Positions 1 to 63,738 are shown, numbered from the whole stretch's first letter. The stretch: 63,738 nt of DNA, filler included, from Rhizaria sp. SCN 62-66 (GCA_001724265.1; 6 parts of 6 records of this genome joined end to end with filler, not necessarily neighbours in it), one strand, 5' to 3'. A program made the numbers and translations. Notes: generated by a model not told the origin, from the sequence alone.

Positions 1-340
1 ATTAAAATGTTGTGCACGAACTCAAACACAATTTTACGACATACCTATCAAGATTTCGTCAATAACAGCAAACGGCCCAATTCGCGACCCCCGTGTGAGA
101 AACGGCTGTGAGTCGCTCGCGCGAAGACTTGAATCGGCAAAACTACTGTGAGTGGCGATGTCACTTGATACATAGGAGTATTAAAGGAAAATACCAAAAC
201 CTATATCGAGATCATAGACAGATTATTCTATCTTCTCGTGACGGTCTCCTCATCGCAATCATATCACTTTTATGTTGATCCTCCCCAGCTCCTCTCACAC
301 ACTCTCGGGCCTGCTGCCCCGCTTCGAGCAAGCCCGCGCG

Positions 341-3300
341 ATGCTTCCGCGCAGCCCCTAGATTCCCCAGACAGCGCCCTCGGCACGAGAGCAGACGCCA
401 CGCGCGTTCCGCAAGCTCCAGCTCGCGAACGCCACCGCCATCTCGTCTCTGCTCCCAGCAGTCCCTACTTCAAGCACTGCGACCCTGGCTGTCGCTGCTG
501 CTGCCACGGCAGCGCCTGCACCGATATCTTCTCCCGAGCAGCACGACACCTCCCCCGTGCCCTCGTCTCTTGCGCCCCCGCACCGCATTCGCACCGCGCG
601 CGCGCTCGCTCCCGCCGCGCCGCTGCCCGCCGGCTCGCCCGATCCCGCTGCCCCAGCCTCGCAAGCTCTGGTGTCGGCGGCCCCCCAGTCGCAGACTCTC
701 ACTCGGCCCGCCACAAACCGCGCGCCCATTGCGCCACCCGGCTTCACGGTGATTGCCGGCCCCGCGCTGCACGCCGCGCAGCCGCAGCGCCGCGCTGTGA
801 CGCTCGCAACCGCCACAAGCTCGAGCTCGAGCTCGAGCCCGAATGTGAATGCAAGTGACGCAGGTATGGGACTCAGCGCGAGCTACGGCGCCGCGACGGG
901 TGCCGGCGGCGTGCTCGCGACTACGGACACTGCGAGCGCGATTAACCGCGCTCTCAGCTCGCGCGCGGGCGGCGTGCGCTTCAATTTACCGAGTCCACGC
1001 AGCTACGCTAACACTCTCGCAAACTCTAATACTCTCGCAAACAACGCATATGGCCCGGCGTCACCGGCGCTGTTGCCGCCGCTCTCCCACCCATTTTACG
1101 CTACCTCGTCATCCTCGTTTTCTCCCACATCACTTGTGCCCGCTACAGCTCCGCCCGCGTCAATGTCTGCGTCTGCGTCTGCATCAGGCTTATCGCGGCC
1201 CTACACCGCCGCGAGCGAGCTGGTCAACGCCGCCGCGTGCTCCGCCCTCGCCCTGTCCGCCTCCGTGCAGACGGACTTGCTGTTTCGCCACGCGGCCGCC
1301 GCCGCTGCGGCGCGCCGCGCGCTGCTGCGGGCCGCGCGCGCGCGGGCGCGGGCGCTCGAGCGCGCGCTGCTGCGCGAGGACCGTGCGCTCTGGCTCATTT
1401 CGCTGCTGTTGGACGGCGGGGGCGCGCACGGCGCCGACCTGGCGGCCGCGGGCGTTGGCAGCAGCGACAGTGGCTGTGATTTGCGTGGTGGCGAAGCTGG
1501 CTTCAGAGAGAGCAACAGCGAGGAACAACATCTGCTTCAACAGCAACAACACTATAGCGCTGGCTCTGGCGCGAGTGCTGCGCCTGGGGTGTCGCTGGCC
1601 GTGCTGGAGGCCGTGCGCGCTCTCGAGGCGCGGGCAGCGCGGGAGATGCCGCGCGCACTCGCGCTCATTGCAGACACATCGGGCGGCGCGAACCATGAAG
1701 ACGACGCCGATGCTATTGACAACGCGCTCATCGACGCTCCTGTTAACGATGGAACTGGCGATGACGAGGGTGCGCAGCTGCAGTGCGCTCTGGACAAGCA
1801 ACGCAGCGCGGCCAGCGCAAGTGCTGCTCTCGCGATCGCCGACGCCGGCGACGACGTTGACACTGCACGCGCCCTGCGGACAGATTCAGTTATTTTTCCC
1901 TCTGCGGCGAACTCCGCCACAGCGCGCAACAGCGGTAGCACTGCAGCCGCGACGCGCTCACTTAACACCGGTGAGAATAGTCAAGACGACGAAGACCCTG
2001 ACACTGCTGACGACGATGACGAAGACAATGTTGACGGCGACAGAGATGCTGGCGACTGCAACAGCAGCAGTGCGAAAGCCGCCCACCGCGTACGTCTGCT
2101 GCGCTTCTTACGCGTCGCCGCTCGTTTCGCGCCGGCAGCGGTGCTGCTCCGCGACGCCGACTCCGTCTCCTCCTCCGCGCAGACCGCGAGTCCCACCGCC
2201 TGCGCGGTCGGCGCGGCGTCGGGGTCGGCGGCCAGCACGGCGCGGGCAGCGCTGGCGGGCGCCATGCGCGCGCGGGACGGCATGCGGCCCGCGCTCCTCG
2301 CGCTCACCCACGACAACGACAGCCTGCACAACGCTGGCATCGGTTCGCAGGCTCAACAAGACGGTCGTGGCGCGACGGCGACCGGCAGTTTTGCCGCAAC
2401 TGGTGGCAACACTACGAGCAGCAGCGCTCAGGTCGCCTGGGGCGAAGTGCCTAAGCCTGGCTTCCCGCTTATCTTCTCGAATAACACAGCGATGCGCCCC
2501 CACGCGGACTCCGCCAATAATGGCCACGAGCCCAGCGGTGCGAACCCGCTCGTCCCCCTATCTTCGTCATCGTCATCATCCGCGCTGCACGCCGCCAGCC
2601 TCGGCAACTGCAACGGCTCCCACGACCTGGTCGCCGCGCTGCAATCGGCGCAGTCGCGCATCATCGCCCTCTCGGAGCGCGTCATCGGCCTTCAGTCCAC
2701 CGCGTTGGCGGCCGCAGACCGGCGCCGCGCCGCACGCCGCCGCGCCGCCGCCGCGGGCGCGGTGCTGGAGCGCGCCCACTCGCGCGCGCTGGCGCTTGCC
2801 GCTGCGGCCGAGGCCCGTGCCACAGCGGCGACGGACGCGCTTCACGCTGCGCGGGCCGCGGCCCGCGCGGCGGCGGCGGCGGCGGCCACGCAACGGGGGC
2901 GCGCCGACGCGCTCGAGACCGCTTACGCGGACGCAATTGCCGAGGCGGAGGCCGCGCGCGCCGAGACCGAGGCGGCGCGGGCGGAGACCGCCGCGGCGCG
3001 CGCAGTAGCCATGCGCGCTGCGCGGGCTGCGGCCGCCGCTGCTGCCACCGGCGCCGCCCACGACGGCGCCGACAGCGACGACGGGGCGGCGTTCCGCGAG
3101 CAGGTGGTTACCGCGACTGCTGGGGGCGTGACCGTGGCCAAGGGCGGCGCGGAGGACCCCCATGCGGCCGTGCAAACCGACGCGACGGCGGCGTCGCCGT
3201 CGCCGTCGCCGCCGCCGGCTCCGACGCCCGGTGGTGGCGTCACTGTCGCTGAAGCGCCGGTGTTCAGTGCGGGCGCCGCTGGCTCGCCGCCGGCTGCTGC

Positions 3301-5898
3301 TCCGGCGCGGCTGCAGAGCACTGTGCGTTGCGCAGGCGCGCGCGCTGTGCCCGCCGTCGCTAGAATCGCAGCCGCAAATGAAGAATTTACAAATGCGTCT
3401 GTCAATGCTACGGCTTGCGTGCCCGCTGTGGGCGGCCACGCCGCTGTCGCAGTTTCTGTCGATCAGCCTGCTAGCGTTGCGCACCGCAGTGCGGCTCCTC
3501 CGACAGTCATGACTGCGTTGCGCGATGAATCTGTTCCTGCTGCTGTTGCAGTTGCTGCTGCTGTTGCTGCTGAGGGCGACCGCGGGTTGTTGCGTAGTCG
3601 TGGCCGCGACACGCGGACTCCGAGCACTGGCGTGGCCGCTGCTTATGGTCACTCGGCTGCCCATAGTCACCTGGCAGCGCCGCCCGCCAGTCAGCGCGGA
3701 CAGTCACAAAGTAGTCACAGTTCCAGTCGTGCTGAAGGTGATAATCACAATCACGGGCACGGCCACGGCCTCAGCCATGGGCGGCGGAGTGGTCGCCACA
3801 GTCGCCAGCCCAGTCACAGCAGCCCGGTTGCGGATTTGCACGGCGCGTCTATGCCGCAGATCGTTGCCACAGAACGTGTGGCAAAGAACGAAGTGCCGGT
3901 CAGTAACAACAACGGCGCTCTGTCGACTGCTTATGAAGTGACCGCTACAGCCGCGTCCAGTGTTGCTGAGCCGGCCCTGGCGCGGAAGCGCTTCCACAAG
4001 AAGGACCTGCATTGCGATGAGTCCTTGACGGACGGTAAGAAGTCGTCTAAACGCGACAAGCAACAGCCGTCTAGCGCGGCTGACAGAGCAAGGAAGCCTC
4101 AGGCCAGCGCGACCAGAAATGCTGCATCAGATGATGCGAAACACGGCCGTCATTCGAAGAAAGACAAAGCACATCATCACAAGCACAAGGGCCACAAAGA
4201 TTTCGAGCGGGATCACCATGCTAGTGCAAAAATTGCTGCGAAGCATGGTGAATCAAAGGACGTCTTAGCGGAGTCTATGGTAACACATAAGGAGCGCAAG
4301 CCTTCGCGTTCCCACTGGCAAGCGACTACTGGCGACTGTGATCACAGCATCAAGTCTAGTCGTGACCGTAAACGCAGTGGGAGCAAGCACCGCATGCGCA
4401 CTGATCGCGAACATGACCGTGAGTGCGGCGGGCGTGCACACGATGCTGCCCCCGCATTGTCCGCTTCTGCAGATCTCAACGCCAACGGTGCGCCCACGGC
4501 TGCAGTGTCTGCCCCCTCGGCAACGGCCGCTGCGATTCGCGTCCCCTCTGCTGCTGCTGAGGACAATGTTCAGACACGCTCTGTCAACGATAGGGCTGAT
4601 GACGCAAAGATCACGAACACCGATGTGGTGCGCAATGATGCGGCGCTCAACAGCGATGATAGCGACAGCAGTAGCGCTGTTGACGCCGCGCCGAGCGCAT
4701 CTGCGACTGACTGGTCTGCGCCGGTTGCTGCTGTTGATGTGGACACCGCGGCTGACGCCGTTCCGACGACCACGGGCTCTGACTCGCAGTCGCGTTGTGG
4801 TGATGCGCGGTCGCGTTGTGATGACTCGCAGGCGCGGTCACGGCTGCAGACGCGGTCGCCCAGTGAGGCTCAGTCGCCGCGCTCTCAAGGATCACAATCG
4901 CGCGCGCAGTCGCCTGTTCACTCCAGCTCGCGCTCTCGCTCTGGCTCTGACGGGGGCCCAGACTCAGTCTCTGCGCGTGACTCCGAATCTGACGGATCAA
5001 GTCAGAGTGACAGTTATCGTGACGGCTACAGCAAGAGCTACAGTGGCAGTGACAGCGAGTATGACTCGCACAGCGGGAGTGATGATCCCAGCGACAGCCA
5101 CAGCCACAGCCACAGCCACAGCGACTCTGACAGTGCGAGTGAAAGTGAAAGTGAAAGCGAAAGCGAAAGCGAAAGCGACGCTTCCTCGCCTACCGACACC
5201 AAGCTCACCATCACGCTCGCGCCCACGCCTGCCCCCGGTGCGGCCCCACCCCGCGCGACCGCCGGCACGGCCGCCGGCACACTGGCCCCTTCGGGGCCCG
5301 CAGTGCGCCCCGCTCTGTGCAGCGTTTGCGCGGGCTCCCTGGCCGCGACGCCGGCCTCCGCCGCTGCGGCTGCCGCAGTGCTCGCCGCAGCGCACGCCGA
5401 GGCCGCTACGCTGCGTGCCAGGCTTGTCCAGGCCGAGGACGCGCGCGCAGCAGCGCTCGACAAGGCTGCTGCAGCTGCGGAAACTGCCTCGGGCTCGCGA
5501 GTCGCAATGACACAGGTACGTAATATCAATCATTCCTCAAAGCAAATATTACTTTTAAAAATAATTCTACTTTGTTTTAATATCGACTTTATTTTACGCA
5601 TCTAATATGTTTTTTCTTGTCACATTTGTTATCCATAATTTAGGCGATCAAGAACCTGCTCGCGCTGCAGGATCAGGCACAGGAGTCCCGCGAGGCGCGC
5701 GAGGCCGCGGACCGCGCGCGCCGCGCGCTGCTGCAGCGCATCGCTGAGACGGACACGCAGGCCGGTCTAGCCGCGGCCGACAGCGCGCGCGACCGCGCCC
5801 GCGCCTTCGAGGCCGAGGCCGCCGCGTCCGCCGCGCGCACTGCCGCTGCCGTCGACGCACGCGCGCTAAGCACGGCGCGCGCGCAGCTGGCCGACGCG
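341..5898 (+). CDS. Large low-complexity/coiled-coil hypothetical protein, 3'-partial; exons 341-5515 and 5644->5898; in-frame TAG at 359-361
   Basis: The frame of ORF 557-5605 extends upstream through a single TAG to ATG 341 (MLPRSP*IPQTAPSAREQ...). Donor CAG|GTACGT at 5515/5516, AT-rich intron, acceptor TTTAG|GCG at 5643/5644. Exon 2 continues as coiled-coil-like AIKNLLALQDQAQESREARE... up to the linker. The start is uncertain: in-frame ATGs also occur at 272 and 866. Confidence 0.65.
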
Positions 5899-5998
5899 NN
5901 NNNNNNNNNNNNNNNNNNNNNNNNNNNNNNNNNNNNNNNNNNTTAATTAATTAANNNNNNNNNNNNNNNNNNNNNNNNNNNNNNNNNNNNNNNNNNNN
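5899..5998. other. Artificial contig linker (N44-TTAATTAATTAA-N44)
   Basis: An identical 100-nt block with stops in all six frames occurs five times in the window. Confidence 0.98.
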
Positions 5999-8900
5999 GA
6001 CGGCGCCGCGGCGGCCCGCGGCGGCAAGCGCGGCGGCGGGCGTGCGGAGCCCGTGCTGGGCCCGACGGGGCGGCCGCTGGGCGTGCTGCCCGCGCTCGTG
6101 CGGCGCGCCACCACGGGCCCCGGCAGCGGCAGCGCCATCGGCACGGCCACGGCGCGCACGGTCTCCTCGGTGCCCGCGGCGCCCGCCGGGGCGGCTGCGG
6201 CGGCGATGGGCACGGCGCCGCTGCAGTCGCTCCCGGCGGGCAGCGTGCGGCCCGTGGCGTTCCCCACGTCGGCGCACCCGGGCGCGGGCCGCGCCGTGAG
6301 CCACTACGGCGACGGCTACGGCTGCCGCGACGGCCACAGCAGCAGCAGCGACGGCGACGGCGAGTTCGACGGCGTCACCGGCACCTGGCGCCGCAAAAAG
6401 CACGGCAAGAGTAGCGTTGGCAGCGGCGGCGGCAAGTCGTCGAAGAGCGGCAAGAGCAAGAGCAAGATCGACGAGGTGGGCAAGTTCAACACGGTCGAGG
6501 CCAAGCTGGCGGCGCTCGAGTGGGACGCGCGCCATGCCGGCCGGCTCTCGGCGGCCTTCGCTGAGGAGCGCGACCAGGCTGCCGCGGCGCGCGCGCGCGC
6601 GGACCAGGCCGACGCCAGCGCGTTCCCCATCGACGCCATGCACCGCAGTCTTGCGTTGTACCGGCTGGCGCCCAAGACTGCGGCGACGACCTTCGCCAGT
6701 GGAAGCCGCACCGGCGTCAGCGCCCTCGACGGTGGCGGCAGCGGCGCGGGCGTCGGCGCGGGCGCGCTCGCGGCGTCGGCGGCCAAGCCCAGCGCGGCCA
6801 ACGCGCGCAGCAGCCTCTCCGACGCGGTGGCAGCAGCGGCCGCTGCGTCGGTGGACGGCAACAGTGCCGCCGGCAAGGACAAGGACAAGGGCAAGCAGAT
6901 GATCTCGCTGTCGGACGAGGACGCCGCGCTGGCTGCCGCCGCCGCCGCTATCGAGCTCTCGCCGCTCGCCGCGTCCTCTGCGGCCCCCACGGCCGCGCAA
7001 ACCGGCAGCGGTGGCAGCAGCGGCAGCGGCATTGCGCCGCTCATCGCGCTGCCGCCGCCCAACGTGCCCGGCACCGCGCCCGTCACGCTGTCGGACTCCG
7101 TGGCGGACTCGGCACTTGACAACTCGCGCACCGCCTCCGTCGCTGCGCACAGCCCCCGCGGCAGTCCCCGCGCCAGCCTGCGCGCCGCTTGGTCCCGCAG
7201 CCCCGCGAGTCCGCCCAATCCCTCGAGCCCTTCCAGCCCGTCGAGCCAGACCAGCGTTGGCCGCGTCGCTGCGGAGCCGGAGCTGGACGAGTCGTCCGCC
7301 GCCGCCGCCGCGGCGGCCGCGGCCGCCGCGTCGATGGCGGCGCTGGAGAGCTCGATCTCGACGTCGCGCGTGCCCGAGTTTGCCTTCGCGCTGCTGCACC
7401 CGCCGCGCCTCAAGACGTACCTGTTCCCCGCCGCTGTCCCGCTGCCCGGCAAGTGTCTCACCGGCTCGCACCGCTTCTCGCTCGAGAACAACAGCAACAG
7501 CAGCCGCTACGGCAACAGCAGCGGCGGCAACGCGGGCGCGGAGGAGCCGTCTAATCCGACCACTGCCACCGCCACTGCCGTAACGACTGCCGTGCCCACG
7601 GCTGCGCCGACGCCGACCGCGACCGGCGCGCGGCAGCGCGAGCCGGCGCTGCCCACGGCGATGGCCGAGGCCGCTGCAGCGACGGCGGCCGCGGCAGCTG
7701 CGGCGGCGGCGAGCGAGCCTGGTCTGGCGACGATCACGATCACCACCGCGGCGCGCGCGGCCGCCACCGTGTCATTGGCGGCGCGCGTGGCGTCCACGGT
7801 CGACGCAGAGGCGCTGACCGAAGACGAGGACGAGGCCGCGCTCGCGCTCGCCACCGCAAGGGTCGCCAACGAGGCCAACTTGCCCACGAGCTCACAGCTG
7901 CAGAAGCAGCAACAGCTGCAGCAGGCTGCGCAGCGGAGAGCGTCGACGTCGCTGTCGATGTCGCCGACGCACCTGGGGTCCGCGTCCCCCTTCGCACCCT
8001 CCCCGAGCTCCGGCACCCGCGCGCTGCCGCACGCCCACAGCCACGCACAGGCGCCAGCGCTCGGCCAGAGCGGCGCCGCGCCACATGCGTCCGCGCCGCA
8101 CGCGTCTGCGCTGGGATCGATGTCGCCGCCGGCGCCGTCCTCGGGCCGCGCGAGCGGGAAGTTGCTGGGGCGGCCAAGCTCCGTCTCGCTCTCGATGTCC
8201 CCCACCGCGGCCGCCGCCACGCGCGCCGCCGTCCGCGCGGGCGATGGCACTGGCGACGGCGACGGCGACGCTGAGGCGCGCGACTCGGGCGACACGGGGC
8301 GGCTTAACTTCTCCGCCGACTTCACCGACTCCAACGACAACGTGAACGCCACCGTCACCACGGATGCCGCGCCGCCCGCGACTGGTGAGAGCGCCGGCGG
8401 CGAGAGCGCCGCGGTGATCGGCGCGGCGCTGGGCGTGGACTCGGGTGACGCCGAGACGGCTGCGGCCGCGGTGCGCATGCGCTCGCGCCGGTCGACGCTC
8501 TCGCGGCAGCGCTCGTTGTCGGGCTCGCCGCTGCCGCTGGCCGCCGACGCGATCCTCCAGCACCAGCTGCAGCAACAGCAGCAGCAGCAGCTGCTGCGCA
8601 CGGGCAGCCCCGCTGGCAGCGCGCGGTCGGGCGCCACCCCGCGCCTGTCTCCGCATGGCAGCGCGCGCGGCACGGCGGGCCCCGGCGCGTTCGACGCGCT
8701 CACGCTCTCGCTCACCGGCAGCGGCTCTGCTGCGGCCGGTCTTGGCCCTCTCTCGCTCAACCGCATGTCTTCCCTCAGCGGGAGCCACTTCGGCAGTGGC
8801 GGCGGCGGCGGCGGCGGGCACGGGAACGAGGCTGCAGCGAGCCTGCTGACTGCGCTAGGGCTGTCCCCGGCCTCGCCCTCGGGCTCCGACGCCTATTCGA

Positions 8901-11900
8901 GCGCGGGCTACGCGGGCAGCGGGCTCGCCGGGCCCGTCGTCATCGGCGGCGGCGTCAGCCGCATCGACACGCCCTCGCTCGTCTCGTCGTCACGCGGCGG
9001 CGGTGACCGCTACGGTTCGCACTCCCCCGCCCCTTCCGGCACCGGCACCGGCGCCAGTACCGGCGCCGGCGCCGGCGCAGGGCTCGGCGCGCGCGCGGGC
9101 GTCTCACCCCGCGCAGGCTGCAGCAGCGCCGCCGCGGGCGGGTCACCGCACAGCCTCGCCAGCAGCTCCAGCGGCGGCGCCGGCGGCGGCGGCGCGGGGT
9201 CGCAGACGGTCGGGCAGCTGCTGCGCCGCACATCCCGCGCCGCCGCGGCCGCATCGCCGCAGCCCACGTCGGCGTATTTGCTCACGCCGATGATGGCGCC
9301 GTCGCTGCGCATCTCGCGGCCCGTGTCGCGCGCGCCGTCCCGCGCGCCGTCGCGGGCCCCATCGCAGGCGCCGTCGCGGGCCCCGTCGCGCCCGCATTCG
9401 CGCTCGGGCAGCCGCCACGGGTCGCCGGCGCTGTCGCCGGCCCCGCACTCGCGCACCAGCGCGCGCTCCTCCACCGCCGCCGGCCACGTCACGGCCGCTG
9501 GCGCCGCGGGAGCGCACGGGGTCGCGGGGGCGCACGCGGCGGGCAGCGAAGACGAAGACGGCGCGGCGCCCGCGATGGTGCGCGCGACGACCGTGGGCAC
9601 GCTGTTCCTGCACGCCAACGTCGACGCCGCCGCCGCCGCCGCGGTCGCCGCCGCGCGCGCCGGCTCCCGCGCGGGGGGCGACGACTCGAGCGACACGGCG
9701 TCTGACACGCACTCGCATGTGCACTCACACTCGGTCCTTCACTCGCGCTCGCGCTCGCACTCGCGCTTGCAGCCGCAGGTGGGCGGCGTCGGCGCCAGCA
9801 GCGGCAGTGGTGGCGTCGGCAGCGGGACAGGACGTGTCTACCCTGACCAGCCGCAGTTCCTGGCCTCCGCCTCCGCCTCGATGCCGACCCACCTGCACTC
9901 AGCCCTCCCCGCCGCCGCGCCCGCGGCCGCCGGCGCCGGTCTGGACCCGCTGGACAGTGACGAGGAGAGCAAGTTGACCCAGTCCGCGTCTGCGTCGCGC
10001 GCGATGGGCGCGCTCTTCAGCTTGCACGAGGCCACGCTCGCGGACTCGGCGCGCCGGCCCTCGCCGGGGCTGCCCACGCCGCTGCGCGCGCCGGGGCTCT
10101 CGCGGGCCGGCAGTACTGTTACCGCCGCGCAGCACAGCCCAACGGCCGCAGCCGCTGCCGGCGGGAACGCGGTGCACGCGAGCGGCAGTGTGCCGCCCGA
10201 GATGCAGCAGAAGCTGTCGGTGATCATCATCAACCCGCCCAGCGAGCGCGATAGCAGCCACGTCGAGGACAACCGCAACGACAACAACGAGCACCACGAC
10301 AGCAACAAGTACAGCAGCAGCAGTAGCAGCAGTAGTAGTAGCAGCGACCACAGCGACAGCGGCGTCCCGCTCGTGCTGCCGCCGTCGGCGCGCGCTTCTG
10401 GGCAGCTTCTGCACCCCGTGTCCGCGACGCAAAACGACCTTACGACAGACGCCGCTGCTGGCGAGTCCCCGGCGCTGTCGGCCGCCAGCAGCAGCGCGAG
10501 CTTTGCGGGCAACATCGACGCGCTGTCTGCATTGCCGCTGTCCCCGCCGGTCGTGGTCATGCCTCTGCGCAACCCCAACTCCAACCCGAGCCAGAACAAT
10601 AATGCTAGTTTCACTGCGACGCCCCCCGCGCACGCGCATGCGCAGATGGTGGTCCTGCCAGGCCACATGCGCCCGCTCGCGGCGTCGAGCCGCAGCGATT
10701 ACTATGACGACAGCTGCAGCGACAGCAGCGCCATGACCGTTTCAAGCAGCAACCACGACGGCGAGAACCACGCCGGGCTGCCCTGGCCCACGCCGCCTCT
10801 GGGCGCGGACGCGGACGTAATGGGCGGTTCGCCGCTGCAGCGCCGCGGGGACCGGCGCGGAAAGCGTGAGCTGCGCCGCGCCAACCGTGCCGCTGCACGC
10901 GAGGCGCGCGCGCAGGCCGAGATCGACGCCGCCGCCGCCGCCGTTGTCGCCGCGGTCACGGCGGCCTCCCCGGCCATGCCCATCCCGCAGCCGCTGCTGC
11001 AGTCGCAGGCGCAAGCGCTGGGACAGCAGCCTTTGCCGTTGTACATCGATGGGGCCCGCGCCGGGAGCCGTCGTGGCAGCCGCGTCGGGAGCCGCGCGGC
11101 CAGTCGCACTGGCAGTCGCATCGGCAGCCGCCGCCCGAGCCCCGGGCTCGTCGACTTCGGCTCCGGCTCCTTCGGCTCCGGCTCCTTCGGCCCCGGCTCC
11201 GGCTCCGGCGTGTTTGACCCGCTTCAGCAGCCCGCATGGCCGCCGCTGATGCGCCCGCTGGCCGTAGCCACCCCGCGCGCCGGCACGCTCGGCGCTGGTT
11301 CGTTTGGCCCGGGCTCGTCGGGCGCGGTGCTGCGCGACCGCAGCGGCTCGCGCGCTTCGCCGCAGCTGACACCCCACCTCACACCGCAGCAGACGCCACG
11401 CGTGGGGCCGCGCGCCGCGCTGGGCGGCCGCCCCGGCTCGCTGCTCGAGGTCCCGCCCTCGCCGTCGCCTTCCAACGCGGGCGCCCTAGGCGCTGGCGGC
11501 GACCGCGGGCCGCGCCAGTCTGTGCGCCGCTCGTCGCTGCGCGAGTTTACCGACCTCTCGCGCTTCCGCCACTCGCCGCAGCCCGACGGCGCCGCCGCCG
11601 CTGCTGCTGCGGCTGCCGCGGCCTCGGGCAGTGTCGGCGCCGTCGTCGCCGCCGCCGCGGTCGCCGCCGCCGCCGCCGCCGCCGCCGCTGCGACGGACCC
11701 CGACGCGCTCCCGCCCATAGGGCTACTGCAGCAGCGCTCGCTGTCGCCCGCGCCCCACGGTGGCGCTGCCGGCGCTGCGGGCGCGGCTGCGGGCTGCTGA
11801 CGCTGCCGCTGCACGTACTGCGCGCGCTCACGCTGCAGCAGCTCGAGCCGGGCGCTGCGCCCGACACGGCGCTCGCCGCGCTGCTCGCGCGCCACTACAC

Positions 11901-12936
11901 CGCCGTCAACTCCGCCGCGGCCTCCGCCGCCGCGGCCTCCGCCAGCGACGGCAGCGGCGGCGGCAGCGGCGGCGGGCTGACTGCGGCCGAGGTCGAGGTC
12001 GTGGCGTTCCTTTCGAGCGCGGACTCGGTGCTGCTGCCCCAGCGGTCGGATGTGTACGCGGCGACGGCGGACGAGCTGGCCGCCATCGTCGCCGCCGGGT
12101 TGCCGCTCAACGTCATGTGGGTGCTTAACTACGTCAACGCCACCGGAAGCTCGGTCGAGTCCATGGCCGCGCTGGCGGCCGTCACGCGGCGCGCGCGCGA
12201 GCGCATCGAGGCCGAACAGCACGCGCTCTTCGACTTCCTGTCTGCCGCCGAGGCGCTGCTGCCGGTGCGCAACAACTCGCTGGGCGTGTGCCGGCAGATC
12301 GTAGCCGTGATGGGCTTCGACGCCGTGCTGTGTCTGCGCTCGGCCGCGGAGCGCAAGGCGTCGAACCGCTCGGGCACGGTCAGCGAGCTGATCCGCATTC
12401 TGCTGGGGCAGCAGCTGCTGATGGCCAACAAGGCCATCTTCGCGCCCGCAGGGCTCATCGGGCCCGTGGACAAGCCGGCGTCGCACACCACGTTCTTGAC
12501 CTCGCGCTCAGTCAAGGAGGAGGCGCTGGCTCACATGTACAGCCGCATCGCCAACCAGCTTGAGGCCGAGGACGACGAGGCTGCCACTGCGTCTGCGACC
12601 GCGTCGGCAATAGCGGCTGTGACGGAGGCCGAGAGCGCGACCGCAGCGGAGACGGAGACCGAGGCCGAGACGCAGGCCGGCTCCTCCTCGGCCGCTGCCA
12701 TGGCGGCCGCGACGGCGGACGAGGCGACCGATAGCGGAAGAGCTGTTCTCTCGAAAGCGACGCCCAAGACGAGAGTCGGCGACGGCGGCGACGGCGGCGG
12801 CGATGGCGACAAGACGAGGACTGCTGCTGCTATGACGGTGCTGCCCATCCCCGTGTCCCCGCGAGACCGCGCGCGGCTGCGGAGGACGATGTCTGTGTCG
12901 TCAACCGAACGTGACGACTCCGACAGCAGCGTCTAA
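5999..12936 (+). CDS. Large Ser/Ala/Gly-rich hypothetical protein, 5'-partial, with one apparent -1 frameshift near 11760-11800
   Basis: The frame of ORF 6053-11800 is open from the contig edge. After about 11790, coding-type codon usage moves to the frame of ORF 11236-12936 (LLTLPLHVLRALTLQQLEP...), which ends in TAA TAA followed by an AT-rich tail. Confidence 0.65.
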
Positions 12937-13284
12937 TAAACTGAGCAACGCATTGATGCAGGCTAACAGTCGCGTGCACAACTTGGATTGACAGATTAAC
13001 ATGTTGGTTTATTCCCGGTTATATTAGTTTCATACATGTATTTTAAAAACAATATCAATCAATCAATACATATGATTACATTTCCAATCAAATCAACGAT
13101 CGCAAGCTACGTTTACTTTCATTGCAGGATTAGAGGAGCCCAAGTAGAAATGAAACTGAAAGTAGTTTGTTTATTCAAGCTGTACATAGAGACGTCATGT
13201 CTTTAGACACGCGTCGATTTGATAGAAAAATGGGGTAGAACAGAACAAGAACTGCGCGTCAACATCGTGTGTAGGCAAGGGCGC

Positions 13285-13380
13285 TTAGAAGCACTTGCGG
13301 TGGACGATGGTGGGGCCGGACTCGTCGTACTCCTGGCGGGTGACCCACATGGTCTGGAAGGTGGAGAGGTAGGCGAGAAT
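13285..13380 (-). CDS. ACT: Actin, C-terminal 31 aa (5'-partial)
   Basis: Translates [34 protein letters not shown], matching the conventional actin C-terminus ([31 protein letters not shown]). Not in the ORF track. Confidence 0.95.
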
Positions 13381-13381
13381 G

Positions 13382-13481
13382 NNNNNNNNNNNNNNNNNNN
13401 NNNNNNNNNNNNNNNNNNNNNNNNNTTAATTAATTAANNNNNNNNNNNNNNNNNNNNNNNNNNNNNNNNNNNNNNNNNNNN
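13382..13481. other. Artificial contig linker
   Basis: N44-TTAATTAATTAA-N44. Confidence 0.98.
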
Positions 13482-13483
13482 TG

Positions 13484-16400
13484 CGCGCGCTGGAGCGCCA
13501 GGCCGTGCGCGCGGGGGACCCCGCGGCGGCCGCGGCCGTGGCGGCTGCGGCGGGCGTGGCGCCGCTGTCAGCGCTCTCGGTCACCGCCGTTGCCGCCGTC
13601 GCCGCCGCGGGCGTTGCAGGCGGGGCCGGGTCCGCTGCGGGCACTGGCAGCGGCGGCGGCGGCGACGGCGACGGTGGTAGCAGCGGCGGAGTGTCGAGCG
13701 ATGACGTGTCGCGCGCGTTCGGGCCCGTGCCGCCGCCGCCGCGCGAGTACACGCTCTACTTGCCCTGTGCCAACGCCAACAGCAGCGCCAGTCGCAACGG
13801 CAATGGCAGCGGCAATAGCAGCGGCGCGATCGCAACGACAACAAGCGTCAGTCAAACCACACCCGCCCCCGCGATCGACGCGGCGACGTTGGCGCAACTG
13901 CGCGCCCTCGCCCCCGCGCTGCCTCTGGCCGAGCGCGCCCGCCTGCAGCTGCCGCCGCCGTTACCGCTCGGCGGTGGCGCTGACGCTTACTCGGGCTCCT
14001 GCTCGGCGCAGAGCGGCTTGCCTTGCAGTCGCGCCCCGGACACCGACGCCTCCGGCACCGACCTCCCCGCGGTTGCGCTCGCGTTCGCGGTCGCGGTGCC
14101 TGGCGGCGTGCGGCCCCTTGAGTACCTGGACGGGCTGGCCGCGGCGGCGGCGGCGGCGCTCAAGGCGCTGGCGCAGGCACATGCGAGCACAAACACAAGC
14201 GCAGATGTCGGCACAAACACAGCCTTGACTACCCATAGGCCGTCTTCCCCCAGTGCGAGTGCAAACGTAAATGGTTCTGTATCTGTATTGAGTCAGCAGC
14301 AGCTTAAGGCCTACCTGGACCGTGCGCTGTTGCTGGCGGAGCTGCCCCCTTGGGCGCTGAGCGGCCTAACCTCCCCCGAGGCGGCCTATGTTCCGCAGAC
14401 GTACGCCTCGCAGGCGCGGGTGCAGGCGCAGACGCAGGCGCAGCAGCTCTACACCGGCGCGGTGCAGACCGGCGCGCGGTCAGTGCTTGCGATGGCGCTG
14501 GGCATTGGCAGCGATAATACCAACAACAGCACGAACGACAACACAAACTCTAACAGTGGACTGCTCTTGCAGCAGCAGCAGCAGCAGCAGCAGCAGCCGC
14601 GCGGCGCGTTACTGTCGAGCCGTGAGCGTGAACGCGCTCATTTGCACCGCCTGCGCGCGCTGGAGCGCGAGTACGTGGATCACAAGCACCGACAGGCCCA
14701 CTTAGACCCGTCTAAATGGATGGTGCTCGACACGAGCGTGCTCGCATCGGACCTCGTGCCGCCGCTCTCAGACGCGAGCACGGGCCACGCGCACAGTCAC
14801 TCTCTGCCGCCGTCGCGCGCTCTCGCGCACGCGCACTTACAGCCGCAGTCCCATGGGCAGCCGCAGTTCGTGTTGCCGGCGCAGTCGCTGTCGGTGCTGC
14901 CGCGCAGGCTGCTGCTCTTCGCCGTGCAGTCCGCGGCCGCGCTGTACGAGCGCGTGGGCTACTGGGAGGCGCTCTCGCTTCCCGTCACGCCGGCGCCGCC
15001 TACGGTCACGAATCCACCGCCCACGGCGGGCACGGATGCGGCTCACGCGCCGACTGTGCCGGCGCTGGTTGTCGCCGCGGTCACCACTACCAGCAGCAAT
15101 AGCAGCAGCAGCAACAGCAGCGTCGGCGCTGGGAACGCGCGCGTCATCGCCAAGTCAGCCGTTCTCCTTGCCGACAACACCTGTCGCGCCGACGCTCAGA
15201 GTCACAGTCGCAGTGGCGGTAGCAGTGGCGCGCGCGCCAGTCGTGCGGCTGTGATCGCGGAGCCCGTGCTGATCGCCACCGTGGGCTTCGGCCCCGTCAC
15301 GGTCACCGCGCTGCCCGACACCGTTCTCACTCTGGTCACGCCCGCCTCGGCCGCGGCCGCTGGGGGCTCCGCCGCCACAGCGTCGGCCTCCGTGTCCGTG
15401 GCGGGCTCGGCGACGGTCTCGGCGGTGGCGACGCCCGTCTGCTCGCCGCGCGCGCTCTCTGCGCTGCCGCCCGTCTCCCCCTCCGCCGGCCTGCGGGCAG
15501 CGCCGGCGCTGCTGTCGCCCTCGCTGCTGCCGCCGCTGCTGCGCCCCCGCGACCTGCTCGAGTCGCTCTCGGTGCAGTGGCTGCGGGCGCGGCTGGAGCG
15601 CGCGGCCGTCGCGGCTGCCGCGATCTCCGCCGCCGCAGAGCCGGGCTCGGCCCCGGTCTCAACCCTCGCTCAGAAGAACAACGGCAACGCCAGTTGCGGC
15701 CTTGTCGCAACCGCTGTGTCCGACGCCGCTACCGCAGAGCGTGGAGACGGGAACGACGGCGACGATGACGACGACGAGGACGAGGGGGAGGACCACCGCG
15801 ACGATGCTGAGGCTGCCTCGGCCGCGGCCGCCGTCGCCGCGGGGCTGCGGCTGAGCGCGCGCGCGCGGACGCGGGCCGGCGCGGCGCTGCGCGCGCGGCT
15901 GACCCCTTCACATGGCTGCTACCCGCGCGCGCTGCTGCGGCGGGTACTCGAGGCCGCCGCGGCGGCCTGCGGGGCGGTGCTGCCCGACTGCCCGTCAACA
16001 GCACTGCCGCAGCAGCAACAGCGGCAGCAGCCACAGCAAGCTGTGGATGTGATGACTGCGACGCTGACAGAGGAACAGCGGAAACAGCTCCAGCTGCAAT
16101 GGCTGTCACCGGCCGCGCCTCTCTCGCCCGCGACAGAAGCAACGCCAGCCAAGCCGCCGCCCGCAACACCCACGTCACCCGTGTCGCTGCCTTCGAGCAG
16201 CGCGGGCACAGCGTGGCTGCCGACCCACGCGGGCGTGCTGCTGCCGTCGCGGCCGCTGCCGCTCAACGTGTTCCCGCCAGTGCTGCTGAGCGACCCCGCG
16301 CGCGTGCAGGCCCCGCGCGCGGCCGCGCTGCCCGCGCGCCTACAGTTTGACGCCGCGGCGCAGCGCGCGCTGGGCGAGGACTCCGACCGCGAGGAGGAGG

Positions 16401-18850
16401 CCGAGGTCGCGCGCGAGGCGCAGGCCGGGGCCAAGGCTGGGGCTGAGGCCGACAGAGCGCGTGGCGACGCGGACGACGGGAGCAGCGACGACGCTGGTGC
16501 TGCTGCTGGCGAGGATCAAGCTGACGACAGCGTCAGCAGTGGCAATGATGGCGATGACAGCAATGAAGACGACGACGGTGACGACGGCAACGCTGAGACT
16601 GCTGCCAAGATTGACACCAAGGCTGCGACCAGCGTCGAAGCCAGTGATCGGTTGGCTGCACGCACTGTGCGACGCGTCATAGCCGGCTCTCTTGCGCTCA
16701 CTGCACATGTGCACGTGCTGGCTTCCTCAGTGATGAATCTCCATTCTAGTGACAACAATGTAAGCACAGATCTGTGCAGTCTTGCGGCGAGCGCTATTAC
16801 AGACGTGCGCGCCTGCCGCGTGCTATTCCAGGCCCTCGCGCTGGAGCTCCGGGCGTTGGTCCCACCCCTCGCGCCCGCGGAGCGCCGCCGTCTCCGCCGC
16901 AGCCTCTGTATCGCCCTTCACCGCGCGCACGGTCGCACGAACAGCGGTGACGGTCTCACTTCCGCGCACACTGCACTGACGTTATTGCTGCGCGCGCAGC
17001 TTGCCACGCTGGCGGTCGCACACCGCCGCCGTGCTCTGCAGGCGCAGGCGCGCTTTGCCGCCGCGCTGGCCCGCGCGCGCGCACAGCGCCGACTCGAGGC
17101 CACGGTGAACTTCCTCGCGCTCTTCGCGCCGCAGACGACCGCGGCCGCGGCGCTGGAGGCTGAGCAGCGGCGCCGCCTTGCCGTCGCGCGGGCGCGCGCG
17201 CAGGCTGCGGCCGAGGCGGGCGCGGCGGGCCGGACCGCGGGCTTCGGCTCGGGCACCGTTGCTGCAGCCGACGACCCGGAGGCTGTGGGCCGCGAGCGGG
17301 TCACGGCGGCGCGCGCGGCGGCGGCGGCCAGCGGCGGCGCGGGGTACCTGGATGTCGACAGCAGCAGCAGCGGCAGCGACGCCAGCGATGCAGACGACCT
17401 AGGCACTGCCGCCGGCGGCCCTGGCTCCAACGCCAGCGCCCGCTCCAGCAGCAGCGGCGGCTTGGGCAAGCGGCGCGTGACTGAGCGGAGGCTGCAGCGG
17501 ATCGTGTTCAACGCCGCCGCAGCGCGCGCAGCCGACGCCCGCGCCGCCATCGCCTCGCCTACGGAGCGCACCGCCACCGCCGCCGCGGCAGCCGCCGCCG
17601 AGGCCGCGCTCGCACTGTGTCTGCCCTGGTCAGCGTCCTCGGCGTCGCCCGCCGCTGCGCTGACTGCGACGGCGACTGCGGCTGCCGCTGGTGGCGCGCA
17701 CGGCGTGGCCGCGGGCGAAGCGGGGGTGTCTGTGCGCGCGCTCACCGTGCTTGGACTGCCTGTGGTCGCCGCAGCGCCCGCGTTGGTGGACCCGGCGACG
17801 CTGGCGCTGCGCGCGGCTGCGACGAAGATGACGGTTACCACACCGAATGCGACTGCTACTCGCAGTATTGCCGCTGCCGGTGACGCTGACGGCCCGATGT
17901 TGATCGTGGTTGACAGCGACGACGACGATGTCGGCGACTACGACGGTGAGCCCGCTGCGGCGAGTGCGAGTGCGCATGCTGAGTTCACTGTAACTGTGCG
18001 CGACTGCAAGTTTGCGGTCAAGCAGGCAGTCGCTGCGGTTGCAGCGGAGCGCGCCGCCGCTGAGGCAGCGACTGCGGCACCCTCTGCTACCGAAGACGCG
18101 GCTTCACATCAGCACCAGCAGCAGCATCAACAGCAGCAGTCTATCTCGGGTGCACAGCGAAGCGCTGTCTCCGCGTCGCCCGTTAAGGCGAGCCCTGCAG
18201 CTGCGGGCGCGACGGCCGGTGCGAGAGGCAGAGGCAATGCGCCTGTGGCCGCTTCAGCAGCAACCGTCGCCGCCGCTGTCGCTGCCGTCATCGCCGCTCA
18301 AAACAAGGCTCAAGCGCGGCCGCAGTCGCAGTCTCTGGATGCCCTTGCTGCCGCCCAGCAGCAGCGGCAGCAGAATCAACGCGCAGCGTCCTCGCTGACA
18401 AACCTTGCCCCAAGCGACGGTGGTGGCTCCGCTGCGAGGGTGCCTGACAGTGCGCCAGCTACCGCTGGTGCGCGCGTGAGCGGCTTCACTGCACGCGCGC
18501 TGCGCTCCGCCGCCATCGCCGCAGCAGCGGCAGCGCGCGCGCATTCCGCCGCCGCCGCCGCGCATGCTGCCGTGCCCGCCGCGACCGACGCCGCCGACGC
18601 CCTTGCGCTCGCGCTGGCCTGCGAGGACGGCGACGCGGACGGCGCAGGCGCGGCAGCGACGACGACTGCTGGCGCGGGCGTGGGCTCCGACGCGGGCGAC
18701 GCGCTGCTGCAGCTGCCGTGGGGCGCCGCGCGCACGGGCCGCGAGGGCGCGCTGCAGCGCGCGCTGGGGCTGGCCGTAGCCGACGACGCGCACGCCAGCG
18801 TCGCGGGCTCACTCGGCTTCCGCCGCCGCGCCGCGCCGCCCGAGGCCGCG
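13484..18850 (+). CDS. Ala-rich hypothetical protein, open at both contig ends (about 1790 aa seen)
   Basis: One uninterrupted frame spans the whole contig, with the same codon style and poly-A/Q/S tracts as the other genes. No domain recognised. Confidence 0.75.
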
Positions 18851-18950
18851 NNNNNNNNNNNNNNNNNNNNNNNNNNNNNNNNNNNNNNNNNNNNTTAATT
18901 AATTAANNNNNNNNNNNNNNNNNNNNNNNNNNNNNNNNNNNNNNNNNNNN
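18851..18950. other. Artificial contig linker
   Basis: N44-TTAATTAATTAA-N44. Confidence 0.98.
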
Positions 18951-19753
18951 CACCTTTATATACCCGCCCCGAAACGACCGTGGGTGGTGTTTGCCCCAGT
19001 GTGAGCCTGTGAGACTTGGTGTTTTATGCAGAATGTCGGTTGTGACAAGCTACTTGCTGACTCGATTTCATGACGTGCCGAACATGTCATGACGTGAGAC
19101 CCACACCATTTTTAACAAGTTTCAGACATATTAATATCAACACTTGATTGACAAAGACTACTCTACGATTCATCTTCACATTGATTATTAGACCAGGATA
19201 TTACAGATATGCAGAAGTCAATGTTACGCGCGTGATGTAAAATGTCGTGCGTCACAGTCAACAACAACAACAACGACAATCAAAGCAGCGTTCAAGTAGA
19301 GGCCAACCACGGTTTCTGACTTTCAATACAACAGCAGAGCGAAGCGATTTTAGGTTTGTGGTCAGATTAGTTTTTCGGTCCGGTGCCAAATTGCATTTCC
19401 GGTTCTCACAGTCACCTTGGGGAGGCACCTCAAAATTGATGATATCTCGCTTACTCAAACGTCAGAGTGGATTATTTTTTCGATGGCGCGAATAGCCAGT
19501 CATGTTTGATATTGACAAATTACAATTTTCTTTTAGAATGTCATCTCTGTCGCGCTTGCCTCACTTTTCGAAGGTGTTGAAACGTCCTTTGAACGAGCAT
19601 CGAGCGTCCCCTTCCGTTTAGCTTTCTGTCGCCTTGTCTAACCACTGCTTTGATTTTGCCTTTCTTTCCACGTACAGTACTCAGTTTTTAATCCGCATAT
19701 TCTATTCAGAGCTGCGCTAAGTCCGCACACCACCCTTCTCCGTGCGTACTGCG

Positions 19754-22700
19754 ATGTCGCCACCCCACACAGCGTTTAACTGGCGGATGGCAGTCTTGGC
19801 CATCCTCCTCAGCGTCTTTGCATTTGGTACGTTTGTTTTCTGGCTGTCTTATTAAAACACACTAAAACTTCTCACACATTGCCCGCTTACTCATTGCAAC
19901 TGCCGCGACATTTTGGTTGCCTTATCCTCCTTTCCCCCCTCACCCCCGCTTCTCGCTCCTCATGCTCATACCATTTGGATCGATTTGCTTCGTTTGCTTC
20001 GTTTTCTTCGCAGTGTTTCCCGCATCCGCGGCGGTATACTTCAATAAGACGACTGTGGAGCCGGTTATTGCCTACACCTCCGCAGTCACACAGTACAGTT
20101 GGACGCTCCAAATCCACGCTGACGCCGCCTTCACTCAGGCGCCCAACCTCGCCTCAAGTACCAACATCACTGTGACGTATCCACCGACGACGACGGCCAT
20201 CGGCGCGCCGAAATGGGTAGTATACAACAGCGACGGCTCGATAATGCCCGCCACGGCAGATTGCACTCCCACGGCCGCTCCGCGCACTCTGCAGTGCCTC
20301 CTGCCCTCCGCGGTGACATGGACTCCGCTGCGCTTCACCATCGACGGTATGAAAAACAGCTTGTACTCCGTGACGAGCCTGGTGACTCTGACGACGAGTA
20401 TCAAGCTCCCCAGTGACGCGAACTTGTACTCCGACGAAGACACCGAGTTTGGCCACATTATTCCCGGTATTTTGACTGACGTGACTTTCCAGCCCTCGGC
20501 GATGATTGCCAATTTCGCCACGGACTACCTCATCTCGTTCACATCGCGCATTGCTTTTACCGCAAACGACGTGTTGATGTTCTCTCTACCGAACGCCACC
20601 ACGGTTTACGACACAAACACAACAAATTTCCTCTACAGTGTGACCTCTGACTGTACCTTCTACGAGTGGGAGGTCGACGAGCTCACGAATCCGCGTTGCC
20701 CGTCGATCACCGCGTCTAACTTCTTGTGCACGTTCACGGCCAGCACTAACGTGACCGACCCGTACGTGTCGTGCAAGTCTGGCTCCACGTTTGAACCCTC
20801 ACGGCTGCATTTTATTCTCACCAACTTGCGCCACCCGAGCTACGAGATCACCGCATCGCTGAACCGCGTTGTTCGAATCTATACGCCGGTGGAGAACTCC
20901 ACGATGGGCGTGCGCGACGAAGCCACAAACGGCTATCTCACCAAGGTCGTGCACTTGCCATGCGAAATCGGAACGTATTTTGAGAACAACCGCTATGACG
21001 GCGTCTGCGCCCCCTGCCAGGCAGGCAAATACTCCAACGTGATCAACAAGCTTGCTTGCGACAACTGCCAGGCCGGCAAGATTACGTCGCCGACCGCGAC
21101 GGGCATGTCTCAGTGCACGGACTGCGAGGTCGGCAAGTATTCGCTCAACACGACCTACTGCGACCTCTGTACACCCGGCCGCTACCAGGTACGTCGCAAG
21201 ATATGGTTTGAGCAACCTATCTTAATATATTTTTTTAATCGAAACTGTTTTTCATTCAATAATTACATTGCATGATTTTGCTGATATTAATTTTGTTTGT
21301 TTTATAATCTATAGAATATCATGCCAATATCCTCACGTTTATCGACTTGCTATCTTTCGTGTGATATTATGATATGTGTGTATCGCATTTGCATCTTTTT
21401 TTCTTCACACGTTCATTGCCTCTCCACACAGGGTGAAGTCGGCAAAGACACGTGTATTGACTGCGCAATCGGCAACTTCAATAACGCGACAGGCCAGCAA
21501 ACGTGCACGCCGTGTGAGCTGAGTTACTACGCGGCCTCCACGGCCATGACCGTGTGCTCCAAGTGCAACACGGGCTTCGCCACGCAGGCCACGGGCCAGG
21601 GCTCGTGCGAGTACTGCTCCGCAGGCTACTACATGTTCTCGGAGAAGAACTGTCAGCCCTGCCCGACCGGCTCCTACACTGCCGCGACGCACCAGCTGCC
21701 GCAGTGCACGGTGTGCGAACTGGGCAGGTACAACAGCGCGACCACGCAGACCGCGTGCTCCTCCTGCGCCGCAGGCACGTACGCCGCCGTCACGGGCACC
21801 GTCGAGTGCACCTCGTGCGAGGCCGGCCGCTACAACACCGCCACGGGCTTCTCGCACTGCAGCAGCTGCGAAGCCGGCAAGCGCGCCAGCCTGGCCAGCA
21901 AGGCCACGTCGTGCGCCGACTGCGACAACGGCCAGTACGCCGCCGCGGGCGCCATCGAGTGCTCCACGTGCGCCGCCGGGTCATACTCGAACAGCATCAT
22001 GGGCCGCGCCGCGTGCACCTTCTGCGCACGCGGCACTTACTCGGCCGCTGAGAAGTCCTCGACCTGCGACAACTGCGGCGCGGGCCGCTACGCCGAGGCC
22101 GAAGGGTCGTCGTCGTGCAAGAACTGCGAGGTGGGCAAGGCGACCGAGGCCGTGACGGCGTCGACGTGCCCCGCGTGCGCAGTCAACTTTTTCGCCAACT
22201 CGACGGGCATGTCCTCGTGCGTGGCTTGCCCCGACGACCTGCAGGCGCCCGACGAGGGCTCCACGTTCTGCTTCTACATCCCGCCGGGCTGTCTACGCGG
22301 CTACTACAACATCGGCACCAGCGACGAGTTCGTGTGCGAGCCCTGCCCCCTGGGCTCGTACAACAACGAGTACGCACAGACGGCCTGCAAGCCGTGCCCG
22401 CGCGGCACGTACACGAGCGTGACGGGCCGCTCCTACTGCGACGCCTGCGCCGTGGGCCGCTACGTCGACACCACGGGCGCGCAGACGTGCATCGACTGCC
22501 CGCTGGGCCGGTACGCCTCGACGCCCGGCCACCAGGTCTGCGCGGCCTGCGCCATGGGCCACACCACGCTCAACACGGGCCGCACGCTCTGCGACCAGTG
22601 CCAGTCGGGCACCATCGCGCCCTTCGAGGGGCTGCCGCAGTGTGAGGACTGCATCCGCGGCAAGTACAACGCGCTGTCGGCGGCCTCGGCGTGCAGCGAG

Positions 22701-24773
22701 TGTCCCGCGCAGACGGTGACCAATACGGCCGGCTCCAAGACCATCACCGACTGCGGCGTGGTCATCTGCCCGCTGCTGAGCGCGCTAGGCAACGGCCTCA
22801 GCGTGTCGCTGTCGCAGGGCATCTTCGGCACCTCGCGCATCGGCTCCGTGGCCACATACTCGTGCCTGTCGGGCTTCATCCTCGTGGGCGAGACGACGCG
22901 CACGTGCATCGGCGTCGGCTCCACGACGGGCGTGTGGACCGGCACGCAGCCGTCGTGCGTGTCCTCGGCCACTCCCAGCAACCCGCCCGTGGCGCGCGGC
23001 ATGATCTGGCAGTTGCAGCCGCAGCCGTCAGTGGTGACGTCAAACGCTGCGCAATTCCCCACACCGCCCGAGGTCGCGATCGTCGACTCGAGCGGCAACG
23101 TCATCACCGATGGCTCCGCCGACACCTACGCCGTGCTCGTCTCGGTCAGCATCCCGGCTGCGTCGCTGTCCAGCTCCGCACTCGCCGGCTCCAACCGGCT
23201 GCTGGGGCTGGTGCGGCGCTATCCGTTCCGCGGTGTCGTCGTTTTGACCGGGCTCAGCGTGCTCAACGTCGGCACCATGCAGCTCGTGGCCACCGCCTCG
23301 GGGCTCTCACAGGCTGTGTCCAGCTCCTTCACCATTGTGCGCGGCGCACAGGCGCTGGCGCGTTTCGTGTCGTTCCCCATGCGCGTCGTCAACGGCGCGA
23401 CCATCACGACCGCAGTCAACGTCTCGGTTACCGACGCCTGGGGCAACATCGTCACCACCACGACGACGGGCCGCGCGCCGCGCGTGACGCTCGCGCTGTC
23501 CGACTCGACCGTGGTGTTCAACGGGCTGCAGGGCAACACCGTGTCGGCCGACTGCGTCAACGGCATCGCCACCTTCACCTCGCTGACCATCGCGGTTGAC
23601 GACCTGGACACGGCCAGCAGCCGCTCCGTGGCCTTCGTCGCCACGGGCTCTGACCTGCAGTCGGCGCATTCGGCCGACGTGACCGTGTACGGCGCGCTCT
23701 CAAACGCGATCGTCGAGGAGCAGCGCGAGTCGGCGCGCTCGGCGGCCTTCTTCGTTGCCTTCTCGGTTCTCCAGGACCAGTCCTCTGCGATCGAGTCGTT
23801 CATGTCCTACTACCAGGAGCAGTACCGCCTCGACGTATGCGCCGCACTCGCGCTATCCACAGTCGGCTGCCGCCGCGTGCAGCTCGTGTCCTTCGTCTCG
23901 GGCACCGGCGCGCTGCGCAGCCCCGCGAGCTTCACCGCGCTCGCCGTCACGGGCCGCGCCGAAGAGGACGCCGCCATCGCCGCCGCGGCCGCCGTGGACC
24001 CGACCGTGGCGCGCTACGTGTCGGACCCGTACCTGCGCGACCTGCTGGCGGCGCACGGTGGCGTCTCCCCGCTCGTCGCCGCCGCGCGCGCCGACCACGG
24101 CGTCGCCGGCAAGTATTCTTCGGTCGACGCGTCCCCGACTCCGCGCTTCGAGACCGCTGCGCTGCCCGCCGAGCCCAGCACCGCGGCCAGCGGCAACAGC
24201 AAGAGCATGTCCCCTTTGGCGACGTCGACGGTCTACTCGGCGCACGTGCAGCTGAACCCGCCCCTGCTGACCGAGACGCCGCTCGCGCCCGCCGACACTC
24301 TGGCGCCGCGCGAGCTGGGCTTCCACATCGCCACGCAGGTCAAGGACTCGTACTCGGTGCTGCGCGTGGGCGCCGTGTCCTCGCTGATGTACCCCAGCTC
24401 GTTCGTGCTCGATGTGTCGGGCAACGACGTCGTGAGCCTCGGCGCCGACTACATAAACACCGGCGGCGGCGGCTCCGTCGTCGACGAGAGCGGGTTCAAG
24501 ATCGGCATCGGAATCGGCGCCGCCGTGGTCGGCATTGCGCTTATTGTCGGCCTCATCTACTGCTGCTGCTTCCGCAGGCGGTCCGAGCGCGAGGAGCTGA
24601 TCCCTACGGCGCCCGTGCCTCGCCACCTGCACAAGCACCCCGTCGAGGCGACCGTGGACATGTACTCGACGACCCCCAACCGCAGCAACACGCCGCTGAA
24701 CCAGACCAACAACGCCAAGACGCCGCGCCAGGGCCAGCGCCGCATGCGCCGCGCGCAGCCCATGAATGTGTGA
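19754..24773 (+). CDS. Cys-rich type I membrane protein (signal peptide, GCC2/GCC3 ephrin-receptor-like repeats, Sushi/CCP module, beta-rich stalk, TM helix); exons 19754-19826, 20014-21188, 21432-24773; 1529 aa
   Basis: The spliced N-terminus MSPPHTAFNWRMAVLAILLSVFAFVFPASAA looks like a signal peptide. Donors are GTACGT at 19827 and 21189 with frame-preserving CAG acceptors. Many C-x2-C-x2-G-x-Y repeats, a Sushi-like ATYSCLSGFILVGETTRTC..GVWTGTQPSC segment, and TM IGIGIGAAVVGIALIVGLIY followed by CCCFRRR. Ends in TGA. Confidence 0.88.
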
Positions 24774-25752
24774 GCAATGGCGAGCCTTTGCAAAGCACAA
24801 AACTCTTTTGTGAGTGTAAACAAACCCGATGATGCCTGCTGCGCAGTGCTCGAGAGTAGTCGCTCAGTGCAGGCGCGGCGCAGGCCGCTGATGCGGCTGC
24901 GCAATAGTTATACCTTTATCTTCTTCTTTAGTGTCTTTAGTTGTATTTCTCCTGTATTTGATTGTTTGCTGTACACCCTTTGTGTCGAGTTGAGCGTTTT
25001 TTGTTCGTGTGGTTTTTGCGAGTGATTTTAGTTTTGAGCGGAGGCTTTTCTGACTTGTTTCTACATATTTTTATTTCAGTTTGATGAAGTTATTCACTCA
25101 GGTGTGAATCGTCTCTGAAGCTCGGCTCCGTCGCTCGCTATTCTTCAGCCTTAGTTAAATCGTAGTGTCCACGTCAGTGGAGTGAGAGGTGCGCGACTAC
25201 ACGTGGTCACCCAATATATCGTCTGCTATGCTCCGATCACGCACTATACACCAATACATCGCTCTTATTATCCACATATCAAAGTCTGTTTGCCGTTTTT
25301 GCTTCTGTTGTAACACCGTCAAATCGATCGATTGGGTCAGTGATGATGGTGGTCGGTCGGTTGGTCAGTCGGCTTGAGGAGACGGTTCGCAAAAAAAAGA
25401 GGAGGCGCCGCCGCAGTTCTCGATTTCGATGTTCGCAAAGTGTATGTTACTCGACCAATTCTACGCCAATACGGCTTTTAGCAATCAAATCATGACAACA
25501 ACTTGCGGAAATATATTCAACATTCTTTATCTGCGCTAGGTTCTTCATTTACGCCTCCTAATCTTTGGTCTGCTTCGCCCCTCTGTGCCTCGCCTCACTC
25601 GGTTTCCTAACTCGCTATGTGTTCACGCTTCATTCCCTCCGCTTGTTTCTCCTCAGCTTTCACTCCCCGCCCATAGCCCTTTCCCCTGGGCCTCTTTTCC
25701 TTTCCGCCACTTTTTACTTCTCACCGCGCACAGGCCGCGACCAGGACCGGCC

Positions 25753-28700
25753 ATGTCCTCCTCCGCTGCCGCTGCCACTGCGGCTACTGCAGCGACCGCG
25801 ACGACCGAGCTGTACCGCGACAACATCTTCAAGCTCCACATCGACCAGCTGCGCACAACGGTCTCGCTGGGCACGGCTGCTGCGGCCAAGGCCGACAAGA
25901 ACGCCGCTCTGTACTCCGCTCTCACCCGCGTCGAGGGCTACGTGCGCGGCCTCAAGGCTGCTGTCGACGCGTTGCCCGCGGCGCGCTTCGCGCTGCCCGC
26001 CGGATCCGTTGTCGCGGGCGTGCGCGTGCCCGGCGGCCCCGACGCACCCGCGCTTGAGGCCGCCGTCTCTGCGCCCTCGCGGCTGGACCTGATCGGCTCG
26101 TACATCCCCGGCGCGCTGATGCGGCCGCGGTACGCGCTCGACGTCGCCGTGCAGATGCCCGACGCGCTCTTCGGCCCCAAGGACTACCTCGACTACGCCT
26201 ACTTTGCCAAGCGCGCGGCCTTTGTCGCCGCGCTTGCCGCGCACCTCCGCGGCCACGGCGACCTCACGTACAGCGATGTGACCATCGCGGCATTCCGCGG
26301 CGACGCGCTCAAGCCCGTGATCGAGATCCGGCCCCTCGTCGTCGACGCCGCGACGGGCGCGCTGGCCCGCCCCAAGGGCCTGTTCGGGCGCTTTGTGCTG
26401 CGCGTGCTGCCCGCGCTTTCGCCCACGGCGTTCCCGGTGCGCAAGCTTGCCCCACAGCGCAACTGCGTCAAGACGCTCGAGGTGGCGACGCCCGCGGGCG
26501 TGACGCGCGCGCCCAACGCGCTGCCCACACCGCTCTACAACCAGCGCATCGTCGAGGACATTACGCTCGCCGCGCACACGCTGGAGCTGACCGAGGCCGC
26601 GGAGGACCTGCCGCAGCTGGTGACCGCGCTGGCCTTCATCAAGACGTGGGCGCACCGCCGCGGCATGTCGGGCACCGCCGCCGCCGCCAGCGGCAACGCC
26701 GCTGACGCGCCGGTGCCCTCGGCCAAGGCTGCCGCTTCCGCCGCGGCCGCCGCTAAGAAGGCCCTCGACGCCGGCGCTGCCGCCGCCACCGCCGCTGCTG
26801 CCGCCGCGACAGCTACCGCTGGCTCCAAGAAGGCTAGCAAGGGCGACAGGGGTGACAACGGCAAGGCCGCCGCTGCCGCCGCTGCCGCCGCTGCTGCGGA
26901 GCTGCTGAGCGCCGTCTCGGTGCCGTACGCGCTCAGCGCGCCCGAGGACGGCTTCAACGGACACCTGCTGACGAGCCTCGTGCTGTACCTGCGCGCCGCA
27001 GGGAAGATCACACCTGCTATGTCGGCGCTGCGCATTGCGCACGCGCTCTGGGTTTTCCTCGCCGCCACCGACCTCACTGCGACCCCGCTCGCGATGCCCA
27101 AGGCCGCGCTCACGCTGCCCTCGGGGCTCACCACCTCTCTCGGCTCCGCCGCCGCGGCCGCCGCGGCCGACGACGACGACGACGGCGGCGCTGGCGAGAC
27201 GGGCGCCGCGGCCATGGTCGCCTTCTCCGCGGCCACCTTCGCGGGCGCCTTTGACTGCGTGCTGCTCGACCCCTGCGGCTTCACCAACCTGCTCGCGCGC
27301 GTGTCGGCGCAGGCGGCCCACAATGCGCGCCACCACGCGCTGCTGGCGCTGGCGTACCTCGAGGGCGCGGGCTCGCTCGACGCGCTGGCGGCGTGCCGCA
27401 CGCTCACGGCCGACTGCCTCACCGCGCTCGAGCTCTCGGGCGCGGGCGTTGCGTGCGCCGAGGAGGACGCCATGCACGCTCTCGTCGCCGTCGAGGTCGA
27501 CGAGGCGCTGCGCTACGACGCCGCCGTCGCCGTCGAGCTGCCCGCTGCGTTCTGGGCGCCCGCGCTCGCCGTCGACGCCGCGCCCACCGCCGCGGCCGCC
27601 GCGCTGCCCGCCGGCTGCATGGCCGGCCCCATCGCCGCTGCGTGCGCCGTGCCCGCCGTCACCGCGCCGCTCTTCGTGGCCGCCGCCAGCAACGCCGCCG
27701 GCCGCGACCTCCCCGTCCACAAGCCCGCTAAGGGCTCTGAGCCCGCCGCCGCCCCCGCTACTGCTGCTGCCGCCGCCGCCGCGAGCGTGGCCGCGTCGCC
27801 GCTGCTGTCTGCTGCGTCCCCGCTGTACCCGCGCCAGGTGACGCTCGACGCGTGGTCGGCCGTGTGCCGGCGCGCCTTCTCGCTCTGCGCGCGCGCGCTA
27901 GGCGACCGCGTGTACCTGCTCACCGTCGCGCCCGCCTGGCGCGGCGGCCGCTGTGCCGGCTTCACGCTCCGCCTGCTTTTCCGCGCCGACACCGCGGCCC
28001 GGCTCGTGGACCTGGGCCCCTCGGCCGACGACAAGAGCAAGGCGGCCGAGTTCCGCGCCTTCTGGGGGCCTAAGTCCGAGCTGCGCCGCTTCGCTGACGG
28101 CACCATCCTCGAGGCCGCGGTGTGGCCGCTGCCCGCCGCCGAGGCCGCGCTCGCGCCCTGCCACATCGCCACGCATATCCTGCGCCGCCACCTGCTGCCC
28201 TACGACTTCGCGCGCGCGCCGGCGACGCAGGCCGCGCTGTCGGCCGCGCTGGCCGCCGCCGCGCCCACGGCGGCGGGCGTCTCGGTGTCGACAGGTGCGC
28301 ACCCGCTCGACGCGCTCGTGACGCCGCAGAAGCTGCCGGCGGGCTCCGCGCTGGCCGCGGTGCCGGCGCCCGCGCTGTCGGACCCCGCGCAGTGCGCGTC
28401 GCGCGCCGCGCTGGCGTTCAAGGAGCTGGAGCGCGCGCTGCACGAGATGTCGGAGCTGCCGCTGGCCGTGCTCTCGGCACACGGCACGCACCCCGCGTTG
28501 CGCGGCACCGCCGTGTTCCCGCCCGCGCCCGCGGACCGGCTCGCGGCGGCCGGGACCAACGACGCGCCGGGCGCGGCCAAGCGCGGCAGCGCGCTGAGCC
28601 GGACCGTGCTGGAGCCGCTGACGGTGGTGATCGCGCTCGAGTCGAGCAACCGGTGGCCCGACGAGCTGATCCCGCTGGTGCGCACCAAGACGGCCTTCCT

Positions 28701-30645
28701 GCTTAAGATCGGCCAGATGCTGCGCGACAAACACGCCTTCCCCGCCACCGTGACGACGCACTTCGTCGACGTCGCCGTCGCGGGCTTCGCCTTCCGCGTC
28801 CGCATCGCCAACGCCAAGGAGATCGCGGCCCTGCGCGCGCACGCCTCGGCGAACCGCCCGCTGCCGCCGCTGGTGGCCGCCGACGGGTCTTTGCGCGAGC
28901 AGGAGCTGGAGCTGGTCCGTCGCCCCGCGCACGCGCTGCTTATCCGCGGACTCGCCTCGCAGCACGGCACGCTGCCCGCCGTTGCGCGCCTGCTGCGCCG
29001 CTGGGTCTGCGCGCACGGCTTCGCGCGCGCGCTTTCGGCCGAGGCCACGGAGCTGCTCGCGGCGTCCGTGTTCGTCGCGCCGCGGCCCTACACGGCGCCC
29101 ACCACTGTCGCCACCGGGCTGCTGCGCTGCCTGCACCGGCTCGCGACCTTCGACTGGGACGCGCGGCCGCTCGTGGTGCCTAAGACGCTGCGTGTGGTCC
29201 AGGACCGCGCCGAGAGTGCCTCGCAGCAGGCCAAGGACAACCTCTCGGTGCGCGCGCTGCGCTTCGAGACAGACATCTCGCAGGCGCACCTGGCGCAAAT
29301 CCACGCGCGCTTCGAGGCGCGCCGCCGCGACGGCTCCGCTGCGGCGCTATACATCGCCACGGCCGACGACACCGAGTCGCGCAACTGGACGCTGCGCGTG
29401 GGCCCTGTGCCCGCGCCCGCGTCGGCCGCCGCGATGGCGCGCGCGCAGGTCGCCGTCGTCGCCGCCACCGCCGCGGCCGAGCGCGCGGCCGAGAACGTGC
29501 GCGCGACGCGCGCGGACCGCGCGGACCCCGCGCTGGCCGAGACCGCGGCCGCCGCGGCCTCCGCGCTGACGGCCGCGCTGTCGGCCTCGGCGGCGGCGCA
29601 GCAGGGCGCGGCCTGGACCGACTGCGGCGAAGTGACGGCCACCACGCCCGCGCTCAACGCCTCGGTCGGCATGGTCGCCGGGCGTGGCGCGGCGCGCGCG
29701 GTGGCGTGGCCCTCGCAGCGCGACCTGGCGCGGCTTGTGGCCTTCTCGGGCGCGTCGCTGGCGGCGTCGCAGGCGCTGCTGCGCGCGGGCGACGCGTCGC
29801 AGGGCTCGTGGCGTTCGCTGTTCCGCTCGCCGCTGGAGCAGTACGACGCGCTCATCACGCTCAACCCGGCCGCCGCGCTGCCCCGCGCCGCCGCCGCACA
29901 GCTGCTGCGCCAGGCGCTCTTCCCCTGCCTGCCCCGCGCCGGCGCGCCCGCCTACGCGGACAAGACCGCCAGCGCCGACGCCGGCGAGGCTGCCGCTGCT
30001 GACAGCGATGACGACGACGAGGAGTCCGCCGCCGCCACCGCCGCCGCCAAGGCCAAGAACGGCGGGTACAAGCTGCCCGCGGACCTGCAGCGCTCGCTGG
30101 ACCGCCGCGCGCGCCAGGAGGCCCTGGGCCTGGACCCCAGCGCCGAGGCCGCCGCCGCCCCCGCCGCGGCGTCGTCGGCGCGCGGGGACGTGTCGCGGCC
30201 CGTGCACGCGGGCTTCGACCCCGTGGCGTGTTACATCAACGACCTGCGCATGGCTTATGGCGCGCTGGCGTCATTCGCGCACGACCCCAACGGCGGCACC
30301 GTCGTCGGCGTCACGTTCCACCGCCACCAAGCCCCCGTCGCCGCTGCTGCTGCCGCGAAGGCCGGTGACGACGACGAGGAGGACGCCGCCGCTGCCTCCG
30401 CGGCGGCGGCGCTGACGGCCATGTCCCTCGAGGCGCCCCGCACCTTCAACCCCGGACTGGCCGCGGCTGTGGCGCCTGTGCGCGCGCCCGGCTCGGCCGT
30501 CGAGGGCGACGAGTCGGGCGAGCTGACGTCGATGACGGCCTTCAACAAGGCGGACTTGCTGGACCAGTTTGCGCGCATGGGCCGCGGCGTCGTCGAGCGC
30601 GTCTACGACGGCTATGAGGCCTTCACAGAGAACGTCAACTACTGA
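25753..30645 (+). CDS. NOL6: Nucleolar protein 6 / Utp22 (Nrap family), 1630 aa
   Basis: Nrap family motifs: LIGSY..DVAVQMP..KDYLDYAYFAKRA, PTPLYNQRI, FRAFWGPKSELRRFADGTILEAAVW, LESSNRWPDE..TKTAFLLKI, LATFDWDARPLVV, GFDPVACYINDL. ATG 25753 follows a pyrimidine tract and CAG. Ends in TGA. Confidence 0.95.
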   Translation: MSSSAAAATAATAATATTELYRDNIFKLHIDQLRTTVSLGTAAAAKADKNAALYSALTRVEGYVRGLKAAVDALPAARFALPAGSVVAGVRVPGGPDAPALEAAVSAPSRLDLIGSYIPGALMRPRYALDVAVQMPDALFGPKDYLDYAYFAKRAAFVAALAAHLRGHGDLTYSDVTIAAFRGDALKPVIEIRPLVVDAATGALARPKGLFGRFVLRVLPALSPTAFPVRKLAPQRNCVKTLEVATPAGVTRAPNALPTPLYNQRIVEDITLAAHTLELTEAAEDLPQLVTALAFIKTWAHRRGMSGTAAAASGNAADAPVPSAKAAASAAAAAKKALDAGAAAATAAAAAATATAGSKKASKGDRGDNGKAAAAAAAAAAAELLSAVSVPYALSAPEDGFNGHLLTSLVLYLRAAGKITPAMSALRIAHALWVFLAATDLTATPLAMPKAALTLPSGLTTSLGSAAAAAAADDDDDGGAGETGAAAMVAFSAATFAGAFDCVLLDPCGFTNLLARVSAQAAHNARHHALLALAYLEGAGSLDALAACRTLTADCLTALELSGAGVACAEEDAMHALVAVEVDEALRYDAAVAVELPAAFWAPALAVDAAPTAAAAALPAGCMAGPIAAACAVPAVTAPLFVAAASNAAGRDLPVHKPAKGSEPAAAPATAAAAAAASVAASPLLSAASPLYPRQVTLDAWSAVCRRAFSLCARALGDRVYLLTVAPAWRGGRCAGFTLRLLFRADTAARLVDLGPSADDKSKAAEFRAFWGPKSELRRFADGTILEAAVWPLPAAEAALAPCHIATHILRRHLLPYDFARAPATQAALSAALAAAAPTAAGVSVSTGAHPLDALVTPQKLPAGSALAAVPAPALSDPAQCASRAALAFKELERALHEMSELPLAVLSAHGTHPALRGTAVFPPAPADRLAAAGTNDAPGAAKRGSALSRTVLEPLTVVIALESSNRWPDELIPLVRTKTAFLLKIGQMLRDKHAFPATVTTHFVDVAVAGFAFRVRIANAKEIAALRAHASANRPLPPLVAADGSLREQELELVRRPAHALLIRGLASQHGTLPAVARLLRRWVCAHGFARALSAEATELLAASVFVAPRPYTAPTTVATGLLRCLHRLATFDWDARPLVVPKTLRVVQDRAESASQQAKDNLSVRALRFETDISQAHLAQIHARFEARRRDGSAAALYIATADDTESRNWTLRVGPVPAPASAAAMARAQVAVVAATAAAERAAENVRATRADRADPALAETAAAAASALTAALSASAAAQQGAAWTDCGEVTATTPALNASVGMVAGRGAARAVAWPSQRDLARLVAFSGASLAASQALLRAGDASQGSWRSLFRSPLEQYDALITLNPAAALPRAAAAQLLRQALFPCLPRAGAPAYADKTASADAGEAAAADSDDDDEESAAATAAAKAKNGGYKLPADLQRSLDRRARQEALGLDPSAEAAAAPAAASSARGDVSRPVHAGFDPVACYINDLRMAYGALASFAHDPNGGTVVGVTFHRHQAPVAAAAAAKAGDDDEEDAAAASAAAALTAMSLEAPRTFNPGLAAAVAPVRAPGSAVEGDESGELTSMTAFNKADLLDQFARMGRGVVERVYDGYEAFTENVNY

Positions 30646-30950
30646 GCTCTTGAGCGCGAGCGCAGGACAGCGAGAGGAAGCAAATGTTGGTCGATATGTG
30701 TGAATGAGAGTGATGAATATGGTAGGATGACGGTGGTTAATATTCTATGAAAATAACGTTTATGTTGCGGGAGTAATATTATTTGATGTTAGGTCAGGTC
30801 AGAGGAGTTTTTAAATGACAAATTGAGAGGTATTAGAAAGAAATCAACTATATAAACAAGCTTTATTATTAGAAAGAAGCCCAAACTATTTTATCTTAAG
30901 ATTCACATTCAATGCACTTGATCATGCCACGTTGTGCGCAATCGTTAGCC

Positions 30951-32737
30951 TTAGTAGTGCTGCTGCTGCTGCTGTTGCTGCGCCGCTGGAGGCGGAAGGT
31001 ACTGCGGCGCATGCTGCAGCGGGGCGGCGGCGCCCGCGGGCGGCGCCACAGGAGTGGGGGCCACATGCGCGGAAGCCACGCCGTACGCGGCAGCGGGGTT
31101 GCCGTAGAAGTGCTGCTGCCGTTGTTGTTGCTGTTGGGGCTACTGTTGAGACTGGTACATGAACTGCTGCTGCTGAAGTTGCTATTGCGGCTGCATGGGA
31201 TAGCCATAGCCAAACTGCTGCTGCTGCATTGGCTGCTGCTGAGGAGCAAAGCCCTGCACAAACTGCGCCTGCTGCGGCTGGTACTGCTGATACGGTTGCT
31301 GCTGCTGGTACGGTTGCTGCTGTTGAGGCATCACAAACATTCCCTGGGCTGGCATTTGCCCCTGCAGCTGCGCCTGCCCTAACATCATAATTGGCTGCTG
31401 ATGTTGCTGCGGTACAGCATATCCCTGCGGCACTGCATTGTACCCTTGCCGCGACACGCCGCCGTAGCCGTGCTGCACAGCGTTGTACCCTTGCGGCACT
31501 GCACCGTAGCCCTGCGGCGGCTGCGGCGGTGGTGCAGTTGCGCTGTTGTAGGCAAAGTCGGGGGAGATGACCTGGGCTACACCGAAGCCACCGCCCTGCG
31601 GCTGCATTGGACCGTATGCGGATTGCTGCTGCTGCTGCTGCTGCAGTTGCATTGGGCCAGCAGACGCGGCCGCCATGGGAGTAGCCCCAAAGGGCACCCC
31701 AGCAGCAGCAGCAGCGCTGGCGCCATGCATCGCCGCGGCGTCAGCTGCACTCGCTGTGGCCACGACGGCGGGGGCCGCCAGCGCCATGTCGCGCGAGCTG
31801 ACGGGCTTCTTCTTCTTGACTACAGCAGCAGCAGTACTCGCTGCAGGAGCAGCAGCAACACTCGTCGCAGCAGCAGCGTTAGCAACAGCAGAGACGGCGC
31901 CTGCGCGCGACGCCGCGCCGCCAGCGCGGGACGGCGTCGCAGCAGCGCGCAGCTGCACGGTGTTCACGGCCGCACGGCTGCTACTATTGCTACCGCTGTT
32001 GGCGATGATGCCGTTGCGCGACGGGGCCGCGCCTGCGCGCGACGGGGCCGCGCTGCGCACTGCACTCGCACTGGCACAGGCGCCACTGCTATTAGACGGC
32101 GGCTGCGACTCCGACGACTGGAGCGATGACTGCAGCCGCGAGCCGGTGCGACACCGGCTCCTCGCCGCCGCTGCTGAGGCCGGCCCACTGGCTGCCGTCG
32201 AGCCAGCGGCGGCAGATGCAGCGGCAGCGGCGGCAGCGTTGCCGAGCTCGACCGCGGCCTGCGCGGCCGCGATCGACTGCACCACGCTGTTCGGCCTCGG
32301 CGCCACCGCCACTGCCACACCCAAGTCGCCCTGCGGTGCGCTCTGCTGCTGCTGTTGCGGTGCGGAGGAGGTCAAGAAGGACTGCGAGGACACAAGCGCG
32401 GGCGGCCGCGCCAGCCGCGGCCGCGAGCGCGACCGCTCTGCCGGCGCGGCGGCAGACGCGGCCGCAGAGCACGAGCCGGACTGCGACGACTGAGCCGCCG
32501 CGTGCGCGGGGGCGGGGGTGCGGCCGTCGCGCGACTGCGGCCGCGACTGTGAGCGCGAAGGCTCACGGGCCCGGGAGCGGGAGCGGGACGACGACCCCAC
32601 CGCGACCGCGCTGTAGCCGCCCTTGGCGTTCGCAGTCGTGGCTGCGGGCGGGATGCAATCGCGCTCGCGGCCGCGCTCGTACGCCACCACGTGCGGCTTA
32701 ACTTTCCCGCCCGCGCCCACAGTCGCCCCCTTTTTGC

Positions 32738-32772
<35 letters not shown>

Positions 32773-33996
32773 GTCTGCAGCAGCTTGCTGTTGAGCGCCG
32801 CGAGGTCCGCCTCCAGTCCGTCAGCCGCGGCGAACACGGCCGCCAGCGCGCCGTCGTCCTCGTCGTCCCGTTGGCTGTGGCGGACGACGACGGCGGCCGC
32901 GGACGCAGCAGCGGGCTTCGGCTTACTACCAGCTGTCGTCGTCGTCGTCGCCGCAGCAGTCTTACCGCTTTTGCCCACAGCAGCCGCCCCCGCCCCCACC
33001 TTCGCGGCGTTGCCGTTGCCGTTGCTGCTGAGGCCTGAGTCGAGCGCGGCCAGTTCGCGCTCGAGCTTGCGCTCGGCGGCCAGCAGCCGGCCCGTGTCGG
33101 GCCCCACGGAGAGGCCGATGGGGAACGCGCCGCCATCGGTCCCGGCGCCGCTGCTGCGGCTGCTATGGTGGCCGAGGCTGAGGCGAGTGCTGACGCCGCT
33201 CTGAGACTGCTGCTGCTGCTGCTGCTGCGGCGGCGGCGGCTTGCTGTCGAGTTTGAACAGGTGCGCGTCGGCCGCGTAGGGATCGAACACGGGCCCGCGC
33301 CACTGGGGCAGCGACTGCACCGCCTGAGACTAAGACTGCGACTGGGCCTGCGGGTGTGACAGGGCGTGTGGCTGAGGGCCGAAGTGAGGCTGCGCGTGTA
33401 ATTGGGCTTGCGGCAGCAGCTGCAGCTGAGCCTGCGACATCAGCGGCGCATACGGTGCCGCTGCAGCGCCGTTCACGGGCGTGTTGACGCCCCTATGCTG
33501 TTGCTGCTGCTGCTGCTGGTGCCTGTAGGGGGTGGTGGGGCGAAACCCAGTGAATCCTGGGCTGGCGCTGACGTTGCTGCTCAGATGCTGAGCCGCGCCC
33601 CCTCCACTTAGATGACTGCCAGCGCCACTTAAAGTGGAGCCAGGCCGCGAGCTGGGCCTCGAGCTCAAGCCGCCCGCAGCGTTTGCAGCGGCATTGGCAC
33701 CGCTCGGGTTACCGTCGCTTGCGCTGTTGCTGTTGCTGTAGTTGCCACTGCTCAAGCTAGAGCCGGAGCCGGGCGTGGGCAGGCGCGAGCGGAACGACGG
33801 CACCGGCAGCCGCGACGGGCCCACTGCATTGGCACCGGCGCTCGCATTCGCGCTGGCGCTGGCGCTGGCGCCAGGGTCCATGCTGTGCGAGACAGAGGAC
33901 GAGGATGATGCCAAGACAGAGGCAGGAGCGGGGGTGCCTGCGCCAGAGCGCGGCCGCACGGGCCCAAACGCGGCCACCAGCAACGTCGGCGGCGGC

Positions 33997-34029
<33 letters not shown>

Positions 34030-34805
34030 AAAAGCGCAGTGTTTGACACGTAAGCCGCAGGGACAGGGGCAGGTGCAGCGGCGGGCGCAAGAGGCGAGGC
34101 GCCGATGTCAATCGATAGGTCGGCGTCGTTGTCGTTACCGTTGTTGGTGTAGAAGTCCGTCTCTGACTCTGTGATCGAAGCGTTCAGCGCATCGTCGGCG
34201 TTGCTGGCGTTGTTGGCGTAGCTGTGGCCATACACGCTTGCGTGGTTGCCGAGGTTGTTGCGATTGTTGGAGATATTGTTGTCGTCGTCAGCTGTGTAGC
34301 TCATGTCGAATGTGTCGTTGTTTTCGTCGTTCGCCGAGGCAGCAGCAGCGGCGGCAGCAGCGGTGTCAGCGGCAGCGGCGTCAGCCTTGGCTTTGGCAGC
34401 CTTGGCCTCCGCCTCAGCCTTGGCCTTAGCCTCAGCCGCCGCCGCCGCACGCGCACGCGCCTGCTTTTGCGCCTCGGCCTTTGACTTTGCCTGCTGCGCC
34501 TTCGCCTCGGCTAACGCTTGCGCTTGTGCTTGGGCTTGGGCTTCAGCTACTGCATCTGCTTCAGCCTGGGCCTGCGCTTGAGCTCGGGCTTCAGCAGCAG
34601 CATCGGCCTCGTCATAAGCGTTACCACCGCCGTGGGTGTCCTGGTCATGATCGTGGTCAAACGAGAGCTCGAGCGCGTGCATAAGCTCCTGCCCTACCGT
34701 GAATATCTCATCGGCCTCGTCAGTGTTGCGAATATAGTCGTTGCCAGTGCCCGCGCCGAGAGCGTCGACAGCGCCGTGGGGCGCGGCGGCAGGGCGGCGG
34801 GACAT
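30951..34805 (-). CDS. Gln/Ala/Ser-rich disordered hypothetical protein, 1284 aa when three in-frame TAGs (33330-33332, 31182-31184, 31140-31142) are read as sense
   Basis: ORFs 33330-34805 and 31182-33320 are in the same frame and separated only by TAG. The frame continues through two more TAGs in poly-Q sequence to TAA at 30951-30953, after which the sequence turns AT-rich. Confidence 0.85.
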
Positions 34806-35393
34806 CGCGGGGGCAAGTCACGCAAGGGGTGCGCGCGCTGTGGCGGGGCAGAGGGCAGGAGCAGAATCAGTGTGCGTGGCAACGCGTGTGGGCGAGTAAG
34901 AGATTAGTTGGGGTGGCGACAGTGGGCAGGGTGAACATGTAGCGTGTGAGATGTAGGCAGGAAGGCGAATAAATAAAAACACATTTTACGAGGAAGATAT
35001 AAACTATTATAATACACAGTTGAGATATAATGCAAGTGGACTTGCTCACAAGTCGCTATGCTTGGAATTGTGGTTATTGCTCGAGTGGCAGGTTGAGCTC
35101 GTTCAAACTTCGCCACCGTTGAACTTGCGGTCTTGACACAGTCCTTCCGACAATAGAACGTTGGTAGTAATATAGTACTACTGCGAAAATATTAAGCTTG
35201 CCCACTTTTTAAGAACTCGTACTTCACAAACCTATGTACCGTACCACTACCTTTTGTTATCTGCTACAGACACCCACTCGCTCCGACCACAAGTAAGTCC
35301 GACCTCTCTTCGAGCGCGTCTTTCTTCCCCGCGCTTCCCTGCCAGCGCCTGCCTCCCGCCCCACACTTGCCCCGCGCAGCGCACACTCGCCTC

Positions 35394-38300
35394 ATGCCGC
35401 CCCAGCCGCGGCGGCGCATCACCAAGCGCGCCGACAGCACCGACCCCAGCAGCAGCACATGCGGCGGCGGCGGGCTCGACGCCTTCTGTGACTGCACCAC
35501 GCCCGCCCGCACGCTCGCCGCGCTGCTCGGGCCCGCGCTTTACACGCCGCTGCCCGCTGCGCTTGCCGCCGCCCCGCTGGCCGCGTCCACGCACCACCCC
35601 GACGCGTACCGCTGCCTCTCGCCAGCGCCAGCGCCAGTGCCAACGCCACACCCTACTGCCACGGGCACGTCCTCTGCCTCTGCCTCCGCCTCCGCCTCCG
35701 CGGCTTCCGGCGCCCCCCCCGCGATCTCGGGTCTCTTTGCGCTGCCCTCGACGGCCATGCACCGCCGCCGCGCCGCCGCCCTTCGCGCCACGCTGCCCGC
35801 GCCGCTCGCCACGGCAGCCGTGCTCGCCGACGTGCAGTTCGTGGACAAGAGCGACGGCCGCAGCTACCTGGGCGCGCACAGGCGCTACCGGCGCTCGCGC
35901 GACCACCTGACCATTGCGGCGGCGACGTGGGCCGTGTACGCACTCTGCGTGCGCGACAGAGGCCGCGCCGACAGCAAGGCAAGCGCGCACAGTGGCTGCA
36001 ACAGCAGCGGCAGCAACACTCCTACGAGCAGCAGCAGCAGCAGCAGCAACGACGACGCCTCGGCGCCGTCCCTGCGCGCGCTGCTGCGGTTGGATCCCTG
36101 GACGGCGGTGTCCGCGGCAGCGGCGGGCGTGTTTGCGGTGCCCGCGGCGCTGCTGCCGGCCGTGGCGAGGCACTGCGCAGTCGCCGCGGCGTCGGCTTAC
36201 GTGCACTGCGGTGGCGATCACGCTGGCGCTGACACTGGCACTGACGCTGCTGCTGCTGCGTCTGATGCGTCTGATGCTGCGAGCGCGTGCGACGACGCGG
36301 TGGGGCGCGCGATCGCGGCGATCCCCGCCCCGCTCCTTGCGCCCCTACTGCCCGCAGCGACGCCGGTGACGGCTGCAGCACCAAATGCGGCAGCAACAGC
36401 AAATGCGACTGCCGTTACGACGCCTGCTATGGCTTCCAAGTGCGGCTGTGGTCTCGAGCAGCAACAGCAGCAGCTGAGCGGTGACTGCAAGCAGCAGCAA
36501 CAGCATGATAACAACCTCGTGCGGTCAGCCTTGGCCGTGCGCATGCTTGCGATCATTCACGCAATCAAAGAAGCCGGCGAATACGCCCTCGAAGGTCCGA
36601 CACCAGCATCACAATTGCCGTCTGCAGCAACAGCAACGACTGCGACGCACGAGTCGCCTGCGCAGTCTAGCCAGCAGCCGCAGTCGCCACGCGAGTCACA
36701 GGCGGCGCGCGGAGAGTTGCCGCCGTCTTTGACTCGCGTCTTCTCCCAGTCCCGCCTGGCCGCGCTGGGCTTCGACTGCGAGAGCGAGTGCGCGCCCGCG
36801 ATGCACTTGCAGCACAGTCTAGAGAGGCAGACTGCCACCGGCGCTGGCACTGGCCCTGGCACTTGCACTGGGGCCGGGGCCGGGGCGGCGAACGGCGTGT
36901 CTGCGGCCCGCCTGGCGCTGCCTGCGGTGCTGCAGCTGGGCGACGTCATCGACGGTTACAACGGGCCCATCCAGCTCCCCACCTCGCTTCATAGTACGCC
37001 CCCCGCCTCGCTCCCTAGCAGCGAGGACTTGAGTCGCGGCAACGCGGCGTACGCGGCGCTGGTCTCGACGCGCCTACCGCTGCTGGTGGCGCGCAAGTTT
37101 GTGCTCGCGTGCGCGCTTCCGGAACACGGCGCCGGTCAAGACGGCCACCTCAGCCGTGTGAGTCGGGGCAGTGGCGGTGCTGGTTGCGATCAGGGCGGTG
37201 TTTCGGCCAAGGCGACGGAGACCGAGTCCAAGGCAGCGGCCGCGTCTACTTTGTCTTCCACTACTTCTGCTCACAGTCACTCTGCTGCTACTGCTGCTGC
37301 TCACGGTCACTCTGCTCGGGCGCTGAGCGACTTCCCCCTGACTTGCAACCTGATCGGCAACCACGAGCTTTACTGCGGCAGCAAGGAGCTCATCCACGCC
37401 CTCATGCCGCTCCGCCCTGCGCTTGCCGGCAGTAGCTGCATTGCGGCCACTAATAGTGTTGCTGGCAACGCTGGCGAGAGCAGTCAGAGTTGTGCGACTG
37501 CGCGTGCGAATGCGAGCGCGCGTGCGAGCGTGACTGTGCGTGTTATCGTCGGAGAGGCGTGCGCCGATACTGAGGCCGAGACTGAGGCCGAGGCCAGCGT
37601 CGCTGTCGATAGCGACCGTGACAGGCGTGATAATGATGATGACGGTGCGTGCAGTGACGACTACAGCGACGGCTGGTCGCGCTGCGACAGCGAGGAAGGC
37701 TGGCTCGACAACAGTGACGACCTTACGAGCAACAACAACACTCAGGAGCCTAAGACCAAGGCCACCGGGCACACGCAGCCTGAGCAGCGCGGCTCTCGCC
37801 CCAGCGGCAGCGACTGCGCCTGCGGCGCCTCCGTCTCTGTCTGCGACGGCGACGGCAATGACTGGAGCAGCGACCGCTGGTACTACAGCCGCCGCCTCTG
37901 CCCAGGCTGGCTCGTCGTGGCGCTCGACAGCTACCAGGTGTCGACGCTCGGGGACGCGGCGACGCGGCGCGGCACACAGCGGCCGCCGGGCTGCACCGCC
38001 GCCGCGCTGCGCTACCGCTATAGCAGCACTACTAGCAATGACAGCAGCGATGCTGCGGCAGCCGGCACGGCAGCCGACACGGCAGCAGGCACGGCGTCGC
38101 AGTGCGAGGGCGCGTGCGAGTGCGAGCGCCGCCGTGCCATCCGCGCGCAGCGGCGGAGCGCGCTGGCGGCGCGGCTGCTGCACCGGCGCAACCCCAACGT
38201 GGCGCTGGGCACCGACTGGTTCCGAGGCATCTCCGGCCGCCGGCAGCGATGGGTGCCCTTCAACGGCGGCTTCGGCAAGCAGCAGACGCGGTGGTACGTT

Positions 38301-38861
38301 GCTTTAGATCACTACCATAGCGCATATTTCACTGATTATATCGATATGGGCATCTAAAGCGAATGAATAGGTCTCATATATACCGAACGACTTAGTTATA
38401 CGTTTGATTACATTTTTGTATTTTCTCGCTCATATCAACACTGACAACTGATATCCCTTCCATTCACTTTTGCACTTTGTCTCTTCTCGCTCACTGCGTC
38501 CCCCCGCAGGCTCGACTCTGTGCTGTCGGCCGCGCGCGTCCGCGGGGACCACGTGCTGCTGCTCTCGCACATCCCGGCCTCGTACACCGTCTGCGGCCCC
38601 ACGGCGGTGCCCTGGGACGTGTCGCGCCTGACGGCCGTGCTGCGCCGCCACCCGGGCGCGGTCGCGCTCGCGCTCGCGGGCCACGATCACGCCGGCGCCG
38701 TCGGCTGGGACCGGCGCGCGCGGACCTGCTTCGTGACCGTGCCCGCCCCCATCGAGGCCGCGGAGGGCGGCGGCGCGCTCGCTGTGATCGAAGTCAGGCC
38801 GCGGCGGGTCGACATCAGGGGGCTGGGCGACGTGCCGGACGTGACTGTGGAGCTCGAGTGA
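35394..38861 (+). CDS. ADPRM: Mn2+-dependent ADP-ribose/CDP-alcohol diphosphatase-like metallophosphoesterase; exons 35394-38293, 38510-38861; 1083 aa
   Basis: Motifs in order: LADVQFVDKSDG, RRYRRS, VLQLGDVIDGYN, IGNHELY, VALDSYQVS, LLHRRNPN, WVPFNGGFGKQQTRW|LDSVL, LSHIP, AGHDHAG. The intron GTACGT...CGCAG splits the Trp codon. Confidence 0.88.
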
Positions 38862-39406
38862 GCTTTAAGAGCGCCCAGTCAAGATAGCAGTGTGACAACA
38901 CTTATGAGGTGAACAGGTGAACAACCACAACAGTCCACAGCAGACAGACATGCATTGTGTCACTTTCTATGCTTTGTTTTACATTAGGATTCATTTTTAA
39001 GTACCCCTGATGTAGAGGTTTATGAAAAAACGTGTTTTCCGCGATTTTCGCGCCTTGGTGCGCACTTTTCTATTTCACTACGAGCGAAATAGTCCATCTT
39101 GGTTATATTATTTATATGCGTGGAAACATCTGGCTTGGCTGACTTCTATGGCCTCAAAGTGGACGGAAGGCAAATTTCTTACACTTCCTGGGCGATCCGC
39201 GTCTTTCATTTACATGATATATACACAGATACGGGTTTTAACGGATCAGAAAGGCAACAAACGTGTTCAAAATAAAGCGAACAAATTGGTTTTAATTTGA
39301 TTTTGTCGGATACTTTCTTTTCACTGTTTTACGTTGGGTAAAGCTCACCGCGTCCCGTGGGCGCGATGTGCTGGATTTCTAACGGCTCGCAGGAAGAGGC
39401 GGTCCG

Positions 39407-39506
39407 NNNNNNNNNNNNNNNNNNNNNNNNNNNNNNNNNNNNNNNNNNNNTTAATTAATTAANNNNNNNNNNNNNNNNNNNNNNNNNNNNNNNNNNNNNN
39501 NNNNNN
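39407..39506. other. Artificial contig linker
   Basis: N44-TTAATTAATTAA-N44. Confidence 0.98.
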
Positions 39507-39510
39507 CACA

Positions 39511-39570
39511 CCGTCCACGCCCGACCATGTCCGACCATGCCCGACCATACCTGGCCATGCTTAACCATGC
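39511..39570. repeat. Degenerate 10-nt tandem repeat (CCGACCATGY, about 6 units) at the contig start
   Basis: ccgtccacgc ccgaccatgt ccgaccatgc ccgaccatac ctggccatgc ttaaccatgc. Confidence 0.75.
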
Positions 39571-39732
39571 TGAATCTCAGGCAAACGCGCACAGATAAAG
39601 AATTGTTTCTACCCATATAACATTGCCGATCGGATAAACCTAGAATTGAAGGAATCATGGAGAAACAACGACTACAAGTATCTCAAATCATCAATGCAAA
39701 TTCATGCCAGACCATGCCTCCCCGGTCCGCCG

Positions 39733-39798
39733 GGGCATCCCAAAAAAGTCGACCTTTTGAGAACGACCTTTTGGGCATCCAAAAAAGTCGACCTTTTG
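39733..39798. repeat. Direct repeat GGGCATCC(C)AAAAAAGTCGACCTTTTG x2, each copy an imperfect palindrome
   Basis: Two near-identical 26-27 nt copies with a partial third (CGACCTTTTG) between them. Confidence 0.75.
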
Positions 39799-40248
39799 GC
39801 GACCCAAAGATTGGCCTGAAAACATGATCCACGGAGGTCGACCTCTTGTAATGTCAACATCCTGAGTTCGATTCAATTTTTTTACTATGGCATAATATAC
39901 GGGCTATTTTATTTTTTACTCCGTTGCATATCCCAAATATGTCTTGTCATCGTCTTCCGGTGGCTTATAGACTTTAATGGTTGCGGGGCGAATATGAGGT
40001 CGATGGCGCGCATTATAGCGGCGCTATTTCTCGACATCATCTTTAGTGTTGAAGATACCCATTGTTGTGGTGAATCGCTGAGAGGTTTTTTCGACAGGCA
40101 ATGCTGGTCGGGTAATATTTGAGCTTCCACCGAATAGATATTTGTACCACGCATAAATAACCCTGGATTAAAACATGTAGATAGCCTAAATTCCGGATTT
40201 TTAACCACAAATTCGTTGATTACAGAAGCATTTAACAGTGTTTCGAAG

Positions 40249-40320
40249 AGACTTGTGGTGTATCGGTTGCATAGTTCGTTAACACCGAATTGGTAGTGGG
40301 TTCGACTCCCATCAGGTCTA
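40249..40320 (+). tRNA. tRNA-Val(AAC), copy 1
   Basis: Cloverleaf: AGACTTG/CAGGTCT, GTGT/GCAT, GTTCG-TTAACAC-CGAAT, GTGGG-TTCGACT-CCCAT, A73, followed by a T-rich Pol III terminator. Confidence 0.9.
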
Positions 40321-40771
40321 TTTCTTTTTGTTTCGCGCCACACTTGCTGCACGCAGGTGCCACCTTAACTCTCACTTATTCACGAGTCAGCAGTTATTAT
40401 TTTTTGCTGCTCGCTTTGCTACATTCGTCAGTTGGCTAGTTGACGTTGTAATAATACTAGTACATGACTGAGTACGAATAAGCGCTCTCCCTGAATGTTA
40501 TTTCTCTTGTGTTTCGGTACTAGTACTTAGTACTACTAGTACTAGTAGTAGCTCGGGATGAGTGGTTCATTTTTTGTTCGTTCTCGCCCACCAGAACCTT
40601 AGAAAACACAAACAAACGTGTTTAGGTGATACCTACTTGTGTAAATACTGTGACCACATAAATTACAGGCCGAGTCGCCAACTTTTAGGATATCGCAAGG
40701 TAAACCTTATCAAAAATGCGTATAAAGTACTTAAATTTTAATTGTTCAAAAACGAATTCGTCATATTCGAC

Positions 40772-40843
40772 AGACTTGTGGTGTATCGGTTGCATAGTTC
40801 GTTAACACCGAATTGGTAGTGGGTTCGACTCCCATCAGGTCTA
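40772..40843 (+). tRNA. tRNA-Val(AAC), copy 2
   Basis: 72 nt identical to copy 1; oligo-T downstream. Confidence 0.9.
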
Positions 40844-41199
40844 TTTAATTTTTTTTGCTCCGGGCCCGAGTCCCAGGCGCCCAGATCGCACATTCGCGGT
40901 TGGATTTTATTTTTTTTGCTTCACGTCACTGCAAAACGTTGCTCAACGTTGTATCATTACTATTACTATACGACCACATGGATTGGGTGAGCAGCAGAAA
41001 AAAAGTGACAGGATCAGACGTGAGGTAGTGTGAGTGCTGAGTAAGGCACAGTGGAGGGTCTATGCAGTGTCTGAACAAAAAGGTGTGAGAAACAACCAAA
41101 AAAAGAATGGCGTCGTGCGCCGTGCATCGTGTACCGTGCGCCACGAAAAAGCCAGAGTGCCGGGGTGTTGGGGTGCCGACAGGCGCAAAAAAAATTAAA

Positions 41200-41271
41200 T
41201 AGACCTGATGGGAGTCGAACCCACTACCAATTCGGTGTTAACGAACTATGCAACCGATACACCACAAGTCT
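41200..41271 (-). tRNA. tRNA-Val(AAC), copy 3
   Basis: Reverse complement identical to copy 1; oligo-T downstream on the minus strand. Confidence 0.9.
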
Positions 41272-41855
41272 GATGAACTCTGTTACCGATTTCATGTTGG
41301 CGGCCCAAAATTTAAATTATTTATATATCTAAATTGAGCAACTTTGAATGTTGATATACAGCTTGATACATGCAAATTAATCATAATGATGTGTTTTTAT
41401 GTGTATATTATCTTCTAATCTACTCTTACTTAAAAGGGGCATGTTGTTCGCAAACATTTATCTTTGAAAAAGTATGTTTAAAAAAAATGAGGTTGAGAAC
41501 AGGCACTTGAGTGGCAAGTACACCTAACGCATACGAAGGTTGGTCATCAAGTGTACGTTTTGCGTCTTATTGTGCTCCTATGTCGTAGGTGAGCATAAAC
41601 AAACGTAAATGTGAGAGTACTGTAAACGCCCCACGCAGTGCATGAATGCGCACACTCATGCATGCCGTCATACGTTGTGCGCATGTGTCGGGAAGGTAAG
41701 GATAGCTGCCTGTTACTGGAGTGTATGACACTTCTTTAACAGGCGGGAATGTGTGCAGGCGGGTGGAGGTGGTTCCAAAAAGAATATGACTGCCCCTCCA
41801 ACACAGCGACGAATTACGCGTCGGGAGTTGGAACAACGCGGAAAACAAAAAGAAA

Positions 41856-41927
41856 TAGACCTGATGGGAGTCGAACCCACTACCAATTCGGTGTTAACGA
41901 ACTATGCAACCGATACACCACAAGTCT
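41856..41927 (-). tRNA. tRNA-Val(AAC), copy 4
   Basis: Reverse complement identical to copy 1; oligo-T downstream on the minus strand. Confidence 0.9.
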
Positions 41928-42414
41928 TTTAATTTTAGCTCACTAATATGAAAATATGTGAGTGAAATCAGTATTTTTTGTCTAAAATGCAAATTTTAAG
42001 TTATACAAACAGATCTTTGATAAAACTGCATCCGAACTTATCCCTGGAAAAAAAGCGCCTGTTACTGTGTTAGTACATCTAGATATAAAATTCAAGCGGT
42101 TTTATATATGACTCTAAAAATCCACATTGTGCAGCGTTCTGTTCACGCGACAGTACTCGTCTGAAAAGTAACCGTTTTTTTCAAGTACTCGCACCGTCCT
42201 TTTTCTAGCCTGGCAGCGATAGCATAGGAAACAACAGATACCAGCTTTAGTGACATTTTTTACACCAGGATTGAGCACATTTCCAACACGTGCACTATTT
42301 TTTGTTCCAAGCTTGATTGATGCTTGTTCCATGCAGTTTACAAAGTTATGTGAGCTCGGTTTTAGTGGTTCTTATACGTACTATCTATATTCAAAATTTC
42401 GGGTCAAATTACAC

Positions 42415-42486
42415 AGACTTGTGGTGTATCGGTTGCATAGTTCGTTAACACCGAATTGGTAGTGGGTTCGACTCCCATCAGGTCTA
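42415..42486 (+). tRNA. tRNA-Val(AAC), copy 5
   Basis: Identical to copy 1; long oligo-T downstream. Confidence 0.9.
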
Positions 42487-42801
42487 TTTATTTTTTTTTG
42501 CCACCTGGCCTGGTCTGCATGTCTGCATGCCTTGGCCGTGACAGTGCTATTTTTTTTTGCTATTTTTTTTTGCTACCTGCCATGCGTACTTGTTCCAACA
42601 CAGCGTGGACCACAGAAATATCAACTTCAACTATTATCAGGATTCAATCTGGGTGCATACATTGAATCTTAAGCTTATTAGTATTATGTATCAACAATGC
42701 AACTCTATTTATAAAACATTTTTGTTGACTGTCGACTCTTCATCACCTTGTCCTTCGCATCAAGTCAAATCCGCACGTCACACATTGTGGTGATGTTGAG
42801 C

Positions 42802-45800
42802 TTACCTGAGTAACCCATAGGCGCCTGCAACAGTCAAATCTCGGTTGACGCCGCCGTCAATCCACCCAGCACCGACACCGCCGCCGCCACCACCACCAGT
42901 AGTGCTACCAACGCTTCCACCAGTGGTTGCAATCGCAGCGGAGGTTGTCCCAGCTGTTGACGAAGTAAAAGCACTAAAACCGGTCCTATTTGCGTGAGCA
43001 GAAGCAGCTGCGGCAGCAGTGGCAGTGCGCTTTTTGGCTGTCGTCGCATTGCTACTCTGCGTCATGATCGCAGCCCGGTTTGCGTTGGTGTGGGCGTTCG
43101 AGTTGTCGAGGCCGATGCCCCTGAGAGGGCCGCCGACCGAGCGCAAGTGCTCTGCGTGCGTCGCGGCCGCCGGCACAGTCAGCGGCGTCAGCGTTGACAG
43201 TGGCGCGGGCGGCGGCGGTAGCGCGGGGACTAACGCGGACGCAGCAGCAGCGAATATCATAGTGTTCTTGTTATTGCTGGAGTTCGCTTTGCTATCACTA
43301 TTCACGTTCGATTTACCGCTCTTGTTATTTTTGGTCTCAGCAGCTGTTGTGTGCGCAGTGACAGTGGCTGCCAATGAGGATGGCTCTGCCGACAGTGTTG
43401 AAGTTTTGCTGTTCGCGGAGCTTCCGTTGTTGGAGAGTAAGCGAGCTAAGATAGCACTTTTGCTGTTATTACTGATCGTTGCAGAAAGATGAGCACTCTC
43501 AGTTAAAGCACCAGTGACATCAAAGCTGTTGTTTTTCGCGGTGGAGTTGTTTGCACTGCTGCTGATGTTGGTGTTGTGACGAACCTCAGCAACCGCGGCC
43601 GCAGCGAGCTCCGTCGCCGCCGCGGCCGCCTGCCTCTGTTGCTCGGACATCGCACTCGCTGCCGCCAGCGCGCGGCCAATGCCGGCTGCAGCACCAGCGC
43701 CGGCGCGACCGCTTTTGGCCGCTGTGGCAGCGGCGGCGGCGGCGGGGGCGATGGGAGGCAATTGCGGTGGCAAAGGCCACGACAGAAGCTCTTGCCCAGC
43801 TTGCTTGTTCTTCGCGAGAGACAGCGCGACATTGCGGCCGTTACCAGTGCCGGCAATGCTGCTGCCGCTATTGCTATTAGTGGTATTCGAGTACGAGTGA
43901 CTCGTGGTAGGTGCAGTGACAGTCACGAGAGGTGGCAGCGGCGGCATGCGTCTCCTCTTTCGCGCGCTGTTGGGGCCGTTAGCGTTGGCAACTGTCACGG
44001 TCGTCGTTGGAGTGATTAGACCTAGCTCAGCACTACTGTTGGCGTTCGCGTTCAAGCTCGTGTTGGAGCTACTGTTAAGAATGTTGCTCGTTTGTAGCAC
44101 CAGCGGCCAGGGTCCTTCAACGGCAACTGCGACACGGGCAGCTTCTTGCGGCGTCAGAGTCCACACAGAGGTGGGGAGCAGAGCCGACAACACTGCACGG
44201 CGGGCCTCTTCTCCAACTCGATCAGCGTCACTATTGTTGCGATCGTTGCTCACATTGACTCCAGAAACAGGACTTGCGCTGTTGGGACTCATAGCACTGT
44301 TACTGGAGCACAGATTCGCAGCGGCTGTTGCAGCAGCAGCTTCGGCAGCAGTAGCGAGAGCCTTGGCTGCGGCTGCCTTGGCAGTCGCGGGCGTGACTGT
44401 CAGCGAACCAGCTGCGACCGCAGCAGCTGCTGCAGTTGCTGCGCGAGCGGCAGCAGTCGCAGCGGCGTTCGCAGAAGCAGCGTAGCGAGCAGACGCAGAA
44501 GTGTAGCCGCCAGATTCAACGTTTGCCAATTCAGCCGTTAAAGACAGCAAAGCACTGTTACTATTTTTGTTGTTGTTATTGCAGCTGAGTGCAGAATTCG
44601 TTGAAACATGATCAGGCGAGAGTGAATTCGCAATCGTACTACTGTTAGAATGCGTTGTCGGGAGAGATTTGAGTGCTGACACTTGCAATTGCGATAATCG
44701 TGGCTCAAAAGAAAAGCCAGTGTCAGTCGCATTGGTCTCATCATCATCGCCGCCGCCGCCGTCGCCGTCGCCGTGAGATGCACTGAACACGTCGTGCGAA
44801 GAGTCAATGACGACTCCCGCAACACCAGCGCCTCCCATCTCGGCACTGTTGCCGCCGTCACCGGCGTGTGCAGAGGAAGTAGCACTGTCACCATCTTCGC
44901 CACTGCTGCCCAGGGTCACAAAACTCCTCCTCGTGGCGTCGCTGCCGACACCAATGCTGTCACCGTCATCGTTCGCAGTGCCACTACTACCACGATTACT
45001 GTCGTTAGCGAGCATGAGCGCATCGTCGTTGTTTAAGCCGCTGTTGTTATAACTGCTTCCAACGCCACCACCACCGAGACTGTTTGAGTTACTCATCATC
45101 ACTCCAAACAAGTGATTCCCGTCAAAGTGGCCGTGAGCACGCGTGTTATGGTCGACGGAAAACACGCCGTCGCCAAACCTCACCGGCGCGGCCGTCTCGT
45201 CCAAGGCCAGCGGGCGCGCGCGCGCGGCGGCGATGGACGCGGTGGAAATAACGACGCCGCCGCCGCCACGGTGAGCCAAGTGGCCGTGGCCGAGGCCGAG
45301 GCCGTAAGCGCTGCGGCCGTGGCTGTCGCCGGCGTAGCGCAGGCGGGCGTGCGGGGGCACAAGCGCTGCGGAGATAGGAGGAGTGGCGACCCGTAGCGCG
45401 GGAGTGTCTGCAGCACTTGGAGCAGGAGTTGCGACGCCAGGTGTCGCACGAGCTGAGGAGGTCGTTACGGAAGCAGCAACACCAGTCTCTGTAGCAGCGG
45501 TAGCGGCAGCCTTCGCAAAAGAGAGAGTAGAGTCACTGGCTGTTGCAACAGTACTTGCGCTGCTGCTTGAATTCAAGTTGGCAGTCATAATATCAGGTGT
45601 GATTGCGCTTGGCGTGGCAGTAGCGGTCGCAGGTATTGCTGGTGGCGTAGTCGCAGTTGCGACGGAGGCGGTAGGAGCTGAGGCATCTATAACAGTGTCC
45701 GACATTGATGCTGAGGCTGATGCTGAGGCTGATGCTGAGGCTGGGTTTGAGACTGCGGCCCTTGCAGCCAAGTCAGAGACAGATACAACACCACTGCCCG

Positions 45801-48800
45801 CGCCTGCATTAGCAGCAGCAACAGCAGCAGCAGCAGCAGCAGCAGCGGCGACAGTATTAGAGACGCCAGGAGCAGTGACGACAGCACTCGAGTCAGAGTC
45901 TGAAACTGAGATTGGAGCGCCAGCAACATCAGCGGACTCCGTAACTGAAATGACAAGGCCAGCACCGACACTAGAGTTTGAGACGGCACTAAATGCAGAC
46001 GCAGACGCGGGGTCAGAGGAGGAACTTGAGCTATTGCTGTTGCTCTGCGGAGCTGGATCAATGTTGCTGATATTGTTCTGACTGACGCTATCAACAGAGC
46101 CAGAAACGACACTTGCATGGGTTGCAGTTACAGTCGGAGTGTGACGAGCTGCAGCAGGACCAGAAGCATCAATAGTAGGAGAAACGACATTAACACCAGC
46201 AGCAGCAGCAGTTGCATCAGTAACAGCGATGTTAACGCCAGAAGCGCCGATATCAGTAGCGTCACGGCGACTGCGGCTGGTGTTGCCGTCAGCGACACCA
46301 GCCGCGCTTGAGCCAGAACTAGAGCCTGCGAGCGAGATGGCGTTACTGCCAGCGTTGGCGTCGTGATTACTGCTAGTGCTTGAAACAAAAACAGAGCGAG
46401 GGATTTGGCCGAGGGAAAGCACAGGAGTACCTACATTCATGCTGTCACTCAGTGGCATTGAGTCATTGCCGAGCAAGTGACTGTTGGCGTCAGTCTGACC
46501 GTGAGCAGCACGGAGAATCACCCTTGCAGCTGCAGTGTAAGGGTCCTCAGGCGGAGACGGAGGGAGTCCAGTCTTCGATGTAAGTACCTTTTCCTTCTGC
46601 TTGTGTTGTTGCCGCTGCTGCCGATCGAGCTTTTGCTTCAGGAAGAACGCTTTACGATCTTGCTCTTCCTGATCTTTCTTCGCACTCTGTTGTTCTTGCT
46701 CCTCTTGACGCGTTTTGGCCTCCGCCTCCGCCTCTGCCGCCGCTTTTGCTGCTGCTGCTACAGCCGCCGCTGCTTCAGAAAGCGCAGCGGCAGTGGCCAC
46801 CACCTTGCCAGCCTCTGCCTTGGCCTCGCCCTCGCCTCTCCCGTTCCCGTTGTTGGCGTTGGCGGCGTTGGCGTTGGCGCCCAGAGCGGCGAGCAGCGCG
46901 GTGGGCGTGGCGCACCAGTCGCCCGCGCCGGCGCTGCCGTTGCTGTTGGTCGAGTTGGTCCTGCCGTGCGCCGCGAGCGTGGGCAGGGCCAGGCTGTTCA
47001 CTGCGGCCGCAGCCGCGGTGGCCGCGGCTTTTCGGCTGGCAGCGGCTGCTGCCGTCGATGTGATTGTGTGCGCGCGGGCGGACTGGAGCATGAGAGTGAG
47101 GTGCGACCGAGGGCTGAGCGGCGCGGGGGACAGCGGGCTACTTGCAGCGGTGCCACGGGCGCTTGCATCGTTGGCACTCGAAGCTGGAGGAACGGTGATT
47201 GTGAGCGGAGACCTGAGGTGAGAGCCTGGAGTGTCACGAGGACTCGAGACTCTTGCGTTCGCTGCAATGTCGCTCAGACTGTTGCTGTTGCTGCTGTTGG
47301 TGCTGTTGTAGCTGGTTGTCGGTGTCATTTTTGTGAGCACAGAGTTCGAATGTGACTGCGTTAGAGTCTGTAGCGGAGGCTGCCATTGCAGGAACTCAGT
47401 CAAATCACCACCAGTAGCAGGAACAGCAGCCACAGAAGCAGTATTAGTGCTTACACTCGCACTCACGACATTACTTCTCGGCGCGCTTGCAGTCGGACTT
47501 GCAGCGACAATTGTCTTTGTGTTACTGGTGTTCGCGATCGTGTTTGAGGGAGTAATAATCGTCACAGTCTTTCCATTCGGGTGCTTAGACTTTGAGCTCG
47601 ACTTCGACTTCGACTGCGGCGACGAGGACGACTTTGAAGAGGACTTGCTTTCACGGCCACTGCCGTTGACGTTGGAATGAGACTGCGAGCTTGGGCCAGG
47701 CGGCTGAACAACAGCACTTGCACTCGAGCTACCGCCCAGGCTCACAAACTGCTGGTGTAAGTCTGAGAGCGAAGCAAGCGATGGCTTCGCCGGCGCTTGT
47801 TGTGATTGTGACTGCAACTGTTGTTGTTGACGGACTGGCGAGCGCGAGCGCGAGCGCGACTGAGACCGAGGCTGCACCTGTGGCTGTACCCGCGAATCTT
47901 GCTCTTGCTCGACAGCGCTATTGTCCGCCTCAGCTTTGTGGCCAACGTTACTGGCTTTGGCAACCAACGTGATCGCAGTGAACGCATTGTTGCTGCCACC
48001 GATAAGGGACGCCGGCAACGCCTTGGGGCCAGAGGCGAGCCACAGGGTCGGGCCACCGCTTTGCGCACCCGCACTCGCGCTCGTAGGCGCGACAGCAGAG
48101 CTCGTTGCAGTCGAGAGAGACTTTTGTTGCTGCAAAGCAGGCTGCGCGCTACTATCGCTCGGTTTGGCTTGTTGCTGTTTCCGTTGTCTTTGCTTCTGCT
48201 GTTGAGGGGTCGCAAACGTGAGCGACTTCAGCTGCCACCACTCTGTTGTCGCCAGCGCCCTGGACTTCTTACCGTTACCGCTGCCGGCATCATCGTCGCT
48301 CAACGAGTCATTATCCGTGCTGTCACAGACATCGTTGGCGTCAGGGCCACTGCTAGCATCATCGTCGTCGTAATCGTCATCGCCATTACCGTCGTTGCTG
48401 GTCGTGCTTTCCCGCCGCCGCCGCCGCTGCCGCCTCTGCTTCGCGTTCGCGCTGGCGCTCGCGGCGGTGGCCGTGGCGGCCGCAGCCGTTGTCGCTTGCG
48501 AGTCCAAGTCGGTCAGACGCCGCCGCCGCATCAGGTCGGCCTCATTGGCACCGGCACCAGCACGGCGCGCACTCGAGTCAGCACTCGAGTGCTTAGATCC
48601 GTCGAGGTGCATTCGAGCGACGTCCTCACCTTCGCCTTCACCGACTGGCGTAAACAACAGAGACGGGGAAAAGGGGCGGCTTGATTTTGACGATGCAGCA
48701 GCGTTGTGGCTGTGAGCAGCACCAGTAGCAGCATCAACATCACTCGTGCTTGTCATGGTGACGTAGGGGTTGTTTCTACCAGAGTTTTCAGTCCTCGCGT

Positions 48801-51800
48801 TGTTGTTGGCGCTACTGAGTTGGTGACTCTGAGCAGCAGTCTTAACCCGCCATAGCGGCAGGTCCGGCTTGACTTTAAACCCGCGACCACTGCGACCGTT
48901 GGTTGCGGAAGATAGCTCGTATAACTCTTGCTCAAGTTTGCGGATGTCCTTATCTTCCTCATCTTCGTCATCGCTATTCGCAGCAAAGCCGCCTTGCTGT
49001 TTCTGCTGCTGCTGCTGCTGCGGTTGTTGCTGCTTCTCTTTCTTTCGATACAGAATCGAAATCAACTGCTCGTAGTCACTCATGCCGCCTGCAGTGCCGC
49101 TGCTGCTGCTCGTAATGTGCTGCGCCGCCTCGGCCGCCTTGCGCATCATAGCAGCCACCTCCGCGCGCTTGCGCCGCGCGGCCGCGGCCCGCAGCCGCTC
49201 GCCGGGGCCCTGTCCCTGCGCGCCCGCCGCGGCCCACGCGCCGCGCAGCTGCCCCACGCGGCGCGCGCGCTCGCGCTCGCGGTCCAATACCTTGCGGCGC
49301 GGCGCCAGCAGCACGCGCTCCGTCGCGGCCGCCGCAGAGTGCGCGCGGCACAGCCGCGACGCGAACGACAGCAGCTTCGACAGCGTCGGGTTGTGCAGCA
49401 ACAGCGTCGGCAGCGACGGGAACAGTGCTGGCGGTGCTGATGCTGTTGCTGCTGCATCGGTTGCTGCTGGCGCAGGTGTGACCGCATTTGCTGAAGTCGC
49501 GCTCGCGCTTGCGTTTTTCGACTGAGCTCCAACAGTCGCACCGTTGTTGTTGGCACGAGCGCTGTGTTGTTGCTGACCTTGCTGACCTTGCTGCGTGAGA
49601 GCAAGAGCTTGTTGTTGTAGTTGATACTTGTGTTGGTACTCAGCGACCAACGCTGTTGCGGTGAAAAGAGCGGCTAAGGGGTGGGCACGCTTGCGGGCGC
49701 TTAGACTACCTTGCGAAGAGAAGGACGCACTTAGATCTAACGGAGTGCTCGCACGACCATCCGGCTGCTGAGCATTCGTGTACGCGGTGTTAGCGTTCGA
49801 GCGCAAAGCAAGCGCAGCGGTTGCAGCAGCAGCAGCGGAGTTCAATGGAGGAAACATCGAGTGACCGTGAGCAGCCGCGGTGGCAGCAGGACTCCGCTGC
49901 CCGTGAGTCGCAGAGTGGCTGTGCGCCGAGCGTGAGTCAGGGCGAGTGTTAGTACTCGGAGTCATAATGCGTCCAGAAGCAGTGAACGCGGCAGTAGCAG
50001 TCAGTTTGTTCGTCGCAGGGGTTGGGGGAGCGAAACCAAGAGCATTGTAATGCGCGCTGGACAATACAAGCGCAGCACCGGGCGCAACGTTACTCGTCCT
50101 CGAGTGCCGTTTCGTACTCGTACTCGGCTTGCTTGCGCTCATGCTGTCGTTCGTGTTGGGCTTTGTTGGAGACGAAAAGTCAAGCCGCGTCGATTCTAGG
50201 GGAGACTGCTCCTGCCCCTGCTGCTGTTGGCGTTCAAATGACTGGTTTGCGGTTGCAGTAGGACTCAAAGCAACAGCGTCAGTCGCAACGTCAGCCGTAT
50301 TCGTGATGACTGGACCAGAGACTGTTGCGTCGGCGCACATATCGGTCGGATTCGCAGCACAAGCAGTCTCATTGCCGACGCTGTGCGTGTCAGGGACAGC
50401 GTTGTTGTTCGCAACAGCAGCATTTGACGCAGGTGGCGCAGCTGAGTCAGTCTTGTGTTTCAACTGCTGTTCAAGCTGTTCCTGTTGCTCAAGCTGTTGC
50501 TGTTGCTGCTGCTGCTGCTGCTCGAGTTGCTGCTGTTGCTGCGAGAGCAGTGGGGCGTACGTCTGAGGAACGCCTTGCGCTGTCAACGCTTGGGAAGCGC
50601 GCTCATAGGCTGCAAAGTCAGAGTTTCCGCCACCAGTCACCTGGCGCATGTAGGGCGACCGAGCCTGCAACCGCGACTGCGAGCGCGAATGTGAACGCGA
50701 CTGCGAGCGCGGCTGGACTTGAGTGATATTGCGGTTGCGTGACTGTGAACGCGATAGCTGCACAGGTGATAGCGAGCGTATATGCGACGGTAGCAGCGGG
50801 TGTAAGGGCGGGTGCGGCTTAGCTTCAGCACGAGGAGGCTTAAGTTCCTGACTCGCACCAGCAATCTCGCCGTCAGCTGGGTCATTGTTGTTCGTCGCGT
50901 CGTCCTCGTTCATGTTGCCAGAAGTATTATTGCTAAAGCCCTTAAAGCCCGTTGCGCTAACATTACTTGCGTTCCAGTCATCATTACCAACGCTGTCAAT
51001 GGTGTTCTCGTCGATGTTGCCGCTACGGTTCATAGTATCGTCGGTGTTGTTGCTCAGTTGGCGTGACAGACTGTTATTGCTCCAAGCAACGCTTCCGTTC
51101 GCACTCGCGTGAACGCTGTCGTCCTATTCACGGTCACTGCCACTCTCATTGCCGCTGGCGCTGTCATCACTGTTGTTGTCGCTGTTCATGCCAGCAGGGT
51201 CGCCAGCTACGGCGCTGTCACCGACGTTGCTATCAGCGCCGGCAGCGCCGTCAGCGTCGCCATCGATATCGACAGATGCTTTGCTCGCGTTAGAGCTGCT
51301 AATCTTGCTGCGGCCCTTCGACTTGACTTTCTTGCCTTTCTTTCCGCTCACACTGGCACTGGCAACGGCGCTACTACCACTAGGAGTGGTGCTGTTGGCT
51401 TGGTTGTAATTGTTGATTGCAGCCAGCAAGCTGTTTCTGCGGCTGCTGAAGCTCGGCCTCGGACTCAGGCTGCTGTTGCTTCGCGGATTGAAAGGATTAT
51501 TGCTCGCGCTAGAACTGCCACCGCCAAGATAGTTGCTGATGCCCGTGCCACTCAACGCAGCAACTCCACTCACACTGGCCGTGCTACTGTTCAAGAAAGC
51601 AGAGATTGCACTCGAGTTGTCATTCGCGTTGTTGCTGTTGTTGTTGTTTCCGTTATTGAACGACGCGCGCGTCGCCAGGCGAGGGCCGCCGGAGCCACTG
51701 ACACTGCCGTGCAAAGGAGAGCGCCTGAGGGGACTTGTATCAGCACCAGTTGAGGCGTTCACATCAACAGGCGAGCGACGATTGCTGTCGTTTCGATTCA

Positions 51801-53316
51801 ACAAAGACCCATTGTGGCTGTTGCTGCTGCTTATCTGTTGCTCCGGGAGCTGTCCCTGCTGCTGCTGCAGCTGCGGCTGCTGCGCCGAGAGCAGGCTCTG
51901 GCGGCGCGAGGCGGGCCCCAGCGGCGTCGTCGCCCGCAGCGCCGCGACGCGCGGCGACATGTACGGACTTGCGTGGCTCCCGAGGAAGCTGCCCCTGCTG
52001 GGACCCACAAACGGGCTCGCGCTCGCGTTCGCAGTGTGTGGGGCGCCAGCGCTGGCGTTCGTGCCGTTGTAGTGGCCGCGGCTAAAGCTGGGCCGCGGGT
52101 TCGCGCTCATTGACGGCGTGTAAGCGCCGTGCTGCGGCTGATGCGGATGTAAGTGCCCTGAGCTCGGGATGTTGGCGCGCACGCGCGCGCCGGGCGAGGG
52201 CGGCACCTCGGCGACTGTAAGCGACGCAACGGCAAACTGCGCGGCCGCAGCAATGGCAAAGGCGGCGACGGTCGGGGTGGGGGCCGGAGGCAGTGTGTTA
52301 GCCCCGGGAGCAACGGCACTGGAGTCGGCCGTATTGTTCATGTCACTGCAACTGCTGCTGCTGCGAAAGAGTGCGTGGTCATGGGTGTTGGGCAGCGGCA
52401 GCGGGGGGAAGCACGGGGTGTTGCTGCGGTTATGGCTAGCGGCGCTGTCGCTCCTGTTAGGCTCGCCGTCATTGGTGCTGACCTTCGTGGTCGCGTGAGC
52501 GGGCGTGTTGCTGTTATGGTTTGCGCCACTGTTATGCCTGTTACGGTTTGCGCCAGTACTCGTGGAGTGGTGGTCGTGACTGTGAGCGTGCGTGTCGGCG
52601 TTCGCCGCTGCAAAGAGCAAATTGGCAGAAGCACCAACAGCAGCAGTGTTGTTACTGTTGCTGTTGAAGCTACTCCGACAATTCGCCGTGCTCGAGCCAT
52701 CAGTTCGACCGTAAACGGCGCCGGACTGGCCGTGCGCAGTGACAGAGTGGCTGGGAAGGGCGGCGAACGGGCTATGCGCGGAGAAAAAGTGGTTATGAGC
52801 GGTGTCAAAGCGGTCACGCTCACTGTCTGCTTCTAGGCTCGCACAGTTGTCACCGCGACTTACAGCACCGGTGTCTGCAGCGGCAGCAACATTGTCGCCG
52901 TCGCCGCGACTTTGCGCAGCTGCAGTGTGGGGATATGCGCGCGCAGCCACGTCAGCGGTCAAGTCGGACTGACTGTGGTTGTTGCTGTTTCCGTCAGCAT
53001 GGCTATCAGCTTTAGCAGAGCCGGTGTCAGCACCAGAGGCGTATGCTGAAGCATTCGCAGCAGCAAGAGTAGCTGTAGCACTAACATTAGTATCAGTTGG
53101 AGCAGCACCAGCGTCGGCAGTAGAGCTTAGTCCGGCCCGGATCTCAGCGTCAGCCTCTTCCTCGTCTGTAGCAGAAGCCATGACTCTTGCGGCGACGACA
53201 TCGCAGCCGTGCACAGCGGCAGTGGCAACGGCTGAGGACGATGTCGGTGACAGACGGGGGGAGTGGGACTTGGACGGGGCTGGGGGCCCGTATGAGCCCA
53301 GAGCACCGCCGTCCAT
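42802..53316 (-). CDS. Giant single-exon Ser/Ala/Asn/Gln-rich hypothetical protein, 3504 aa when the TAG at 51124-51126 is read as sense
   Basis: ORFs 51124-53334 and 42802-51033 share a frame and are separated only by one TAG (SGSDRE*DDSVHAS). The ATG at 53316 lies just downstream of a CAG acceptor. Ends in TAA-GC. Confidence 0.8.
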
Positions 53317-53998
53317 GAGATAAACCTGTATCAATAGACGTTGGCAGTCAATAAATTGAAGAGATTGACGATTATGTGAATATTAACGTAATCTAGAGAG
53401 CCACTAAGGAGTAGCTAAGGAAGGGAGAAAAACGACTGAAGTCAAGTGAGACGGAAACAGACGTAGCGCAACACAGAAGATGCTATAACAATAATGGAAA
53501 GAGATTCTAACGAAAAAATATCAGTAGTATATCATATCGATGTACCACTTTAATTAACGGTTGTTTGAGCGTGCTGCAGCTGTGTGAAGTGCGACTTGAA
53601 GAGGAGCGCTGTCCTTGCTCTACAATCAGCTCGCGGCTTGCGGTTCGCAAAAAAGCAGACTAAAAGCAGAGCAGAGACGACGAGGTACGTTCCAAATCGT
53701 CCTCGTAGTGCAGTTCCATGCGCATGTTCAGTGATTTATCCAGAGCAGCCCGACTGTCACTTCAGTTTTCTACTATCATCTTTTTTTGCACTTCACTCAT
53801 GGCCTGGATTCCTCCTGCCAGCGGTCATGATTGATGACTCTCACTCGGCTCGGAGAGTTTGTCCACCACACATCAGATCTCTTTGTCCCCAGCCTCCCAG
53901 ATCTCTCCACTCGCAATATCTCTTACAAATGACACCACTCAACCTTTTTTAACCCTATTTCTCTCCGTGTTCCTCCTTGTACTGTCTTTCACAGGGCC

Positions 53999-56419
53999 AT
54001 GTCTGACGATTTCCTCAACGAGCCCCTCCCTGTCGCTCACACTGACGACACCCCTGCCGCCCCTGCCGCCGCCGCTCCCGCCGCCGCGGCCGTCACCCCC
54101 GCTCCCGCGCCGCAGCAGCAGCAGCCGCAGCCGCAGCAGCAGGCGCCGCAGCAGCCCGTGGCGGCGACGCGCTCTCCGCAGGCCGCGCACCAGCAGCCCG
54201 CGAAGCCGGCGCTGATTCACCCCTCCTCCTCGGCCGCCTCCGCCGCGCCCGTGCCGGCCGCCGCTGTCGCCACTGCCGCCGCCGCCGGCCTGCCCGCGCC
54301 CGCCGCGGCGTCGCCGAAGCACCCGCTGATCAACATGGCGGACCTGTGTGTCACGGTCACTGGCACCACGAGCGGCATGGACGCGCTCACCTCGCAGATC
54401 GTCACGCTGTACGTGATCAACATCACGCTGCCGCAGTTTAACCTGGACTGGACCGTCCAGCGCCGCTTCTCCGAGTTCGACTCGCTGCACCAGGTGCTGT
54501 CCGAGCACACTACGGCGCTGCCCTCGCTGCCCGCCAAGACTTGGTGGTTTCGCAACATGTCCGACGAACTCATCGCCAAGCGCCGCCAGGTATGTTAGTC
54601 TGCAAGCCACCTTCGAAGTGACATGTGGGATGTCGACTTCGCTAGATCACCGCTGTAATAAGGTTTAAGTGTTATTTTATACTATATTGCACGATAATTA
54701 GTATTTTATGATATAATTCAGTATTATTTCATCAAGTCGCCATATTACGCATTATATCTAACTTTCTGTTTTGATGAAACACTTGTTTCATTTTAGGAGC
54801 TTGATGTGTTCATGAAGAAGCTCGTGACAATCCCGCACGCGCGCCACTCGCGCGAGCTGATCAACTTCCTCTCTGTGCTGGACCACGCCGTGCCGGACAC
54901 GTCGCGCGTGCCCGTGCCCTTCGCCACCATCACGGACCGCAACTTCGGCGTCAACGACGTCGTGTACTCGCCTGCTGACGGTCTCGTCATCACGGCCTGC
55001 GAGGACGCCGACCTCATCTCGCGCCTCGACAGCCAGCTCAGCAACATTCCGCTGCCGTGGGAGGCCAAGAGCAAGGCGTCCTCGGTCGTCCCGCTAGGCT
55101 CACTCAACTGCTGGCAGCTCGATACCGAGTCCGGCTCCTACCTCCCCGTCTCCACGCTCTTTTACGAGCACCAGGTATGTGCTTTATCAACATTAATAGC
55201 ATCTTCAAATATCTTCCATACTACATCACATCGTTGCCACAAGTATCTACAGTCTTCTTATCTCAATTTTTATTTCCTTGCTTCATAATTATGTACTCAC
55301 CCATAATCACTCTCTCGATGACACCGCAACCATCTCTGTTCCTCTGCGCGCTCTAGGTGACGTCCGTCGCGTGGGACCCCGTGCGCCGGTACATCTTCGC
55401 GGGCATGGAGAACGGCAAGACGATCATTTACTACGCCTCGCCCGGCTTCGCCGAGCTCACCGTCGTGGTCGAGCTGGCGCACCACACCAAGAAGGTCGCC
55501 AAGATGGCATACGTGCAGGCGCACGGCGACGACCTGCTTGTGTCCATCGGCCGCGACTCGCTGCTCGTCGTCTACTCGCTCCGCAGCGAGCGCATCACCT
55601 CGCAGGCAAACATGCTCGAGGGCTGGCTCGCCTGCCTTCAGGTTCGTGCTTTTCACCCAGCGCAAACATTCAGAGCAAAGCAATGCAAGGCTAAAGCAAA
55701 GCAAAGCAAAGCATGCAACCCTAAATGAACCATCGCTCAACACTGTGAGGCTATTTTGCAAACATTTTTTGTTGACTTGTGTCCCTGAACTTTCTTTGTT
55801 TACTCCCGCTTTACAATCATAGGTCGACGCCGCGAACGACTACGTCTACGTTGGCACATTCTCCGGCAAGGTCCTTATCTACGACATCAGCACGCCGACG
55901 GCGAGCTACGTGCACATGCTTCTGGGCCACAACGGCGCCGTGCGCGCTCTGGACTTCAACCACAAGTCCGGGTACCTCATCTCGGGCGGGTTCGACTACC
56001 GCGCCGCCATCTGGCAGACGGCCTCGGGCAAGGACGCCAAGCGCATCACGAACGCCGGGTGGATGATCAACGGGCCCGCGCAGAAGATCAAGGCCGTGGC
56101 GCTGCTGCCCGAGCTGTCGATGCTGTGCACCGGGCTCGACAACGGCACCATCGCGCTGTGGGATACCTCCACGGGCGACATGATCTACGTGCTCAACGGA
56201 CACAAGAACAGCGTTGTGTGGATGGAGTGGCGCCCCGAGCGCAACATGCTCATCACGGCCGCGCGCGACGGCAAGGTTCGCTTCTGGTCCATGGGCAGCG
56301 GATCCCCCCTCGCCGCGCTACCCACGGCCGCGACCACGGCTGCCGGCACAGGTGACGCGGCCCGCGGCGCCGCGCCCGCGGCCATGGTCAACTCGGCCGC
56401 CGCCGCCGCGCGTATCTAA
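53999..56419 (+). CDS. PX (phox homology) domain + WD40 repeat protein; exons 53999-54589, 54797-55174, 55357-55641, 55823-56419; 616 aa
   Basis: PX signature TLYVINI..WTVQRRFSEFDSLHQVL..LPSLPAKTWW..ELIAKRRQELDVFMKKL. WD repeats GHNGAVRALDF..LISGGFD..AIWQ, TGLDNGTIALWD, GHKNSVVWMEW..TAARDGKVRFW. Three phase-0 GT-AG introns keep the frame. Confidence 0.92.
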
Positions 56420-57202
56420 GCACGCGCCAGTATATTAGCCATGTCCTGCTTGACGTTGCTATCCTGCGCTCTGCTATGCTCTGCGCCGCGTCTAAGTCAG
56501 GATCATGTTATCATTTCTTGCGATGACTGAAGTAAGTACAGCTGTACAATGACTGCTGGTGTGCGGTATTTTCGCACATTTGAAGCAGGGTCTGCTTGCT
56601 TGCTTTTTTTTTTTTTGTTTTGTTTTTGTTGACTTTTGACTTCTTTTCTTTTGTGATTGCGTGCGTTGCTTTATCACGAATCGTAAGATGTTTTGACGTG
56701 TCAGTCATAATATTTCTCTAGTTACTCTAATAAGTATGTTTTCTCTATTTCTTCACGTTCCAATATATAATACACACCTGTTCTTTCTTAAATATGAAGT
56801 CTTACTAACACAACACTACGGCAGACGACCGCAAGGTGATTTAGCTGCAGCTGTCCTAAACACGAACAGAAAGCAGGACTCGCAAACAAGCATCTTCATA
56901 CAGATTCGTTTCCAGCTGTATCATCACTGTCACAGTCAATGCATCGCTCAGTTTAGTTCTGCGACGCACTGTTGCACGACCATAGCAAGCGTTGATCAGA
57001 GCGTAACAGAACGGAAATGATTACAAGCGCATCAGCACAGAAGCGAGCGTAATGAGCGATGCATTTGACAAGAGTTTAATATACGTGTTTCCAGAGATAA
57101 CATTGCAAGGACAGATGGGGTAAAAGGGGGGGGGGGGGTTTTGAATAGATTTAGACTGCCGAAAGAGGTTGTATTTGTTGTTGGTAACCCAGCACCGTTC
57201 GC

Positions 57203-57346
57203 TTAGAAGAAGCAGACGGGGCGGTTGGCCTTGTAGGTGGTGCGGAAAGCCTTGGAGGAAGGACGGGGCTTGCGCTGGGTGAGGCGGAACTTGAGGTCGG
57301 GCTTGATGAACTGCGCGACAGCGGGGCGCTTGAGCTGGTTGGCGCG
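57203..57346 (-). CDS. RPL18A: 60S ribosomal protein eL20 (L18a), C-terminal 47 aa (5'-partial)
   Basis: Translates RANQLKRPAVAQFIKPDLKFRLTQRKPRPSSKAFRTTYKANRPVCFF-TAA, matching the eL20 C-terminus (RPAVKQF..KIKF.L..R....RP..F). Not in the ORF track. Confidence 0.88.
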   Translation of the reverse strand, partial: RANQLKRPAVAQFIKPDLKFRLTQRKPRPSSKAFRTTYKANRPVCFF

Positions 57347-57347
57347 G

Positions 57348-57447
57348 NNNNNNNNNNNNNNNNNNNNNNNNNNNNNNNNNNNNNNNNNNNNTTAATTAAT
57401 TAANNNNNNNNNNNNNNNNNNNNNNNNNNNNNNNNNNNNNNNNNNNN
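57348..57447. other. Artificial contig linker
   Basis: N44-TTAATTAATTAA-N44. Confidence 0.98.
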
Positions 57448-60400
57448 TGTAGGCGGTCACAGACAGTGCGGACGAAGACATAACATTCGCGCCGACGGGC
57501 AACGAAAAGCATACGTCGCTGGCACTGAGCAAAACAGACAATGAAAGAACTTGAAAACGCATAGCCAAAGCAAAGGTATCACCAAGTCCGGAGAAGCCAG
57601 GCTCATTCTTTGCGTTATTCGCAGAGTAATAGAATGCCTGCGGACCAATAACAGAAAGCTGGTTTTCTGCTGTTAGAAAGCGCAACGCTGAAGCCGAATT
57701 AACTGGCAACGAAATTAGGGGCAAAAAAATCTTGCCCATGGTGGCGGCACGACACTGGTCTTTAGTAAACCTGTTGTAGTAACTGTGGCCGTTGTAGTAC
57801 TATAGTAGAAAGTATTTAAAGCTGTCGCACTAGCACCAGAAAGTAATGTTATCGTAGAATTTGTGACAGAAGCCAGTGCATCACGGTAGTAGACGTCACT
57901 TGCGTGCAAGTGCGTGATAGTGAGCACGCAATCATCGTTGATTAAAGCAACCTGATATTCAAGCTCAACACGGAATCCAGGTGCGTACGTTACAGTCTTT
58001 CCGTCAGCAGATAGCGTGATCGCATAGCGCTCAAATTCACGGAGCGTTGTAAGCGTTTTTGCAGCAAGAGATCCGCATTGTAACGTTGTGCTGCCCACGT
58101 TAGAAAAGACAAACTTTGCGTTATCATGAATCGCATTTGTTGCAGCAACATCGATCGTGGGAAAGAGGATCATCAGCACGGAACGTGGATTTGGCGACAC
58201 CGCAATGAATGTTGCCGCAGATGCGCGAAATTTAACCGTAAGAGATATAGCGCGTGTATGTCCACTGCCCAGAGAAGTTGGAGTAATAATTACAGAGCCT
58301 GTCAGCGTCTTGCTCCAATCCGAGCGCAGCGATACTGTGCTTGAGCCTTCTTCGAGGATATTGTTCATCATACTATCAAGGTTCATTGCAATCTTGACTG
58401 TCATGTTTCGTGAGGTCACGGCGGGATCAACAGATGAGCCACTGCGCACAACGATAATGGGTGCGTCCGCAGGCCAGCCCTTGTTAAACTGCAGCGACAC
58501 GCGTCGCTCAGCTGGGACAAGAATCTGGTCAACATCAGCAATCGCGGCGTGTGCAGAATCAAGCACCGAGACAGTGAAGGTGTCTGTTGTAACCCAAGGA
58601 ACAATAATCGAGAGATAATAACTCGGTGGAATACCAAGTGCGGGGAGCACCGTGAACGAAATGTCAAACTTGTCGCTGTAAGCGTAACCAGCGATCCCCG
58701 CGACGGGCGGACGCATAGCACCAGCGGTTGTAGCAAACTTTCCGTTAAGGTGCATTGAATACATTGCAACTTGCGTCTTGGGCACTGGTGCCGCCACGGG
58801 TAGTGTTGCTGTCTTGCTCATTACAACTGCTGCACTCGTGCCGTAGTACGCTGCTACGGTGATTGCAGTGTCAGCTGAGGAAGAGCAGTACACACCAGGA
58901 ACATAGGCTACAACCGGGATTGAAGCGGTCTTGATGTGAAACTCAATTTTGTCAACAGCTGGCGTCTTAAATGCTAGCGAGGTGCTTGGATTGTTCAGAA
59001 AGACAACATTGTCGGTGATCAGCAGCGTCTTCGCGGCCACGGCAGGAAAATAGTTGCATGCGGAGCCCATAATCAAAGAGAAGCGCGCCTCGTTAAGCTG
59101 TGCTACAGTCAGGTCTGTGATGTTAATCTTAACGTAGCCCACTGCAGGGTAGTCGCCCTGCGTGCGCGTGCTTAGCGAAAGCGTAGTAGGCAGCTCGGTG
59201 TTGGGCAGCGATGACACATGCGCCAAGTGGCTATAACGAACCAGTCCACCTCGGGAGAGGATTTCCACGGTGAAAGTCTCCAACGCCACCACGGGAATAG
59301 CAAGAGGCAGAGTGGCAATAAGGCTCGGCATCCGCTCAGCAAAGCAGTAGGCGTGGCCTTCGGTCTGCGGGCGCAGGATAATCCAACGCTGTTTGCTAGA
59401 AACTGTTGCAGTTAGTGCCACTGAGGTTGTACCACTGGCTGCGACGTCAGGCGAACTCCAAGTGTACTGTGCGTCGGCCAGTGCTTCCCAGGCCATGTTA
59501 GTGCGCGCAGACAGTGGCGGCGTGAGACGGAAGTACTCTCCCGTGTCAAGCACAATGTCGCCTCCACTGCATAGCGTGGTCGCAGGTGTCAGTGTGTGCA
59601 CAGCAGTGCGCGTAGAAGCTCCAGCAGAGACTGCATCAGTACCAATAGAAGTGTCGCCTCCAGTTAGCATGCCGCGCGGAGCGTTAAAGAGCCCGCTGTA
59701 CAGCACACGCCGGTCACCGGGGCCGACCACAGTCGCAACAATCGACAGCCGCAGCACTGCACGCTCTTCGGTTGCGGGACCGGGCACAAAGCCGTTTGTC
59801 ACTGAAACTGTAATTTCTCCTGATACAGGTAAGTTGCAGCTGGAGATGGGGCAGAGAATGGAATAAGAAACGTTGAGAAATATTAAGTTGTTCAATTCAC
59901 ACTCTACAGCACAACTGTTAAGCGTAGCGGCCGTAGTGCCCGTGCTTGCATTAGCTACAAAGCGCGCGGCAAAACGACCACCCACGACTTCGATTTCCGC
60001 AAACAGCGCGCTCGAGATTGTGTTCGCATAGTACGACAACACGGGCTTCATCACAAGTAACCCGTTGTGCGAAGTCTGAGATGCGGCTTTAAACGTAGGA
60101 TCCACTCCGGTCAGCGCAATCACACCCAACGGTGGGCGCATCTGTCCGACAGCCCGGCGTGCGGTACCAGAGCGCAATTCAATTTCAAGCTGTTGCTCGA
60201 CGAGGAAGCTTGTCGCCGAAATGAGCACCTCAAGAGTAAGCGCGGAGTACCCGCTGGCAAGACAGCTGGTCAGCACAATTGCGGCGCCCGCCGTTGCCGG
60301 CGTGCACGCCGTAGGGACTGGTGTTGGACTAATGCGCGTCGCACTCTCGAGCCGCACATCGATCGGTGTGGTGTGCGGTGAGGCGGCACGTGTCACGAGC

Positions 60401-63400
60401 GCGAGGGTCATGTTGGGCGTAATGTCAAAAAGACCAGTCCACGTCACAATGCACCTCATCTGATAGCGCGTCTGCGAGAGATCCATGGTACAATCCGCGG
60501 TTGCGTACACAGACCGGAGACCTGCGGCAAACGCATTGCTCGAGACAGTGTACGTTGAGCGTGTATCCTGCTTTAGTGCGCTGTAGCCAAGAGAAACGGC
60601 ACGATCAGCCTGCGTACCGTTGGCAGTAAGCGTGTTGAGCATTGAATAGTGCTCAAGAGCAACTGTGACAAGCTCGGGTGTCTATACCAGCGTTAGCGTC
60701 ACACTGGTGACAGTTAAGACAACGTTGACGTCGACCATAGTGCTGATGTAAGGAATTGTAATTTTGCCGTTCGTGGGCACAGACACCGCGGGTGACGCAG
60801 TATCTGAATCAACCTTGACAGTATATTTTGCATTGCTGTAGGTGAATCCGGTCAGCGGCAATTGCGCCGTCCAATACTGAAAAGCCACACTGTTGATTGC
60901 CGTGGAGTCACGCAGAGTGATTGAAAAAGAGCGCACTAGAGGTGAAGAAGCAGTGGCGGTGACCTTAAAGGCTGTTGCCCGGAATGGCATTGTGGGTGGC
61001 GTCAGTTGCTGCCGAATCATGCCAGCAGGCATGCGCACGGGGGCAGTGGCGTAGGGCCGCGTCAGCCCGGTTGAGGTCTCTTGAATGTACACAGTCACTG
61101 ATGTAAAAAGAGGAGCTATGCCAGCAAACGTTGCTATTACAGGTATGCGGATGGTACACGGTGCAGTCCGCAGACAGACACCTGTAGCAGTCGCGGGCGT
61201 ATTTGGACCAAATTGAACCGCACTAGATACAGGAGACATTACCTTCCAGTCAATCTTGCTTGTGCTTACAAAACCGCTGTGGCTGGAAAATGTAAGTCCA
61301 CTAAAGTCGCGGAGAATTGCAAAAAATGAAAAGTCATTGCCCGCAGACACAAAATTTTCATCACCTAAGTCAAGACTCAGATGGTAATTAGTACTTTGAG
61401 TCGTGTCAGTGCTCAGCGTGCGGTCAAGCTCGGCCGTCAAAAGTGGGCGCGTCCAAACAGGCATCATGGGAACACCTGTGATAACAGTAGTGTCGTATGA
61501 CATCTTAACAGAAATGCAGCCAGGACCCAAGTACGGCGTTTTTTCAACGTTGTCAAGTGTTGTAGGAAAGTTAACGAATTCAAAGCCAAACGCAAAGACG
61601 TCCTTGTTGCCCCAATGTCCACCAGTGCATGTGGCAATAAGCTCGGAGCCCCCCGACGAGGTGCGACTACAACTCGAACTAAGGTTGTAGAACGTGGCTA
61701 AAGGAGTAATTGTCAGTCCCGTGGGGCAGTTGTCGGCTGTGGAGTTGGAAACTGTCACGATGACATTGACAGAGATCGCAGGAATGGGCACAGTAAGCAC
61801 AGTGCGGATGTCAACACGCGCTTGCTGCACAGACGCTGTCGAGCTGCGCACAAGCAGCACATCGTACATAAACGCGTTGGGCGGCGGGATGGACCCGATG
61901 TTAACACTGTGCAGCGCTGTGATTGCGGTCGAGGTCGATGCATCAACAAGTGTGAAGCATGAGGCGGGAACCAGCCCTGTTGCAGCGTATGATGTCTTGT
62001 GAACATCTTTCATAAAATAAGCAGACTCCATCTGGAATCCAACAAATTTAGGCTGCGCGGGCATACACGCTGCAGGCATCGACATTTGATCAAAACCACT
62101 ACTGTAGCGGCTAACACACGTTGAGTTTGTGGTTACGCTATTGATCAATGTAACAGGCTTGCCAGTAATAAAGACACCACAATTATTTTGCAGAATAAAG
62201 TGGTGCGTGCTGAGTTTACTTGCGTGAGGAAACAAATACAAATGGATCTTGGCAGTCAAGTCCGTACTCGCCCATGCAATTTTGGTGAGTACTGTAGTAA
62301 ACTGAAACGGCGGATCGTACGACAGAGGTGCGCCAAGCGAGGAGCCAAGAAACGCTGGCACTGTTGTAGAATATGTTCCTGCAATCACATAAGTGTTCGA
62401 AATTACAAAGCTAAAATCAGAGGCATCAAAAAATGTCGTCTCATATGGGACAGTAAAATGTCCTGTGTAAAACGAAAAATACATCGCAGGTGAAATCGAT
62501 GGTTCGCAGGTAATGTTGCCTTGTGTAGCGACTGGACAAGTGCCAACAAACGCCGCTGAGCTTGAGGCCATGCCTAAACTAGCACTGTAGGTATACTTTA
62601 CAGTAGCGGTTGAAATCCGTTTGAAGAAGAAGACGCGCACGAGGTAGTTTTGCTGAGATGAGCCGGTTACTGTTGGCGTCAGTGTCGTAGCGCCGGTAAC
62701 AGTTGCAGATGTAACCTGCGTGGAATAGAGCGCAGCTACAGCGCTCGGCTTTGAGTCCGCGGCTACGATAGTGTCGTCGGACATGTCTGTGTTCTGTTGC
62801 CGGACACTCACCCCAGAGACGGTGGCCAAGGCACCTTGTGCTGTGCTGTAACTCTTAAACATCGAGAGATAGTTGGCGTAGGTTGACGTGACAGGACCAA
62901 AGCGGAACACACGCGGCGCATAGTAGTTACTTGAGCCACTTACAGCGCTACAGTCGCTTACGCTTACAACAGTTGCGCTGGTGTAGCTGACTGTGCATGT
63001 TACCTTGGTAAGTCCAGTGCCGGCCGTGTATGAGGTAACAATGGTTGTGTTAGTTGTCATAACAGCACGTAGCGCAATTTCACTTTGCATTGTCAACGTG
63101 AAGCCCCATCCGTTTGGGAGTGAAGTATGAGCATACACAATTACTTCGTACTCCATATTGACCAAAGCAGCATCATGGGTTGTCATACTAAGATCAATAC
63201 CAGAGCTAAGACTTGCGCGTACGGGATAAAACACGAAGTCAAGCTGGCGTGAGTAAGGCGACACTGTTTGCACTGTACTAACTGCGCGGGCAATCGACTC
63301 CATGCTAAAGCATGTCAGGTCCAACGAATAACGCGCTGTGTTGGCCACATCAAAGGTGATTGACGTTGCCGTGCTCTGGGTGACGCGGTAGTCGCCCGAC

Positions 63401-63738
63401 GGCGTAATGGAGCTTGAGGCCGTAACAAAAGAGATGTCGCTGCACGACGAAGACACAGTATATGGGATGTCGCTAGCGTTTGGGTTAGTCGCATAGAAGT
63501 AGATTCGCATGTTGACTTGCAGCAGGCGCGTCGTCGACAGGACAGAGCTTCTTACAAGTACACGGTTGATCGGGACCATGTGCCACCAGTAAGCGGCGGT
63601 GCCACTTGCACGAATCACAAAATCGGTGAGCGCTGGAATTCCTGTGGTGATCTCAGGTGAGGTGAGCTTGAGTGCGTCCTTGCTGATCACGTACGGGTCG
63701 TTGGTGGACACACGTGAAGCTTCGTTAGCAAACACAAC
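57448..63738 (-). CDS. Very large Ser/Thr/Val-rich, probably extracellular beta-rich protein, open at both ends; in-frame TAG at 60682-60684 and one frameshift near 57723-57729
   Basis: ORFs 60682-63735 and 57715-60642 are in one frame, joined through a single TAG (VTLTLV*TPELVTVALEHYSM). A -1 shift at a T7 run links to ORF 57392-57739, which stays open to the linker. Confidence 0.72.

What the first reader, a model, noticed from the sequence alone, without database searches (positions are those of the whole stretch)
30951..34805. Variant nuclear genetic code: UAG appears to encode glutamine while UAA and UGA remain stops
Seen: this minus-strand gene has three in-frame TAGs exactly where Gln is expected. 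One is CAG GCC CAG TCG CAG TCT TAG TCT CAG (QAQSQS*SQ, 33330-33332). Two are in MQPQ*QLQQQQFMYQSQQ*PQQQQQ (31182-31184, 31140-31142), and the frame then ends at TAA 30951. Across the window, six in-frame TAGs interrupt four long genes on four contigs. No comparable in-frame TAA/TGA interruption occurs apart from two frameshift sites, and none of the nine credible gene ends is TAG. Established: UAA and UAG are usually reassigned together. UAG-only reassignment is known from few eukaryotes: Gln in the fornicate Iotanema spirale, Leu in the rhizarian exLh, and Gln or Leu in some phyllopharyngean ciliates. UAG=Gln with UAA/UGA as stops corresponds to NCBI table 15. Inference: this very GC-rich organism uses that code, possibly by an independent origin. 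Caveat: the TAGs seen here fall in poorly conserved proteins, so the Gln assignment rests on repeat context.
Basis: partly seen in the sequence, partly recalled or inferred. Interest (0 to 1): 0.95.

Follow-up and report, generated by a model that had tools for sequence, protein, structure and literature searches.

The report
In-frame UAG codons, probably glutamine
An uncultured, GC-rich microbial eukaryote found in wastewater-type bioreactor metagenomes has UAG codons inside otherwise intact genes and none at gene ends, so it most likely reads UAG as glutamine instead of stop, which is a rare kind of genetic-code change.

Summary
The window is six metagenome contigs of a eukaryote with introns. 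The minus-strand gene 30951-34805 has three in-frame TAGs and ends at TAA. Two other long genes have one firm in-frame TAG each, and a sixth TAG, at 359, is uncertain. No TAA or TGA interrupts about 17,500 coding codons. All 8 credible gene ends are TAA (5) or TGA (3). Each coincides with a GC drop, and 7 of 8 are followed by G; the TAGs show neither feature.

The TAGs are real DNA. They recur in a separately assembled metagenome contig, in Logan contigs, and as ORF breaks in other assemblies.

One TAG gene has relatives. Its closest relative is more conserved after the TAG (83.7%) than before it (72.7%). Three in-frame ORF breaks in relatives fall where the nearest homolog has Gln, one of them on a window CAG. 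The single window TAG that can be aligned falls on Glu.

Best reading, 0.62: UAG is a rare sense codon, about 1% of Gln codons, probably Gln, with UAA and UGA as stops (table 15).

Not tested, because no genome is held: tRNA(CUA), eRF1, genome-wide codon inference, RNA across the TAGs, and taxonomy.

Rivals: decaying surface-protein genes, leaky or ambiguous UAG, UAG read as Glu, and artefact or RNA editing.

The parts
30951..34805 (-). Focal gene: 1,284-codon CDS from ATG 34805 to TAA 30951. It encodes a low-complexity protein with an Ala/Gln/Lys-rich N-terminal part and a Q/P/G/Y-rich C-terminal domain. No Pfam family matches.
   Evidence: It is the only long frame at the locus. GC by codon position is 0.71/0.58/0.76.
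33330..33332 (-). In-frame TAG 1, context CAG TCT TAG TCT CAG within an (SQ)n stretch. 793 further codons follow without TAA or TGA.
   Evidence: Present in L001 and in the X1 contig covering 33248-33972 with 0 differences.
31182..31184 (-). In-frame TAG 2, context CCG CAA TAG CAA CTT, inside the Q-rich domain.
   Evidence: Present in L001 and in the X1 contig covering 26909-32167 with 0 differences.
31140..31142 (-). In-frame TAG 3, context CAA CAG TAG CCC CAA, inside the Q-rich domain.
30951..30953 (-). Terminal TAA of the focal gene, followed by GGC TAA. GC falls from 0.75 to 0.33 across it.
42802..53316 (-). Giant low-complexity gene of 3,505 codons, ending in TAA at 42802.
51124..51126 (-). 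In-frame TAG, context GAA TAG GAC (..SDRE[TAG]DDSV..). 2,774 further codons follow without TAA or TGA.
57715..63738 (-). Partial gene ('p6', at least 2,007 codons) of a lineage-specific family of giant proteins seen only in metagenomes. It runs off the contig at 63738.
60682..60684 (-). In-frame TAG at p6 codon 1019, context TLTLV[TAG]TPELV. The 76%-identical relative P0006 has Glu here. ORFs called in other assemblies stop exactly here (P0014, P0017).
59467..59469 (-). CAG (Gln 1424 of p6). The relative's ORF P0006 ends immediately before this column, and P0012 resumes 16 codons later.
57723..57732 (-). One-base frameshift zone at a T7 run. Homology to the relative P0012 continues in another frame to the contig end, so the TAA at 57715 is not the natural stop.
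   Evidence: The same ORF end is on record from 4 contigs (P0018).
359..361 (+). Possible sixth in-frame TAG: codon 7 after ATG 341 of the contig-1 gene (exon 1 to 5515, intron 5516-5643). Uncertain, and may be 5' UTR.
25750..30645 (+). Nrap/UTP22 gene. It is the conserved neighbour of the focal gene, has GC3 0.90 and no TAG, and ends in TGA at 30643.
53999..56419 (+). PX + WD40 gene of four exons (53999-54589, 54797-55174, 55357-55641, 55823-56419). Its three GT..AG introns are AT-rich. It has no TAG and ends in TAA at 56417. It shares a contig with the giant TAG-bearing gene.

Best explanation
The contigs come from an uncultured, GC-rich, intron-bearing eukaryote that lives in bioreactor and wastewater communities. 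In it UAG is decoded as an amino acid, most likely glutamine, and only UAA and UGA end translation. That is the code written as NCBI table 15.

UAG is a rare codon here. It makes up about 1% of CAG+TAG, and it is confined to long, weakly codon-biased, fast-evolving genes.

Shown: the TAGs are real DNA, they lie inside frames that remain open and conserved downstream, and they do not occur at gene ends.

Inferred, not shown: the mechanism. By analogy with other stop-to-Gln lineages, I expect a tRNA-Gln-like species with a CUA anticodon, or efficient near-cognate reading. I also expect an eRF1 with weakened UAG recognition.
For: 1. Real DNA. L001, a separately assembled metagenome contig, equals window 29741-33756 at 100% and carries all three focal TAGs. 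Logan contigs of run X1 cover all three sites with 0 differences. ORFs called in other assemblies stop exactly at the TAG at 60682: P0014, and P0017 on 2 contigs. They restart after it: P0018 on 4 contigs.

2. Frames stay open after the TAGs. Zero TAA or TGA is seen where 8-16, 59-135 and 37-40 are expected.

3. Constraint continues after the TAG. The relative P0006 is 72.7% identical to p6 upstream of the TAG (739 of 1,017) and 83.7% downstream (338 of 404), with 4 gap columns. P0012 is 75% identical further on.

4. Gene ends. 0 of 8 credible ends are TAG (5 TAA, 3 TGA). GC drops across every end, from 0.62-0.77 to 0.33-0.54, and across none of the 6 TAGs. G follows 7 of 8 terminal stops but only 1 of 6 TAGs (Fisher P=0.016).

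5. Amino-acid identity. Two TAGs lie in a Q/P/G/Y-rich C-terminal domain, and a third lies in an (SQ)n run. Among the 4 clean ORF breaks in the p6 family that have a homolog of at least 56% identity across them, the nearest homolog has Gln at 3 and Glu at 1. The Gln cases are P0006 end against a window CAG, P0016/P0007 end against P0008, and P0015 end against p6 Gln 479. The Glu case is the window TAG against P0006. Gln is 2-3% of these proteins. At least 3 of 4 by chance has P=6e-5. Under a random nonsense-mutation model it has P=0.002-0.04.

6. No shared read-through context around the 6 TAGs.
Against: - No tRNA(CUA) is present. The window's 5 tRNA genes are all Val(AAC). No eRF1 gene and no conserved housekeeping gene with a TAG are in the window.
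- The conserved genes have no TAG at all. These are Nrap, PX-WD40 and the Ephrin-receptor-like gene, all with GC3 about 0.9.
- TAG/(TAG+CAG) is 6/562 = 1.1%, against TTG/(TTG+CTG) = 18.6%. It is also far below the 18-32% of Gln codons reported for the UAG=Gln ciliates (PMC11687900, passages).
- Under a plain nonsense-mutation model, 61-66% of new stops would be TAG anyway. Six of six TAG is therefore only P=0.05-0.08.
- p6 also has a reproducible frameshift, and the contig-2 gene has another. Two relatives, P0009 and P0011, end in non-homologous tails. The p6 family may therefore contain pseudogenes.
- The one window TAG with a close homolog aligns with Glu.
- The stop codons of the relatives are known only as ORF ends. 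Their identity as TAG was not seen.
- The polyA RNA contigs of run X5 flank the two C-terminal TAGs (30804-31126 and 31210-31545) but do not cover them.
Confidence: 0.62

Rival explanations
1. The code is standard. The TAGs are genuine premature stops in dispensable or decaying genes, such as pseudogenes in large repertoires of fast-evolving surface or disordered proteins. They arose mostly by CAG-to-TAG transitions.
For: - TAG-bearing genes are the least conserved and least codon-biased genes in the window, with GC3 0.53-0.76 against about 0.9 for conserved genes.
- p6 carries a frameshift seen on 4 contigs. Another gene is frameshifted near 11750-11800.
- The relatives P0009 and P0011 end in out-of-frame-looking tails.
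- 61-66% of random nonsense mutations here would give TAG.
- TAG is about 17 times rarer than the comparable TTG/CTG ratio.
Against: - Three nonsense hits in one 1,284-codon gene without a single frameshift or TAA/TGA.
- Frames stay open for 793 to 2,774 codons after the TAGs.
- p6 is more conserved downstream of its TAG than upstream.
- A lesion density of 5-6 per 17,500 codons, in 3-4 of about 12 genes, is implausible for an abundant free-living organism. This is an inference.
- ORF breaks in relatives align with Gln or Glu in 4 of 4 clean cases, P=0.0008-0.007 under the nonsense model.
- No gene end uses TAG.
Confidence: 0.14
2. UAG is ambiguous. It is still a terminator but is read through at a useful rate, by a weak suppressor tRNA or near-cognate tRNA-Gln. 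The TAG-bearing genes would then give a mix of truncated and full-length products, an intermediate stage of reassignment.
For: - Usage of TAG is very low.
- TAG is absent from strongly codon-biased genes.
- With only 8 gene ends, TAG terminators cannot be excluded. P(0 of 8) is 0.27 if TAG usage were 15%.
Against: - Three TAGs in one gene would multiply the loss of product unless read-through were close to complete. This is an inference.
- No common read-through context surrounds the six TAGs.
- 0 of 8 ends are TAG.
Confidence: 0.1
3. UAG is a sense codon but encodes glutamate, or another residue, rather than glutamine.
For: - The only window TAG with a close homolog aligns with Glu in P0006.
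- P0006 also has Glu where P0015's ORF break and p6 Gln 479 align.
- The TAG at 51124 sits in an acidic stretch, SDRE[TAG]DDS.
- UAR=Glu is known in peritrich ciliates (PMC11687900, passage).
Against: - Two TAGs lie in a Q-rich, essentially uncharged domain, and one lies in an (SQ)n repeat.
- 3 of 4 clean ORF breaks align with Gln in the nearest homolog, one of them on a window CAG.
- Gln and Glu exchange readily, so a single Glu column is weak evidence.
Confidence: 0.08
4. The TAGs are an artefact or are corrected at the RNA level. Either they are consensus or assembly errors, or the mRNA is edited from U to C to restore CAG.
For: - The runs and contigs that agree with the window may share its source sample.
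- No RNA contig covers the TAG sites.
Against: - The same TAGs appear in L001 and in Logan contigs of X1 at a depth of about 30.
- They also appear as ORF ends in JGI and ENA assemblies, on 1, 2 and 4 contigs.
- Independent in-frame stops occur in diverged relatives.
Confidence: 0.04

Closest known systems
Iotanema spirale (Fornicata): nuclear code with UAG=Gln and UAA as stop (PMC5304391; abstract start seen, passages)
   Same: UAG alone appears to be reassigned, probably to Gln, while UAA and UGA stay as stops. It is also a non-ciliate eukaryote.
   Different: In Iotanema the case rests on transcriptome-wide evidence and an eRF1 with a changed GTS motif (T32G). Neither could be examined here. 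This organism has GC-rich exons (contigs 52-73% GC) and uses TAG very rarely. Whether the two are related is untested.
Hartmannula sinica and Trochilia petrani (phyllopharyngean ciliates), UAG=Gln (PMC11687900; passages)
   Same: The same code table (15), with UAG uncoupled from UAA.
   Different: In those ciliates UAG is 18-32% of Gln codons and occurs in about 80% of genes. Here it is about 1% and occurs in 3-4 of about 12 genes. Phyllopharyngean GC content is 27-54%, while these contigs reach 73%. Here the contigs hold several genes each, and the introns are 130-240 bases long.
Rhizarian exLh and the TARA phyllopharyngean MAGs, UAG=Leu (PMC5304391 and PMC11687900; passages)
   Same: UAG is reassigned independently of UAA.
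   Different: The residue is Leu there. Here the contexts and homolog columns point to Gln, with Glu as second choice, and not to Leu.
UAR=Gln codes (table 6: many ciliates, Hexamita, Streblomastix, ulvophycean algae, Amoeboaphelidium; listed in a passage of PMC11687900)
   Same: A stop codon captured for Gln.
   Different: Those lineages read UAA as Gln as well. Here TAA ends 5 of 8 genes at a GC drop and never occurs in frame.

Membership tests
NCBI table 15-type nuclear code (UAG=Gln; UAA and UGA stop) | In-frame UAG inside bona fide coding sequence | tested here: met
   There are 5 firm TAGs in 3 genes, and frames stay open 793-2,774 codons beyond the first TAG of each gene. One gene has homologs on both sides of its TAG.
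NCBI table 15-type nuclear code (UAG=Gln; UAA and UGA stop) | UAG aligns with conserved Gln in homologs | tested here: inconclusive
   Only 1 of the 6 window TAGs has a close homolog, and that homolog has Glu. Three in-frame ORF breaks in relatives align with Gln in the nearest homolog, but their codons were not seen. These columns are not conserved in distant homologs.
NCBI table 15-type nuclear code (UAG=Gln; UAA and UGA stop) | UAG is not used as a terminator | tested here: met
   0 of 8 credible gene ends are TAG. The sample is small: P(0 of 8) is 0.03-0.27 for assumed TAG usage of 35-15%.
NCBI table 15-type nuclear code (UAG=Gln; UAA and UGA stop) | UAA and UGA still terminate | tested here: met
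   5 TAA and 3 TGA coincide with the fall from GC-rich coding DNA to AT-rich flank. There are 0 in-frame TAA or TGA in 17,539 codons. The Nrap_D6 domain match ends 13 residues before the TGA.
NCBI table 15-type nuclear code (UAG=Gln; UAA and UGA stop) | A cognate tRNA with a CUA anticodon and Gln identity | not testable with these tools
   The window has only 5 tRNA-Val(AAC) genes. No genome is held.
NCBI table 15-type nuclear code (UAG=Gln; UAA and UGA stop) | eRF1 N-domain altered at the motifs that read the third stop-codon base | not testable with these tools
   There is no eRF1 gene in the window, and no genome is held.
UAR=Gln code (table 6) | UAA is also used as a sense codon and UGA is the only stop | tested here: not met
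   TAA closes 5 genes at compositional gene ends and never occurs in frame.
Codes with all three stops reassigned or context-dependent (Condylostoma and Blastocrithidia types) | In-frame UGA and UAA as well as UAG | tested here: not met
   0 in-frame TGA and 0 in-frame TAA in 17,539 codons.
Programmed stop-codon read-through | A shared stimulatory context after the stop, such as CARYYA or C at the next base | tested here: not met
   The six bases after the TAGs are ATTCCC, TCTCAG, CAACTT, CCCCAA, GACGAC and ACACCC. They share no motif, and 2 of 6 have C at the next base.

The most novel reading that the evidence does not exclude
An undescribed, uncultured GC-rich eukaryotic lineage of wastewater and bioreactor communities has independently uncoupled UAG from UAA and reads it as glutamine.

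The codon is still very rare, about 1% of Gln-type codons. It is absent from strongly biased genes, yet the trait appears to be shared with relatives whose proteins are only 34-76% identical.

That would be a natural example of a stop-codon capture held at low usage in a GC-rich genome. It would allow direct study of how a reassigned stop spreads: tRNA supply, eRF1 change, and GC-biased mutation.
Probability: 0.5. Interest if true: 0.88.

Novelty: new member of a known kind. Interest (0 to 1): 0.72.

Why it matters
UAA and UAG almost always change meaning together. Cases where only UAG is reassigned in a nuclear genome are few: Iotanema, the rhizarian exLh, and some phyllopharyngean ciliates (PMC5304391 and PMC11687900, passages read).

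A further case in a GC-rich, non-ciliate-looking eukaryote, with the codon at very low usage, would do two things. It would widen the known range of this change, and it would offer a view of an early or restrained stage of reassignment.

There is also a practical point. Eukaryotic contigs in wastewater metagenomes are being gene-called with the standard or bacterial code, and this splits these genes at TAG. The fragments P0014, P0017 and P0018 show it.

My three literature searches found no paper describing such an organism. The library lacks most subscription journals, and supplements were closed.

Tried and rejected
- Whole genome and earlier findings: neither was available.
- Homolog search with the focal protein, residues 300-940: no hit at E<=1e-5. 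Low-complexity words probably swamped the candidate list, so this says nothing about relatives.
- Nrap homolog search: the best hit is 29% identical (Tilletia, Chlamydomonas and others). This is not usable for placing the organism. The Atlas look-up for Nrap gave only generic Nrap clusters.
- Search for more DNA of the organism or its relatives: an exact tRNA-Val pattern in genome contigs and viral contigs gave 0 matches. p6 in genome contigs and viral contigs gave 0 relatives. Nrap and the Ephrin-like gene in viral contigs gave 0 relatives. The one metagenome scan returned only L001, which is identical to the window.
- Second homolog search with p6 in 'shorter' mode: only P0012 and P0014 came back, nothing new.
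- Exact look-ups of five other window ORFs were not in the collection. These were the focal N-terminal part, both parts of the giant gene, Nrap, and the contig-4 gene 35388-38354. This is probably due to different start choices and is not evidence of absence.
- Read laying: most of the output was low-complexity cross-matches from other organisms. The joints and loose ends at 27146-27170 and 30958-30981 are of this kind, and I drew nothing from them. Only 42 of 368 'other letter' rows were shown, and none falls at a TAG site, which does not prove sameness. The RNA contigs of X5 stop short of the two C-terminal TAGs.
- Internal repeats in p6 that might have given paralogous columns: none found.
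- Rejected readings: the TAGs at 21312 and 25537 are not coding TAGs, because they lie in an intron and a 5' leader. The TAG at 5641-5643 is an intron's 3' end. The P0008 ORF end was left out of the Gln count because its only spanning homologs are 24-28% identical. The P0009 and P0011 ends were left out because non-homologous tails precede them.


Full report
WHAT THE WINDOW IS

The 63,738 bases are six contigs joined by N44-TTAATTAATTAA-N44 spacers. The contigs are 1-5898, 5999-13381, 13482-18850, 18951-39406, 39507-57347 and 57448-63738, with GC from 0.52 to 0.73.

The DNA is held in bioreactor, wastewater, activated-sludge and microbial-fuel-cell metagenomes, including one polyA metatranscriptome. 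No whole genome is held for the window.

The contigs are eukaryotic. GC-rich exons are separated by AT-rich spacers and by GT..AG introns of about 130-240 bases. The introns I mapped are:
- 5516-5643
- 21189-21431
- three in the PX+WD40 gene 53999-56419
- one near 38290-38510

The only widely conserved protein is Nrap/UTP22 at 25750-30645, which matches six Nrap domains. Its best database relative is 29% identical. I could not place the organism.

THE OBSERVATION

Across the window I find six in-frame TAGs in four long frames on four contigs. Five are firm. The sixth, at 359, is codon 7 after the first plausible ATG, in a stretch with weak coding signal. It may be 5' UTR.

In 17,539 coding codons there are 6 TAG, 0 TAA and 0 TGA.

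The frames do not stay open by chance. I took TAA+TGA densities from the other two frames of the same genes. With these, 8-16 stops are expected in the 793 codons after the first focal TAG, 59-135 after the TAG at 51124, and 37-40 after the TAG at 60682. None is seen (P from 3e-4 to below 1e-25).

I also checked a trap. Antisense frames of GC3-rich genes can be open apart from TAG; 25653-30230 on the minus strand has 9 TAG and no TAA or TGA. The TAG-bearing frames are not of that kind. Each is the only long frame at its locus, and one has protein homologs.

GENE ENDS

I count eight credible gene ends:
- TAA at 12934, 30951, 42802, 56417 and 57203
- TGA at 24771, 30643 and 38859

None is TAG.

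Across each end, GC falls from 0.62-0.77 to 0.33-0.54. Across the six TAGs it does not fall. G follows 7 of 8 terminal stops but only 1 of 6 TAGs (Fisher P=0.016). The TAGs share no read-through context.

The contig-1 gene continues through an intron off the contig. The TAA at 57715 follows a one-base frameshift at a T7 run.

ARE THE TAGS REAL?

L001 is a separately assembled metagenome contig. It is 100% identical to 29741-33756 and carries all three focal TAGs.

Logan contigs of run X1 cover 26909-32167 and 33248-33972 with no difference, at a depth of about 30. X1 may be the source sample.

For the TAG at 60682, proteins called in other assemblies end exactly at it. These are P0014 (JGI) and P0017 (ENA, 2 contigs, the longest 60,309 bases). 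Another protein restarts after it: P0018 (ENA, 4 contigs).

The polyA RNA run X5 has contigs at 30804-31126 and 31210-31545. The focal gene region therefore occurs in an RNA library, including sequence 3' of the TAGs. The contigs do not cross the two C-terminal TAGs, so RNA editing is not excluded.

EVIDENCE FROM RELATIVES

This is the new evidence. The contig-6 gene (p6) belongs to a family of giant proteins found only in metagenome assemblies. An exhaustive search returned 10 hits.

The closest hit, P0006, is 76% identical and spans the TAG column. It has Glu there: TLTLV-E-TPEVV against TLTLV-TAG-TPELV. Identity is 72.7% upstream of the TAG and 83.7% downstream, with four gap columns. The sequence after the TAG has therefore been kept under constraint.

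P0006 itself ends exactly one residue before a window CAG, Gln 1424 at 59467-59469. A second ORF, P0012 (75% identical), resumes 16 codons later.

Two further clean breaks exist:
- P0016/P0007, on contigs of 18,916 and 61,173 bases, ends where its 56%-identical homolog P0008 continues with Gln.
- P0015 ends where p6 has Gln 479 and P0006 has Glu. P0016 resumes four codons later, on a contig of the same length.

So there are four clean breaks with a homolog of at least 56% identity across them. The nearest homolog has Gln at three and Glu at one. Gln is 2-3% of these proteins. At least 3 of 4 by chance has P=6e-5. Under a nonsense-mutation model built from p6's codon usage, P is 0.002-0.04.

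I left out three ORF ends. The P0008 end has spanning homologs of only 24-28% identity. The P0009 and P0011 ends follow non-homologous tails.

The codons behind the relatives' breaks were not seen. Only their positions are known.

WHAT COUNTS AGAINST

- TAG is very rare. TAG/(TAG+CAG) is 1.1%, against 18.6% for the comparable pair TTG/(TTG+CTG). The known UAG=Gln ciliates use it for 18-32% of Gln codons (PMC11687900, passages).
- TAG occurs only in long, weakly biased, fast-evolving genes, and in none of the conserved genes.
- A plain mutation model makes 61-66% of new stops TAG, so 'all six are TAG' has P of only 0.05-0.08.
- With eight gene ends, 'no TAG end' has P of only 0.03-0.27, depending on the usage assumed.
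- p6 has a frameshift that is reproduced in other assemblies. Another gene is frameshifted near 11750-11800. Some family members look frameshifted as well. This family may therefore include pseudogenes.
- No tRNA(CUA), no eRF1 and no genome-wide test was possible.

VERDICT

The best reading is that UAG is a sense codon in this organism, most likely Gln, with UAA and UGA as the terminators. This is the table 15 pattern. My confidence is 0.62.

The mechanism is inferred by analogy with Iotanema and the ciliates: a CUA-anticodon tRNA and an eRF1 with weakened UAG recognition (PMC5304391, passages).

The rivals and my confidence in each:
- Decaying genes under the standard code: 0.14
- Ambiguous or leaky UAG: 0.10
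- UAG as Glu or another residue: 0.08
- Artefact or RNA editing: 0.04

The code itself is known, so this would be a new member of a known kind. The GC-rich, apparently non-ciliate host and the very low usage of the codon are what would make it notable.

Three literature searches found no description of such an organism. Supplements were closed and subscription journals are not in the library.

Noticed in passing
window 40249-42486: There are five identical tRNA-Val(AAC) genes within 2.2 kb, in mixed orientation (+,+,-,-,+). Those read (at 40249 and 40772) are followed by a T run. They lie in the AT-rich spacer next to the giant gene. An exact 72-base search found no copy in genome contigs or viral contigs.
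   Followed up: partly
window 57723-57732 (minus strand): A one-base frameshift at a T7 run near the 3' part of the contig-6 gene. Homology to the relative P0012 continues in another frame to the contig end. The shifted ORF end is on record from 4 contigs (P0018), so it is probably real DNA and not a one-off assembly error. It could be a pseudogene lesion, a truncated allele, or a slippage-prone site.
   Followed up: partly
window about 11750-11800: The GC3-rich coding frame of the contig-2 gene (5999 onward) switches frame inside a GC-rich low-complexity stretch. The gene then runs on to TAA 12934. I could not tell whether this is an assembly error or a real frameshift.
   Followed up: partly
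window 57715-63738, with proteins P0006-P0018: This is a lineage-specific family of very large proteins, up to 7,944 residues (P0010), with no Pfam match. The proteins are rich in Thr, Ser and Val. They were found only in ENA, Logan, MGnify and JGI metagenome assemblies. P0016 shows the roughly 900-residue module repeated within one protein.
   Followed up: partly
window 19959-24773: A two-exon gene for a probable surface protein. It has at least 10 Ephrin-receptor-like Cys-rich repeats, a Sushi domain, a probable C-terminal membrane-spanning stretch and a short tail. Run X4 holds a variant about 97.7% identical over 20356-21517, and its indels are confined to the intron.
   Followed up: partly
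whole window: GC3 differs very widely between neighbouring genes of one contig. It is 0.90 for Nrap against 0.76 for the focal gene, and above 0.8 for PX-WD40 against 0.60 for the giant gene. Spacers and introns have 33-54% GC. In-frame TAGs occur only in the low-GC3 genes.
   Followed up: partly
window 24771, 30643, 30951, 38859, 42802, 56417, 57203: Seven of the eight terminal stops are followed by G, mostly as GC (TAA-GCT, TGA-GCT, TAA-GCA and similar). This suggests a preferred termination context in this organism.
   Followed up: partly
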